DNA of 63,802 bases, the filler included, from Klebsormidium nitens (lineage: Eukaryota > Plantae > Klebsormidiophyceae): NCBI GenBank assembly GCA_000708835.1. It is 8 parts of 8 records of this genome, joined end to end, with 100 filler letters (N's around TTAATTAATTAA, not from the genome) between each part and the next. Parts side by side here need not be neighbours in the genome. Positions count along the whole stretch, not along the records: positions 34,119 to 49,629 come from DF238033.1; positions 49,730 to 55,171 come from DF238422.1; 6 more parts are not named here. One strand, given 5' to 3'. The stretch's first letter is position 1, and each line of letters opens with the position of its first letter. Of this stretch, positions 1 to 63,802 are shown in pieces. A model generated the notes under the pieces. It was not told where the DNA came from. It saw only the letters and a list, made by a program, of their open reading frames with translations, and did no database searches. The position numbers were made by a program, and so were the translations under genes.

Positions 1-362
1 TTGATTGACCTCAGGCTGACCGGACGGCACCGGAATGGGGTTGCAACACTTTCCGGCCTTGCAAGTCGTTCCGCTAGCTTGCCGTTTTGCAAGGCGGAAG
101 GGGAGCACACGCGAGAAACCCTAATCCTGGACAGCAGCTCATGCAGCACCTTGGCTTTTTGAAGCCTGTGGAAAGAGAATTTCTTCTAAAGGAGGGCGTC
201 TCAGAGCTGTCTTCAGCTCAGACATCCCATGAACATAGTGGTCAACCATCTGCTGCTGATTGATTTACAGTTCAAATAGGGTCTGGAGGTGCAGAGGGTC
301 AGAAAGCCACTTCAAGCGAGTTCTTTCCTTCGCTAGAGCTCAGGCAGAAGCAGGGTACAAGC

Positions 363-3300
363 ATGTCGTTCCGGGAGCTCCGAAGTAAGCTCGCTGCCTT
401 TCTGCAATTAGAGCACAATCCTTGCCCACCACCTCAAATGATATGATTTTTGCTCCTGCGCCGACTGCTGCTTGTTAGTTGTATGTTTTTGATTGTGAGA
501 GGGCTTCCAAGCTTGACCTGTAAGTAGAACCAGCAAACACGGAACTTGCACAGTTGCACAGTTGTGTTGTCTTGTCCTGTGGGAGTGGTGGGACATCTCC
601 GGCCGAGTATACCACTCTGAACCTAGCTACTTTTATTGCTGTGCAGACTTCTCAGAGATCATGGAGTCCCTCGGGTACCCCCGTCAAATCTCCATTGAAA
701 GCTTCCGTGCCCCAAACTTCAAGCTGGTGGCGGATTGCTTGCATTGGTTGATAAGCAGGTAAGGCCCACAGACTGCCGTAGAATGCGCAGCCCAAACTAC
801 AGCTCCTTCTACAAAGCTGGTACCTTGGAGCCTCGTGTGAGCTAAGCAGCTCTTTTCCGGGCAATCTGCTCATCTAGACCAGGCAGTACCTGGGAGCAGA
901 GCTGTACTCTAACAGCTGGTGCTTAGGTGGACTTCAGCCACTGTTTTGAACCTTGCCCCTTTTCAGATTTTCACTTGGCGTAGGCACCAGGGCTAGAATG
1001 CACCTTGTGGAACTAGTGGGCATCAAATAGATGATAGAAGATGGAGCAGAGCTGTCTTATATGAACTGGTGCTTAGGTGACGTTTGCCACCTTTCTGGAC
1101 CTTTTTGGATGTTGCCCCTTTGACCATTGTGCTTGACGTAGGCACCGGGGCTGGAATGCACCTTGTGGAATCAGTGGGCATCAGATGAAACAGCAGAACA
1201 CCTGTCAAACAAACTGACTATTGTGCAAACGTTCTCCAAGATTTCACCTTAGCTCAATACCACTTTGAAAAGCTGGTAAGTAAATTCAGAAAGGAGAGCG
1301 ATGCATCCGAATTTGGGACAATGAACGGAAGCCAAGGAGTGGTCGTGGGAGGACACGGTGTGCGTCCAAACCCGCATCCCCCCTGGGGCCAGCCAAAGCG
1401 AGGTTACCAACTTTCTTTCCAATAGGATACTTCCTTTCACCTCTTTGATTCGATTGCTAGCGAGGCAAATTGTGGCACTTAGTCGTATCCATTTTGAAAG
1501 GAACTGTTGTACTATTACAAAAGGCAAATTGTCAGACCCACGTTCGACGATCCTTTTGAACCTGTCCAAGGCAACCAATCTGCAGATACGACCCATCAGC
1601 GGACTTGCTCTATGACGTCACCTCGGAGGCTGACCGCGTCTTCTTCCTCAAGTCTGCCACGCAAACGATGGTAAGCAAACAATCAGGGCCCAGTTTGACC
1701 TTTTGCAAGACTGTTAATTATCCTGAAGCCTCTCATAGCCTCCGGTAATTTTCCATTTCCAATAGGGCCGATTGTTCTGAGCACCCACAGGAGGGGTGGG
1801 GGTTAGAGTGGGTGCAGGTGCAGAGCGCGTAATGTTCTGTCTTAGCGATGTTTACTTGAGGTGCCCGGGGCTTATGTATCTCAAAACAATCTCCTGTATA
1901 TACAATCAGAGTCCAGTATTCCTCGTAGATCACTTGCACCGCCACTGAGGACAAGATATAGCTCAATCTTCTCTTGTACATTTTCAATGGAAGGGCAGTC
2001 CTGTTGACCCTGCTGGTGTGCTTTGATTCGGGAGTGCTCCACGAGGATTATTTTGAGCGCCTACATGTACACCCAGATACAGAGGCTAGTAAAGCTCCTC
2101 CAACTCAGCCAGTGATTTTTCCAACTTTTCGTATACCAGAGGCGGCGCTTGGAAATGAAGGTCTAATGCAGAGTCTGTGTGGAGAACTCTTTCAGACTTG
2201 TAGCTGAAAGTGATGCAACTTGTCGCCTGCAGTTGACCAAAGGCCGCATCAAGTTGAACCTGAAGAAGCTGTACGCTGCAGATGGCTATGCCGTGCGGGA
2301 GCTTCTGAAGATTGCGAGTGTCCTGTACAAGGCACTCAACATGCCAGAGGAGGAGGAGGTAAGCTATCAGCACCTTTTGTTTTGAGAATACCAATTGATC
2401 CTCCCAAATGATCCTCATGCTTAAAGGCTTCATGAAAGTTCGAACAAGACTGATCGGAGTTCGAACAAGATTGATCGGAGTTCAGCCACAGGTTTTGAAT
2501 TGTGCTTTTGCTCAAGCTGTTATCAAACAATTTCAGCCGATTTACTTTCCTCACTTGGCTACCTTACTGACTCAAAGAAGGTAAGAGGGAGCCACCAAAA
2601 CGATTTCGGAAGCGGGCGATCTCAGCCGGGCTCCACTGAACACGAAGCTATGGCCTGCTTTGATATGCCCAACATCTATTTTCAGGAAAGCGAAGAATAT
2701 ATAATTCAAGAAGGGAGTCTGTGTGATGGTATCAAGATTTTAACCCGATCATTTTATCCACAGAACGAAGCGGAGAACGAGCTCACTTTTTCCACGAGCA
2801 AGTCGCTGGACGTCAAGCAGACACGGCAGCTGGTGACGGAAATCACACAACGAGGGGCCGCCCTTTATGATGCGCTAGATAAAGAGCCCCAGTTGCGGGT
2901 GAGGTACCCCATTCTTCCATCGCACCGTTGGTTTTCTTCGTACTAAACCGAAACGCATCAGGAAGCATCAGCAGTTGCAACAGTTCTCCGGCATATACTT
3001 GTCCGGTTCCGTCTCCAGTTTCAAATGCTGCATATCATAATTGCGCGCCTCTTCGTGTTTACTCCGACTTCGACTTGGGCTTCGCAATGCATTTATGTGA
3101 AAGTACCTACTTGTCTGCAACCTTTTCCGTGAGGAACGTCTGAACATTGATCACGTCACGAATTGCTTGAAAGAAAACACTGTTTGTGGACCATCAGACA
3201 ACAACGTCTGTACATTGATTAGGTCTAAGAATTGCCTGAAACAGAGTCACTGTAGACCATCAGACTACAAGTCAATCATCGGATCTCCAGGAAACAACTT

Positions 3301-6300
3301 CTCATAAAGAGCTCTCCCACAAATCCTCCAGGACGCCCGGCAAGCCGCCATTGCGCGCAACATGGACATGGACGCGATTGAGCGCGCGGTGCGGCAGGCC
3401 GTGCAAGCCGTCCAGGAAAACATCCTGGGTGCGGACCGCATGCTGGAAGGGCTGCGGACGGACGAGGACCACCTGCGGACCAAGATCGACAAGCGGCGCG
3501 CGGAGCTCGAGCGCAGCGAGAAGCGCCTCAGCACGCTGCAGAGCGTCCGGTGAGCGTTCCCATGAGGCTTCGTGGTCCAAGAATTCTTTGTTCGCGTCAC
3601 TTGTTGTCCGGCCGTCTTTCGGGTCCTATGCAGTGCGTCCAGAGGTCGGCAACGAGCCTCAACTCAGAGCTCGTTTGAGTGGGCGTCTGTTAGGACGTCA
3701 TCTTCCGTTCGGAAGTCGTTTGGAGCCTCGAGTGAGTGTCCGAGGGTCGTTTTTTGACAATCGAAATCTGTCGGTGGGCGTCTAAGTCACGAGGGGCATC
3801 GTTAGTAGGTGCTATGGTCCGGTAAACGACGAAAGGTCGCGATGGCATCCAAGAAAAGAAAGGTTTTGTTTGGCTGAACAAGGGGCGTTTAAGTGCAATT
3901 CTCGCTGCTTACGGGGCATGCTAACCCGTCACTGAGGGCCCTGTTTCTGGTAGCCCGGTACACATGGACGAGTACGGGAGATATATCACAGGCCCTCTTT
4001 ATTGCCAGCTCGTCTCAAGCGCTTTGAATTTAGAACGGAGACTGGAGAGCTAAACCGTCGGCCCACCGTTGAATGAGAAGCCCGTTGCTTAGCACACCAA
4101 CTCCGGTCTCGGTTGAGCGAGGACTGAGAGGCCTTGTTTATGGCCAGGCCGGCGTACATGGACGAGTACGAGAAGCTGCATTTCGACTTACAGGGCCTCT
4201 TCTCAGTGTTTCAGCTTGTGGCAAGCGCTCGAGGCAACGCAGAAACCGAAACTACGCCTAACCCTTCAGTCAGAACCTGTTGCGTACCATAACGATTTTG
4301 ATCTGTCCGTGAACTGAAAAGCCCTGTTTTTTTGCCAGGCCGGCGTACATGGACGAGTACGAGAAGCTGCAGGGCGACTTACAGGGCCTCTTCACGACGT
4401 ACATGGAGAAGTTCCGCAACCTGGAGTGGCTGGAGGGGCAGCTCGAGGCGCACAACCGCAAGGAGCAGGAGCGCATGGACGAGAGCGAGCGCGCGCTCAA
4501 ACGGATGCAGCGGCGGATCAAGGACGAGGTGGGGGTTTTAGCTTCCAGGGCTTTAGGAATTTGGGTTTTTGGGGTTCAGACATTGTGGCTCAGGGTTTCT
4601 TACTGGGGTTGGAGGAGTGTCTGGACAACAAGCGGCGTGCGTTGAAGCGAATGCAGCGGCGAATCAAGGACCAGGTTGGGTTTGGCTTTCAGGTGTTCAC
4701 AGTTTTAGGGGTCTCAGGATTTTGGGGGTTTGAGGATAGCTATACTTTGTTTTCTTCAACATTCAATGGGGTTTAGAGTTTGAGGAGCGTACCTAGCGCG
4801 CGCTCAAGCTGTTGCATCACCGGATCAAGGATGAGGTGGACTGTTCAGGATGCAAGGATTTTGGTTTTAGAGCTTCTCCGTCGAGGGCTTTCGAGCGTTT
4901 GAAAGATATGGGAGCGTCTGGACGTGAGCGAGTGCAAGGCTCAAGCGGATGCAGCAGACAATAAAGGACAAGATGGGGGAGATGAGATAAAGGGAAAGGG
5001 CTGTATGAACCCAGTTGTATGTTTGCTGACTCCCAAAAGCATGCGACTCTTGCTCCGCCCTCCTGCAGGTCGCGGTCAGACGTTTGACTCTCCCTTACCG
5101 CGGGCCGTCGGTTTGCCGCGCGGGTAAAGGTACCAGGATTCTTGGAATGTCGTAGTTCTTCTAGTGACAAAAGAAAATTCTTGATACAGATTCTACGGAT
5201 GGACATGCTTCAGCCGTGCATCTTGGTCGCTGACTGAGTCCCTCTTTCTCGCCCCAGGAGAAGCGCGTCCTGCGCAGCGAGCAGTCCGTGAGGTACAGCT
5301 ATTCGGAATGGACGCCAATCTCAGCTTGCTTGTCAAAAGCTTGAACGAATCGCGCCTTTTTCGACTTCCAGGAGCAGCGCATCCTGCGGGGCGAGCATTC
5401 GACACCTTCTAAAGATGCTTCGAACTACAGCAATCTCAAGAGAGAGTAAACAGAACGGAGAGTTTTGGCTGCTAAGGTGACTTGTTCTCCTCTTTCCGGG
5501 AGCAGCGCATCTTGCAAGGCGAGCAGTCCGTGAGCTACACGATTGGACGCCAATCTTTGACGTGGATTGTCTTGCTCATAAGATTGCCACCTGTCATTTC
5601 AGGAGCAGCGCATCCTGCGCGGCGAGCAGTCCGTGGACGAGTCCAAGGCGGACGCGGACGACTCGGACGAGGAGGCGGACAGCTCGCGCGCGGCGAGCTC
5701 GCAGAGGAGCCGCTCCGCCGCGCGCACGCCCGCGAGCAGGCAGTCCGCGGGCGGCTCGGGCCGGCGGGCGGAAATGCAAAGCAAGGTGGGGACAGTGTCG
5801 GCATTCCTGCATATATGGTTGTAAGGCTATGAGCGAGGGAAATGATCGAGCGGTGGCGCTAGTCTCTCCCAAATCCTGTAGATTTCCCCGCCCGCATGTT
5901 CGCAAGCAGGCAGTCCGCGGGCGGCTCTGGCCGGCGGGCAGAAACCAAGGTGGGGTTTATGAGGTTTTCAGGGATCCAGGTTTTTGCGACTTTGCGCTTG
6001 AAAGCTTTACGTAAATGCGGCGGAACGGCCAGGGCGGGCTTAGGCGAATGTTGGTGTGCGCTTTCGAGAATGTGAAGCCGCTCTTCTGCGCACACGCACG
6101 CGAGCAGGCAGAAAACAAGGAGGTCCGCCGCCGTCGTCTCAGTAAAACGTTCTGGCTCCAACGCTGCTTTTTCGAAGGGACTTCCGGAATACCCTAAACG
6201 TTCCACATTTTCTAAGTTTTCTGAGACAGCCGCCCTCGTAAGCTTTCTCTGTCTGACCGCCTCGCTGAAACTCCTTCAAACGATCTCAAGAATGCTGAAT

Positions 6301-7992
6301 AAGAAGCTGAGGCAAAATTAAGGTAACCTCCTGGGATGGGTAGGGTTAGCTGGGGGGTTTGATGGTAGGTACGAGTGCGGAGCAGGTCAATGACCCGGTT
6401 AAAATTTTCAGTGCTACTATGAGCTTCTTGTCATGTTAGATCCTACTTATGTTGAGAATGTCGGGATTTGCGTGGCGCCTTTTCTGGACAGCGCTCAGGG
6501 CTTTCATCCGGGGCAAGCCATCGAAGGGGGGGCGCCGGTGGGTCGCGACCTTGTCTTTAGCGAGTAAAATCGTGAAGGGCAACTCTAAGAAAATTGCCCT
6601 TCGAAAGTCGGAGGCTGTAAGTTCCTGACACAACGGTGACGTGGGGACACTGAATCTTTCCCTCTGCTGAACGCCTCTCTGGCCCTCTTCGGCAGGGCGC
6701 TTTTGCCGGTCAGCGCCCGGGGCTTTCTCCCGGGGCAAGCTCTCGGGGAAGAGTTGTTGCAGCCGCAATCGCTTCTTTACGGGAAGCCAAAGAACTGCCC
6801 TTCAAAACAATCGGTGATCCTTCCAGGAAACTTCGTGACGTCGGCAAAGTCAAGTTCTCAGTCCATTCTACGCCTATTTGCAGGGCGCCTTCATCGCTCA
6901 GCGCCCGGGTCTTTCGCACCGGGCGAGCTGTAGGGGCGGGGCCGCCGCGGCCGCGATCCATCCTTTAGGGAAAACTAAAGGGTTGCCCTTCAAAATAATC
7001 GAAAAAAAAATCGGTAAAAGTTGTGCTTTTGGCACACCTAAGTCCTCACTTCGCTTTACCCCTCGTTTGCAGGGCGCTTTTGCCGGTCAGCGCCCGGGTC
7101 TATCTTCCAGGGCGAGCTCTCGGGGCGGAACCGCGGTGGGCGAGATCTCTTCTTTTTGGGAATTAAACAGAAGCCCTTCCAATCAAATGGTAAACGTCCT
7201 CTAAAATACGTAGGCACATCTAATCCCTGATTTGCGCCTCTTGCGCAGGGCGCTTTCGTAGGTCAGCGCCCGGGTCTTTCTTCCGGGGCGAGCTCGCGGG
7301 GCGGAACCGCTGTGGGCCGAGACCCCGAGGACGACGAGTCGGACCTGAGCGACGAAGACGTCCGAGATGTGGACGGGGGCGAAGACTCGGAATCGACGCA
7401 CCTCACTCTGAATGGAGACGAGTCGTCTGGGGTGAGCGTCCGCGCTGTGAATGATATCAAGTTACTTCGTCATCTAGTTGGTTTTGGAGGGACTCTGTGT
7501 TTCTCGGCTTCCGGTTCCGTGTGGGTCGTAAAGGATCCAAGTCTCATCTCGGAACTGGCGCACCTCACTCTGAACGGGGATGAGTCGTCTGGGGTTAGAG
7601 TCGTGGTCTGATCACTAAACCGCTTCGTTTTGGATGGTTATTGATGGATTGTGTCTTCTTCTCTGGTTACCTGTTGCGTGTGGGTTGTGGCAAGTTCGGC
7701 AACTCGGTTGCGATCGCGAATCTCGAACAAGACCTAAGGAATCATTTTGATTATTGGTTATGGACTATAAGAGAGAGACCGTCGGGTTGTCCTTGCAAAT
7801 TGGTTTACAGAACGCTCTGCTTATGGTCGGCTTCTATTCCTACGGCGTTGATTGAGAGGTTGGGGCTAATAACCGTATATTCCTCTCTTCCAGGATGACC
7901 TGATAGCGGACGACGACGAAGACTTTAGTGAAGACGAGGGTGGGTCAGAAGAAGAGGACGAAGAAGAGAATCCTAGCGACAACGATTTCTAG
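363..7992 (+). CDS. CLUAP1: Clusterin-associated protein 1 / intraflagellar transport protein IFT38 (FAP22, qilin); 10 exons: 363-384, 647-758, 1586-1670, 2233-2358, 2764-2898, 3332-3549, 4339-4528, 5603-5785, 7249-7431, 7894-7992
   Basis: GT-AG introns with consistent phases give [48 protein letters not shown]...[27 protein letters not shown]...[12 protein letters not shown]... with an acidic tail ending SDNDF*. The N-terminus, core motifs and C-terminus match CLUAP1/IFT38. Confidence 0.95.
893..1185 (+). repeat. Two-copy degenerate tandem repeat (~150 bp unit) in CLUAP1 intron 2
   Basis: GGAGCAGAGCTGT...CTGGTGCTTAGGTG...GTAGGCACC(A/G)GGGCT(A/G)GAATGCACCTTGTGGAA..AGTGGGCATCA starts at 893 and again at 1043. 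Confidence 0.85.
2438..2484 (+). repeat. 21-bp minisatellite, ~2.2 copies
   Basis: GTTCGAACAAGA(C/T)TGATCGGA x2 then GTTCA; intronic. Confidence 0.85.
3935..4338 (+). repeat. Degenerate tandem copies of the CLUAP1 exon-7 acceptor junction
   Basis: AG|GCCGGCGTACATGGACGAGTACG recurs at 4148 (close copy) and 3954 (more diverged) ahead of the real exon at 4339; spacing 191 and 194 bp. Confidence 0.85.
4600..4985 (+). repeat. Degenerate tandem copies of the CLUAP1 exon-7 donor junction
   Basis: ...GCGCTCAAACGGATGCAGCGGCGGATCAAGGACGAG|GTGGG is echoed with donor-equivalent positions 4675, 4836 and 4973 (real donor 4529). Confidence 0.8.
5240..5602 (+). repeat. Degenerate tandem copies of the CLUAP1 exon-8 acceptor junction
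   Basis: AG|GAGCAGCGCATCCTGCGCGGCGAGCAGTCCGTG is echoed at 5258, 5372 and 5500 (real exon 5603). The 5258 and 5500 copies share a downstream TGGACGCCAATCT, giving a higher-order dimer. Confidence 0.85.
5885..6130 (+). repeat. Degenerate copies of the CLUAP1 exon-8 donor junction
   Basis: GCAGGCAGTCCGCGGGCGGCTC.GGCCGGCGGGC.GAAA..CAAG|GTGGGG is repeated with a donor-equivalent at 5950 and a weaker copy near 6120 (real donor 5786). Confidence 0.75.
6455..7248 (+). repeat. Four degenerate tandem copies of the CLUAP1 exon-9 acceptor junction
   Basis: CAG|GGCGCTTT...GGTCAGCGCCCGGG.CT.TC..CC.GGGC.AGCT is echoed at 6474, 6696, 6884 and 7073 (real exon 7249). The most distal copy is the most diverged. 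Confidence 0.85.
7550..7605 (+). repeat. Single echo of the CLUAP1 exon-9 donor junction
   Basis: CGCACCTCACTCTGAACGGGGATGAGTCGTCTGGG|GT at 7594 copies the real donor at 7432. Confidence 0.8.
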
Positions 7993-9460
7993 TATCTATG
8001 ACTCCGTAGAGTCCAAGCTAGAAGTTCAGTCCTGTAATGCTACATGTATCGTATCCTGCAGCCAAACTTGGGGTGCATTCAAGTGTGCACATCTCCATCT
8101 TGTGAAACCTCTTCGATTCCTTGGGCCGCGTCATGTAAGTTCATTTGTTTCTTGCTTCTTGCATGTGGCTCAGACTTCTAAGCGGCGCGGCTCGTGACGA
8201 TGTGCGAACGTTATGCATCCAATCAATTGAAGCTTGAAGATGGCCGCGGGAACCATGCATGGTGCTAATGTATGCATGTAATGTGCCTATATGTAGCATC
8301 CTACATTTCTGACCGGACCGTCTGATCCATATGCATATATCACATGAGAACTTCTATGCAATTGATCTGAACGGTTGAGCTCGGCATGCACTTATACGTA
8401 TAGACCGCGTACATACTTAGTAATTGTGAAGTCAAAGTTTTAAGGAACTGAGGGCAGCCCACCGTCTAGTTGGCGGCTATAGAATTCGTTCAATAATGCG
8501 CTTGCAATTCGTCATGCTGCGGCGGTTAAACAAGACGGAGATCTACATACTATTAGCCACGTACGTACTGCTTGTTAACTGCATGTGATTTGGGAAACCT
8601 GATATGTGCTTAGCAACTTCTTTTGCACAAAGGCTAAATTGAGTCCCTATCCCTGGCAAGGTACTGGTACTAAACCAACATGGAACCTAGCTACGGTGCA
8701 ATTCTGGAGCAGTTCGTTGCGTTAGCCTTGCGCCGGAGCTGATCTATAACCACCATATGCTGTACCAGTTCCTACCATACTATGTCTACTGAGTCCCTGT
8801 CTACTAGCATACTTTGTATCTAATATACTATATAAGGGTGTCCACTAACCTAGTTTTTTCTCCCTACGAAGTCACGAGTTTCTGAATGGGACCTCTGGCT
8901 TGAAGTCTACCTCAGTCTTGCTCACAACCAACGGGACTAAAACCCTACTGTTACAATTGAAACTTCAACCCCCGCAGGTTACGGACCAGGAGCTAAAGTG
9001 ACTACTCTACACCTACTTCACTGATTTTCTGACCTGTTTTACTTACTGTCGATGCCTCTAGGCTTCTACTCGAATGGAGTTCAATGCGTACTAGTTCGAG
9101 CTACAATCACAACCATTATCGTACACCTTCAATGCAATCCCAACGGACATCCGAAGAACCCTGCTCACGAATGAGCATCCCCATTAAATGGCAGTGTGCA
9201 CTCGCAATGCTGCTCGCCCAGCGTGCAACCTCGGTGTACTACGTCGCACGGCGCGAGAACATACTAGCCAAGCGCTCTGAAAGTACCCCAAAGTGTGCCT
9301 TGCTGCTCCTCTTGCGAATCAGGGCGCATGTTGACACTGACATGTGGAGCTATGAGAACGGGACCTTATCTGCTTTCCTTTCTTGAGAGCGCACGATCCC
9401 TTTCCCGTTTCCCTTCCGAAACAAATTGCATCCGAGAAGTAGCCCCAGTCAGCGCCTCCC

Positions 9461-12400
9461 TTAGGGGGCATCCCTGGCCTCCAATAAAGCGCTGGTGGAA
9501 GACTCCGCTGCGTTGCTTGGCGCGACAGTTGCCTTTTGGAACGCCGACGTTGATGGGGCGCTTTTGTCTTCGAGGCCAATCTCAGGATCGTCGTCGAGAG
9601 GCATGTACTCTGTGATGATTGCGCGGATCTCCTCCTCCATCGCAGCCTGTAAAGGGAGATATTATTCCAGTGAGTGATACAGCTGCATCGCAGCGCCACT
9701 CCATGTGTTTCGCCTTTCTCCCTAAGACCGTCTCTCAAGCGCATTTTAGGGGCGTCGACAGCTTGAAGCCCGAGAGGAAAAGGAGATGCTGTAGACCACA
9801 AATTCGGTCCTCAGATCAGACCAACTTTTCCCGCTCGCTGCCGTTGATGCTCTGTCTTCGGGGCCTGAACAGCTCTCAATCTCCGCAAAGCCAGCATAAA
9901 GGAGATGACCAAGGACCATCAGAATCAAGAATGATGATTTCTTGAACGGGGAGGCCCAATTAATACGCTGCTGACACGCGAGTCATGTTCTCGTCGAAGT
10001 AGATTCACAAACGCGGCTCCCCCAAAACGCGGCCTAAAGACACGACGCAGCCAGACGCACCCTCATCCTGTACTTGTAGAGCCCGAAGCCCCCAGCGGCC
10101 GCCAGGACCATGAAGAGGAATGAGACGCCGAGCGCGCTCGCGAGCCGTTGATCGGCGCCACGTGGCACGTCGGTGGCCATCCGGATGCAGGACGCGCCGT
10201 CCCCGGGGTACAGGACGTAATTGTCGTGGCAGACGCAGAAGTAGGAGCCGAGCGTATTCACACAGCGGTGCTCGCACTGGGCGCCGTTAGTTGCGCACTC
10301 GTCGACGTCGGTGCAGTTCTGCAGAGACAAGATCAGACTTTGATTCTCCTTCGCGACATTCGAAGACGACAGTTCCGCGAGAGGAATTGCAAAAGCGAAA
10401 CATTTGCTTCCAGTCTGGCAGAGGTCGAAGGTTCGCAGAATTTTGCCAGGTGCGATCAAAACCTCAATACACCAAAAATTTCAACTCAAGAGACAAGACG
10501 AGGATACTTGAGCAGCGGGGACGATAGGCCAGGAGACAACGAAGAAGATGAACAGAAACAGCCTTTAGCGACTGTCACTAACCTTGCCGTCTTCGGCGAG
10601 GGTGAACCCTGAAGCGCACGTGCAGAAGTGGGAGCCTGGAGCATCCACGCAGCCCTGCGAAGAAGAACGAACAAACGTCAGCGAAATCTGCGTCGGATAT
10701 AGCACCCTCCACCAGCTTGCTCGAAGGGGGAGGAAGCCCACAGAACTACAACATCCAATCTTGATGCGTGCGACTGCCAGCTTGCGTCAAAATTGTTTGC
10801 GGAAGAAAAGCCTCTTCTCTCCCCCTTTCCCTCGTTCTGCTTCGTCGCTCGTTTTCTCAGAAGGCATTGCCAACTTGCGCTAGCGAGAGTTCCAGATCCA
10901 GATTGGCAAAATTTCGACTGACTTTGACCCCGCGCTGCTCTCAGTGATCCACTGACCTGGGCGCATCCACCGTTGTCTTTCTTGCAACCGCTCGGTTCAA
11001 CGCAGGTTCCATCCTTGGACCGCTCATAACCCGGCTTGCAGTCCTGTAAGGATCAACAACATTTTTAGTCGTCCCCTTGTTGATTGCTAAGTACATCGTG
11101 TGACACCGATCTTATCACGCATGCCCTTTTGCTAAGAAAAGAGTCTTTTTTTGCTGTGATGGTTGGGAGAGCGCCCAGAACGTGTCGATAAACAACATAG
11201 CCGCTTTCATGTCTCTCTTTTTTGTACAAAGGGCTGTATGCGCGCTTCGTCCAGGCCAGACTTCGTGTCTCAGTGAGGAATGTATGCAGCAGACCATCTT
11301 TTCCACATTATGCAGCGAGTGTTTGTGTTGGTCGCCGGTTGCATGCTCGTGTCCATCTGCTTTTCAACGGCAGCAGGTCTAGCCCTCGCTACCCTTGGAG
11401 GTGCGCCGGGCTGATGCCTATCCAAAGCTCTTCCGCATACGAGTCGTGCGTCCAATTGCAAGCTTGGAACGGATACAAACGAAAGATAAAGCACTCGGCA
11501 GCACACACCTGATTGCGACAAATCAAAAAGACCAACTGCCCACAACAAAGAAGAACTGAGCATTGGACATGAAGGGGCAATGACACAGATTGAAAGGAAA
11601 GCCTGTGAACTCCAGAAAATTTGAACTAGGGAAAGAAAGCGAAGGAGAGAACTGGCACTCACGCATCGGTAAGAGCCGGGGCTGTTGACGCAGACTTCGT
11701 CGGCGGGGCAGGCGGAATCGACGTCGGTGCACTCGTTCAGGTCGCGGCACTGGTAGCCGTCTCCAAGGTACCCCGTCGGGCACGAACACTTCCAGCCCCT
11801 GGGAAACCCACAAAAAGAATGACCCACATTTCGAGAAATTCATAAAAGCTGAACCCAAGAAGAGTGAGCAATGTTTCGAGGATTGCCGCAATAGCTGCTC
11901 CTAGATACCCCTTAGGCACGCACACCCGCAGCACCTGGGAAAGCCACGAAAGGATGAGGCCACATTCGAAGGATCGCAACATGAACCGTCGTCAGGGCAC
12001 AGCTCATGGGCTCTGTAAGAGTATCGGCCCTAATCCCGGAATTTTGCAATTCCGGACGGGTAAAGCAAAAACCTCGGTACGTCAGGCACGCAAAGTTTCG
12101 GCCCCTGGGAATACCCAGAAAATTGGGAGCCAGGATTCGACGGCCGGAGTTATGGTCACTCCTATGTCCCAACACACAGGGGGAGTATTTTCAAACCTTC
12201 CCAAAGCGATCGTTACACGCATTCGAAGTTCTACTGAACAGGCCTGAATAATCGAGATAAAATAACCACGAAAGTCGAAGCCTCGTGAGGGCGATAGCAC
12301 AGTAGCCGTTCGACTTTACCTATCCAAGATGGAGCTCGAAACTGCGTCACGTGTCCCTTTTCAAGTAAGGATCTAATTCTCAGAAACCTCCGCTCGACAA

Positions 12401-15400
12401 GTCACATACTCACCTGAAAGTGTCGACGCACGCGGTCACGTTCTGGCCCGCCCAGCACCCTCCGTTGTTGTCCAGACACTCGTTGGTCTCGACCGCTCCG
12501 CTGAGACAGACCGACGGTTCGGACCCGACGTCGAAGCCGGAGCAGATGGCCTTAAGTACGCTGGACGGGTTAAGGCGACCCCGGTACTGGTTGGTGTTAA
12601 CCACGACGGTTGGCAGGAAGACGACCTGGCCGCGGCCGCTGCCTTCCTGGTCCATCTTGGACGAGAGCTCCGCCTGGCACAGGGGGTCACGAGGCGGGTT
12701 ACTGAAAGGGTTAACGAAGCCGTTTTGCGGTCCAGCTCGGAGGAGAGCTCTTCTTGGGACAGGGTTAGAACGCGGAAGAAAGAGAATAATGACTTGGTTG
12801 GCGGAAGATCAGCTTGAAGTTGCAGGAGACGACTATCTAGGGTTTCACGGTGTAAGAATGCATAAGCGAGCGGAAGAAGAGAGGCGGCAGTTCCTCTTAG
12901 CTGCCGCGTAAGCTTCTGGACGATCCGTCAAACTGTGCCAGATGTGTTGGAAGTGTTTAGGCATCCGCACCTTTAAAAGAAAACTTCTTCAGGCTTCTGG
13001 CGCATCATTGATGGCAACTAGTACAAGATCTGCAGACTGGCGCGAGGGGCAACTTCAGACGCACTCGCAAGTGCAAGCACTATACAAGGCAACAACTTCA
13101 ATGTCTAGACGGCCGAAGCCCACGATGTCAAAACTCTCACTACATAACCCTCAAAGGTACACGTCGCAGTTAGATCGCTCACTTCCAGCAGCGGGTGCGG
13201 CTGGTCGAGGTCTGCGCCGCTCTCGCACTCCTTGACGGCTGCCACGTCAGCACCGAGCCCCGTCATGATGTCGTAAGCGCACTCGGGCGTGAAGCGGTTG
13301 TTCCGGAAGGAGCACTGCGCGTCGAAGGACGTGACGTACGTCCACCAATCCCAGGGAGTACCGGCAGCGATGAGGGATTTGAATAGGCAGAGTTGCCTGG
13401 GGGAAAGGAAATAAGGGTTTTGTGGTTTTGATATTTTTGTAAAGTTTATAAATTGACACACTAGCGGCGTTGGAGGCTGCTTTCGGATGTATTTGTGAGG
13501 GGCGAAGTGTCAACGACGTGACGTACGTCCACCAGTCCCAAGGAGGGCCGGCGGCAGTGAGGGATTTGAACAGGCACAGTTGCCTGGGGAAAAGGAAGTA
13601 AAAGTTTTAGAAAATTATCTTACGACACATCGAGAGCATTGGAGGCGGATTTCAGATGTCAACTTGCGACCCAATCAATCAACGTAAAATAGGTCCTAAG
13701 GGGTTTAAGGAGTGCGAGCAGCGTCCAGCGAATGAAACAGGCATAGTGGCCTTGAGGGAGGTGGTAAGGGTTCGATACCAAGAGAGCGCTGGGGCTGGCT
13801 GGGGACGTGTTCTGAAGACTTAGTGCCGGTCAGGAAAGAAGATCAGGCACAGCTTATCAGAGAACGACGATTAAAGCGTTCTAGGTTGAACATGAAGAAT
13901 TTGGGTCGGGTTTCAAGACGGATTTGGATGTATTCGTGACTCGAGGGAATCTGCTGAGACGGTTGACAGGAGCGCAAAGTTGATAACAGCACCCAGAAAG
14001 CATAGCGAAAGCGAGAGCGAGAGCGAGCGGTGACCGATTCGCAGCCCCACCTGAGGTTCTCCCGAGCAACATCCGCCCCGGAGTAGCCTGCAGAGCTGTC
14101 GCCGTCGGGATCCTGCAGAATAAAGCAAATTCTTTTTATTCCATGAAAACGACAGTTCAAGCGGGGTGGTTCGCTTTCTTTGAAACAGCACTGATTTGCG
14201 TGAAAGCACCAAGTCCTGCCCAGAGTTGCGATGACGAAGGCAAGTGGTTGCCACCCATCCCAGCTATGGTAATCGAAGGCCTCGAAGTACGGTCTTCTGG
14301 ATCACAGGGGCTGTGGATGAGTACTAGGGTTAAGCGAAGGGATTGAGCGGGCGTAATTCTAGCGAGCTTCATCCTGTTGCCAAGGCGGTGCTCTAGTAGT
14401 CGATGCCATCCCGTTGCGTTTCCGCTCTGATGAGCCTTGAAGATATCCTAATGCCCGGGGGCTTCCGAAGTGAATTGAATTGATTGTGATGCAGAAAGCA
14501 TCGGCAAGGAACAAGTGTCCAGAAAAATGTCTCTGCCGGTCCATCGCCTTCGATCAAATGCATACCAGCAAGCTTGTAGGCCCAGCTTCTCCTATAACCG
14601 ACTCTGCTCAGCTTCTGTCTAGACACGTGGAACGCACATGCGAGAACATCAGAACCGGAGTTGCGGCGTTTAAGTCCAAATACCCCGAAACCCTAAGCCT
14701 ACAATCCACTCACGCTTGCGCAGTAGCGGCCATTGGCGATGCAGCTCATGGTGCACGTCTGAGCGCCGGGCGCGGATGGGCAGGGCCACATCTGCGACAC
14801 ACGTAAAAAGGAAGTCTTCAACACCTCGATGAAACAACGCCCAGACCGAAAGAAAATCACGTATCAACAGCTCAGACCAGTCGAAGTGGTGCAAACACAC
14901 TACGAAAGAAAGGCTCCTAGCATGAACGCTTGAAGGTCAGGCGTTGCTCCGGCGTTCGTCTAAGGGCCTCGATAGGTTGGCGTATGAGGTTTAGAGGCGT
15001 CAGAACGAGCTGACAACCGCCGGTATCTAATCTCATTCCTCAAAAGCAAGCCTGGCGCTATGCGACAGGAGCCCTTCCTGCATCTCATCCTCGAAGGCAC
15101 CAAGAACCTCAGATCAACGGCGAGCTTCGCACGTCACACACGGTACCAAAAGCTGCAGACGTCCTTGCATCAAAGCAACCTCAGGACTGCCTTGTACCAT
15201 CTGAAGCTTCCTGAAAACCATCGCTAACCGTGTCGAACGCCGCTCGTATGCTGCAGCACAAGATCTACAAACGAACCACCGTCTTGTCACAAAGCGGCCC
15301 AAATATTATCAAGCCCTCTTCAGGGTGAAGGATTACCAGGAAGTGCGGAGTGAAGAGCGTGTAGCCCCCTCGCTCTAGTTCCTTGGCGATGCCGGCGAAG

Positions 15401-18400
15401 TCCACCTTGAACGCGGCCTGCTTCCCGCACATCGCACCGCACTCGCCGGAGCTGGTTCCCCAATATTCCTGAAAGCATAGAGGGGTTCCGTTTCTGTTTG
15501 ATGTTAAACTCCGAAGTTTCCAGACTCAGAATTCCTCGCGCTTCGGTCTTTGATTAGAAGCCAATGGAAAGTTGCAAAAGCCGGCGACTCCTTTCACACG
15601 AGCCTCTCTTCGATTTTTCGACTCCGATATCCAATACTTTGATAGCGTTCTCGACGCACCAGCTATACCGAGCCTCCGCCCTTAGATCGCCTTTACATCG
15701 TCAAAAACCTCACCAAGAAGATTGAACGGCACGGCAATCGTGAAGTACCTTTTGCAGAATGCCCCTCGATCACAGTGCTCGTATAATCGAAAGAGGTTCC
15801 TCAGATATGAGGTGTCACGTCTTACGCACGTGAATACACTGAGCAGGACTCGACAGCTGGCGACTCACCCACTCTACTCGGTTGTCCGGATGCGGGATCG
15901 CTTCCCGCCAGTCCATCTCCACAACAATCTGCTCGCCGTTCGTAAGTTGGTCTAGGAGCGCCCGCCCGTCCTTCATGGCTATCATGGCAACTGGAACGGT
16001 GACCGACTCGCCCTGAGTCCAGCTTCGGACGTCCCGGTCGTCCGTCTGCGTTTTGGAGTTCGGGTTTGCATCTCAGAGTAAGTGATGCAGTCACAGTCGG
16101 CTACCTTCGGAAGCAGAGTTGACGGTGAATCCTGGGCGAGGGTTGGCTTTCTAATTCTTACAATGTGGATCCTATCCGGCTTTATCTTATTTGATGCTTT
16201 GGGGAAAAGTCCTCGTGATCAGAAGCATCGGTTATCAGCCAAAGTGATTAAAAGGTATGCGTAGCTTGTCAAGGGGCAGAGAGAGGCTTGCAGCAAATGC
16301 GGATAAGGAGAGAAAAGGTAGGGACTCGTTGAGAACAGACGGGCGACCAAGCAGAAGAGGACTCGTTGAAAAGCGTAAGGAGCCAAATATGATTCAGCCG
16401 ATGCTGCAATGGTGAAGGTGGTGGGGAAAGAAAGGAAGAAAGCAACAATATTAACCGGGGAAGGCGAGAGGGGGCCCACATTAGACGGCACGAAAGATGA
16501 AAGCAGCAAAGTAGAAAGTAGTAGCAACCAGTGGACGATCTTCAGATCTGGATTGAGGCTTGTTTAAGCAGCAAGACAGCAAGAGCAAAGACAAGCGACT
16601 CACCATGACAAGAAAGATAAGATAAAACCGCAAAAGGAAGAGTTAAGGAACAAACAGCCATTGCAAAGCAGCTGGGGGAAAAGGGAGGGAAAGGCTAAAA
16701 TGAGGAGAAGTAGAGCCGAAGAACCACCCCTTCAACATGGTGGCGCAGGAGGTTTGAAGCACGACAGAAGAAAGCAAGGAGAAAAGAACATTGAAAACAG
16801 GTGCGTAAAGCGACGGATCAAGGAAGAATGACAGAAGTAGACCTCACCACAGCCATGGTAGCGAGCGCCTCAAACGTGTTATCAACCACCAGCACCGCTT
16901 GGGCTCCTGCACACAAACGCTGTGCTTGTTGAGTACAGCCCTAAGTGCAGCCTTAAGTACAGCTTGTACACCTTAAGTACAGCCCTCTTTGTCAAGAAGC
17001 CGTGTACGCAGTGACACCTCCCAGTCACTACAAGCAGCTTCAAGGGCTTGACTTGCGGGAGCAAGTGACTGGACTGTCAGGCAATAATTCTGCTCCACAG
17101 TGTTAGGAACTGCGTGGCGCCCTCTTTAAGCTCAGCCTCTGCGTCTCCACCCTGATTGTTGATTTCTCGTATTGGTGAAAATTGAAGCACTTCGGTTCCA
17201 AAAGGTTCCTCGGACGGTTCAGAAGTGAAAGGCCTGGCCAATGTTTAGAAGGCATTCTCCACAACCGGCTGGGCCTTTTTGGCATGGTCAAGCTGCTGAA
17301 GCCTGGACGAGGCTCTTTATGGAAAAAGTGGACTTGCTGGCTCAGTGGTATCTCCTTGGACGCAGGACTTGTCAATTTTGCCTTCTATGGTGCCATGCAC
17401 TTGCGGGTCCTGCTAGATTCTCCAGCTTTCAGATAGGTTGAGCTCCTGATCAATCTTTTGCGTACATAGCCTCTCGAACTACCAACATTCAGCCTAGCTG
17501 AAAGTCACTTCTTCTCCCAACCCCTCCCCTCTGCTTCATCGCCAGGAGTTCTGTTTTGTTTCAAATGCACTGTTCTCGTTTCACCTCCTTGAACGAGCTA
17601 ACATTCAACCAACAACGACCATTTCAGAGACCCCTTAGCTGAGAAAGAACAAGAGTTTACTTGGAAAGACTGGGGTGCCTAGGCTCTGTGTTCCTTAGAC
17701 ATCCTCTTTCGCGCTAGGTCATTGGCAAAATCCAACTCCAGAATGAGATGTAGGTGTGAAGATGACGCACCAGCAGCTTGGGCGTTCACTGTCTTAGTCA
17801 CGAATGTGCAACCACCCCTTTCGATGAGCGCCACTGGGACTTGGCCCGGTGTCAAGCCCTTTGTCAGGGACTCTGCAAAAGGCGTGCACGCCTGGGCATT
17901 GGCACTGACATACACCAGCTGCCCGGTCAGTGAGCCTCCGTAGTTGGGAACTCCAAACTGCACGAGCCCAGGGAGAATACTTCTTAACCTAGCAGGTTAA
18001 CTTGGGCTGTTAATCTGGCACGTTAACCTGGGAGTTGTCAGGGGGAGCGCTTGCCCACTGGCAGAGCTGTATGACACCGCTCTCTCGTCGCTGTTTGAGG
18101 TCCAAAGTCAGCTGAAGAAGAGACTGATAAGTGATGCGTTCAACAGCTTTCACAGTTCTGTGCTCCGGATCATTCGCTGGTAGAAAGAAATAGCCAACTG
18201 GTCATTGAGCTTCTGTTCATTGAGTTTCTGTAATACGGTGGTGGAGATGATTATGGAGCTTCAGCTGGCCACCGGGAGGGATTCGCGTGCCACGCATGAT
18301 AGTATCTTGTGAATTCTAGTAGACGTTTCCAGCGGACTGGTGCATAGTGGTTATCACAATTCCCTAAACTTCCGCGTATGTTGTGGCAACTCAGCCCGCT

Positions 18401-18800
18401 CGAGCAACATGAGGACCTGAACACCAGTCCCCTTTCCAAAACCATCGGTACGACCACCCCCAGACTGACTGTGCTGTGCATAAGCCCACGTCACAGCTGT
18501 CATCACTCACTGGAGCACGGGTTCAATGAGTGCATAGCTCAGTAACAGAAGTTGGGTCTCATACTACAGTTTGACAGTCTCGCAATAGAGACTTCAATGA
18601 GAATTGCAAAGACAGAGCGAAGCCATTGAAGTACTTACGGCGGCCATTGCAGTATCATAGACTTGGCCAGTAGTCTTAACCCGCAGACTGTTTGTCTCCA
18701 CAATGAAAGGCGCTCCGTGCACTGATTGCATAGCAATCCCCAAGGCGAGAACAAGTGCCACAGCTGCCACTCTCTGCGTCATCTCTACAGAAGCAACCAT
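9461..18800 (-). CDS. VSR: Vacuolar sorting receptor (BP-80/VSR family); 14 exons: 18800-18639, 17957-17771, 16906-16848, 16045-15869, 15468-15337, 14791-14714, 14112-14051, 13396-13183, 12673-12414, 11798-11663, 11043-10957, 10654-10583, 10318-10061, 9646-9461
   Basis: Phase-consistent splicing yields a signal peptide, PA domain (FGVPNYGG...[10 protein letters not shown]), [59 protein letters not shown] repeats, a transmembrane helix ending YKYRMR, and a cytosolic [13 protein letters not shown] (YxxL sorting motif). Confidence 0.93.
11880..12140 (-). repeat. Two echoes of the acceptor of VSR exon 11798-11663
   Basis: Plus-strand GGCACG.ACAC....AGC.CCTGGGAAA.CCAC recurs with acceptor-equivalent CTG at 11935 and 12105 (real 11799). 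Confidence 0.7.
13505..13610 (-). repeat. Echo of the acceptor and 5' end of VSR exon 13396-13183
   Basis: GACGTGACGTACGTCCACCA.TCCCA.GGAG..CCGGC.GC..TGAGGGATTTGAA.AGGCA.AGTTGCCTGGGG.AAAGGAA.TAA is duplicated 187 bp away from the real junction. Confidence 0.9.
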
Positions 18801-19269
18801 CGTTGTTTCCTTACAGCTGTCAAGTTCTTCTGCAGGCTCCCTGTCCTAATGCAGCTCCTTAGTACTTCAATGGAAAGCCAAAGCTTTGGTTTCTCCTAGC
18901 CTTTTCTCTCTTTAGGCAATGAACTCTTGGCTTCTCCGGGCTTGCGTGCTGTTCTGAGTTGATTGGAAAGGACCCCTCCAACTCTCCTTCCGTTGGTCCC
19001 CTCCGCCTGCATTCAAGCCACTTTGCCGTGAACAGCGCTCCAACAGAAAGGTTGTCGTTCTTGAACAATCTGGATCTAAGTTTTGTCTCCTCAGCTCTGC
19101 TTTTCAGACACCTTTCACCCTGGTATTAGTAGGTAGATATGCAGCACCATGCGCCAGCTCAGCTGAAGCAGCACACTCAGCACGGTAATCTTCTTGCAAT
19201 GAAAATTATTGGCGTCCATGTGCAACCTCCAGGAGTACTGGAGCGTGCATCATGCTCCACTTTTCAGTG

Positions 19270-19460
19270 CCGTACCTGTATTTGATTTCGGCACCTTCGA
19301 CGCAAAATAGTTAATTATGAAACTTTTATTCCTTTCAGCAGGCTCGACGTTACCTGCAAAAATAACCATTATCGAACCATTATCGCCCCAAGATATTCTC
19401 TGAAAATTTCAGCCGGCCTAATAATTATTTATTTTTCGCCGAAATCAAATACAGGTACGG
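19270..19460. mobile_element. 191-bp MITE, probably Tc1/mariner (pogo-like) type
   Basis: Perfect 23-bp terminal inverted repeats CCGTACCTGTATTTGATTTCGGC (19270-19292 and 19438-19460) with an AT-rich interior. Right flank is TA; left flank is TG (possibly a mutated TA target duplication). Confidence 0.7.
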
Positions 19461-19900
19461 TAGTTACGGCGGTTATGATGGTCCCCCGGGCTGAACCGTC
19501 TGTCGCCCATAAATGGTCACGAAGACCAACCGCCGCCGGGACACGACGCCCATGTCATTTCACTCTATACACATGAGCCGCTGAGCTCGTGTGGCGCACC
19601 CGTTGCAGGAGCGTCAGACCACGTCAATTTCTGGCGACAGACTAGACGTGATTAATTGATTGCTCTAGACCTGCCCGGTTGGCAAGTTCGCGCCACCAGA
19701 GGTCCCAGCCTGGATGAGCCTGGAACTCCCTGTATCTTGGACCGTCCGATCCGTTGTTTTCAAGAAGAGACCAAAGGCAGACCGTTCGTTCCAAGACCTG
19801 ATCAAACTTTGCCGACACAGAACAACTAGAGCGCGTCACAAAACGGTGTCAAGCAGCATGGACATGAAGATCATCTTCAAACTTCAAAGCTCTGTCTCTG

Positions 19901-20000
19901 NNNNNNNNNNNNNNNNNNNNNNNNNNNNNNNNNNNNNNNNNNNNTTAATTAATTAANNNNNNNNNNNNNNNNNNNNNNNNNNNNNNNNNNNNNNNNNNNN
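19901..20000. other. Artificial scaffold spacer (first of seven; 12-mer at 19945, 29000, 34063, 49674, 55216, 58757, 62589)
   Basis: Identical N44-TTAATTAATTAA-N44 blocks; the 12-mer places stop codons in all six frames. Confidence 0.97.
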
Positions 20001-20302
20001 AATGTATATGGAGTGTTCCGAGTCACAGCCTATCTTTAGGTCTACACTCTAGCCTAGAAGGCTCAGTGGACCGTCACCTAGTAAGTCCGAAAATTTCAGT
20101 CTATACCGTACATCTACGGCTAATATCGAACCTACACAATATCGACGATTATGCCAAGTCATTCGGGTGTAACGCTGTAACCCGCGCGCTTTTTACCGTG
20201 TAACCGTATCTTCTAGTTACCGGCGAATTACCGTCGACGTCGTGATCCTTAAACCCTAGAATCACCCAGAGATTCGGTCCTCTAAATGCCCGTATCTCAA
20301 CA
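20001..20302. mobile_element. Partial LTR of the Copia family seen at 23073-23447 (left end cut by the scaffold edge)
   Basis: Shares GGTCTA.ACTC.TAGCCTAG, ATCGAACCTAC and GGGTGTA.CGCTGTAACCCGCGC with 23073-23447 and ends in TCTCAACA. Positions 20001-20075 match 58638-58712 with 2 mismatches. Confidence 0.7.
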
Positions 20303-20871
20303 AAAGTCTTGAATTATGGAGGGGCAGTCTCAAGCGCACTCGAGGTCTTTATCCAATCATTTCCAAGTGCCCCGTCCAGCTGTTGGATTAGCTTACTTGC
20401 GACCGCATAGTAGAGCACAGTGCGCCACGGCAAGCAATCCTGGTCATAATAGCGACTGACAATGACTAACAACTGTTTAGGACTGAACGAACTTTACAGA
20501 ACTAAACATAATTATTGCCCTACCATACATCTTAGCCGGTGGCATAATTACAATCAATTATGTCACATCAATACTGGCCACATGCCGTTACGTCGGCAAA
20601 TTGGAAAAACCCAAAGTAAACACTTATGCAATTGTGCGGTTAGAGTTAACCGTAGCCCAATCGTCACAATGCCCTGTTGACACTCCTCGGCTTATTTTTA
20701 GTCCTCCAAGGATAGGACAGATGACAAAACACTTACTCGTCACGAAAAGTCAACACTTATTACCACTTGCTTTGTCGGAGCTATAACCACTCCGTACGAG
20801 ACAACGAACTCGGATACGGCGTCGTGTGGGAGCTTAGTTACTACAAGTAACTATACAGCTCTGACTGAACA

Positions 20872-21960
20872 CTAAACAATAAGGACGCCCCAAGCCCTTC
20901 TCGCCGTTCTTCCAGTCCTCTTCCACCGCCTCGGCGCGTTCACGACATTTCTCTTTGGCTCCCACGGATTATGTTCTGGGCTATAAACCTTCCGGGATAC
21001 GAGATAGGAGGCGCGAGGATGACGTCGTCCTCGGAATCGATGATTCAATATTGAATCCATCTCATACTCCAGAGGACCTTCTACCAATCCAATTCGTGGT
21101 AGTGGGGGTTGTACCCGTCCCTTTGACCAGTAAGGCTCAAGCAGAGATACGTGAAATACATGATGAACGCGCCAACTTGGATTCATCTTTAGCTTGTACG
21201 CTACGGGATCCACAACCTACTCGACTTCAAATGGACCAATCCATCGGGGGAGAAGCTTACGAGATTTCTCGCCATGCTTAATGTTAAGGTACTTCGTACT
21301 GGGAAAAACCTTATCTCCCGCACAGAACGTTCTCTCTGTACGACGCTGGTCTGCATACGCTTTCGTCAATGTTGAGCTGCAATCAAACACTTCCGAGCAT
21401 AGGTGAGAGCAGATTGCCAACGCTCAACGAAAGCAACAGAGGCAGGGTGCACATCTTCCAACTTTTCACCCGGTGGAGTCCTTGGGTTAGAGCCGGAGTG
21501 AAGGAAAAACGGTGTCTGACCTACAGAAGAGTTATGGGCAAACTCCGCTCGTGACAACAGAGTGTCCGAGTCATTTAGCTGCGCAGAGACAAAATGACGA
21601 AGATACGTTTCCAGCGTTTGATTCACACGTTCCGTCTAAACGTCGTTTCTGTGGATGGAAAGACGAGGGCATAACGTGCCTAGTACCAATAAAGCTCCGT
21701 CACCCCTTTTTCAAAATGCACTCGTGAACCGCGAATTACGATCTGTAATAAACTCTTCGCTCGGGCCATTGAGACGCCAGACCTGATCAACATAGAGCTC
21801 TGCAAAATCTTTTGCAGACAAGTCCTCACGGCAAGCAACAAAATGCACCATTTTTGTCAGCTTATTCACAAAGACACAAATATAGTCATTTCACCGAGCC
21901 GTCTTAGGCAACTTGACAATAAAGTCAAACCTGACAGTCTGCCAAGCCTTCGCGTACAGT
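20872..21960 (-). mobile_element. Ty3/Gypsy chromovirus relic: integrase core, GPF/Y module and chromodomain, with frameshifts and stops
   Basis: AWQTVRFDFIVKLPKT...VNKLTKMVHF; NQTLETYLRHFVS...AEFAHNSS...TPFFL; GDKVF...KLLPRWIGPFEV; VAYKL...VHHVFHVSLLEPY; EYEMDSILNHR...YLVSRKVYSPEHNPWEP. Confidence 0.92.
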
Positions 21961-21989
21961 CCAGTTGGTTAGAGCGCTTGATTTAAGTG

Positions 21990-23447
21990 CGGGACTCGTG
22001 ACGGTCGGAATGACGTCAGCACGGTCCGTACTACAACAAAATGTACTCCGGCTTGTGCTCCCGCCTATCCGGCTGCTGCATTTCCGGGCAATGTGACCAA
22101 ACTTCCCGCAATTATAGCACTTAGGCCCTTTGCCCCGGCTCCCATTTTTGCCGTGGCCCTTCTCCTTGCTCCCTTTCCGCCCGGCCATACAGGCAACAGC
22201 GGAGTCCGACCCACCGCCGCCCTTTTGTTTCGGCGGGCTCTTCAAATCACTGCTCATGCACCAAGAGCTTCGGCAGAATCGCATCCACCAAGCTCATGGC
22301 GCCATTTGCAGCCTCTAGGATTGTTTCTCAGGGAACTGAACGTCTTGGGCAATCGCGCAAGCACGCTCCACGCCAATCCATCCGGCTTCATCTCAAAACC
22401 GGCGGCGACCCAGTCCCTATACAAGTCCTTTGCCCCACCCACATACATGCTCACGGGCTCACTCGACTTCATTTTGGGAGAATGCAACTCTTGCTTGAGC
22501 TGCATCTTCTTCACATTGATTGTGCTCTGGTAGGTTTTCTCAAGGAGATCCCACGCCTCCTTTGCGGTACTGCACGCCTTAATCGACCCCGAAATGGTGG
22601 TCCTCAAAGTTCAACCCAATAGTAAAAAAAGCTTTCATGGTTTGAGCAGAGTGCGCTATGGGATCTTCAACTCGATCCATAGATCCTTGGGAGTTAGAAA
22701 ATCTAAATGTCGAATTCCACGTTTCTAGAGTTCTCCACAACCAACTTATCGATGTGCATCTTGTAACCGTCGGCCATTGTAGGGATTGCGTTCCCGTTCT
22801 CTCTTTCTCAAGATCAAAGGCAAAGAATACCCTTTTAGGCTTTCCCTGCCACTTGATCCCCGTATGGGCTTTCAAATATCGTTTAAAACAAAGAGCGTCC
22901 ACGATAAAGCAGACTGCCCCCACCGATGCCTTCATTGACCAAGAGACAACCATTGGCCGACCAAGCTTGGCGCACATATTCAAATTTCACCCTGCTGGAC
23001 CTACTTTTGAATGCGTGCGCCTTCACTCCTTCAGGGCCTTGGTGCGCCGTAGTGCGCCGTCGGCCCATAACCTGTTGAAATACATTGTTGAGAATCAATT
23101 ATCGAATAATCAAGTTCACACAATACGTATCGAGTTTTTGGAGTCAAGCGGCGCTAAAGCTATGTAATCCGTGTGCTATGCTAGACTCGATCAAGTAGAG
23201 TCACACTCTCCGTCTAGGTCTATACTCATAGCCTAGTAGACTCAGTTGACACCGGATAAGCAAGTTCGAAACTTTCGCGCAAATCTAAATATCTGCGGCT
23301 ATCATCGAACCTACTGATTACGGCGGTTACTAAAAAGTCATTTGGGTGTACCGCTGTAACCCGCGCATCAATCGCCAACCGCTAAGTACAGGTTATCGTC
23401 GAACTTCTGTCGACGTCACTCAAGAGATTGCGCACACAATCTCAATA
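21990..23447 (-). mobile_element. Ty1/Copia relic: 5' LTR (23447-23073), PBS (23072-23062) and degenerate gag from ATG 22777 through the zinc knuckle
   Basis: On the minus strand the LTR ends TTTCAACA and is followed directly by GGTTATGGGCC, the copia-type tRNA-iMet half-molecule PBS. Gag reads MADGYKMHIDKL...TAKEAWDLLEKTY...MQLKQEL...YVGGAKDLYRDW...VLARLP...CYNCGKFGHIARKC. Confidence 0.88.
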
Positions 23448-23816
23448 GGCTCTTAAGTGTCATTTGGTCTAAAGAGCATCCGTGATAAGGCAAATTGCCC
23501 CCATCGATAATTTCAGTAAGAGGAGTGATCCATAGATTGATTTGTGCGGAACTTCCAAGCCACAATCAAGTCTAGTCGGCTCGGTGGACCGACACTATGA
23601 AATCATCAGACGTTGCACCATATACCGTACATTGATGGCTATTTTTTACCAAATTCATTTCAACGGTTAGCATAACATATTACTATTAGGGACTACCATT
23701 GAAACTCTTGCTTCGAAATCATTGTCGAACAACAGTCGACGTTTCGAGCGCCTAAATCCAGTTGAAACATTTTATCATATACCGCACATCAATGGCTGTA
23801 TTTAAACCAACTTCAT

Positions 23817-24448
23817 CACAGGCGGTTTATATGCGGTTCTGGGTACCGCGGTTAGACCGCCAATACATCCCGGAGTGTCCTCGGAGCAACCAACGACAAA
23901 CCGCGGTCTCAGAATCCAAGATCGCGGTTTGAGACGGGCTGCCAGCAGTCTAAGTTTCGACTATACTTATATACGCGGCCGCATATTCATTTCATATAAG
24001 GGTCGGACCGGTCGATAAAGTACCGCTTAGAGGTCTTCATACGCGGTCGACATAATCAATCGCGGTCGACCGGAGCTTTCAATCACGACGTCAAGATCGA
24101 ACCAATTTGTGCTCACTTTTTGTTTTCTTGTATCTTTTTTTCGCGTCGATGAAACACTGAGCTGCTTTTTGGGGCTTGTTACATGTGGTGACTAGAGCTT
24201 AAGTCCAATTTTACGCCTTGTTTCTTTAGGGAGAACTGTAACAGCAAACGTTACAAGTTCGGAATATTTATTTGCCCCATATTCAAGCCATGAAACCTCG
24301 GACTTCCGACCTCCAAACCGCGGTTTGGAGTCCAGAGACCTCGGTCTCGAATCCGCAAATCACGGTCAATCCGTGGTGACTTCGCACATGCATTGCGGTC
24401 TGGACCGCCGAGTCCTCGGTCTCCGATATTGCATATAAATCGCCTGTG
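23817..24448. mobile_element. 632-bp non-autonomous TIR element with CACAGGC...GCCTGTG termini and AT flanks
   Basis: TIR CACAGGCG.TTTATATGC at both ends with internal ACCGCGGT-like repeats. It interrupts the second unit of a local tandem repeat whose first unit (~23610-23760) shows the empty site. Confidence 0.78.
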
Positions 24449-25394
24449 ATTTCAATGTTTGTCATAATAGGTTACTATCGGATGTTACCATTGAAACCCT
24501 ACCTCAAATCATTGTTGAACAACTGTTAGCGTTTCGAGCGCCCAACTGCGCTTCTGAAGAATAGCAGTAACTTTCATAAACCCACATTTTTTAAAATTCT
24601 CAACACTCTCCCACGCACGAATGACTTATGCACCTAACTCGTTTTTGCACTGTTTGAATGTCCACGCGTCATGCATTATGCGAATTCAACTCATCTCGCA
24701 GTGCCACGCCCCCTCGTGAAAACTTATAAACCTATATAATGTGCTTCGACCGTTGAAAAGCGATAAATGCTTTATATGCCGTATTGCCTTTGGTTATCGC
24801 AACATGTTTGAGCTGCCATTTTGATGTCCAAATCAAGATCTTTGCCAAGCTATCTAAGTTGACAGATGTTGCCCTTGAACATCATTGCTTCAATTTCGGT
24901 AGCCTTGCTTGCCGAGTTATGTTCTCTGCCAGATGTCACGTTTTGAGGGTGACCTAAAAGACATGGTCAATGTCTGTTATCGCAGCTCAAAGAGCCTGCA
25001 CATAAGATTGCCTTGTTCCAACTGTGACTACCTGGCCACTCCCCCCAAAAAACTCGAGAATCTCAAAAGAGGGTCTTGCATCCAATTGAGTGTTGGAAAA
25101 TGCTCGAATCCAAGATCCTTTTAAGGCAGCTACCATTCTAATCACGCGAGAGGCTACTCCTTTTGAATGTTCTCTTTTATCTTCAGCGCCAATTTAAGCT
25201 TCCAAAGGTTGAGATTGTTACAATTTCGGGCCAGTGTTTGAACCCTTACGCATTTTTAAAAGCTAGGACCTTTGCCTCGGCTTTCGTTCTTGTCGTAGTT
25301 TTCTTCCATCGATTCGTGCCGCCGAGTGACATAAGCAACAATACCATCCAATTCACCACCACCTCCATGCTTCGGCGTTAGGATTAAACCCTGT

Positions 25395-26350
25395 ACTCAT
25401 GCACCAAGAGCTTTAGCAAATTGCTTCCACCAAGCTTTGAGCGCCCTCCGAAGAATTCTCCTCATGGTACTAAACTAGCTCGGCAATCCCGCGGGCTCGC
25501 CTTAAAGGCCAGCTCACCTGGCTTCAGCTCTCGTAGACAACATGTTGTCAAGTCCCTATACAAATCCTTTCAAGTTGCTTACCCGACATACACAGTCATC
25601 ACAGGCTGGTTTTATGCGGATTCTGGGTCTGCGACGGTCCGTCGACGATCGGGCAACGGTTGCGCAGCCGTTGCCCGACTGTCGGGCAACAACTCCGCGA
25701 CACTCTCGAAAGTGTCGCGACAGTGTTGCAACACTACCTCAGTAATGCCTCTACATAGGGGCAAAAAAGAAAATTACACCGCGTTTCAAATTCCCTTGAA
25801 GACACAGTCTCTACTTCGGGACTTAAGGAGCCGAGGTCATTAGAAACATATTGTAACTTACAGGAGAGTGTGTCAACGAGGCGTTTTCAAATGGGACTGG
25901 TGTCAATCTGCTTCGACAATAGGCTTAGCAGCCTTGAAAAAGTCGGGTCCCGCAAGGCCGGCGCGCGAGTTTGACATTGACTTATTTACTAAATTCGCAG
26001 CCTACGATGTAAAACTTGTGGTCTGAAAATTTAACTCGGCAGTCGGTTGTATTGTTCGCGCATATATATCGAATGTCGAAAACGTGCTTTCAGTGTTGCG
26101 ACAGTATTGCAACGCTGTTGCAATGTTGTCGGGCGACTGTTGCCCAACAGTTGGGCAACGGTTGCCCGACCGTCGCGACGGTGTCGCGGAACCCGAAAAT
26201 GCGTATAACCAGCCTGTGATCGACTCATGTTCGGCTTCATGATAAAGGACCGCATTCCTTGCCTCAATTGCATATTGCTTGCGCTTTCGGAAGTTGCTTA
26301 GCATGTGATTATCTCAAGATAATCCCAAGCCTCCTTACGGCCTTACACGC
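25395..26350 (-). mobile_element. Old Copia gag relic interrupted by a TIR element
   Basis: AWDYLE...MQLRQGM..MKP lies on one side of the insertion and ESMTVYVG..KDLYRD on the other, collinear with the gag at 22300-22570. Confidence 0.7.
25600..26218. mobile_element. 619-bp non-autonomous TIR element (CACAGGC...GCCTGTG) with ~140-bp imperfect TIRs built from 11-bp subrepeats; 2-bp TSD AT
   Basis: Ends are CACAGGCTGGTT.TA.GC. Subrepeats include GGGCAACGGTT, GCGCAGCCGTT and GCCCGACTGTC. Removing the element and one AT restores codon alignment of the host gag relic. Confidence 0.85.
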
Positions 26351-27436
26351 CTCAAATGATGGCCATTTGAACATCAGCTCTATAATATATTGGACATCGC
26401 CTTTGACAATTTAGTTGTCTGAGCTACGACATCCATAAGTTTGTTCCACATATTATTCCGTGTCAACGAGAGGATATTCTTGCGACTTCAATTGATATAG
26501 TCGTCTACGTAGACCAAGCTTCTTTGTGTGAATTCTGAATTCATCAACCATTTCAAGGTTTGCGGTGCTTCCTTTTCCTTTTTTTGTTGGAAGCGAATGT
26601 TACTTTTAGACTTTTTCTGCCATTTGATTTCCTTTGCAAGATTTTGAATATCATCTAGCTGAGAAGGAACTCGTGATGAAGCAGCCCGCCCCTACCAAGG
26701 CCTTCGTTGATGGATTAGAAGCTAAATCTGAGTTTCTCCTAAGTTGCACCGCGTGTTGCCGCTTTTGTTCAAAGATGGAACGTGGTTTCGTTTTTGCACA
26801 TCTCAACTGGTGCCTCCTTAATGGCTGCAATTGAACGTGACTATCAATTGATTGCAGGCTTACCACTGGGCCATCATTGCGCCAGCCTACTGTAGAAGTT
26901 GTTGACAAGTGGAGCCTTGTGGGCTGCCCTTGAGATGACCTCATTGGAGGTTTACTAGACCAGGGTCGAGGGTGAAATCCCGCCTGGTGCGCATTTTGGC
27001 ACAGAGGTTCGAATTGCGCAAAGGGTGCTGATTGTTTGCGGGCATGTGGACGGACACTTAGCTCTAACGTGACAGTTGGTGAAGTGTCTTATGCATGGGT
27101 TAAAATCCACGGTAAATCCACTCTTTAGGGTTTTTGTTTTTTTTCCTTTAAAAATGGAAGCAGAAACAGAGGTCCATCTGGAATGGAGCACCGCAATTAG
27201 TTATTGTAAAGCCGTAGAAGGAGGCATTTCGGCGATTTCTAGTGGAATCCATGGACAAGGAACTGCATTTTTCACTATTAAATAAAACGTGGGAGAGCGT
27301 TGCAAAACAAAGAGGCATAAGCCATTCTCAAAGAGTGGTTATGCATGGGATTCAAGTTGCATCTGTGCAAACGGTTGCAAGCACTGCGTAGGGCGGTTTC
27401 AAAAGTTAGCCGGGGGTCAGTCTAATTGAAGTTTTG

Positions 27437-28058
27437 CACGGGCTACTTATATGCAATTCCGGGTACCGCGACACCGTCGCAACGGTCGGGCAATCGTTGC
27501 GCATCCGTTGGCCAACTGTTGCGCAACAACATTGCAACAGCGTTGCAACATTGTTGCGACACTGAAACTTACATTTTCGACGCTCGATACACATACGTCG
27601 ACAGCATAAGCGCTTACTGAGTTGAAATTTCACCCCACGGAGCGTACATCGCAAACTCAGAAATTTATCGATAGCCCGACATGAAACTCGCGCGTAGGCC
27701 TTGCGGAACCCGAGGTTTTCTAGGTTGCAGAGCCTATTGTCGAAGCCGATTGACACATCTACCATTTCAAAATGCCAAATTGAAACACTCTGCTGTAAGT
27801 TACAATATGTTTCTAGTGCCTTGGGCTGCTTAAGTCCTAAAGTAGAGGGTGTTTCTTCGAACGAAGATGAAACGCGCTGTAATTTGCTTTTTTGCCCCTA
27901 TTTACGGGCAAATCACTGAGCAAATGTTGCAACACTGTCGCGACGTTTTTCGGAGTATTGCGGAGTTGTTGCGCAGCGATTGGGCAACAACTGCGCAGCT
28001 GTTGCTGGACCGTCGACGGACCCTCGCGGAACTGGGGTCTGCATATAACTGGCCTGTG
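27437..28058. mobile_element. 622-bp second copy of the 25600-26218 element in inverted orientation; TG flanks
   Basis: CACGGGC...GCCTGTG termini. Its reverse complement aligns across the whole length with 25600-26218 (e.g. AGAAACATATTGTAACTTACAG, GTGTCAATC.GCTTCGACAATAGGCT). TG is present on both flanks. Confidence 0.85.
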
Positions 28059-29851
28059 TGACGGTGGCGGTGGAGCACTTTGAAAGCAGCATATTGCTTG
28101 GAATAGCGGTAGAGGCGCTGCACAAGGCAGCATAAGAAGGCGCTGGCACGCTGCATAGGATAGCAAAAACGTGGGCTGTGCAATATATATATAAGTTTGC
28201 GATCGATACGTTTGAGCGGTGATGAAAATGGTGCCAGTGGTCACTTTCGGTCTGGCATTACCGGCAAGATTGCCACAAAGGGCATGTGGTTCGTTCTCAG
28301 TTAAATCTCTGTGGCGAACGGCGCCATGACTTTTAAGAAGTATGAAATATGACGGCGGCCCGGGGGCCGGATGCCTTTGACACGGCCGATGTTTTGAAAC
28401 GGTTTGGCGGCCCGGCAAAGTAAACGCGGTCGACAAAACTTCGTCTTCACTGACTCAATGACCGGACTGGCCGCCAAAAAAATATGGTGTAGCTTATATT
28501 GTTGGTAGTCACTACTAGTACGTGCTCAAGACTGGTAGCCTTAAAGGGCACGCTGAGTGCCCGACAATAACAGAATCAGGGAGCAATATGTTGAAATCAC
28601 ACGCTCATGCTTGGATCCTACGAGGGATTTAACCACCCTCTCACACAAGCGCCTTCACAAAAGAAGCGCCCTAACTCTCACCAAGCATCTCTTAGTATGA
28701 AATGAATTGGGTTCTTTACATGTTGTCCAAGTCTTATAGCCTAGCTCAAGCCTAGCATTAACCCTAGGTGTTTCAATCGACGAATCGACGGTCCGTATTC
28801 GTCGTTGCCTATATAGAACCCATCGAACGGCTACACCGAAGTACACATCACAAAAGAACCCTTTCACTATGAACTCAATCCTAGGGCTCACTTTTCGCGC
28901 ATCTTATGGTGGATATTCAATCATGCAAGCTCACAATGGTACGGCCGACCTTGTGNNNNNNNNNNNNNNNNNNNNNNNNNNNNNNNNNNNNNNNNNNNNT
29001 TAATTAATTAANNNNNNNNNNNNNNNNNNNNNNNNNNNNNNNNNNNNNNNNNNNNCAGAAAAAGAAAAGAACTTGGGAAGAAGGCAAGAGAGCAACAATT
29101 TTTCTGAGAGGCGCTCTTGCTGAAGGTGAACCTAAGTTGGGCTGAAAAGCTGGGCATGGATTCCGCACATGTCTAGCAGACGGGCAGCGTTGAAACCCGT
29201 CCAACCGTCACATCATCATGGTCTATCGCCCCGCTGTGGCTTCCTGCAGGTAAGTGAAGCGGTTTCTGCAATGTCAAGATTGGCCACAACATTTCTGGGC
29301 CCTCTGAAAATAGCTCCTTGACACATCGTGCATGCACAGGTTGCCTGTTCTCTGCTTTTAACACACTTTGCTTTTGACAACTGATGTTTGCGGCCACGTA
29401 CGTCTCGTACGCTTCTAATACGCTTCTGGCTCTCCGTACTGATTGTGATAATCTTCTTGTCTGAATCTCCCAACCATTTGTAAAAACACTTATCATTCAG
29501 ACTGCACCCTTCTCAGTTTCGCTTTAGTAAACCAGCGTATTGCCAAAAGAGACACTACTCTCCCTTGCACTGTTAGAAGATGCAATCTCGTGAAACACTG
29601 TCTGGATTCTTTCCACGCCTTCAACATACTTTCTCATAGACTAGCTTTTATTCTGCAAAGTCTCATAATTCTCGGTAAACAATGCTCGGGTACGACTGCA
29701 ATCTCCTATTCTTTCAAAGCCCCAGCACACCGAGCTCCATGCTGTCAGCTATGCTGCTTGCCAGTCACACGTCATTCGTTCTATGTCCAGTCGTTCCGAC
29801 TACTCTTTTCCCTTTCATTTTAAAAATCAGTCTGCATACTGCAGGTATTCT

Positions 29852-32125
29852 ATGACACAAGACCCTGTGTCGCTAAAGATCGTGGATGGGCGCACTACTA
29901 TCGTGAAGTCTGAAGAGCCGATCGTTAAGCAGGAGGAAGTGCCCACTGCTTTCGACGACTTGAAGCCGGGAGGGGTAAGAGACAACGCTTTCTTCTGGTT
30001 TCCTGCGGCACTTCTTTGTAACAAGAATTGCCCCCACGCCGCAAGGTGTACGCAAGATTGTCTGGTAACTGTGCACACTCTGGCGATCAGCACCGTGTTA
30101 CTAATAAGCTCGTTGAGACCTTCCAGCGCTTTTCAATCATCTACTTCGTTCTCGCGTCCTCAGCGGACTTGCGTAGCTCTACCTTTCTACGGCACCTTGC
30201 AAACACTGATCTCCCGTTGGTACGCTGGGGAAGTTGTCTTTGTCCACCTGTCCAGCATACTTACACAGCTCTTTCTCTATTTGCCAAATTTACGAACACT
30301 GACCTCTCGTTGAACCGCTGAAGAAGTCTTCATTGCATACCTGCTCTGTGAAACCGTTTGTTGCTGAGACTCATAACTCCGCGTCGACCCCCCTGGAAGC
30401 GTTAAGTCAACGTAGTCAGCAGAATTGGTGAGTAGCCAAGAAAATCATCATACACTGCACATCACAGAAAAACAAGCTCAAACTTCTTCACTTTTTTGCC
30501 TTTTCAGGTACACGTGATTGAAGGTCTTCTGATCTTCAAGTCACTGCTCGGCAAACCGACTACTTCCAGAGGCGAGCGGGATGTCATCAAGCTCGTCATC
30601 AAGGATCCATGGGCGGCGTAGCTATCTGGGGAGACGTCGCGCATCTTTTGGAGCTGCAGGACATGAAGGCCAGACGGGATGTGGTCGTGATAACCGCAGT
30701 GCAGTTCGACCGCGAGCAGGGCTGCAGCAGCACAAGAAAGTGAGAAAATTTTCCCGAGAAGCCACTGTCCACGACTTGCGAGCTGTCGTCTTCGAACAAC
30801 ATGCAACGGTTTGCCATTTATGCAAATCACGCTGACATTGCTGACATTCGGTTACGATCACTCGCTGACTTATCTTGACCTAACTAGCTATTTGAGATCT
30901 AACCTCCTACAGTGACTGCGTTCTTGATAAGACTACTGCACAGCTTCTGCCTGCACGACCGCGGCACAGGACGTTTATGGAATTCGATTAAAGGACCGTT
31001 TCATCTCTCTCATCCCGCAAAATATTGGATCGTATTGCTTGTCAATAAAGTCATCACCACTGTTTGACTTTCTTCTGTTTGCGCTCGCAGTACGCAGATA
31101 GTTCTGACCAACAAGCCGGCACTCGAGATCGCCGGAATCGGGCTGTCGTACCGGGTAGCGACGACTGATGACGTCACTCCCTGGAGCCGCGTCACCCAGT
31201 CGTTCGCCGGCACAAAGTGGATTAGCGCTACGATCTTGGCGACGTTCGCCGGCTTCCAGCGCATCGATTCTGTCGCATTCGGCTGCTACAAGTGCGGCGG
31301 TTCAGCGAGCCGTCACCCACTGACGGGCGACATCTACTGCGACCTCGGCTGTACCCCTGAAGCACTCAGCAACTTCTGTGTCGAAGTCACTGCAACGGTC
31401 GACGTGCGCGTCGACGCTGGACGTAAGTGACAAGATTTTGCATTCTGTACGATTTGACGTTAATAAGTCTGCGTGCGCAGACTTCGCTGTAAAGTGGTCG
31501 GGCTCTGACATTGCTGCTGTAATGATTGCACCCAGCAAGAGTCTCTCAATTGTTGAATTCCGGGCCTGCAACCGCTTAATACTATGGCCCCTTACAAACG
31601 TAGCTCGTTGCTGCAGGTTTTGCCAATCGTGAGCTTTGTTGTTGCCTATGCTGACGTCATAAGACGCTGTCTGACGTCACTGACTCAATCGTCTTTCCTG
31701 TGAGAGCTACAAGAATCTCTGTTTCGCGGACTTATCTTACTTCGACAGATCTTATGCAAGAGCTGCAAGCGATCTTCTCCCTAATACATCGACTTCAGCG
31801 TTATCAACCCAATGCGAGATGATCAATTCCTCTTCTTTCTTTGTGTGCAGCTGACGTCATCACGGCAAAAGTGTGGCCCAACGAGTTCCCGCTAGTGACT
31901 GGAGCACACATGGAGAGTTTCTCGAAGCAGCCAGCGCACGAGCAAGTGGACAGCCTCAACACACGCTTCAAGAACCACACTTTCGCGATGCACGTGCGCA
32001 TTCGCGAAAATCCCAACACCCAGTATAGCCACGTCAACCCGTACCAAGCTAACATAGTGAGCTTAGACCTGCCGCCGGAGTTCGGCTTCTTCGGGACTAA
32101 GAGAGGGAAGCGCGATGACAAGTAG
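29852..32125 (+). pseudogene. Divergent RPA70/RFA1-like OB-fold ssDNA-binding protein gene with one frameshift; putative exons 29852-29974, 30046-30219, 30508-30739, 31091-31422, 31851-32125
   Basis: Four GT-AG introns are phase-consistent, except exon 3 is 1 nt short (frameshift near 30605-30612). Features: DBD-B-like DVIKLVIKD.(M)GGVAIWGDVA...VVVITAV..., linker TQIVLTNKPALE, and DBD-C-like zinc ribbon CYKC-x14-CDLGC followed by TATVDVRVDAG and FAMHVRIRE. Confidence 0.6.
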
Positions 32126-32873
32126 ATCACCGAGACATATGCAGCATCAGCGGGACCTTCTAGCTAGCTATCAAAAAGTTCGGTACGTAGATATGCAGAA
32201 CACCTCCACATACCGGTAAAGAATGTAGGCAAGTCGTAAAAGAACAACGAGTCTGTGAATCAGACGGAGCAGGCTATCGCTCCTTAATGTACAAAAGATT
32301 GCACCTTTGTCGTCTATCCAAGATGCACGTACATGATGATACGAGTTCGTTCAAATGTGCGCCATGCTGCATGCTGGAAAATGCGCTTTGCAATATCTGG
32401 ATTCTTGCAATAAGTTGCTCGCAGTCTGAACAATCGTAGAAGTCCACATCCGTTACACATTTATGTGTATTGCACACAAGCGCACTGTCCTACGATTTTC
32501 TTGGAAGCTTCTCCTATGAATTAACCTACTCATCTTCATTCTTCTATGAATCAAGCGTTCTTGTGCCCACCACTCTCTGCAGATGGACCTGCATAGACAA
32601 GATGAAACAATTCATTTCGCCTTCTCAGCAATCAAGTTTCCAACTACACAGTCACGTCTACTACAGCATCGCTTGTGGCGAAGTCTTAAAAGTGCGCACA
32701 CAATTGCGATGCCCTTAACTGCTTCAGATGAAAAGCTATTCTGCACTATCACATGAAATACAGCAAGCTGGGAATTTCGGTTCCGTGTAAGATTTCGCCA
32801 GCCTGCAGCCCGGAACTCACAACATAGGCATTTCTTCTGCACCTACGAGCATTCAAGAAATGCAGTATCAACC

Positions 32874-33829
32874 TCAGAAAACTCTATCCGAGTCAAGGCC
32901 GCTCACCGGATGGTATAACGAGTACAGTATGGCGCGGAGGGCCCAGCACGCTGCTGGCGCTCGGTACGTGCGGCAGAGCTGGCGGTGTGACGAGCATGTC
33001 GCCGGGTTCAAGTCCTGCAGCGCGCGCGCGTTCTGCTGCACAAGCGCGGCCGCAGAAACACGTCTCAAGCAGACAGCAGTATGATTTGTCTTGAGCGGGC
33101 AGTACGCTAGCCTTCACAGATTCCAACGAACTTGCCAATTGAGCACAGCTTTGATCGTATCAGCATAGCAGTTCTGTCAATGCGTATCGTACCTGCCCTT
33201 TCTTGTCGCTTAGCAGTCTGCATATCATCCCGCACATCGAACGTTACGATCCCGTCATCCCCCACTTGAGTGTGCTGCTGGATGCGCCTAACCTGCAGCG
33301 AGTAAGCTTATCACTGGCATTGATTTCGAAGGAAGACTTGCATGCGAAATTCTCAGCTTACTGTATCAATCCAAAGACATCTCCTAAGTACTACCGACAT
33401 TGGATCTGCAACACTTTTATCTCCTCAACGTACAATAAGACAGCAGAGAATAGACAGCACAAATCTTATACTGACGTGGAAGGTTTCTTGGTAATGCACA
33501 TCCTCATCCGCTTGAGTCTGCAGAGCGCTAGGAATGTCGCCTGCATTCAGCTCGTCCGCTACAATCTTGTACCCGACAGGCAGCCCGTGATGCGAATGCT
33601 CTGCCTTCTCGCACTCTTTGATAATCTGCAGCTTGTTCTTGTGTTTGCCGTCGGGACACACGATGTAGGTGAGATGCTTGGACATGCCGTGATCGGGCTT
33701 TTCCCATTCCTGCATCCAACCACAGAGCTCTTTAAAATCCAAGTGGACTATTTCTACTGCATTCTTGGTACATGTCTGCGAAACAAATCTACCAAAGAGC
33801 TGCCGAAAGCTGTCTTCTAAACACTGCAT
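32874..33829 (-). CDS. Unidentified, probably degenerate multi-exon gene (candidate exons ~33829-33476, 33292-33193, ~33108-32902)
   Basis: Open frames with GT-AG boundaries and a GC-rich third exon. One frame reads LEPGDMLVTPPALPHVP...PRHTVLVIP (cupin/2OG-Fe(II)-like), but the simplest splice phase selects another frame. Confidence 0.3.
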
Positions 33830-34118
33830 TTACAACTTCAGTGAGGATACGTAGGATTACCTTGTCCCTAGCGAAGATGACCCGGAAATGTGTCACGTGC
33901 AGAAACCTGTCTCCTCTATAAAAGATTTCTTCGAACGACACTGCCTTGCTGTAACGGCATGACTGCGCACCGACTTCTGGCTGCGCGCCAAACTCGCGGC
34001 CGCGCATCGTCCGTTATTNNNNNNNNNNNNNNNNNNNNNNNNNNNNNNNNNNNNNNNNNNNNTTAATTAATTAANNNNNNNNNNNNNNNNNNNNNNNNNN
34101 NNNNNNNNNNNNNNNNNN

Positions 34119-37100
34119 GATGGGACTTACGACCTGGGCTCAGAGTCAAACACCTGGAAGTCTCTGCATGCAGTAGATGCAACTCTGAGCGGCCCCCTGA
34201 CCGCTGGAGGGGCCACACTATCGGGTGACCCGGACCTGGGGAGCAACAACATCAGCTGCACGGGCGACCTGGGCCCGCTGGCGAGCCTGACTGCTGAAAG
34301 TGCTGACATGGGAACGCTGCAGGTTGGATACCACTTTACGGTCCAGGATGGGGCCACCGTCTCGCTTGCTGCCCCGCTCAATCCAGGCAGCAACAATCAA
34401 TATGACCTCGGCTCCGTGTCCAACTCGTGGCGCACTGTCTATGCCAGCAACGCAAACCTTGCTGGCTCTTTGACTGCGCGTGGCGCATCTCTGTCAGCAC
34501 CCCTCTCACTGGGGAGCAATGGGGTGACCCTCACCGGCCAGATTGCCAGCTCGAGCAGCAGAGCATCTGCTCTCTACTCGTCCGTTGTAGACGTTAACAC
34601 GTCCCTTGTAAACAGCAAACTGACCTTACAACCTGGCTCTACCACCAACCTCTCAACAGATTTGCAGCCAGGGAGCAACTCGACGTTCAGCCTTGGCAGC
34701 TCAAACAGCGGTTGGAAAACCTTGTACGCAAGCAACGCTGTGCTTAGTGGCGGGCTCACCTGCAAGGGTGTGGATACGCAGGGTTCAAACATCAGTGCAG
34801 GTTCGGGGAGCCTGACAGGGGCTTCTGCCAGTGTGTCCAACCTGACCGTCAATGTGGGCGGTTCGACCTTGTTCTACACATCGCTCACGCCTGGCAGCAC
34901 TGGTGCGTATGATATCGGGTCTTCTTCGGTGCTCTGGCGGAACGTGTATGCGAGCAACCTGACGGTCACTGGAACGCTGAACCTGAGCAGCAATGCCATG
35001 TCTTCAACCCAGGGTTCTCCGAGCAGCGGGATTGCAGTCTATGGAACAACTGTTGATGCAAATTACGTTGTCATCAACAATGACCTGACTGTTGGGTCTA
35101 GCGCAACGACCAGTTTTGCAACCTCGCTCTTGCCGGGAAGCAATGGCGTCTACAATATTGGGCCTGCCGGCAGTACCTGGAATGCAATCTATGGGTCCAA
35201 TGTTACACTCTCAGGACCGTTGACAGCGGCTTCTGGCATAACCTCATCGAACGGTCTCACAGTTGCTGCTGGGTCGGCTTCTTTTGGGAGCAACGTTTCG
35301 TTGACCGGCCCACTGACGGTCGCAGGCGGGCTGACCTCGTCCAACGGGCTGTCAGTTTCGGCAGGGACAGCGAGCTTTGGGAGCAATGTAACGGTCTCGG
35401 GCCCACTGACAACGGCAGGTGGTATCACCTCGTCAAACGGGCTCACAATCACCGCTGGGTCGGCTTCTTTTGGGAGCAATGTGTCGATAACCGGCCCACT
35501 GACGGCCTCAGGTGGGTTGACCTCGTCGAATGGGCTGACAGTTACTGCGGGCACAGCAACCTTTGGAAGCAATATTGCAGTCTCAGGGCCACTGACAGCG
35601 TCAGGTGGTATGACCTCGTCAAACGGTCTGACGGTCTCTGCTGGTACGGCATCCTTTGGGAGCAACCTGTCGGTTACTGGGACAGCAAGCTTTGGGAGTA
35701 ACGTGGGCATATCGGGCCCACTTGTAGCAAGTGGCGGGCTCACCTCGTCAAACGGACTCACAATCACCGCTGGATCCGCTTCTTTTGGGAGCAATGTGTC
35801 GGTCACCGGCCCACTGACGGCCGCAGGTGGATTGGCTTCGTCGAATGGTCTGTCAATTACTGCGGGCACCGCAACCTTTGGAAGCAATATTGCAGTTTCG
35901 GGGCCACTGACAGCGTCAGGTGGAATCACCTCATCAAACGGTCTGACAGTCGCTGCCGGAACAGCAACTTTCGGCAGCAACCTCGTAGCCTCGGGCCCTA
36001 TCACCGGTTCGAATGGCCTGACAATAGTTGGGGGCAGCGTCAGCTTTGCGAGCAATCTCACAGTTGCTGGGGCGATTGTCTCCTCAAACGGTGTAACAGG
36101 GTCTTCCTTCAGCACGACCGGGGCAATCAGTGCAGGAACGGGCAATTTCTCTGGGGACGTGACAGTTTCTGGAAACTTCAATGTTGGGGGCCGCATCGAT
36201 TATGTCAGCACTTCGGAGCTGCTTGTGGCGGACAAGCATATTACGCTCGCATCCTCATCCAATCCAACGGACGCACTTGCAAGCGGGGCGGGCCTCTACA
36301 TACAAGGGTCCAATTATGCAGCTTCCAACAGCACAATATCTTTCACATGGAATACCGGTGCAAACGGGAACTACTGGCTTACAAAGGGAGGGAACGTGGC
36401 GCTCCAGGGGACGAGCGGGTCCAAGATGGTGACCCTCTCAACGGCTTCTGACGGGTCCTTGAAGCTTCTCTCTGATGATGGGACGACCGCTACCAGTACG
36501 GCAGCTCTTGGTGTACCTCTCATACCTGCCAGCTCTGCCCTGGACATTGGCAGCTCGTCTAACCTTTGGGGAACACTGTACGCGTCAAGCATTGGGAGTG
36601 CATCGAAGCTCGTCCCTGTCTTTGCATCTACCGTCAGCTGCAGCAACCTGACAGCAACAGCTGCGATCACCGGAGGAAGCCTCTCTGCTGGCACTGGATC
36701 ACTCACGGCCGGGGCGGCCACACTGGGGGCGCTCTCGTGCACAACCATCTCCACAAACAACTGCAATGTCTCTGTAGGCACCGGTTCTATAACGGCCGGT
36801 GCAGTGACTTTTGGGGCGGTCACGTGCGGCTCGATTGGAACCCAAGGCAATTCGATCAGTGCAGGAGCGGTTTCGTGCACGAGTGTGAACCCTGGGGCTT
36901 CCAACTCGTACGACGTGGGAAGCAGCTCGCTGACATGGCGCAACGCCTACTTTGCGGGCACCGTGAGCGCAGGCACTTACTCTGGCCTCACCCAAAAGTA
37001 TTGGAACAAGTACAACCTGGGGCTCATCAACGAGACCACGGGCTATCACAAGGTTGCAACGTTGCTCCCCTGGATCGGCGCAAACAATTTCGTCCTGAGG

Positions 37101-37391
37101 CTGTCCGGGCAGTTTGGTGGTGAGGCCGCCTTTGCGGTGCTGGACATGTACATCTCGACGCGCCCCACCCCGCTCACGGTGTCGGGGACCGCTTATGGCA
37201 ACTTGGCTGCTGCCAAGGCATACGGGGATGTTGCAATATACTTGGAGTCCTCCTCGAACTACAGTGTTTACCTGTCATCGACCAAGCAGTTTGGTTCTTG
37301 GGACCTGAGTGTGGAGGGCAACTCGGGGAATGTTCTCTTGGAGCCATCTGCCTCAAACACGGCTGCTCCGACGGGCACGCTTCAGATGTAA
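34119..37391 (+). CDS. 5'-truncated Gly/Ser/Thr-rich fibre/spike protein (>1,090 aa)
   Basis: The frame is open from the scaffold edge (63 codons before the ORF-track Met at 34308). It has repeated P.....YD(L/I/V)GS.S..WR..Y motifs, 31-aa tandem repeats and a terminal ~135-aa module shared with the minus-strand fibre gene. Confidence 0.8.
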   Translation, partial: DGTYDLGSESNTWKSLHAVDATLSGPLTAGGATLSGDPDLGSNNISCTGDLGPLASLTAESADMGTLQVGYHFTVQDGATVSLAAPLNPGSNNQYDLGSVSNSWRTVYASNANLAGSLTARGASLSAPLSLGSNGVTLTGQIASSSSRASALYSSVVDVNTSLVNSKLTLQPGSTTNLSTDLQPGSNSTFSLGSSNSGWKTLYASNAVLSGGLTCKGVDTQGSNISAGSGSLTGASASVSNLTVNVGGSTLFYTSLTPGSTGAYDIGSSSVLWRNVYASNLTVTGTLNLSSNAMSSTQGSPSSGIAVYGTTVDANYVVINNDLTVGSSATTSFATSLLPGSNGVYNIGPAGSTWNAIYGSNVTLSGPLTAASGITSSNGLTVAAGSASFGSNVSLTGPLTVAGGLTSSNGLSVSAGTASFGSNVTVSGPLTTAGGITSSNGLTITAGSASFGSNVSITGPLTASGGLTSSNGLTVTAGTATFGSNIAVSGPLTASGGMTSSNGLTVSAGTASFGSNLSVTGTASFGSNVGISGPLVASGGLTSSNGLTITAGSASFGSNVSVTGPLTAAGGLASSNGLSITAGTATFGSNIAVSGPLTASGGITSSNGLTVAAGTATFGSNLVASGPITGSNGLTIVGGSVSFASNLTVAGAIVSSNGVTGSSFSTTGAISAGTGNFSGDVTVSGNFNVGGRIDYVSTSELLVADKHITLASSSNPTDALASGAGLYIQGSNYAASNSTISFTWNTGANGNYWLTKGGNVALQGTSGSKMVTLSTASDGSLKLLSDDGTTATSTAALGVPLIPASSALDIGSSSNLWGTLYASSIGSASKLVPVFASTVSCSNLTATAAITGGSLSAGTGSLTAGAATLGALSCTTISTNNCNVSVGTGSITAGAVTFGAVTCGSIGTQGNSISAGAVSCTSVNPGASNSYDVGSSSLTWRNAYFAGTVSAGTYSGLTQKYWNKYNLGLINETTGYHKVATLLPWIGANNFVLRLSGQFGGEAAFAVLDMYISTRPTPLTVSGTAYGNLAAAKAYGDVAIYLESSSNYSVYLSSTKQFGSWDLSVEGNSGNVLLEPSASNTAAPTGTLQM
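35195..36110 (+). repeat. 93-bp (31-aa) coding tandem repeat, ~8 full and 2 shortened units
   Basis: Consensus (I/L)TSSNGLT(V/I)xAG(S/T)A(S/T)FGSN(V/I)xxxGPLTAxGG; units 3-4 resemble units 6-7. Confidence 0.9.
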
Positions 37392-37394
37392 CGG

Positions 37395-38208
37395 NNNNNN
37401 NNNNNNNNNNNNNNNNNNNNNNNNNNNNNNNNNNNNNNNNNNNNNNNNNNNNNNNNNNNNNNNNNNNNNNNNNNNNNNNNNNNNNNNNNNNNNNNNNNNN
37501 NNNNNNNNNNNNNNNNNNNNNNNNNNNNNNNNNNNNNNNNNNNNNNNNNNNNNNNNNNNNNNNNNNNNNNNNNNNNNNNNNNNNNNNNNNNNNNNNNNNN
37601 NNNNNNNNNNNNNNNNNNNNNNNNNNNNNNNNNNNNNNNNNNNNNNNNNNNNNNNNNNNNNNNNNNNNNNNNNNNNNNNNNNNNNNNNNNNNNNNNNNNN
37701 NNNNNNNNNNNNNNNNNNNNNNNNNNNNNNNNNNNNNNNNNNNNNNNNNNNNNNNNNNNNNNNNNNNNNNNNNNNNNNNNNNNNNNNNNNNNNNNNNNNN
37801 NNNNNNNNNNNNNNNNNNNNNNNNNNNNNNNNNNNNNNNNNNNNNNNNNNNNNNNNNNNNNNNNNNNNNNNNNNNNNNNNNNNNNNNNNNNNNNNNNNNN
37901 NNNNNNNNNNNNNNNNNNNNNNNNNNNNNNNNNNNNNNNNNNNNNNNNNNNNNNNNNNNNNNNNNNNNNNNNNNNNNNNNNNNNNNNNNNNNNNNNNNNN
38001 NNNNNNNNNNNNNNNNNNNNNNNNNNNNNNNNNNNNNNNNNNNNNNNNNNNNNNNNNNNNNNNNNNNNNNNNNNNNNNNNNNNNNNNNNNNNNNNNNNNN
38101 NNNNNNNNNNNNNNNNNNNNNNNNNNNNNNNNNNNNNNNNNNNNNNNNNNNNNNNNNNNNNNNNNNNNNNNNNNNNNNNNNNNNNNNNNNNNNNNNNNNN
38201 NNNNNNNN
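37395..38208. other. Within-scaffold assembly gap (814 N)
   Basis: Run of N without the TTAATTAATTAA spacer. Confidence 0.97.
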
Positions 38209-38360
38209 TAACCCGGCCGCGACGCGCGGACGGCCGAAGCGAAATCGATATATAAATTACGGAAGCGCCTTAGTGTGCATCCAGTCGACAGCTTTTTGGA
38301 TGCATAGCCGAGCGGCTAAGGCGGTCGGCTTCCGTACCGTTACATCAGACCCCTTCGCCA

Positions 38361-38813
38361 TTGAGCCAGCTCAATATCACAACCGAGCTGTCGACCAATG
38401 TCACAACACTGTCAACAGGTATCTCATGCAGCAATCTGACTGCAGCGGGCACGTTTAGCCTTGGACCGCTGACAGGGACCCGTAGTAACGCTGCAGGACC
38501 TTTTGTGGTCTCATCTGGCTTTGATGCGGTGGGGTCGAATCACAGCATCCCACTGCCTCTGGGTGAGAGAAATCAGGCTGGCATATTGACCGTTTTCGCA
38601 AAGAATCTGAACGGTTCTTATGGTGGGTCAAAGGCTGGTTATCTGAGGATATTCTACAGCTCATTAGCGGGTGATGTGAACAATACTTTTGGGGTGATTG
38701 AATCGTATGCACCACGCATGACGACTTTTTCCGCCACTGCCAACGGGCAGGGCTGCACAATATTGACAGATGCAGATTGTGCGGTTGCATACAAGTTCGA
38801 AGGAGCTTGTTAA
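38361..38813 (+). CDS. Small virus-like hypothetical protein (150 aa; no in-frame ATG, TTG start or lost start)
   Basis: The N-terminus (LSTGISCSNLTAAGTFSLGPLT) resembles the fibre repeats and the C-terminus looks beta-rich. No ATG lies between the upstream TAG at 38271 and 38361. Confidence 0.55.
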   Translation: MSQLNITTELSTNVTTLSTGISCSNLTAAGTFSLGPLTGTRSNAAGPFVVSSGFDAVGSNHSIPLPLGERNQAGILTVFAKNLNGSYGGSKAGYLRIFYSSLAGDVNNTFGVIESYAPRMTTFSATANGQGCTILTDADCAVAYKFEGAC

Positions 38814-38821
38814 AACGCAGC

Positions 38822-40915
38822 TTACAACAAAAGCCCAAGGCCGACCTGCATCAGCACTACTACTCTATCAGATGCATGCCTCTTAGTCAATGTACTACAA
38901 ATGTAGTACAAAATGTAGTACAAAATGTAGTACAAACCTTCAAAACACATGTCTCTGCCTGCCGTCACCAGCTTGAAGCCAAAAACCCCCATCTCTTGGG
39001 TCATCTTTAAGCTGGTGAGGGGTGTTACCAGCTCCTTGCAGCACTCCTTTGCATACTTGGAGAACCTATTGAGGAGAACAGCCCGCTTAACAAGGCTTCC
39101 CTCCCTCTTCTGAGTCCTTGCTCCCAGGAACTGACGGAAGACCTCCTGAGGTGTTGGGTAACCCCTCTTTGGCCGGATGCCGGCAAACACCCGACTGTTG
39201 ACTCCACGCCAACGGACGTCAACTTCCCTCACACCCTTCGCTGTCAGCACTTTTGACATCGTGCTGCCATGGCCCCTGTGGAACTTCTGCCATCCTCTTG
39301 CAGCTCCAAACGCCTGAAGTGCTTCAAACAGATCGGCTTTGCTGACGAGAAGGTCGTCGTCACCGAGTTCGCAGTCCTCTTGGATGAACTGGAGGATGAG
39401 GTCCTCGTCAGCATCCGATGACGGCCGGTCCTTCAGACGAATCCCCGAAAAGCCTTCTATTCCATGGCGACCACCAGTGCTGTAGACAGTCGAAGTCACT
39501 CCTTCCAACCGAATCACAGCCGTGTAGAACTTTCTTCTGGTGGTCTTGCCGTACCTCTCAACAAACGCCTCAAACAGTGGGATCCGGTCCGTCCGGAACC
39601 TGTCCACCGTCCTCATCGAGCGCTCGTCAACCCCAAACTCACACAATGAGCGGATATGCTCGTGCACATTCCTCTCGAATTGTGTAGCATCGGGGGTGTT
39701 GTCTACTACCGCCTCCCTCTCTTCCTCGCCCCCGGCTTCAACATTGCTGCCCCTTGGAGGCTCTTCCGGCTCGTCATCATGCGATGCCACCGCTTCTTCC
39801 TCCTCGTCAAGTGCTGCTTCGTCCGTCGTCTGCTCCTTTCTGCTGTCATCATCTTTGGGCCCGGCCCTTGGCGTGACCCCTTTCTGAGCTTTGCCACCGT
39901 GATCTGGTGTGTCGCCGCCCTCATCGTCCTCTTCGCACCGCTTCCTCTTAAAAACCTCCATTCGGTACTCGTGGTCCATCCGGTATTTCTCTAGCTCAAC
40001 GTCTCTCTGTAGTTGAACTTGCAGCTGCATCTGCTGAGTCTTCTCGCGCTCAATCTCCAGATAGTCATGTGAATCTGACATTACAATATCCTGTGATGCC
40101 GACTGCCGGCACGCCTTTCTCATGAGGAAGTACAACCTCTCCTCTGTCATCGTATCGGGCATTAAGGAAGTCTCCCGCTGAATGCTGCCTCCTATCTTCA
40201 GCTGCTGGACATTGTCCTTGATGTCCGGGAAGTTCTTGAAGATCTCCTCAGCCTTCTTTGGGTCGTCTGCCTCGACAACGTGGCGCAGCTCAAAGAAGTA
40301 CGGTGTTGTAAATGTCCTCCGATGCGCACTGTAGCGCTCCTTGATGTTTGTAGTGAAGCCGAACTTGCAAAGACGCGGCTGCTGCTGGATTGCAGCCACG
40401 TAAGTGCAATTTTTCTTCTCGTACGTTAAAATGTATGCTTGTTCTCTGTCAGTGCCTGACTGCAGCATGTGTGTCAACTCGACATAGGCGTCCCTCATTG
40501 CTCGAAAGAACTGCCGCACCTTGTTGCCTGTCTCAGTCATTGCTATCATGGCAAAGAGCTCAAATGCATTGATGGTCATGTAGTATTTGTCAGGTGCGAA
40601 CCCCTCATAAGACCCCTCATCCGTCTGGATGACCCCCCCTTTCGTGCCCCTGTAGTCAAGGCCCTCCCTGAATCCTCCACCCTTGAGCTTGCGAAGGCCA
40701 TTTGCTTTGGTGCTGTAGCCCAAGAAGCGCCATGCATCATCAAAGTCAATGGGGAACTCGTTCCCTTTGTCATCAAATGCCTTGATGAATACTGACGCCA
40801 GCTCCGCGCGACTGTTCAAGTCCACGTCAACCGCGATAACCCTTGGATGCGCAAGAATGGCGGTGGTGAGGTCCATCTTCTTGAAAGGAGCTGTCGAAAC
40901 AAAAGAAGAGCTCAT
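38822..40915 (-). CDS. MSV199/AntA-like N-terminal domain + T5orf172/GIY-YIG-like domain + coiled coil + acidic linker + three winged-helix-like repeats (~697 aa)
   Basis: FPIDFDDAWRFLGYSTKANGLRKL...FREGLDY...YYMTINAFELFAMIAMTETGNKVRQFF; CTYVAAI...LCKFGFTTNIKERYSAHRRTF...FELRHVV; repeats of the form FI.E.C......VSK..LFEAF......GIR.K. Probable start is 40915 or 40876. Confidence 0.75.
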   Translation of the reverse strand: MSSSFVSTAPFKKMDLTTAILAHPRVIAVDVDLNSRAELASVFIKAFDDKGNEFPIDFDDAWRFLGYSTKANGLRKLKGGGFREGLDYRGTKGGVIQTDEGSYEGFAPDKYYMTINAFELFAMIAMTETGNKVRQFFRAMRDAYVELTHMLQSGTDREQAYILTYEKKNCTYVAAIQQQPRLCKFGFTTNIKERYSAHRRTFTTPYFFELRHVVEADDPKKAEEIFKNFPDIKDNVQQLKIGGSIQRETSLMPDTMTEERLYFLMRKACRQSASQDIVMSDSHDYLEIEREKTQQMQLQVQLQRDVELEKYRMDHEYRMEVFKRKRCEEDDEGGDTPDHGGKAQKGVTPRAGPKDDDSRKEQTTDEAALDEEEEAVASHDDEPEEPPRGSNVEAGGEEEREAVVDNTPDATQFERNVHEHIRSLCEFGVDERSMRTVDRFRTDRIPLFEAFVERYGKTTRRKFYTAVIRLEGVTSTVYSTGGRHGIEGFSGIRLKDRPSSDADEDLILQFIQEDCELGDDDLLVSKADLFEALQAFGAARGWQKFHRGHGSTMSKVLTAKGVREVDVRWRGVNSRVFAGIRPKRGYPTPQEVFRQFLGARTQKREGSLVKRAVLLNRFSKYAKECCKELVTPLTSLKMTQEMGVFGFKLVTAGRDMCFEGLYYILYYILYYICSTLTKRHASDRVVVLMQVGLGLLL

Positions 40916-41340
40916 AGACGCACGTCTCGTACCTTTGAGACCCAGCAAATTCAGTGTCCTTGTCAACGGAACAAAGTGGAAGCAAACCGTTCCAATGGAA
41001 CCTTGACAAATTGACCGATGCAACCACATGCATTATCAGTGATTGGAACATCACTGTAACCACCTCAGGATACGTTGGTACACCTCTGAAGCAATATCTG
41101 GTGACATGTCTCCTCACTAGTTCTACGTGACAGGATTCGTCATTGATACTCACCTCTCCAATGTTGTTGTTGGCCCAGATGCTCGCAAGCAGACGTTTGA
41201 AGCTGTCACGTTGCCCACGTTTCACCTCCTAAGTTGTGGCAATATCAGCGATCGGCTGTAGTTTCTTAGAATAGCTCCGCTCGTATGCGGATGGCTCCTA
41301 CGCTCAGTCCTTACTCCAACATAAGAAGCCTATGTTGTCT

Positions 41341-41374
41341 GAGTTGTCTGAGCTGTCTGAGCGTCAGACAACTC
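41341..41374 (-). terminator. Perfect 11-bp stem / 12-nt loop hairpin immediately 3' of the giant fibre gene stop
   Basis: GAGTTGTCTGA (41341-41351) and TCAGACAACTC (41364-41374); the stop codon is 41378-41376. A termination role is inferred. Confidence 0.4.
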
Positions 41375-41375
41375 C

Positions 41376-44300
41376 CTAAGACTGCAAGCCTTCCCTCTGT
41401 TCGCGGATTGTCACCCTGTTCACCAACGAGGCTGCCAAGTCCCTAAGCTCCGCAACCTCTTGCCTCAGTGACCGCAGCTCCTCTTCCTCAGATTGCTCGG
41501 TGACCCGTGCAACTGTCGCCCTAAGCTCCGCATTCTCGCTCCGAAGCTCCTTGACCGCCTCGACCAGGTGCGCTTGGAGGCCATACCCCACATCGATTCC
41601 GAGCATGGGTTCCTGACCGGGCTGCACGTTGCTGTCATTGTCCCACGCAACCACCCACTCTGGAAAGACGTCCTTCACTTCCTGAGCGATGAACCCAGAG
41701 ACGTTGGAGCGTGTTTGCGTCACGTTGGGAGGCGTAAAGTCAAAGGTCTTGCCGGCAAGCCTGCAGACCCTCTCCAAGGCCCTCTGGATTGGCTGCACGT
41801 TGGATTTGAGCCTCGCATCCGAAGTCAGGGCCACGTTGTTTGCATACACGGTCGAGCCAGCATACACATTTCGTGCTGCAGTGACATAAGTGTTGCTGCT
41901 GAAAGTTACGCGAGTTGTAAAGTTTGCAGTACCATACGAGCTGGTGGTCCCGCTAGTCTGTTGGGAGAAAGTGAGCGCATAACCGCCTGTGTTGATTCGC
42001 CATTTTGCATTCACGATGTCTTCGAGGATCAGCCCCGTTGCTGTCGAAGTACTTCCGATGATCATGGTGTTTGTATTTGCGTCCTGGGCGCCAAAGAAAT
42101 GGAACGGGGCAGCCGGTGTGAGCGCAGCCGTGCTGTTTGCTGTAAATCCAGCATTTCCAGAGCAGAAGCGATTTCCCGAGAGGTACTCATGGCGCCATGC
42201 GAGAGCACTTGTGCCCAGGTCGTATGTTGCACTGCTTCCAGGGTTGACTCCTGTACAACCAATAGTGCCGGCGCTAATCGAATTTCCTTGGGTACCGATG
42301 GTGCCACATGTCAGGTTTCCGCAGTTGAGACTGCCCGTATAACGTCTAGTACCCGAAACATCCAGAGTATACGAAGGAGTAGTTGTACATACCCCGAAGT
42401 TTCCGTTTCCACAAGCGTTGAAGGATTGCGACCCGATAGTGTATCCCCAACAGCCAAAGGCATAGTAATTGTTTGAAGAGCCTGTTCCACCCACATAGCT
42501 AAACCCAAGGTATCCAGCATTGTTGGCCGCCGTCGTGTTGACTCTATACGGGCTTATGATGTATTGAGCGCTGGAGAGCCCTGCTGCAAACGTGGATGAA
42601 ACTATTACGCTCGTGTTAGTCGCAGTGCAAGCGATATTCGTGACTCCTGTCGACGCACCTCTAGGACCCGTAAAAGATCCCGTCGTCGCAGAGAGTGCAC
42701 CGCTGAAGGTTCCCGTAGTCCCGGAGACTGCCCCGCTGAAGGTTCCCGTAGTTCCGGACAAAGTGGTACAAGTTAGTGGGCCACAAGAGATAGAGCCTCC
42801 AGTAGCAGTACCCGATGATGCCCAGGTGAGGTTGGCGGCATTTGAAGAGAAAGAGTAGTTGCCAAAGGATGCAGTTGAGGTGCTTGTTTCAAAAACAGAG
42901 CTGAGCACGGAGAGAACAGATGATGTGTTGAGAGTCCCAGTTGCGGTGGCAGTGCTGGAAGTTGGCTCATTGACGGTTGCATTGATACTCGCTGGTTCGA
43001 CGCTGAGATCCCAACAGACGTAAGTCCCGAGATTTTTGAGGTAAATCGAGAACTTGCCGTTCGTCTCGACGTAGGTGACGATGTCTGCATTTGCTTTTGC
43101 GCCACTAAGGTATCCATTTGCTGAGCCCTTGACTCCGTACCCACCTCGCGAAGAGATTGTGCAGTCTACCGTAACACTCTGATTGGTCCCAAAGCCTCCC
43201 ATGGACCCGCAAATCCTCACCGCTCCACCACCAGAGGCCTCGCCGATAGCCGGAAGCACCCCGATCTTGTAAAGAGTTCCGGGCGTAGCACTGTATTGGC
43301 CTTGAGTCGTAGCATTCCAGTACTTTCTGGGGAGACCGGTGTACGTGCTTGCGGACAATGTCGATGCATTCACCGTCCCAGCAAAGTATGCATTCCTCCA
43401 GTAGTTGCCCCCCGAGACTCCCACATCATATGCGTTATGGGTTACGGCAACGAGGTTCGTGACAAAGGTGGTAGGATAGATCTAAGCTGTGAAGAGGTTT
43501 CCGAATTTGTTTGCGTTCGTTCCGATATCGTACGTCCCCGTTCCCGTGGTGGTGATCGCCCCTGATGTAGAAACTGCCCCAGCCGTCAGGGTCGAATCGA
43601 ACGTGACTGCCCCGGATGCATGCAGGCTTCCGGCCACGTCTAGCTTGTAGGATGGGCTGGTGGTTCCCAACCCCACCTGACCTCCATATTGTTTCATGGC
43701 GGTCGAGGGCAGATAGCTGAGCGTCCTCCAGGTGTCATCCACATAGATACTCGACAGAGTCGAAGTCGCAAAGAGTCCATCCTGGGCATAGTAAGCTGTT
43801 ACGTTCACGGTTAATGTAGAAGCTATGGCCCCTGCCATGCTGTGTAGCAGTCGAAGCCTCAGGTCATAGGTAGATCCACCAGGGACACTGTTCGTGCCTG
43901 GCGATGACACGTGCAGCTCGTAGTCGTTGTCCAAGGGGTGCCCGTTGTGAGCGGACAATGGTATGCATCGCCTCCAGGCACCATCTGCCGTCAGCAGACT
44001 ACTCCCCACCGTGATCGAGTACCTTTTTGTGAATTCGGTGCCAGTGGTCTTGGGCGACACTATGGTCACATCGAGAGTGGTGGCTGTTCCTGTCGTAAAG
44101 GATGCGAACTCGTAGGCACAGTCAGCGGTCGTGTCGCAAGCAATGGTGTACGATTTGTAGTAGAATCCGGGCAGAGTAAGCGCTCCAGTGGTGGAAAGGT
44201 TCGTACCGAATGCCCCTACAGAGAACGTTCCCGTAGTGATCTTGGATGCGTCCAAACTCGCAATGGCGGATGCTGCAACGGACCCGGAGGGAAGAGTGAC

Positions 44301-47300
44301 CGTGCCCCCGGAAACTGCAAAGTTGGAACTCGCCCAGAGCGTGCCATTGACGTCCAATGTGTAAGATGGGGAAGCCGTGCAGACGCCAAAGTTGCCGTTG
44401 CCACATGCGTTGAACGAACCGGTCCCGACACCGTACCCCTGCACCCCGAATGCGGCGTAGTTGGACGTAGATCCAGAGCCACCTGTGTTTTTGAAGAGAT
44501 GCCAGGCACAGTTGTACGAGCCCGTTTGCGATACCCCAAAGTAGCTGACTTGGAAGTTTCCAGTTGAGACAGGGGAAAAGTTTGTCATAGTCGTCGTATT
44601 TCCAGTACCGGATGCACTGAGAGTGAACCCCGTGCACGTGACTGCACCCCCGAAGCTGGAGGCGGACCCTTTTGTCTTTCGTACGTTGGAGCCGCACAAC
44701 GTGTAGAAGCTGGAAGAGCTCAGTACGGACGTGAGCGCGGTGTCTGCTGCCATCAGCTGAGTGTTCGTCGCCGCGTATGCGAGCGAGTAAGACGTCGATG
44801 GCTAGATGGAGGATGCAGGAACGTTTCCTTCGAATTGGCAAGTGGTGACGTCCAGGCTCATGGTCAGATAATCCATGTTTTGCTTTGCGTAAACGAACAG
44901 GTTCTTGCTGTTGTCAATGTAGAGTGCAATGTCGAATGTTCCTGACGCAAATGGGTCAGTGCTGTCCGGACTGTCGAGGACGAGTGAAGCATTCCAGCTC
45001 GGATTCTGAGTATGGAATCCGATGTTTGCAGTGAAGTTCACCGGCCCTGAGACATGTCCGAGGAGGCCGGTGATTGTCAGGCAACCGGAGCAATAAGCCC
45101 CGTTGTTCCAGAATGCTGCGATCTTCCACCACATAGGTGTCGAATACAAGGTCTGACCAGTGATGCTGAAGGTCCGCTTGGCCCAGTTATTCGTGCTCTG
45201 GCCAAGGACGCCGGTCGACGCACTCAGCGCGCCGCACGTGGCCGAGCCGCTCCCGGTCGTGATGCTCGTGCAGTCTACCCCGTTGGGATATGCGGTGCCT
45301 CCGACCCGCACGGAGCTAGATCCGATCGTGCCCTTGATGAACAGGTTCCCCGTGTCGCCCGTCAACGACATCAGGCAAGACTCTGACGAATTCTCCCATA
45401 AAAAGCCTTGATTGTTGTTATTACCGACCCTGTTCCTGATATGATGAGCCGTCCTGTTGTCCAACGAGGTGCAAGTCGAGCCACCCGCACTCGACTTCCC
45501 TGCCCCCGACGTACACATGTACGTTGCCCAGTTAGAGTCGTTCGCCTGCCAGTAGCGGATGCCTCTATTGGTACCGGAGTCCGTTTGGTCGTTCACTGCT
45601 AGGATGCCGGGCATGATATTGCAGCTTCCACCGAATGTCGTAACGGTGGAGGCTCTGAAAGTGCCGTTCACATCCAGCAGGTAGGAGGGGGTTGTCGTGC
45701 AGATACCAAAGTTGCCGTTGGCACAAGCATTGAAGGATTGGCTTCCCATCAGATACCCCCGCACTCCAAAAGCATAGTAGTTGGTCGAAGCCCCCGCCCC
45801 ACCGGTGTAATTGAATCCGGTGAACCCACAGTTGTTCGCGGAGCCTGCGACTCCGTACGGGCTTATGATATACTGCCCACTGTTCAAGCTTCCTGCGTAG
45901 GTAGTGGAAACGAACGTGGGACCGGTCCCTCCTGAAACGATGGCACTGCTCGCGCATGTCATCGCCCCGGACACCGTCAATGCGTTTGCCACGGTGACGT
46001 TGCTGTCGAATTGTGCAGTGCCCCCCGACACGTGCAGCATGTTGTTGGGACTCACGGTCCCGACGCCGAGGCGGTTGTTGTAAGGATCGGCAAAGCATGG
46101 GCCTCCCAAAGCCGTTTTCTGCGACTGAGTCTGGTCGTAAGCGAGGTTGGATCCTGGGATGTCCGTGGCCGCGAACGTCGTGCCGGAGGTCTGAGCCCAC
46201 TGGAGCCTGAACTGTTGATTGCCCCCCGTGTTCTGCTGCACGATCGTGATGTTCTTCCACCCGGCGGTGGCAAACGTTATGGTGCTTGAGGATACAGTAC
46301 TGCCATTCAGGTTCAGACCCGCGGACAGAACGAGACTGCCATCAATGTACCACCTGAGACTGTCGTCGACTCCAACCGATGAAAACGTGTAGTTCGCTGC
46401 TGCTGGGATGTTGATGTAACCACTGATGTTGAGATTATAAGTTTGGATCGTGCCGCCGCTGAAGATGTTCGACAGACTTGCATAATTGTGCACGTTAGAC
46501 GTGTCCAGAGGGCCATTGGCACTCGACCATAGGCTCTTGGTTAACGCGAAGGAGCCCAGGGACCTTGCCGTCCCTGTCCCTATGTTTGTCACACTGCAAA
46601 TCAGCCCGCCCGTCGCGGCGGCATTGAAGGCACCAGATGCATTCACCGTCCCAGCCACGTCCAGCTGATACTGAGGGCTCTTGGTCCCGAGACCCACGTA
46701 GTTGCTGGTGTTGTTGATGCAGATGGCAGACGCATTAACACCAGTTTGAAGCAGAAGGTTCCCACCGTTTGCCCGTAGGATTGCGTCGCCCAGCACAGCG
46801 TCTGTGCTATAGGCCGATGCACCTCCTGCCAAGCCAAATTGTGCAGAGTTTGTTGTTGCTCCGCTTAGGAGGCCGAATTGGGTGCTCGAAGCGTTGGAAG
46901 CCGAGACGTTCACGGCGTGCGTTCCGACCAAAAAGGCTCCTGAAGTGATCTGAGATGCAGGGAGATTACCTATAGCAGAGGCAGCCACGGACGCACTGGG
47001 CAGAGATACCGAACCTGCTGAAACCGTCAGGCCGTTGGACCCTGTAATGGCGCCCCCGACAGACAGGTTGCTGGATAGGTAAGCACTCCGCCATGCCGTC
47101 GCAGAGGCGCCCAGGTCGTAAGTCGCATTAGCAGTGGGATTGTGCTGACCGCTCGTTATGGAGCCACTTCCCACGGTGATGTTGCTGTTTTCAGTGCTTA
47201 TGGTTGTGCAAGTCAGTGCCCCCAGAGTGCTAGCCCCTGCTGCCAGGGTTCCCGTAGTGCTGATATTCGTGCCACCAAACGAGCCAACCGAGAACGTACC

Positions 47301-48733
47301 CGAAGTAATCTGAGATGCAGGGAGATTTCCGACAGAAGAGGCCGATATAGATCCACTTGGCAGAGAAACTGTCCCTCCAGAGATTGTCAGGCCGTTGGAT
47401 CCAGTGATAGAGCCACCTACGCTGATATTGCTCGAGAGGTAAGCATTCCTCCACGCGGTACCGGACGCCCCCAGGTCGCATGTTGCCGTGGCTGATGGGT
47501 TGAGCTGCCCGCTGGTGATGCTGCCACTGAGAATGGCACCAGAATTGGATGAACCGATGACAGTCCACGTGGGGTTGCCCGAGACTGCAGAGTCTGAGAA
47601 TGAAAAGTTGTTGAAGGCAGTGGTGACAGTGCCCGAAGAGAATTCTGACTGCATATTTAAGAGGCTCAGGACCGAGGATGTCACGAGGGTGCCGGTTGGA
47701 GCTGTGCTGGCCGTCGAGGTGGGTTCGTAGAGGGTCGTACCGAAGCCCCCCTCGATGCTGAGGTCCCATACCGAGAACTGTGCGGGGTTGTAATAGTAGA
47801 CGCTGTACTGCCCGTTTGTCTCTATGTACACGACAATATCAGCGTGCTGCTTGGCCCCTGAGATGAAGCCTTGGATCGTGCCTCGCACGTAAAAGTTGCC
47901 TCGAGAGACTATGGTGCAGTCGATCGTCGCCGTCTGCGAGTTCCCGAAACCACCGAGCTGTCCAACGATCCGAAGACCCTGTGCGCTGCCAGTGTTGCCG
48001 CTATCGAGCAGAGTTGCCTGTTTGAAGTAGCTGTTGGCCGCTATGGACTGGATTCCGAGCGCCCCTGCGTTCCACACCTTCCGCTGCAGACCGACATAAT
48101 TACTCGCCGTTATCGTTCCCGACAGATATGCGTGATTCCAGAAGCACCCAGGTCATACGTAGCACTCGACGTCGGGTTGAGTTGCCCACTGGTGATCGAC
48201 CCCGTGCCGGCATTGATGTTGCTGTTTCCCGTGCTGATGGTCGTGCAAGTCAGGGCCCCAGCCCCCAGGGTTCCGGTAGTGCTGATATTCGTACTACCGA
48301 ACGAGCCCACCGAAAACGCGCCTGAAGTGATCTGGGATGCGGGTATGTTGCCCACTGAGGAGGCCGTAATGGACCCATTCGGCAATGAAACGGAGCCTGC
48401 TGAGACAGTCAGCCCGTTGGATGCCGTCAAGAGGCCCGTCACTGAGAGGTTTGAGCTGAAGTTTCCGGTACTTGCAAAGACGTTTGACCACTGACTCGAG
48501 GATGTCCCCAGGGAAAACGCGTTGGTTGCATTTGGCGTCACAGAAGTGCCAAAGGAACCCACAGAGAAGACCCCCGAAGTCAGATTTGAGGCAGACAAGT
48601 TGGGGATGTTTGAGGATGCCAGCACGCCGGAGAGGGATGCTGCCGAGACAGACCCAGCTGGCAGACTCACAGTTCCCGAAGGAACGGTCAGCCCATTAGC
48701 CGTCAGGGTATTGGCATAGAGATTGAAGGACAT
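41376..48733 (-). pseudogene. Giant fibre/spike gene (~2,450 codons) with PA14 domain and C-terminal peptidase-S74 intramolecular chaperone, disrupted by one frameshift (~48140) and two in-frame TAGs (44804-44802, 43484-43482)
   Basis: ORFs 44802-48077, 43482-44753 and 41376-43424 are in the same frame, with fibre-like sense codons bridging the stops (16 and 19 codons). The 48110-48733 ORF continues in a shifted frame as WNHAYLSGTITASNYVGLQRKVWN. PA14 motif: ISGYINIP...YTFSSVGVDDSLRWYIDG. S74 motif: TSDARLKSNVQPI...GFIAQEV..VFPEWV...LVEAVKEL plus coiled coil. Confidence 0.85.
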
Positions 48734-48800
48734 CCTCCTTCCTACTAGCAGGCAAGATATAATCACAAGGCACTTAGGAGTGTGTTGAAACAAGACTTCC

Positions 48801-49265
48801 ATGGCGCCCCCCTCGTTTTTGAAGAGCTGTCACGTCGCATGCATCATGGACACCGACCGGGCTCAGGTCTCAAAGTACAAGGTCCAGCTCCCAATCATGT
48901 GGAAGCGCGCTTACAGGGCTCGCTTCAACATGGACCTGCTTGAGGAAGCACGGAAGGTGGCGTTGGATGTGCAAGGAGTTCATCAAGCGGTAGTCGTAGG
49001 CCGTTCACTGCTAGTGTATGTCCGGGCCCCTCACATGGCTGAAGAGCTCATGAACGAGATAAGCGTCGAGAGGGCGCTGCGCGAAGCGGCTGTGACTTGG
49101 GAGCGCGAGGCACACGTGTGCAACAGCCTGCAGTGGGCCATCATCTCAAGGTTCTTGAAGGATGACGAGTTCAAGACTCACGCCTTCATTGCTTATACTT
49201 CCAAGCATGGCTTTGAAGCAGCCATGAGAGCACTGTACAATGTCAGGAACTGGATGCCTCAATGA
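48801..49265 (+). CDS. Intronless hypothetical protein (154 aa), divergent from the giant fibre gene
   Basis: Open frame starting 67 bp from the fibre ATG; no recognisable motif. Confidence 0.5.
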   Translation: MAPPSFLKSCHVACIMDTDRAQVSKYKVQLPIMWKRAYRARFNMDLLEEARKVALDVQGVHQAVVVGRSLLVYVRAPHMAEELMNEISVERALREAAVTWEREAHVCNSLQWAIISRFLKDDEFKTHAFIAYTSKHGFEAAMRALYNVRNWMPQ

Positions 49266-51248
49266 TGCGTCCTGCCTGGTCCGTTTGATTTCTGGCACAC
49301 CATCAGGAACGAGATGGTCAAGATCATCGAACCGCCCTTGCAGAGAGTGCTGCTTGTCTCCACACACGTTGGGCAAACAACTGGATGTGAAAGTTTGCAC
49401 GTGGGCTAACATGCTTGAAAGGTTGAGAAGGTTGACAACGGTAGAAACCAGGTCTGTGTCGAAGTTGAAGGAACTGGAGGAATTTGTACAAAAGGTGAAG
49501 GAACAGGAGATATACAACGTTATGATAATCCTGACGTCTTGAAACTTGCCTGCATGTGTTGTGTTGTGTTGTGAACATCACCCGCAAAGCCTGTCAACCT
49601 CTTGCGTTCAGATGGACCGCTTCATTAGTNNNNNNNNNNNNNNNNNNNNNNNNNNNNNNNNNNNNNNNNNNNNTTAATTAATTAANNNNNNNNNNNNNNN
49701 NNNNNNNNNNNNNNNNNNNNNNNNNNNNNGTCTCTTATCTGAATCAGTCCGACTCAGCACTGCCTAAACCATCACTGAATCTAAGCCGTCGATAAAGTAT
49801 CACTCAGTTATCGAGGTTATACTTCTGGTTATATCTGACCTCTGACTAACCGAGCTGAGTGCAATCTAGCCATCATAGAGTTCAACTTCTAACAATGACT
49901 AGCGAGCGCCAAAGAGACATTCATTGGTGCGTCCCCGAGGCGCGCTTCTGGGAGGTCGGGAAGTTCAATGTATACTATGGAAATGAAGCACGGGTTGACC
50001 CAATTTATTGCGCGGCCGCGATGGTGGTAACAGTACCCACGTGGCGTGAGCGTGAAAAGGAGAGCGAGAAGTGATTACGCTTGCCAGTGGCTGGTTACCT
50101 CACTCTAAAAAGAAGCTGAGTTTGTTGTCGAAGTCGTGAGCGAAAAACTTTATATGCGCACCTAGTGAGCTTTTAAATGAGACTTTACTAAGCTGACTAC
50201 AGGCGTCAGTCTGCAGATTATTGCAGCAGCATATGTATTCAGGTTCTCAATCGTCTTCTTTTGTATCTTTTATTACAGAATGCTGCATATAAGCAAAGCC
50301 CTCGCAGATGGAATTGTAAGAGTAGCATGACCATAATAGCATGATTTGGTCATGATGCTGCACGGCAAAAACAAAGTGAACGCGCGAATGAAATCCTACA
50401 GGAGCATGCGGAGTCGGCCTCTATTTTACCGACGATTTTCACCCCCCGAATCTGTGAAGCTTAATTAACAATGTCTCTATATCAATCAATTTTAATGCAG
50501 ACTTAAGGTGTGAAAATCTCCTCAAATTTTGAGATTCGATCAAATCAAAATTATCTGGCTTTCTTTGTCCTTTTTGCACCACTGTGGCTCATAGGACGCG
50601 CCTCGACTTCGACAGCCTAGCTTCGCAATCGTTAAAAAGGTCCTGGCAGATCGTCGTCGACCTCGCTTCACATAAGGCCTTTGCGGTCGCCGGCGATCGC
50701 AGATAATGTAGATACTTCGTGAGGCTCGCATGCGCCACCTTAATTATCAACTCATTTATGAAGATCTTGGAGGTCACCGCGTACGATCTCGGCAGAACAA
50801 GATATGATCGCCCCCCGTGTTGTGGACAAACGAACCCATACAAATGCAAAGACTTGTCGACGCGGTCGAGTCACTTGCAGTTTATCAAGCACCACCTTGC
50901 GCATGGTGATTCCATATAAGCTAGATGCGTACGTGGTGCACATTGAACGTGATTAACCGTGCATCCATGCGATTGGACCAATGTCTTTTGATGCAGTTCT
51001 ACCGGATCATTATCCTGGTAGGCCCGACCTCGAACATGCTTCTGAGTCTCTACTCATAATCCGGCAACCAACGCAAACCTGATGCAAGATTTGGAGCCCG
51101 GACAGGTTAGACCGTTCGAGCTGTGGCATCTACTTATCGGATGGCATGTCGAAATCTTAATAGATCATCATGTTGTGCTGTTGGTAAGCGCAGTAGTAAC
51201 CGCTTCATCTAGGATAGCAATCCCGTGATCAAGGAAGATTAGCGATTA

Positions 51249-54200
51249 TTATACACCCGTCTTCCTTGCTTCCCACTCTTCAAACGTACGCTTGGGGTCC
51301 TTGTGGTCAACATCCGAATGGATTGGATAATCCCATGGCAAGTCGTCGAAGGCCAGAGAAGGCTGCCCTGGCAGCTTCTCAATTGCGGCCAAAACATGCT
51401 TGAAGACGACGGCGCTGCCCTTCTCCGTGAAGTGAAGGCCGTCACTGCGCACACAACAGAAAACGGCATTCTGATACAATCTCGATATTCCAGAACTTGC
51501 TAAAAGGGCGGCCGCGAGACACGCCTCTCAACTACCTCTTGCACTCTTTCAACGTTTGTAAAAGCCAGGGAATCGAACCGATGCACACAGAGGTTGGCAC
51601 CTTTCGGGGCCAGTTGCTCGGGCGACTCGTCGTCCAACTCACTTGAGATACTCCGCCCAGTTGTCGTCTTGCTGGAAGATGGTCCAAAGGTCCACAATGG
51701 AGACCCCGGTCGCTTCCCCCACCTCCCGGCAGGCGGCCGCATATAAACCCGTGTGCTCGTTGGTGCGTTCCGGCTCCCACTCGTCTCCGGCGCCATACGC
51801 TTCCCTGAGGGGTTGCAAATGGACTCTGTAAGCTTCGCTCTCGACTCAGGTTGTGCTTGGGCGTTGGGAATAAGATGTGTTCCGCTGTTTTAGATCGTTG
51901 TACGTGCCTTCGATTCAGATCGTTATAATTGCCTTGGATTCAGATCGTTGTAACTGCCTTCGATTTAGATCGTTGTGATCGCCTTCGATTCATACATTGT
52001 ATGTGCGTTCGACGAGTCCTGAAAACCTGACCCGTGCGTGAACCCTGAACCCAGACCGATACGGGAGATACTAGAGACATTGAGAAGACATGAATGCGAA
52101 GAGCTTCGAGCAACGACTTCCAAAAAGAACAGCTTCTCAGTCCCCGCCGTCGCAGTCGACGCTCCTGCTTTTTGTGACTGCTCAACAGTTCCACACCTCA
52201 AGCATCTTGCTTATCGCTCAGACTCGGTCCCAAATGTTGCACTCCGCAATACCCTTTGCCACCTTGCGGGAACGGCTATAAGTATCAGATGCCAGCCGAA
52301 ACCTTATCTCATCATATGGGGCAAGGAAAAAAGGTCCGTTTAGAATATTCGAGGCACAATCTTATCTGTGCTCCTTAAATCCTCGTTGTCAGGTAGTTTA
52401 CGGATCTGGACATTTCTGTGAGAGAGAGTCTGAGACAGGGTGCATACGTTGCGTAGCGTTTCCTTCCTGGAATGTCCACTGGAGGCGGCGCTATAAGGAC
52501 GACTCGTGTTTTCTTGGAAAGTTGCTGCAGAGCGGATTTTACTGTCAGTCAACTCTCCTTTGAAAAGGGACAACACAACCCTCACACGGATATGAAGGCC
52601 AACAGTCAGTTGCGACCGTCGGATTCTTACAAGACAAATTCACAGTTGCCAGAGCTAACCAGCCAAGGCCAACTCAACTGCGTTGGGATAGATTCCGGGG
52701 AAGTTCGAATTAGACTAACCAAAACCGCTCAGAGAAGACGACTCTGGGTCGTCCTTTCTTTCATGGCGGAAGTAAATGATAGCGACAGTGATCTGTCCTG
52801 TTCCTCAGCCACTCCAATCATTAGCTGTGCGCCTGCTTCCGACTGGCCTACATGATGACCATAGGCGGCTTCTTTCTGTGTTTTACAGTCACTACCTCGA
52901 AAAGTGTTTTGAGGTTTAGCCGAGGGGACCATCAACAATTCTACTGCATGGAGATAAGACCGCTCAGGACCACCGCAAGCTCAAAAGGACCCAGGAAAGC
53001 CTGACATGATCATCCTGCGAAACAGACACGCTGTACTTACGGTTAAATGCTGCACAAACTCAGACAGGCGATGCTTGTACTCAGGAATAGGTACATGCTG
53101 GCTGGCACTGAGCTTGTCTGGCAGCGCTGCATCGTTCGCGCCAAAGAAGATGGTCACGAGCGCAGGGGCCGGCAGGCTGCTATCCTGCAGCAGCAATAAG
53201 CTATGGCGCTCAAAGTCTTATAATGTAGAGAGAGTTCAGACGACTCACTTGAACATGCCTGATCATAAGGAGGATATTGTGCTTGTATTCATCGAGCGGG
53301 ACATGATACTTGGCCTTGTCTTGATCAGCCAGAGCCGCATCGTTGGTGCCGAAAAAGATGGTGACCAAAGCGGGGGAGGGAATGGAGGACACCTGGAGGG
53401 TCAACACAAGCGCTCTGAGCACAGTGCTGACGAGTGATCGATTGACTGATCATTTCTCCTATTAATCTGCCGAGTCAATCAGCAGTGTTTGGGTTACTTA
53501 GGCACAAGTGTCATGGTAGTGCTCCCCATGTGCAGAAGAATTGCGTTCTAGCTATGACACTGTGGACTTGGCTTTCCCAACTAAAACTCTTAAATCAGGT
53601 GCTTGGCTGTTTGCCTCCTCTGCCAAAACAAACGTCCCAGAAGGGCCAGAATCTTACCAGGGGGAAGACCTTCGGAAGCACATAAGAGGCCCACCGAGTG
53701 TTATAACCGCTGTAACCTCTGTTCACAACGTCCGCCTGAAGAAAAAAGTTTTTCACGAGCCAAGGATTAAAAGTAGGACACAGAGAGTATCCGCCAGCCT
53801 TCATAATTAAGACGATACTGATTTCATTAAAGTTCCAGCAAAGGATGATCATGTCAGCATCAAGCCCTTCTTTGTCATTGTAAGGGCTTGCGAACTACTC
53901 TGATCCTGAGCAGAGACTTAACCTTGCAGTCTCCAGAAGAAAAGGAGGAGCCTTTTCCTGCAGCCTCACCTTTCGTGCATATCTGTCCTGTAGTGCAGCC
54001 CCCCAACCCCCCGGCTCAAATGCACGTTGGCTGAGGGAGTCGCCAAACAACACGAACCGTGGCCGCACATCCATTGCAGGCAACACTAGGGGCTTGCTCT
54101 CTTTCACTGTTAAGTAGCAGGCGGGGTGCGAGACCAGACTGATGATTGTGGAGATCAGCCACCCAGCAAGAAGCCAACCAAAGGGGCGCAGAGAAGTGCG

Positions 54201-54320
54201 CACCGCACTGCCTATCGATGCAGTTCGCCTGAGACTCTTCTGACGGTGGATTTGTCCGGGGGAAGGTTTGGGTGGAAGAGAAGAGGAGGAGCTAGGGTCA
54301 GGGCGACCGAGATCTAGCAT
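51249..54320 (-). CDS. IAH1/CPRD49-like SGNH (GDSL) hydrolase; exons 54320(or 54074)-53970, 53735-53658, [53392-53249 or 53184-53041], 52524-52448, 51804-51643, 51444-51249
   Basis: Block I FVLFGDSLSQ, block II ADVVNRGYSGYNTRW, block III VTIFFG(T/A)NDA, VVLIAPPPVD, block V NDGLHFT. Splice phases are consistent. An optional 82-aa N-terminal extension carries a hydrophobic segment. Confidence 0.9.
51888..51991 (+). repeat. ~25-bp minisatellite, ~4 copies, intronic
   Basis: GATT(C/T)AGATCGTT(G/A)T....GCCTT(C/G) repeated. Confidence 0.8.
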
Positions 54321-55290
54321 TGTCTGAGCATGGTGACCAGATGTATCTGCAAGACAAAAGGGAGTGCCAACCTGTTTCGACCTCATTCCCTGAGCTACTG
54401 GTCAGGGCAGAAATGGAGCATTTTAAGGTCCTTGAATTGCTCATACCGGTACTTGAATACTCGAAATTGAAGGTGGTCCGACCAATAGACTGAATGTGCG
54501 CCTTCAGATCGTTTGTGCGGCTTCCTGACAGTCATTTCTAGCTGAAATGTGATCGATTCCTGATGTGTTACAGCACTGCTGATCAATCCTGACTTCATAT
54601 GCTTGAAGATTGTTTGATCATTGTTGGGGCTCTGCTTGAAAATAAATTGCTTTACTGCATGTCTCAAACTGTGTTTGTCATCAGCGAGCAGCGACACCAT
54701 GTGAAACTTGCGTACACATAAAAAGGCATTGCGGGCAGCTTGCCTGACCCCAGCAACTCACCTTGGAAACATCAGCGATTTTGCAAGTTGAGCTGCCAAT
54801 GTGCATTTGCATGTTCCAAACCCCGCCTGCAGCCAATCTTAACGTATCGTGGACTACGACTAACTGACGGTCACAAGGCCCGCTGCAAAGTAGGGAGGTC
54901 AATATGCAGGTGCTCGACCAGCACAACGGCAATTCTCAATGCTCAATCCAGGTTCAGTGCTCCTGCTTGGTTTGGAAATTGCATCTTTCACGCAATTGAG
55001 CTGGCTCTAGAGTCTAGGCTCGAGCCTCCTCAGAGAGCCAACTAGACCGGGTTCTTTTGACGTAGGTCGTCACAAAACCTATTAGAAGAATGCGACCCTG
55101 CCGTCCGATCGTGCAGACCGCCCTTCGATGACCAGATATCTCATGCAGACTTTAAGCACTGAGAATGCTCANNNNNNNNNNNNNNNNNNNNNNNNNNNNN
55201 NNNNNNNNNNNNNNNTTAATTAATTAANNNNNNNNNNNNNNNNNNNNNNNNNNNNNNNNNNNNNNNNNNNNAGGTATAGCGCTCTCCGAA

Positions 55291-55400
55291 GCCTCTAGCA
55301 TTGTTCTCAAGGTACTAAACGTCTTGGGCAACCCCGCAAGCACGCTCCATGCCAACTCATCCGGCTTCATCTCAAAACCGTGGGCGACTAAATCCCTGTT
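55291..55400 (-). mobile_element. Copia gag fragment (third copy of the family)
   Basis: GTCTTGGGCAA.C.CGCAAGCACGCTCCA.GCCAA..CATCCGGCTTCATCTCAAAACCG matches 22345-22405. Confidence 0.8.
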
Positions 55401-56512
55401 AAATCATTCAGTCATGCTTGTCACAAGCTAGGGTCTAATCACCCATGCTCATAAGCGCCTGCCAACACAAAGAAGCGCCTTCCTCTCTTCAAGCATCATT
55501 TAGAATGAAATCTCATCACATGGCATTAATCCAAAGTCAGTCCAATCCCGTAGCTAGGTGTACTCTAGCCTCAGTCGGGTCTACTTCCACCACCCACTAG
55601 TCATCTCAACTATATGGACTCCATCAACCGGTCACTCTACGACTTACAATGCGGCCTACGTTCCACTCGAACTTGTGACCGGGGCACTATACTACTAGTG
55701 GTCGGTTGTACCGTACTACTAATGGTCGGGGTACTATACTATGGGGAATGACGTCGGCGTCGACGATCGGTGAGCACGTATTGACTGTCATAACGTTCCG
55801 GATGAAAGGCTGTGAGGAGGCTTGAAGTGTCACCACGTTTGCGATCTGCAAACGGCAGCCACGAGATCATAGATCGGCCCCTAAACCAGCGCAGCTTTCG
55901 CAATTGAGGCCGGGCAGCTCGTAAAAGGCCAGCGGCTGCTTCCTGCCGACAACACGCTTCGGCCGAGCCTATGTATGTGCAACAAAAAACAGGGTCGGAT
56001 TGGCCCTAAAATAATAACCAGAGTCTGGACGCTTTTTGCTTACTTCTTAACAAGCCTTTGACGACCTTGGCAAGAGATTGTGATCTATCACCGACTACGC
56101 TCGCCCGAGGCTGCTTAGCGCCCGATAGCATGAGTCCTGCGTCTCGTTCCTTACCTCAATCCGGCCGTTCGAGCGTGCGCAATCAACATTTAAGGTAGAC
56201 GGGCCTTCAAGCAAATGAACAGATCAAAAACGAGAAGCTTTGCATCTTAGATATCTGCATGCGCACGACAATTGCGAAAACAACGGTAATAAGAGAGCGG
56301 TACTTCGAATGGGAGTGAGACATGATATCATCGCTGCGCTAATGTGCTTCGATTGAAAGGAGAGTTTAAGCGGCCGGGAATGATGCTGATTTGTTCAACT
56401 GTTTTGAAGTTGTTTTCCTGGAGTCAATTGCATGTCTAGGTTGGTAATGGAATCATGGAAAAGGTATTGAAATAGGAACGCGGTCGAGCCAAGAATCTGA
56501 TGTGAGGCCCAC

Positions 56513-58029
56513 CTGGATAATGGAGTCAACTTCGGGAGTTGGGAAAATGTCTTTCAGTATGTGGCACTCGATGTCGAAGCTGAGTATCCGGAACGGGGCC
56601 AGAGGGGGATCGATCGCTGGTGCGCCGCTCGCTGGGGGGTTGATCAGCTTATTGTACATAACATGTCAGCCTACATAAATAGAGGTATTTCTGGCTTTAT
56701 AGATTCTAGTAACACACGTTTTTGCATGATAAAAAGGTGTTTAGCGCGTCCGCACCAAAGTCACTATCTTCCAAAGGATGTCATCTTTTTTAAGATGTTT
56801 AGTTCACGGTGTTGGCAAAAGGAAGTCGACCGATATTGATATCCTTTGTCATCCATTTCTAAATGGTTCAAAATTGAAAGAATTTACTTGCATCATCAAT
56901 TACACCAGACAAGTGCAAACTGGCTTGCAGAACGGCAGCTTGCTAAACTGGGTCGTTAATCGGATGAACGTCGGCAAAGGGGTTGCGTGCGGTGATGCCC
57001 AATCCTTTGAAAGTGAAAAAGTCAGAAGTTGAGATCTCTAGCTTTTGCTGTTTCCAGTTCGCACCGTTCCTAAAGAGGCTTGAATCATTTGCATCAACAT
57101 GTCCGATAAGGCTATGGTTAGACACGTCCTCTTCCTCCGGTCTGATAGTCTTCACTTTCTGTGCATTTGTCTTAAGGTCGACTTGGTGTGTTTATCAAAC
57201 CCACCTCAATCTGGCACAAGGAGCGCGTTGATGCAGTATTCAGGCAATAGCATCCAACAGGAAGCTCGACCCAGTTGCAGCCCACGATGTTGCACTCCCT
57301 CTTAAAGCGCAGCAAAAAAGCTCTGTCTTCTGCTCCGTTCGTCTGGGTAGAAAGAGAGCTCCCATTCGCCATCGGCCCGTGCTCAATGGCACCTGCACGA
57401 ACGGAAATAAAGGTTCTTGGAACCCTTTTGAGTATCGAAATTAGGAAAGTCACTCAAAGCGTTCAGGTGCATTTCGTAAGCTTCCGTCTCCTTCCGCTCG
57501 TCTATCGTTACGTTACAGCAATTTTCCAGTTTCTGTTTACACTTGTATAGGTAGATTAGGCTAGATGCAAACGCCACTCCTTTGTCTTTGCCCTCTGATG
57601 TCTGCTTTGCGTTGCTTCCATGTATTCGTCTGGGAGGCTTGATTTGAAAATTAGTGCTAGTCCTGGCCGGGCCGTTTCACTGACTGTTCTTCATACTGAC
57701 GAGTGGTGGCTTGTCGTATCCAGAGGCTGCGGATACGAGGCTTCGAACCAGGCCGGCATGTAAGGTGGATCAATTTATCCAAGCGGTACACAACGAGCAA
57801 AGCAACTGCAATCATTGAAATTTCTTGGATCCGGCTGATTGCTAATCCAATCACAACCACAAACCAGTCCCCCACCTCTCAGTGTTTCCACCATTCTTGG
57901 GAGGGCCACAGTGATCTTGAGAAAGGAACGAAACCCCTTGTTGTCCAACATGTGCTCTACTTCGAGATCTAGCACGTGAGATCCGCCAGCTGCAAGGCCT
58001 TGTTGGCGTTCCACGTTGGCCAGCGCAGC
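56513..58029 (-). pseudogene. DNA polymerase delta catalytic subunit-like fragment (N-terminal domain to Exo I); exons 58029-57876, 57392-57205, 56670-56513
   Basis: FLKITVALPRMVETLRG; FLLRFKRECNIVGCNWVELP...SLCQIE; LAPFRILSFDIEC...IFPTPEVDSIIQ. Introns are GT-AG, the third exon has a 1-nt frameshift, and I found no further exons. Confidence 0.8.
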
Positions 58030-58586
58030 CTACAAGGCATGAAAAGCACAACCAGTCCCGGGCAAATTGTTTGATAGGCTTTTGCGTCATCGTACGCTGT
58101 CAAATTTCCATCGCACGGCCGCAGTTCACTTTGAGCCATTACATCGCAAATTCGGACCCGTCGAACGAAACTCACGAAGCTTTGCCTTAGGACTCAGGTG
58201 CAAAAAGTACGTTGCACTGCACTCGGGTATTGTCGTAATGCCTGGCTGAAATCTGAAAGTGGTCGGGAGTACCAAATTTCAGTGCGGCCGGGTTACGAAG
58301 GGCTGGATCCGGTAGGTACATATCGAAATTAAAATTCTTCACGGAACTCGGTGATTTCCGACTCGCCGAAAGGCCTCGTTTCCACTGAACACTGAGTTAC
58401 ACTCACTGCATCCCGAGGCTACAGGCCGCGCACGAGGCCCGTAGCCTCAACTTCACCGTCCGACTCCGACCTAAAATCGACCGGGCCTCGCGGGGAAGGC
58501 TGTACTACGGTTCTACTAGTAAAATAGGGTGCGTCGAGGCTGCAGCGGCCAATATCCGGGCCTCCGGGACAGCCATGAAGCGTTAC

Positions 58587-58712
58587 TCTTGAAACACAGC
58601 GTTGTTGGAAGTGATATTCAATCAATCAAGTTCACACAATGTATATGGAGTGTTCCGAGTCACGGCCTATCTTTAGGTCTACACTCTAGCCTAGTAGGCT
58701 CAGTGGACCGTC
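58587..58712. mobile_element. Partial Copia LTR (right end cut by the scaffold edge)
   Basis: ATCAAGTTCACACAAT is shared with 23110-23125, and 58638-58712 is nearly identical to 20001-20075. Confidence 0.7.
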
Positions 58713-59018
58713 NNNNNNNNNNNNNNNNNNNNNNNNNNNNNNNNNNNNNNNNNNNNTTAATTAATTAANNNNNNNNNNNNNNNNNNNNNNNNNNNNNNNN
58801 NNNNNNNNNNNNTCGTCTAATATCGTCTGCTACCTACAATGTAAAAACCGGACAAGAATTGGGCCTGAATTGGGAAGCTGAAGAGATGAAGAGAATTTAT
58901 CCTCTGCCGATGATGCACCTTCCTCCGCATGTTGGCCTGCAAAGTTTGCCCCGATTTTTTTTCCCCGGTTCGACTCTTGTTTTTGGCTCGGTTCCCGTGT
59001 CTCTGCTTACGCGATCTA

Positions 59019-59230
59019 GGCGTGGTGTCAAAACTGTTTTCAAGCCCCAACCAGATCACCGCAAGGCACCCCACCCCACCCTTGACCCTGTCCCCTGTCG
59101 CCAACAGCCTTGGGGCTGTTTTTAGCACCACGATAGACCCCTGTTTGGCCCCCGGGGGGGCCCGGGGCTGTCCCCTGTCGCAAATTGCGGTGATCTGGTT
59201 GACATTAGAAAACAGTTTAGACACCACGCC
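59019..59230. mobile_element. 212-bp MITE, PIF/Harbinger (Tourist)-like
   Basis: ~46-bp imperfect TIRs GGCGTGGTGTC.AAACTGTTTTC.A....CAACCAGATCACCGCAA, with CTA on both flanks (3-bp TSD). Confidence 0.72.
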
Positions 59231-62200
59231 CTACCTAAGCAGAAACACGGGAAATTTTTTGCGTCTAAACTTTTATGATTTAGACGCAATGTACCGTCTT
59301 ACCTATTCAGTTGTCCTGCGCGGCCCTCTGCTACCGGTACTTCAGGTTGCAACTTGCTACCCAAAATAAGGCCGCCAAAAGTGGTCGGTGGATCTGCAAA
59401 AGAGGGGCAGAATGAGCAGGCAAAGTGACCGGTCTGTATGGTCAATAGGTATGTTACAGTGTGACAGTACGTGGACAGTACTGCACGATCTTTACCCCGA
59501 CAGCTGCCTTGTCAAATTCCGAGTTGCCAATCCCTGGAGGTGAAGTCAAGAAACAAGACGTTACCCGTCACCTCGGCCTGGCCCGAATAAAGTCTACCAG
59601 ATACGTGGGGCAAATTTTAGCGCACATTCAAAGTTACCTGTCCACAACCACTCCACAACTTCTACACAACTTTAATGTAGACTGTCCACCAAATTTTGGA
59701 TGAATCATACTGTAAACGTTATCTTGTGGACGCCACGTTCGGGACTTGGTGAAATCTTTGCGGCCGCGCGGCGCGACGAAGGCCGCACAGACATGTTCTC
59801 TAGACTCACACTCGAGGCTTAAGTTAGTGACTCAAACACAGAGTCAGAGCCTACTGGGCCAGCGCCAATCAAGCTGAGTCTGCGAGTCCCCTGATCAGTG
59901 ACTTCAGGTCTTCACACGGTACGTACGGTGTGATGATAACAAGAAGACAGGAAGCACTGCAGGTCAGGCCAGCCAGCATAGTTTGTGAGGAGTCATGCAG
60001 CATACTACACAGCGTGAGGACAACCTAAGAAAATATTGCAGTGGGCAAAATGCATCATCACGATCTCGGGTGATATGACATGATGTTGGCCTAGTTTATT
60101 GAATGCCTATTGAATGCAGTGAGAGATCAAGCAGGGATCAAGCAATGGCAGCGCGATTGGCCTTAGCTCGCGTTCACGCCAAAGGTTTATTAGATTGAAT
60201 AAGAAGAGCAAAGAGTATGTTCAGCAAGCTGCATCTCCCCAGTGCTAGCTCAAGCTGCCACTCCAACATTCCTCTAGAAGCAGGTGTGAGCACTTCAGGA
60301 GCAACTCATCAGCCTGGTGTCTTGTCTTGGAGAGCAGTCATGGGAAGCTATCATGACATTGCAGCAAGTGCAGCGCTCACAGCTTCTGATGGTGCCCGTT
60401 CCTTAGATAACTGGGTGAAACATAGCTTTTCCATGCCAGCTGAACGAGTGGCACCAGTAGCATTCCAGAATATGGCTTCCACTCAGAGGCCCGGGATTCA
60501 GTCCACCAGCATTGCAGAAAGCTTTGGGGTAATCTGCCGGCAGGGCTCGCTGTAATGCTTATGCCCATTGGTCTCTTCACAGCTTCTCAGGTTCGTGGCC
60601 CAGCCTGCAGTCTGCTACAAATCTGTCACTTCTTCAGTCTTGCAAGGCTGTTTTATGCGAACAGCGGTGCCTGCTCAAAACTAAGTCAAGAGTGGTTTAA
60701 CATGTTGCATCAGTCAGCACTTCTGGTTAAGAATAGCTCAGCCTTCCTTCTCGTGCCTTCAATTGTGAAGAGATATGATCCCTGTGCTCTGCAGACACAG
60801 CCCAGACGGAGCCGGGCAACCGGTATTGATTCAGCCAACTTACGCATAGATCAGAAGCAAGTGCCAGGTACAAATCCAAGTGAATTAACCGTGACTGATA
60901 TGCTGGCGTTTGATTCTCTGCTTTTGCTTGAGTCTGACTAGTTTGCCCGCTGTGCCGACTTTGAGAATGAGGAGGATCAGATCATGAAAGAAGAAGCAGC
61001 TGAAGAGGAGCGGCGTGCTGCCGAGAAAGAGGAGGCTGATGAAGACGAGACACCTCGTGGCGCAAGGTCTGATAATGATGAGCCAATCGATGATGTTGAG
61101 GGCAGTGACCCAGAGGATGAGACTGAGCAATGTTCAGTCTCGGGCAATTGAAGCAGCATATGCCAACTTGCAGAAGGGTGCAACGCAGAAAATCTACGGG
61201 GGCGGCACGCGCTAAGTACTACAGGGTAAGTCCCCTTTTAGTATACGGTTTGCTGTTGGGCCCGCTTCAGAAGTCAAGGTATGTTTTACACATAGCTGTA
61301 TCCAACCGAGCCACGCTTCGCAGATTTGCATCAGACTGAGCTTACTGATCCCCTCGTCTCTAATGCGCAGTCTAACTCCTGAGAGTGCTCAGTATCAATC
61401 TTGTCACGGGCTTCATTACATGTTTGCACTTGCTCAGATCAGCTCGATAGTGTCCATAACAGAACCCTTCATGCATACTTGCAGAAGTGGTGGGGCAAGC
61501 GCACTAGAGGACGGGGGCCCTGCCGTCATCTTGTCAGGAGTGGGCAAGTTCGTGTTGGCCAAAAAATAGATAGTGAGTTACAGGTTCACTCTGAACTTAC
61601 TATGACTGGTGCTTTTTATGTGTGATAGACTCTTAGATTGAGAAATGCTCAGCGCTGGGCTTGTATCTTCCATCATCAACGAGCTTGAGAACACCAAGGG
61701 GCAGAATGGCTGTCTGATCAACTCGATGCGGTGTAATCAAGCCGTTTGCATTACTTATGAAGTGTTTCACTCTAGAGTTCGAAGCCTCGCCAATGTCTTG
61801 CTGTCATGCAGTCGCACAGTTGGATCAACAGCCACGTCAAGGCCTTCCAGTGGGCTTATCAAAGCTACCCTAAGCGCGCGGATGCAATTGTACAAGATTT
61901 GAGGAAGCTCAAGGCTGTCCAAGATGTCTTGAAGGCAGCCAAACAGAGAGACGCGAACCAGTCCAAAGAGTAAGCTTAAACTTCTCTAGCGCCCGCCACT
62001 GCTTTCTTGCCTTCTCCGGTTGATTTGAACAGTTCCAAAGTTCTTGTCGGCTTCGATCGCCATCTGAGACATGTGCTCACATTTGCACCGATCAACATCT
62101 GTTGCCCGTCACGGACTGCGGTGTGGGAAGTTGAGTTGATTCAATTCGTACAAACGGAGATTTGTTCTTGTTTTGCCGTCGTTATGTACATGATGCTTGT

Positions 62201-62776
62201 ACTCAATGGCCAGACCCTTGTATGTGACAATATCGATTGCTTGGCCTCAAGGTGACCCTTTCTCTTCAGGGAGTACCAAGACCGCCAAGAAGGTTTCAGC
62301 CAGGGATACACAACGAAACAGTATGAGCAACTAAGCAAGTACTGGTTGAACTTTCTGCGTGCGGGACGGCGCCAACAAAAAGGAGAACCGCCGGCGTATA
62401 CACCCATCCATCTCAGGTTCGCATTCTCTAATACTTGCTCACCGATCTGATTCACTTCACCAGGCTAATCTCGACAAGACAATGTAAGCGGCCTTACAAG
62501 TTGGTTTCAAACGTGTTGCCATCACGTTGAGCGCATCGGATAAANNNNNNNNNNNNNNNNNNNNNNNNNNNNNNNNNNNNNNNNNNNNTTAATTAATTAA
62601 NNNNNNNNNNNNNNNNNNNNNNNNNNNNNNNNNNNNNNNNNNNNCGGAATGCAAAGAAGGGACGCCAAAGGGGTACCTACGAACGAGTGTAGCCCCACAG
62701 CAAGCAACCACAGAGCGATCGTCTCAGGCGGACTGAGAGGACTTCGACTGGGGCGGTGAGGAGGACGACGATCACG

Positions 62777-63802
62777 ATGGAGTTGTCCGTTAATGAAAAG
62801 CGCCTCTTGGAAGCGTTTGCAAAGTCGACAGCAGCATATCCTGTGAAAATCAGGGATGACATCGAAAAGTTGACCGATCGCACCAAGAGTAATATGAAAA
62901 GAGATGTGGAAAAGAGTACAGAATTAGAAATAGGACGTGACTACGTGATTGAAGGCCGAGAAGTATGGCTGAGCACCCATGCCTTTTTGCGTTTCTGCGA
63001 GATGAGAGCTGGGGTAGGACCTGATGGTAATCAGAAGATGAAGGCAGGGTGTATCGCATCTTTCTTGCGGCTTTGTTTGGATAAGAACAAAGAAGACATT
63101 GGACAGAGGCACTCGGCTCAGGCAGAACAAGAGGATGCGGGGGCAGGACAGAAGCGGTCAGCTGAAGAAGGGGATGCCAACAAGTCTATGTCCAAAAAAC
63201 CAAGACTGGTCTATTTGAGAGAAAGGGCAAAAGAAACAAGGCAGATCCTAGAGCAGTATGAGGAAGAGGCTCGCTTACTAGAGGAGGCAGCGAGAGTCGC
63301 AAAGGAAAGGCGCTTCAAACTCCAAAGGATCGTGCAAGAGGAGGCTGAAGAGGAAGAGGAGGAAAGGGTTCAACCGGTAAGCTCATTGCCATGACGAAGT
63401 TGTGGAGCTCAACCTCTCATCCTGCCTACATGCATGAAGATGGAAAGTGGTACTACTATACCATGAACTGACCCTTGTTCATTGAACGTTGCAGGGGGGG
63501 AGGGGGGCTCCTGCACGCCAGGGCCCAGGCAACCAAGAGCCTTGCATGCCACCACATGCAAAACCTCAGCCTAAGCCCCACCAGCATCCCGGGGAGCTAC
63601 CGCAGCAGGACCCCATGGCGGAGCCCCAGCCAGATGCCCCCCCTCAATCTCATGCAGAGCCGCAGCCTGAACCCCACCAGCATCCCAAGGCCCAGCAGGA
63701 ATCCTTGTCGGAGCCCCAGCCGGATGCCCCCCCTCAATCTCATGCAGAGTCGCAGCCTGAACCCCACCAGCACGCCGAGGCCCAGCAGGAGCAGCTGCAG
63801 CA
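62777..63802 (+). CDS. Spliced gene with AntA/MSV199-like N-terminal domain, charged coiled coil and 30-aa P/Q/E/H repeats (exon 1 62777-63376, intron 63377-63494, exon 2 runs off the window)
   Basis: YPVKIRDDIEKLTDRTKSNMKRDV...LEIGRDYVI....VWLSTHAFLRFCEMRA parallels the N-terminus of the 38822-40915 protein. A phase-0 GTAAG...TTGCAG intron keeps the frame open into EPQPDAPPQSHAE(P/S)QPEPHQH repeats (90-bp period). Confidence 0.6.

What the first reader, a model, noticed from the sequence alone, without database searches (positions are those of the whole stretch)
34119..49629. A 15.5-kb giant-virus-like structural-gene island in an algal assembly
Seen in sequence: an abrupt switch to intronless, tightly packed ORFs, with two convergent multi-kb fibre genes and an MSV199/AntA-T5orf172-type gene. 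Established: S74-chaperoned fibres occur in phages, Polinton-like viruses and Nucleocytoviricota; MSV199- and T5orf172-type domains are expanded in large eukaryotic DNA viruses; endogenised giant viruses are known in green algae. Inference: a decaying endogenous viral element, potentially the receptor-binding module of an uncultured streptophyte-algal virus. The disablements argue against a co-sequenced live virus.
Basis: partly seen in the sequence, partly recalled or inferred. Interest (0 to 1): 0.8.

Follow-up and report, generated by a model that had tools for sequence, protein, structure and literature searches.

The report
Silenced viral fibre genes in alga
This is a broken, transposon-interrupted cluster of predicted virion-fibre genes that most likely came from a giant DNA virus and now sits, probably silenced, in the genome of the alga Klebsormidium nitens, where such viral remnants are already known.

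Summary
The genes are real; the "island" is not. 34119-49629 is one whole 15,511-nt Klebsormidium nitens scaffold, and both "switches" are artificial spacers between unlinked scaffolds. It carries two convergent fibre genes, one ending in a Peptidase_S74 chaperone and one in a predicted tailspike-like head. Between them lies a T5orf172 gene whose closest look-alikes are Nucleocytoviricota proteins.

Residence in the host genome is well supported, but indirectly. A high-copy LTR is inserted in one fibre gene with a 5-bp target-site duplication. Read depth is host-like. A bisulfite-like run covers the scaffold but not host genes. Diverged paralogues exist in the same genome. The other fibre gene has one frameshift and two stops.

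The scaffold has no capsid, polymerase or ATPase gene, so the virus class is inferred: giant virus about 0.7, Polinton-like or other mid-size virus about 0.2. Giant-virus and Polinton-like inserts in this alga are already published. New here are the direct signs of endogenisation and a module-shuffled fibre family with intact environmental relatives. Verdict: new member of a known kind, interest 0.3.

The parts
34119..49629 (.). One whole Klebsormidium nitens scaffold (15,511 nt; NCBI genes KFL_0108400xx); the + fibre gene runs off its left end
34019..34118 (.). Artificial scaffold spacer, not biological
49630..49729 (.). Artificial scaffold spacer, not biological
34119..37386 (+). Fibre gene A, 5' part (1,089 codons, open at the scaffold end); Ser/Gly/Thr-rich shaft with shared modules F and B
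35178..36071 (+). 93-nt (31-aa) tandem shaft repeats, 6 registered copies
37382..37386 (.). Left target-site duplication TCAGA
37387..38344 (+). Host LTR-retrotransposon insertion (TGTAACGG...CCGTTACA; 814 nt of it is an N gap); solo LTR if the gap size is right
38345..38349 (.). Right target-site duplication TCAGA
38346..38813 (+). Fibre gene A, 3' part in the same codon phase; C-terminal beta-sandwich head (about 38466-38810) predicted to resemble phage tailspike C-terminal domains
38822..40876 (-). 684-codon gene: antirepressor/MSV199-like N-terminus, T5orf172 domain (40241-40408), coiled coil, acidic linker, three alpha/beta repeats; predicted DNA-binding or nuclease protein
38889..38936 (.). 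12-nt x4 tandem expansion at the 3' end of the T5orf172 gene; the frame runs about 30 codons past the end of the 66%-identical relative P0002
41376..48733 (-). Fibre gene B (about 2,450 codons), broken by a frameshift near 48140 (about 10 nt missing against an internal repeat) and in-frame TAG at 44802-44804 and 43482-43484
46182..46457 (-). PA14 domain (a carbohydrate-binding fold) inside fibre B
41652..41822 (-). Peptidase_S74 intramolecular chaperone domain near the C-terminus of fibre B
48801..49265 (+). Orphan 154-aa ORF with no family hit; may not be a gene

Best explanation
The region is a fragment of fibre-type genes, interrupted by a host LTR insertion and by stops, that likely comes from a giant DNA virus (Nucleocytoviricota) integrated in the K. 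nitens nuclear genome and is likely silenced by methylation. Shown: gene anatomy, lesions, the LTR with its target-site duplication, and paralogues. Inferred for the donor virus: gene B made a long trimeric fibre. Its C-terminal S74 domain would fold the shaft and then cut itself off, as established for phage S74 chaperones. Gene A made a second fibre capped by a tailspike-like beta-sandwich. PA14 and the head would bind cell-wall glycans for attachment. The T5orf172 gene is a multicopy DNA-binding or GIY-YIG-type accessory gene. Fibre variants arose by shuffling a shared set of modules in front of either C-terminus. Inferred after integration: the host methylated the DNA at CG and CHG, an LTR element inserted, and point lesions accumulated. 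This copy is dead, and fairly young, since CHG sites are not depleted.
For: In the host genome. (1) An 8-bp inverted-repeat element with a 5-bp duplication splits gene A in phase. Its right end has depth 825 in X1 and 8,124 in X6, against 11-15 for unique parts. Three X1 contigs continue from it into other DNA, and in X7 it is followed by TGGTATCAGAG, which I recall as the tRNA-iMet primer site. An X1 contig (depth 12.3, 53 nt on the shorter side) joins 37381 to 38345, the empty site. (2) X1 depth of the long listed pieces is 10.8-15.2 on the scaffold and 12.2-21.2 on host scaffold 1-19900. (3) In X6, 652 of 732 changed places are C>T or G>A, against 178 of 557 in X1. X6 covers 30 of 30 bins of the scaffold and 3 of 30 on the host scaffold. 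A converted read reaches the 85% cut only if CG and CHG are both protected. CHG marks silent DNA in this alga (PMC5890265 passages). (4) 61 of 156 X1 contigs laid are under 95% identical, and an intact 2,475-aa S74 paralogue KFL_008380060 exists. Virus class. The T5orf172 protein's best Atlas clusters score 0.94, 0.93 and 0.93 and are 99-100% viral, commonest Nucleocytoviricota. Its top Foldseek hit is an MSV199-domain protein of Bodo saltans virus, E 1.4e-11. All 3 IMG/VR loci with the head domain are 97-181-kb contigs; one is a giant-virus MAG with a weak RPB9-type hit, another carries RPB2. Module C occurs in a 305-kb IMG/VR contig with a cluster of 5 S74 genes, Erv1/Alr and ankyrin genes. 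Several Phycodnaviridae-like inserts are reported in this assembly (PMC5294986 passages), and methylated GEVEs in PMC12344493 (section 9). Fibre role: S74 and PA14, 12 of 13 PHROG hits in the 'tail' category, head Z 9.0 (rmsd 4.2, 114 aligned) and 8.9 (rmsd 2.9, 98 aligned) to tailspike C-termini, module map.
Against: No capsid, PolB, A32, D5 or VLTF3 gene on the scaffold. No contig links it to host genes or to a core-gene scaffold (no genome held). The free giant-virus relatives are distant (28-31% for the head, 57% over 100 aa for module C). Module C is also in a cyanophage-like contig (51%) and a Pseudomonadota MAG protein (38-54%), and the head's best Atlas clusters are mostly Uroviricota (0.87-0.89). 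The T5orf172 model is multi-domain (pTM 0.29, TM-scores under 0.2). K. nitens also has 7 Polinton-like capsid hits. X1 may be the assembly's own sample, contig depth is a crude measure, and X6's library type is my inference. Only 6 of the 17 X6 sites I scored are unique to X6 (all CHH), from 40 rows shown of about 1,530. No listed read piece spans the two stops or the frameshift, so they are not independently confirmed. There is no CG or CHG depletion.
Confidence: 0.7

Rival explanations
1. It is an endogenous, degraded piece of a Polinton-like or other mid-size (about 40 kb) dsDNA virus of Klebsormidium that carries unusually large fibre genes.
For: 7 PLV-type capsid hits in K. nitens (PMC10120064 Tables S4/S5 rows). 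A PLV virion carries a phage-like fibre and PLVs encode GIY-YIG genes (bioRxiv 10.1101/2022.07.28.501842 passages). 7 of 19 distinct JGI contigs holding close relatives are 39-44 kb long (41,114 dropped as a duplicate of 41,192).
Against: About 11.7 kb of fibre genes would be a large share of a 14-40-kb genome. Three relatives sit on 54-116-kb contigs. The T5orf172 protein and the head point to giant-virus records. The length cluster could be a library artefact.
Confidence: 0.2
2. The fibres are virus-derived but were kept by the alga as a domesticated surface or adhesion protein family, of which this copy is a pseudogene.
For: An intact 2,475-aa paralogue exists in K. nitens, and module E is 95% identical to it.
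Against: The frames are co-linear with relatives without introns, unlike host genes, which show many spliced joints. The genes stay next to a viral-type T5orf172 gene, and the DNA appears methylated like silent repeats.
Confidence: 0.04
3. It is a free or episomal virus co-sequenced with the alga.
For: The scaffold has no host gene and no seen junction.
Against: Both fibre genes are broken, a host LTR sits in one, depth is host-like, paralogues are diverged, and X6 suggests host-type methylation.
Confidence: 0.03
4. It is a bacterial prophage or contaminant.
For: S74 fibres and antirepressor-like N-termini occur in phages. Two bacterial MAG loci and one Pseudomonadota protein share module C.
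Against: Phage matches to the T5orf172 gene cover only 13-16% of it at 29-37% identity (8 records). Only 2 of 46 pattern matches among prokaryote genomes were confirmed, at 41% and 34%. A eukaryotic LTR insertion does not fit a bacterial replicon.
Confidence: 0.03

Closest known systems
NCLDV inserts and GEVEs of Klebsormidium nitens (PMC5294986; PMC12344493)
   Same: Same assembly; virus-gene-dense contigs mostly without a host junction; several diverged copies; methylation.
   Different: Those were found through core genes or best hits. This scaffold has only fibre and T5orf172 genes, and I could not link it to them.
Prasinovirus hypervariable region (PMC12906663) and fibre clusters of uncultured giant viruses (L003-L008)
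   Same: Clustered, rearranged attachment-type genes with S74 and phage-tail-like domains; convergent S74 genes in L003.
   Different: Those are in free genomes. Here the modules are a Klebsormidium-linked set with only 28-57% identity to them.
S74-chaperoned phage tail fibres and tailspikes (Pfam PF13884; PDB 6f45, 6e1r, 6c72)
   Same: C-terminal S74 on fibre B; tailspike-like C-terminal beta-sandwich on fibre A.
   Different: Eukaryotic-virus context; no depolymerase domain detected; trimer state untested.
Polinton-like viruses (PgVV Ltf fibre; PLV EVEs of PMC10120064)
   Same: Integrate in algal genomes, carry a fibre and GIY-YIG genes, and are present in K. nitens.
   Different: No PLV capsid, ATPase, integrase or terminal repeat on this scaffold, and about 11.7 kb of fibre genes.
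MSV199/Bro-N/T5orf172 multicopy genes of large DNA viruses
   Same: Variable N-terminal DNA-binding-type domain plus T5orf172; one relative (P0007) has Bro-N instead.
   Different: The Pfam MSV199 model does not hit, and there are three extra C-terminal alpha/beta repeats.

Membership tests
Giant endogenous viral element (Nucleocytoviricota) | NCLDV core genes (MCP, PolB, A32, D5, VLTF3) in the element | tested here: inconclusive
   None on this 15.5-kb fragment, but it is cut off. Core genes are reported on other contigs of the assembly; linkage unknown.
Giant endogenous viral element (Nucleocytoviricota) | Genes whose nearest characterised relatives are NCLDV genes | tested here: met
   T5orf172 gene, head domain, module C. 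Modules are also shared with phages.
Giant endogenous viral element (Nucleocytoviricota) | Physical junction with host chromosome | tested here: inconclusive
   Edges are artificial spacers and no laid contig spans the stretch. Indirect support: host LTR with target-site duplication.
Giant endogenous viral element (Nucleocytoviricota) | Erosion: transposon invasion, stops, frameshifts, duplicated copies | tested here: met
Giant endogenous viral element (Nucleocytoviricota) | Repressive cytosine methylation | tested here: met
   Indirect: run X6 (library type inferred) covers 30 of 30 scaffold bins and 3 of 30 host bins, with 89% C>T/G>A changes.
Polinton-like virus | PLV-type MCP, penton, A32 ATPase, pPolB or helicase, integrase | tested here: inconclusive
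   None on the fragment; these libraries detect PLV capsids poorly.
Polinton-like virus | 14-40-kb unit with terminal inverted repeats | tested here: inconclusive
   No terminal repeats at the scaffold ends, but the left end cuts a gene. 7 of 19 relative contigs are 39-44 kb.
S74-chaperoned fibre | Peptidase_S74 domain at the C-terminus, above the curated cut-off | tested here: met
   50 bits against 22; 4 of 5 longer relatives also have it.
S74-chaperoned fibre | Ser-Asp-x-Arg-x-Lys cleavage motif | tested here: met
   SDARLK in the translation; motif recalled, cleavage not tested.
S74-chaperoned fibre | Homotrimeric shaft, virion location, receptor binding | not testable with these tools
   The complex predictor was unavailable; binding needs an experiment.
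MSV199 domain protein | Pfam PF10553 match | tested here: not met
   No hit at E<=0.1. It resembles such proteins but I do not file it there.
T5orf172 (GIY-YIG-like) domain protein | Pfam PF10544 above the curated cut-off | tested here: met
   21.9 bits against 20; two relatives score 18.4 and 19.3.
LTR retrotransposon (insertion) | TG...CA ends with short inverted repeats, 4-6-bp target-site duplication, primer-binding site after the LTR, high copy | tested here: met
   primer-site motif recalled; interior hidden by the N gap.

The most novel reading that the evidence does not exclude
The block belongs to an undescribed class of about 40-kb dsDNA viruses of Klebsormidium-like algae, neither a classical giant virus nor a typical PLV. 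About a third of the genome goes to module-shuffled fibres with two alternative tips (S74-chaperoned or tailspike-like). The virus still circulates with intact genes and integrates repeatedly in the closest algal relatives of land plants.
Probability: 0.12. Interest if true: 0.65.

Novelty: new member of a known kind. Interest (0 to 1): 0.3.

Why it matters
Klebsormidium viruses are known, in the papers I saw, only from genomic traces. The 2017 paper argued for integration mainly from copy diversity. This scaffold adds direct sequence signs of nuclear residence: an LTR with a target-site duplication and an empty-site paralogue. It also gives candidate attachment domains (PA14, tailspike-like head) that could be tested on streptophyte cell-wall glycans, and markers for finding the free virus. 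It does not change the general picture of viral endogenisation in algae.

Tried and rejected
- Island inside host DNA: rejected, the edges are spacers. The other scaffolds in the window showed only host and retrotransposon families among 72 ORFs.
- Expression: no RNA holder listed. RNA-like run X7 covers 2 of 30 scaffold bins (the LTR end) and 30 of 30 host bins.
- TAG recoding: both internal TAGs face the same residue in most well-aligned relatives. But the gene's own end is TAG and X5 similarity stops right behind it, so recoding is unlikely.
- Methylation-driven decay signature: none; CAG and CTG are not depleted.
- Context of close relatives: scans for the T5orf172 gene found nothing in viral or metagenome contigs. 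Fibre scans gave no locus. The T5orf172 gene was not scanned against prokaryote genomes (could not run; one search used a fibre module).
- S74 tree (16 rows): the window, KFL_008380060 and three environmental fibres group at 84/97, unstarred. The outside is unresolved, so no donor can be named.
- Trimer prediction: unavailable.
- Module D row was mis-framed and is ignored.
- Supplements: searches for this scaffold found nothing. The DF accession numbers I searched were guesses from numbering, and Figure S5 of PMC5294986 is not held as text, so it may bear on whether the scaffold was listed.
- Literature searches listed no paper on these fibre genes by title or abstract start; subscription papers are not covered.
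- Earlier scan findings: none.
Full report
What the window is. The window is a string of separate scaffolds joined by a 100-nt spacer (N44-TTAATTAATTAA-N44), which occurs 7 times. The finding's coordinates lie exactly between two spacers. Homologue searches returned the scaffold's own gene models, KFL_010840020 and KFL_010840030 of Klebsormidium nitens, on a 15,511-nt record. The 'abrupt switch' is therefore a concatenation artefact. Other scaffolds in the window carry host genes (Cluap1, vacuolar sorting receptor) and retrotransposon pieces. GC is 0.54-0.57 here and 0.47-0.54 elsewhere. No whole genome was available.

Gene anatomy. Four gene stretches fill 13,044 of 14,553 non-LTR bases. Fibre B runs on the minus strand from 48733 to 41376. 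From 48134 down it is one frame with only two internal TAGs, and about 10 nt are missing near 48140 relative to an internal repeat. Relatives read through the frameshift and both stops. It holds PA14 and a C-terminal Peptidase_S74, and 12 of its 13 PHROG hits are in the tail category. Fibre A runs on the plus strand from the scaffold edge to 38813 and has 93-nt shaft repeats. Between them, a 684-codon minus-strand gene has a T5orf172 domain. The NCBI models appear to splice around the lesions: P0009 covers only 44% of the query in its best segment, and P0001 takes its last 27 residues from the opposite strand of fibre A.

The LTR insertion. The internal 814-N gap lies inside an element with ends TGTAACGG and CCGTTACA, flanked by TCAGA on both sides. 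Fibre A continues in the same codon phase after it. The element's right end has depth 825 in run X1 and 8,124 in X6, and three X1 contigs leave it into other DNA. In the RNA-like run X7 it is followed by TGGTATCAGAG, the tRNA-iMet primer site as I recall it. One X1 contig joins 37381 to 38345 without the element (53 nt on the shorter side). X5 shows the same join weakly (29 nt, depth 4.55). This is a host LTR retroelement inserted in a viral gene, with the empty site preserved in a paralogue.

Depth, paralogues and methylation. Long X1 pieces have depth 10.8-15.2 on the scaffold and 12.2-21.2 on host scaffold 1-19900. This is a crude measure and X1 may be the assembly's own sample, but there is no viral excess. 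61 of 156 X1 contigs laid are under 95% identical. An intact 2,475-aa S74 paralogue (KFL_008380060) and another piece (KFL_010860050) exist in the same alga. In X6, 652 of 732 changed places are C>T or G>A, so I infer a bisulfite library. At the same 85% cut it covers 30 of 30 bins here and 3 of 30 on the host scaffold. Expected identity is 73% if all C convert, 79% if CG is kept, and 85% if CG and CHG are kept. Eight long pieces show 20-83 differences over 231-736 nt, that is 6-14%. Of 17 listed sites, 12 are CHH, 5 CG and none CHG; CHG is 23% of cytosines. But 11 of the 17 are shared with X1 or X5 and the list is a small selected subset. Published work says CHG marks silent elements in this alga (PMC5890265, passages). 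CHG sites are not depleted, which suggests a young insertion. X5, labelled as a different organism in another study, holds a related copy over 23 of 30 bins, most often at 90-95% identity.

Which virus. The N-terminal 260 residues of the T5orf172 protein match Atlas clusters at 0.94, 0.93 and 0.93, 99-100% viral and commonest Nucleocytoviricota. Foldseek ranks an MSV199-domain protein of Bodo saltans virus first, followed mostly by other large eukaryotic DNA viruses, though TM-scores are low. Pfam MSV199 does not hit. Phage matches are short antirepressor-like pieces. The head of fibre A has 18 relatives among 1.84 billion representatives. Its 3 IMG/VR loci are 97-181-kb contigs, one a giant-virus MAG and one with RPB2. 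Module C of fibre B occurs in a 305-kb IMG/VR contig with five S74 genes in both orientations beside Erv1/Alr, a UvrD-like helicase and ankyrin genes. It also occurs in a cyanophage-like contig and weakly in 2 prokaryote MAG loci. No core gene is on the scaffold.

The Polinton-like rival. K. nitens has 7 PLV-type capsid hits (PMC10120064, supplement rows), and a PLV is reported to carry a virion fibre (10.1101/2022.07.28.501842, passages). Relatives of all three genes (P0002, 66%; P0035; P0040, 73% in the head region) report the same longest contig, 41,192 nt. I read this as a conserved block with long reading frames, but I never saw that contig. 7 of 19 distinct JGI contigs are 39-44 kb. That could mean a 40-kb virus or a library artefact. 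Three others are 54-116 kb.

How the fibres likely worked. The same modules recur in different order and number across 19 relatives and end in either S74 or the head. The head folds with pLDDT 76 and matches C-terminal domains of Acinetobacter phage tailspikes at Z 9.0 and 8.9 (Foldseek agrees). These Z values are only just above the level the tool calls commonplace, but 7 of the top 7 rows are tailspike, tail-fibre, baseplate or tailspike-like proteins. S74 domains are established as self-cleaving folding chaperones of trimeric phage fibres (own knowledge; weak PDB hit to a long tail fibre). In prasinoviruses, S74 and tail-like genes cluster in a hypervariable region whose length tracks host range (PMC12906663, passages). 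Attachment to wall glycans is therefore the likely role.

Prior knowledge and verdict. PMC5294986 (passages) reports several diverged Phycodnaviridae-like inserts in this assembly. PMC12344493 (section 9) reports methylated GEVEs in K. nitens, and PMC11244446 (one passage) repeats this. I found no mention of this scaffold or fibre family (searches; supplements 45, 46, 114), but key figures were not readable. Host-resident and virus-derived: about 0.9. Giant-virus origin: 0.7. Polinton-like or mid-size virus: 0.2. It is a new member of a known kind; interest 0.3.

Noticed in passing
window 37387-38344: A high-copy, apparently transcribed LTR family (run X7); its end is not found elsewhere in the window.
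   Followed up: partly
window 43482-43484 and 44802-44804: Both premature stops are TAG and face the same aromatic residue in most well-aligned relatives; coincidence or read-through not excluded.
   Followed up: partly
window 20001-28955: Scaffold with decayed LTR-retrotransposon pieces (gag, zinc knuckle, SH3, chromodomain) and depleted CAG/CTG (0.75, 0.84), unlike the viral scaffold.
   Followed up: no
window 1-19900: Ordinary intron-rich host genes: Cluap1 and a vacuolar sorting receptor with EGF repeats, spliced in X7.
   Followed up: no
L003-L005 (305-kb IMG/VR contig): About 40 kb of clustered S74 fibre genes of 755-3,554 aa with up to 9 LamG domains, beside Erv1/Alr and ankyrin genes.
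   Followed up: partly
L008 1-3462: Giant-virus-type RPB2 with an intein-like Hint match.
   Followed up: no
P0010-P0014, P0017, P0031: Many environmental relatives also end abruptly or in unrelated sequence, suggesting other degraded endogenous copies or assembly errors.
   Followed up: partly
window 48801-49629: Orphan 154-aa ORF and downstream DNA with many indels in X5 and paralogues in X1; probably not under coding constraint.
   Followed up: partly
window 63603-63790: 90-nt x2 Pro/Glu/Gln-rich tandem repeat at the window's end.
   Followed up: no
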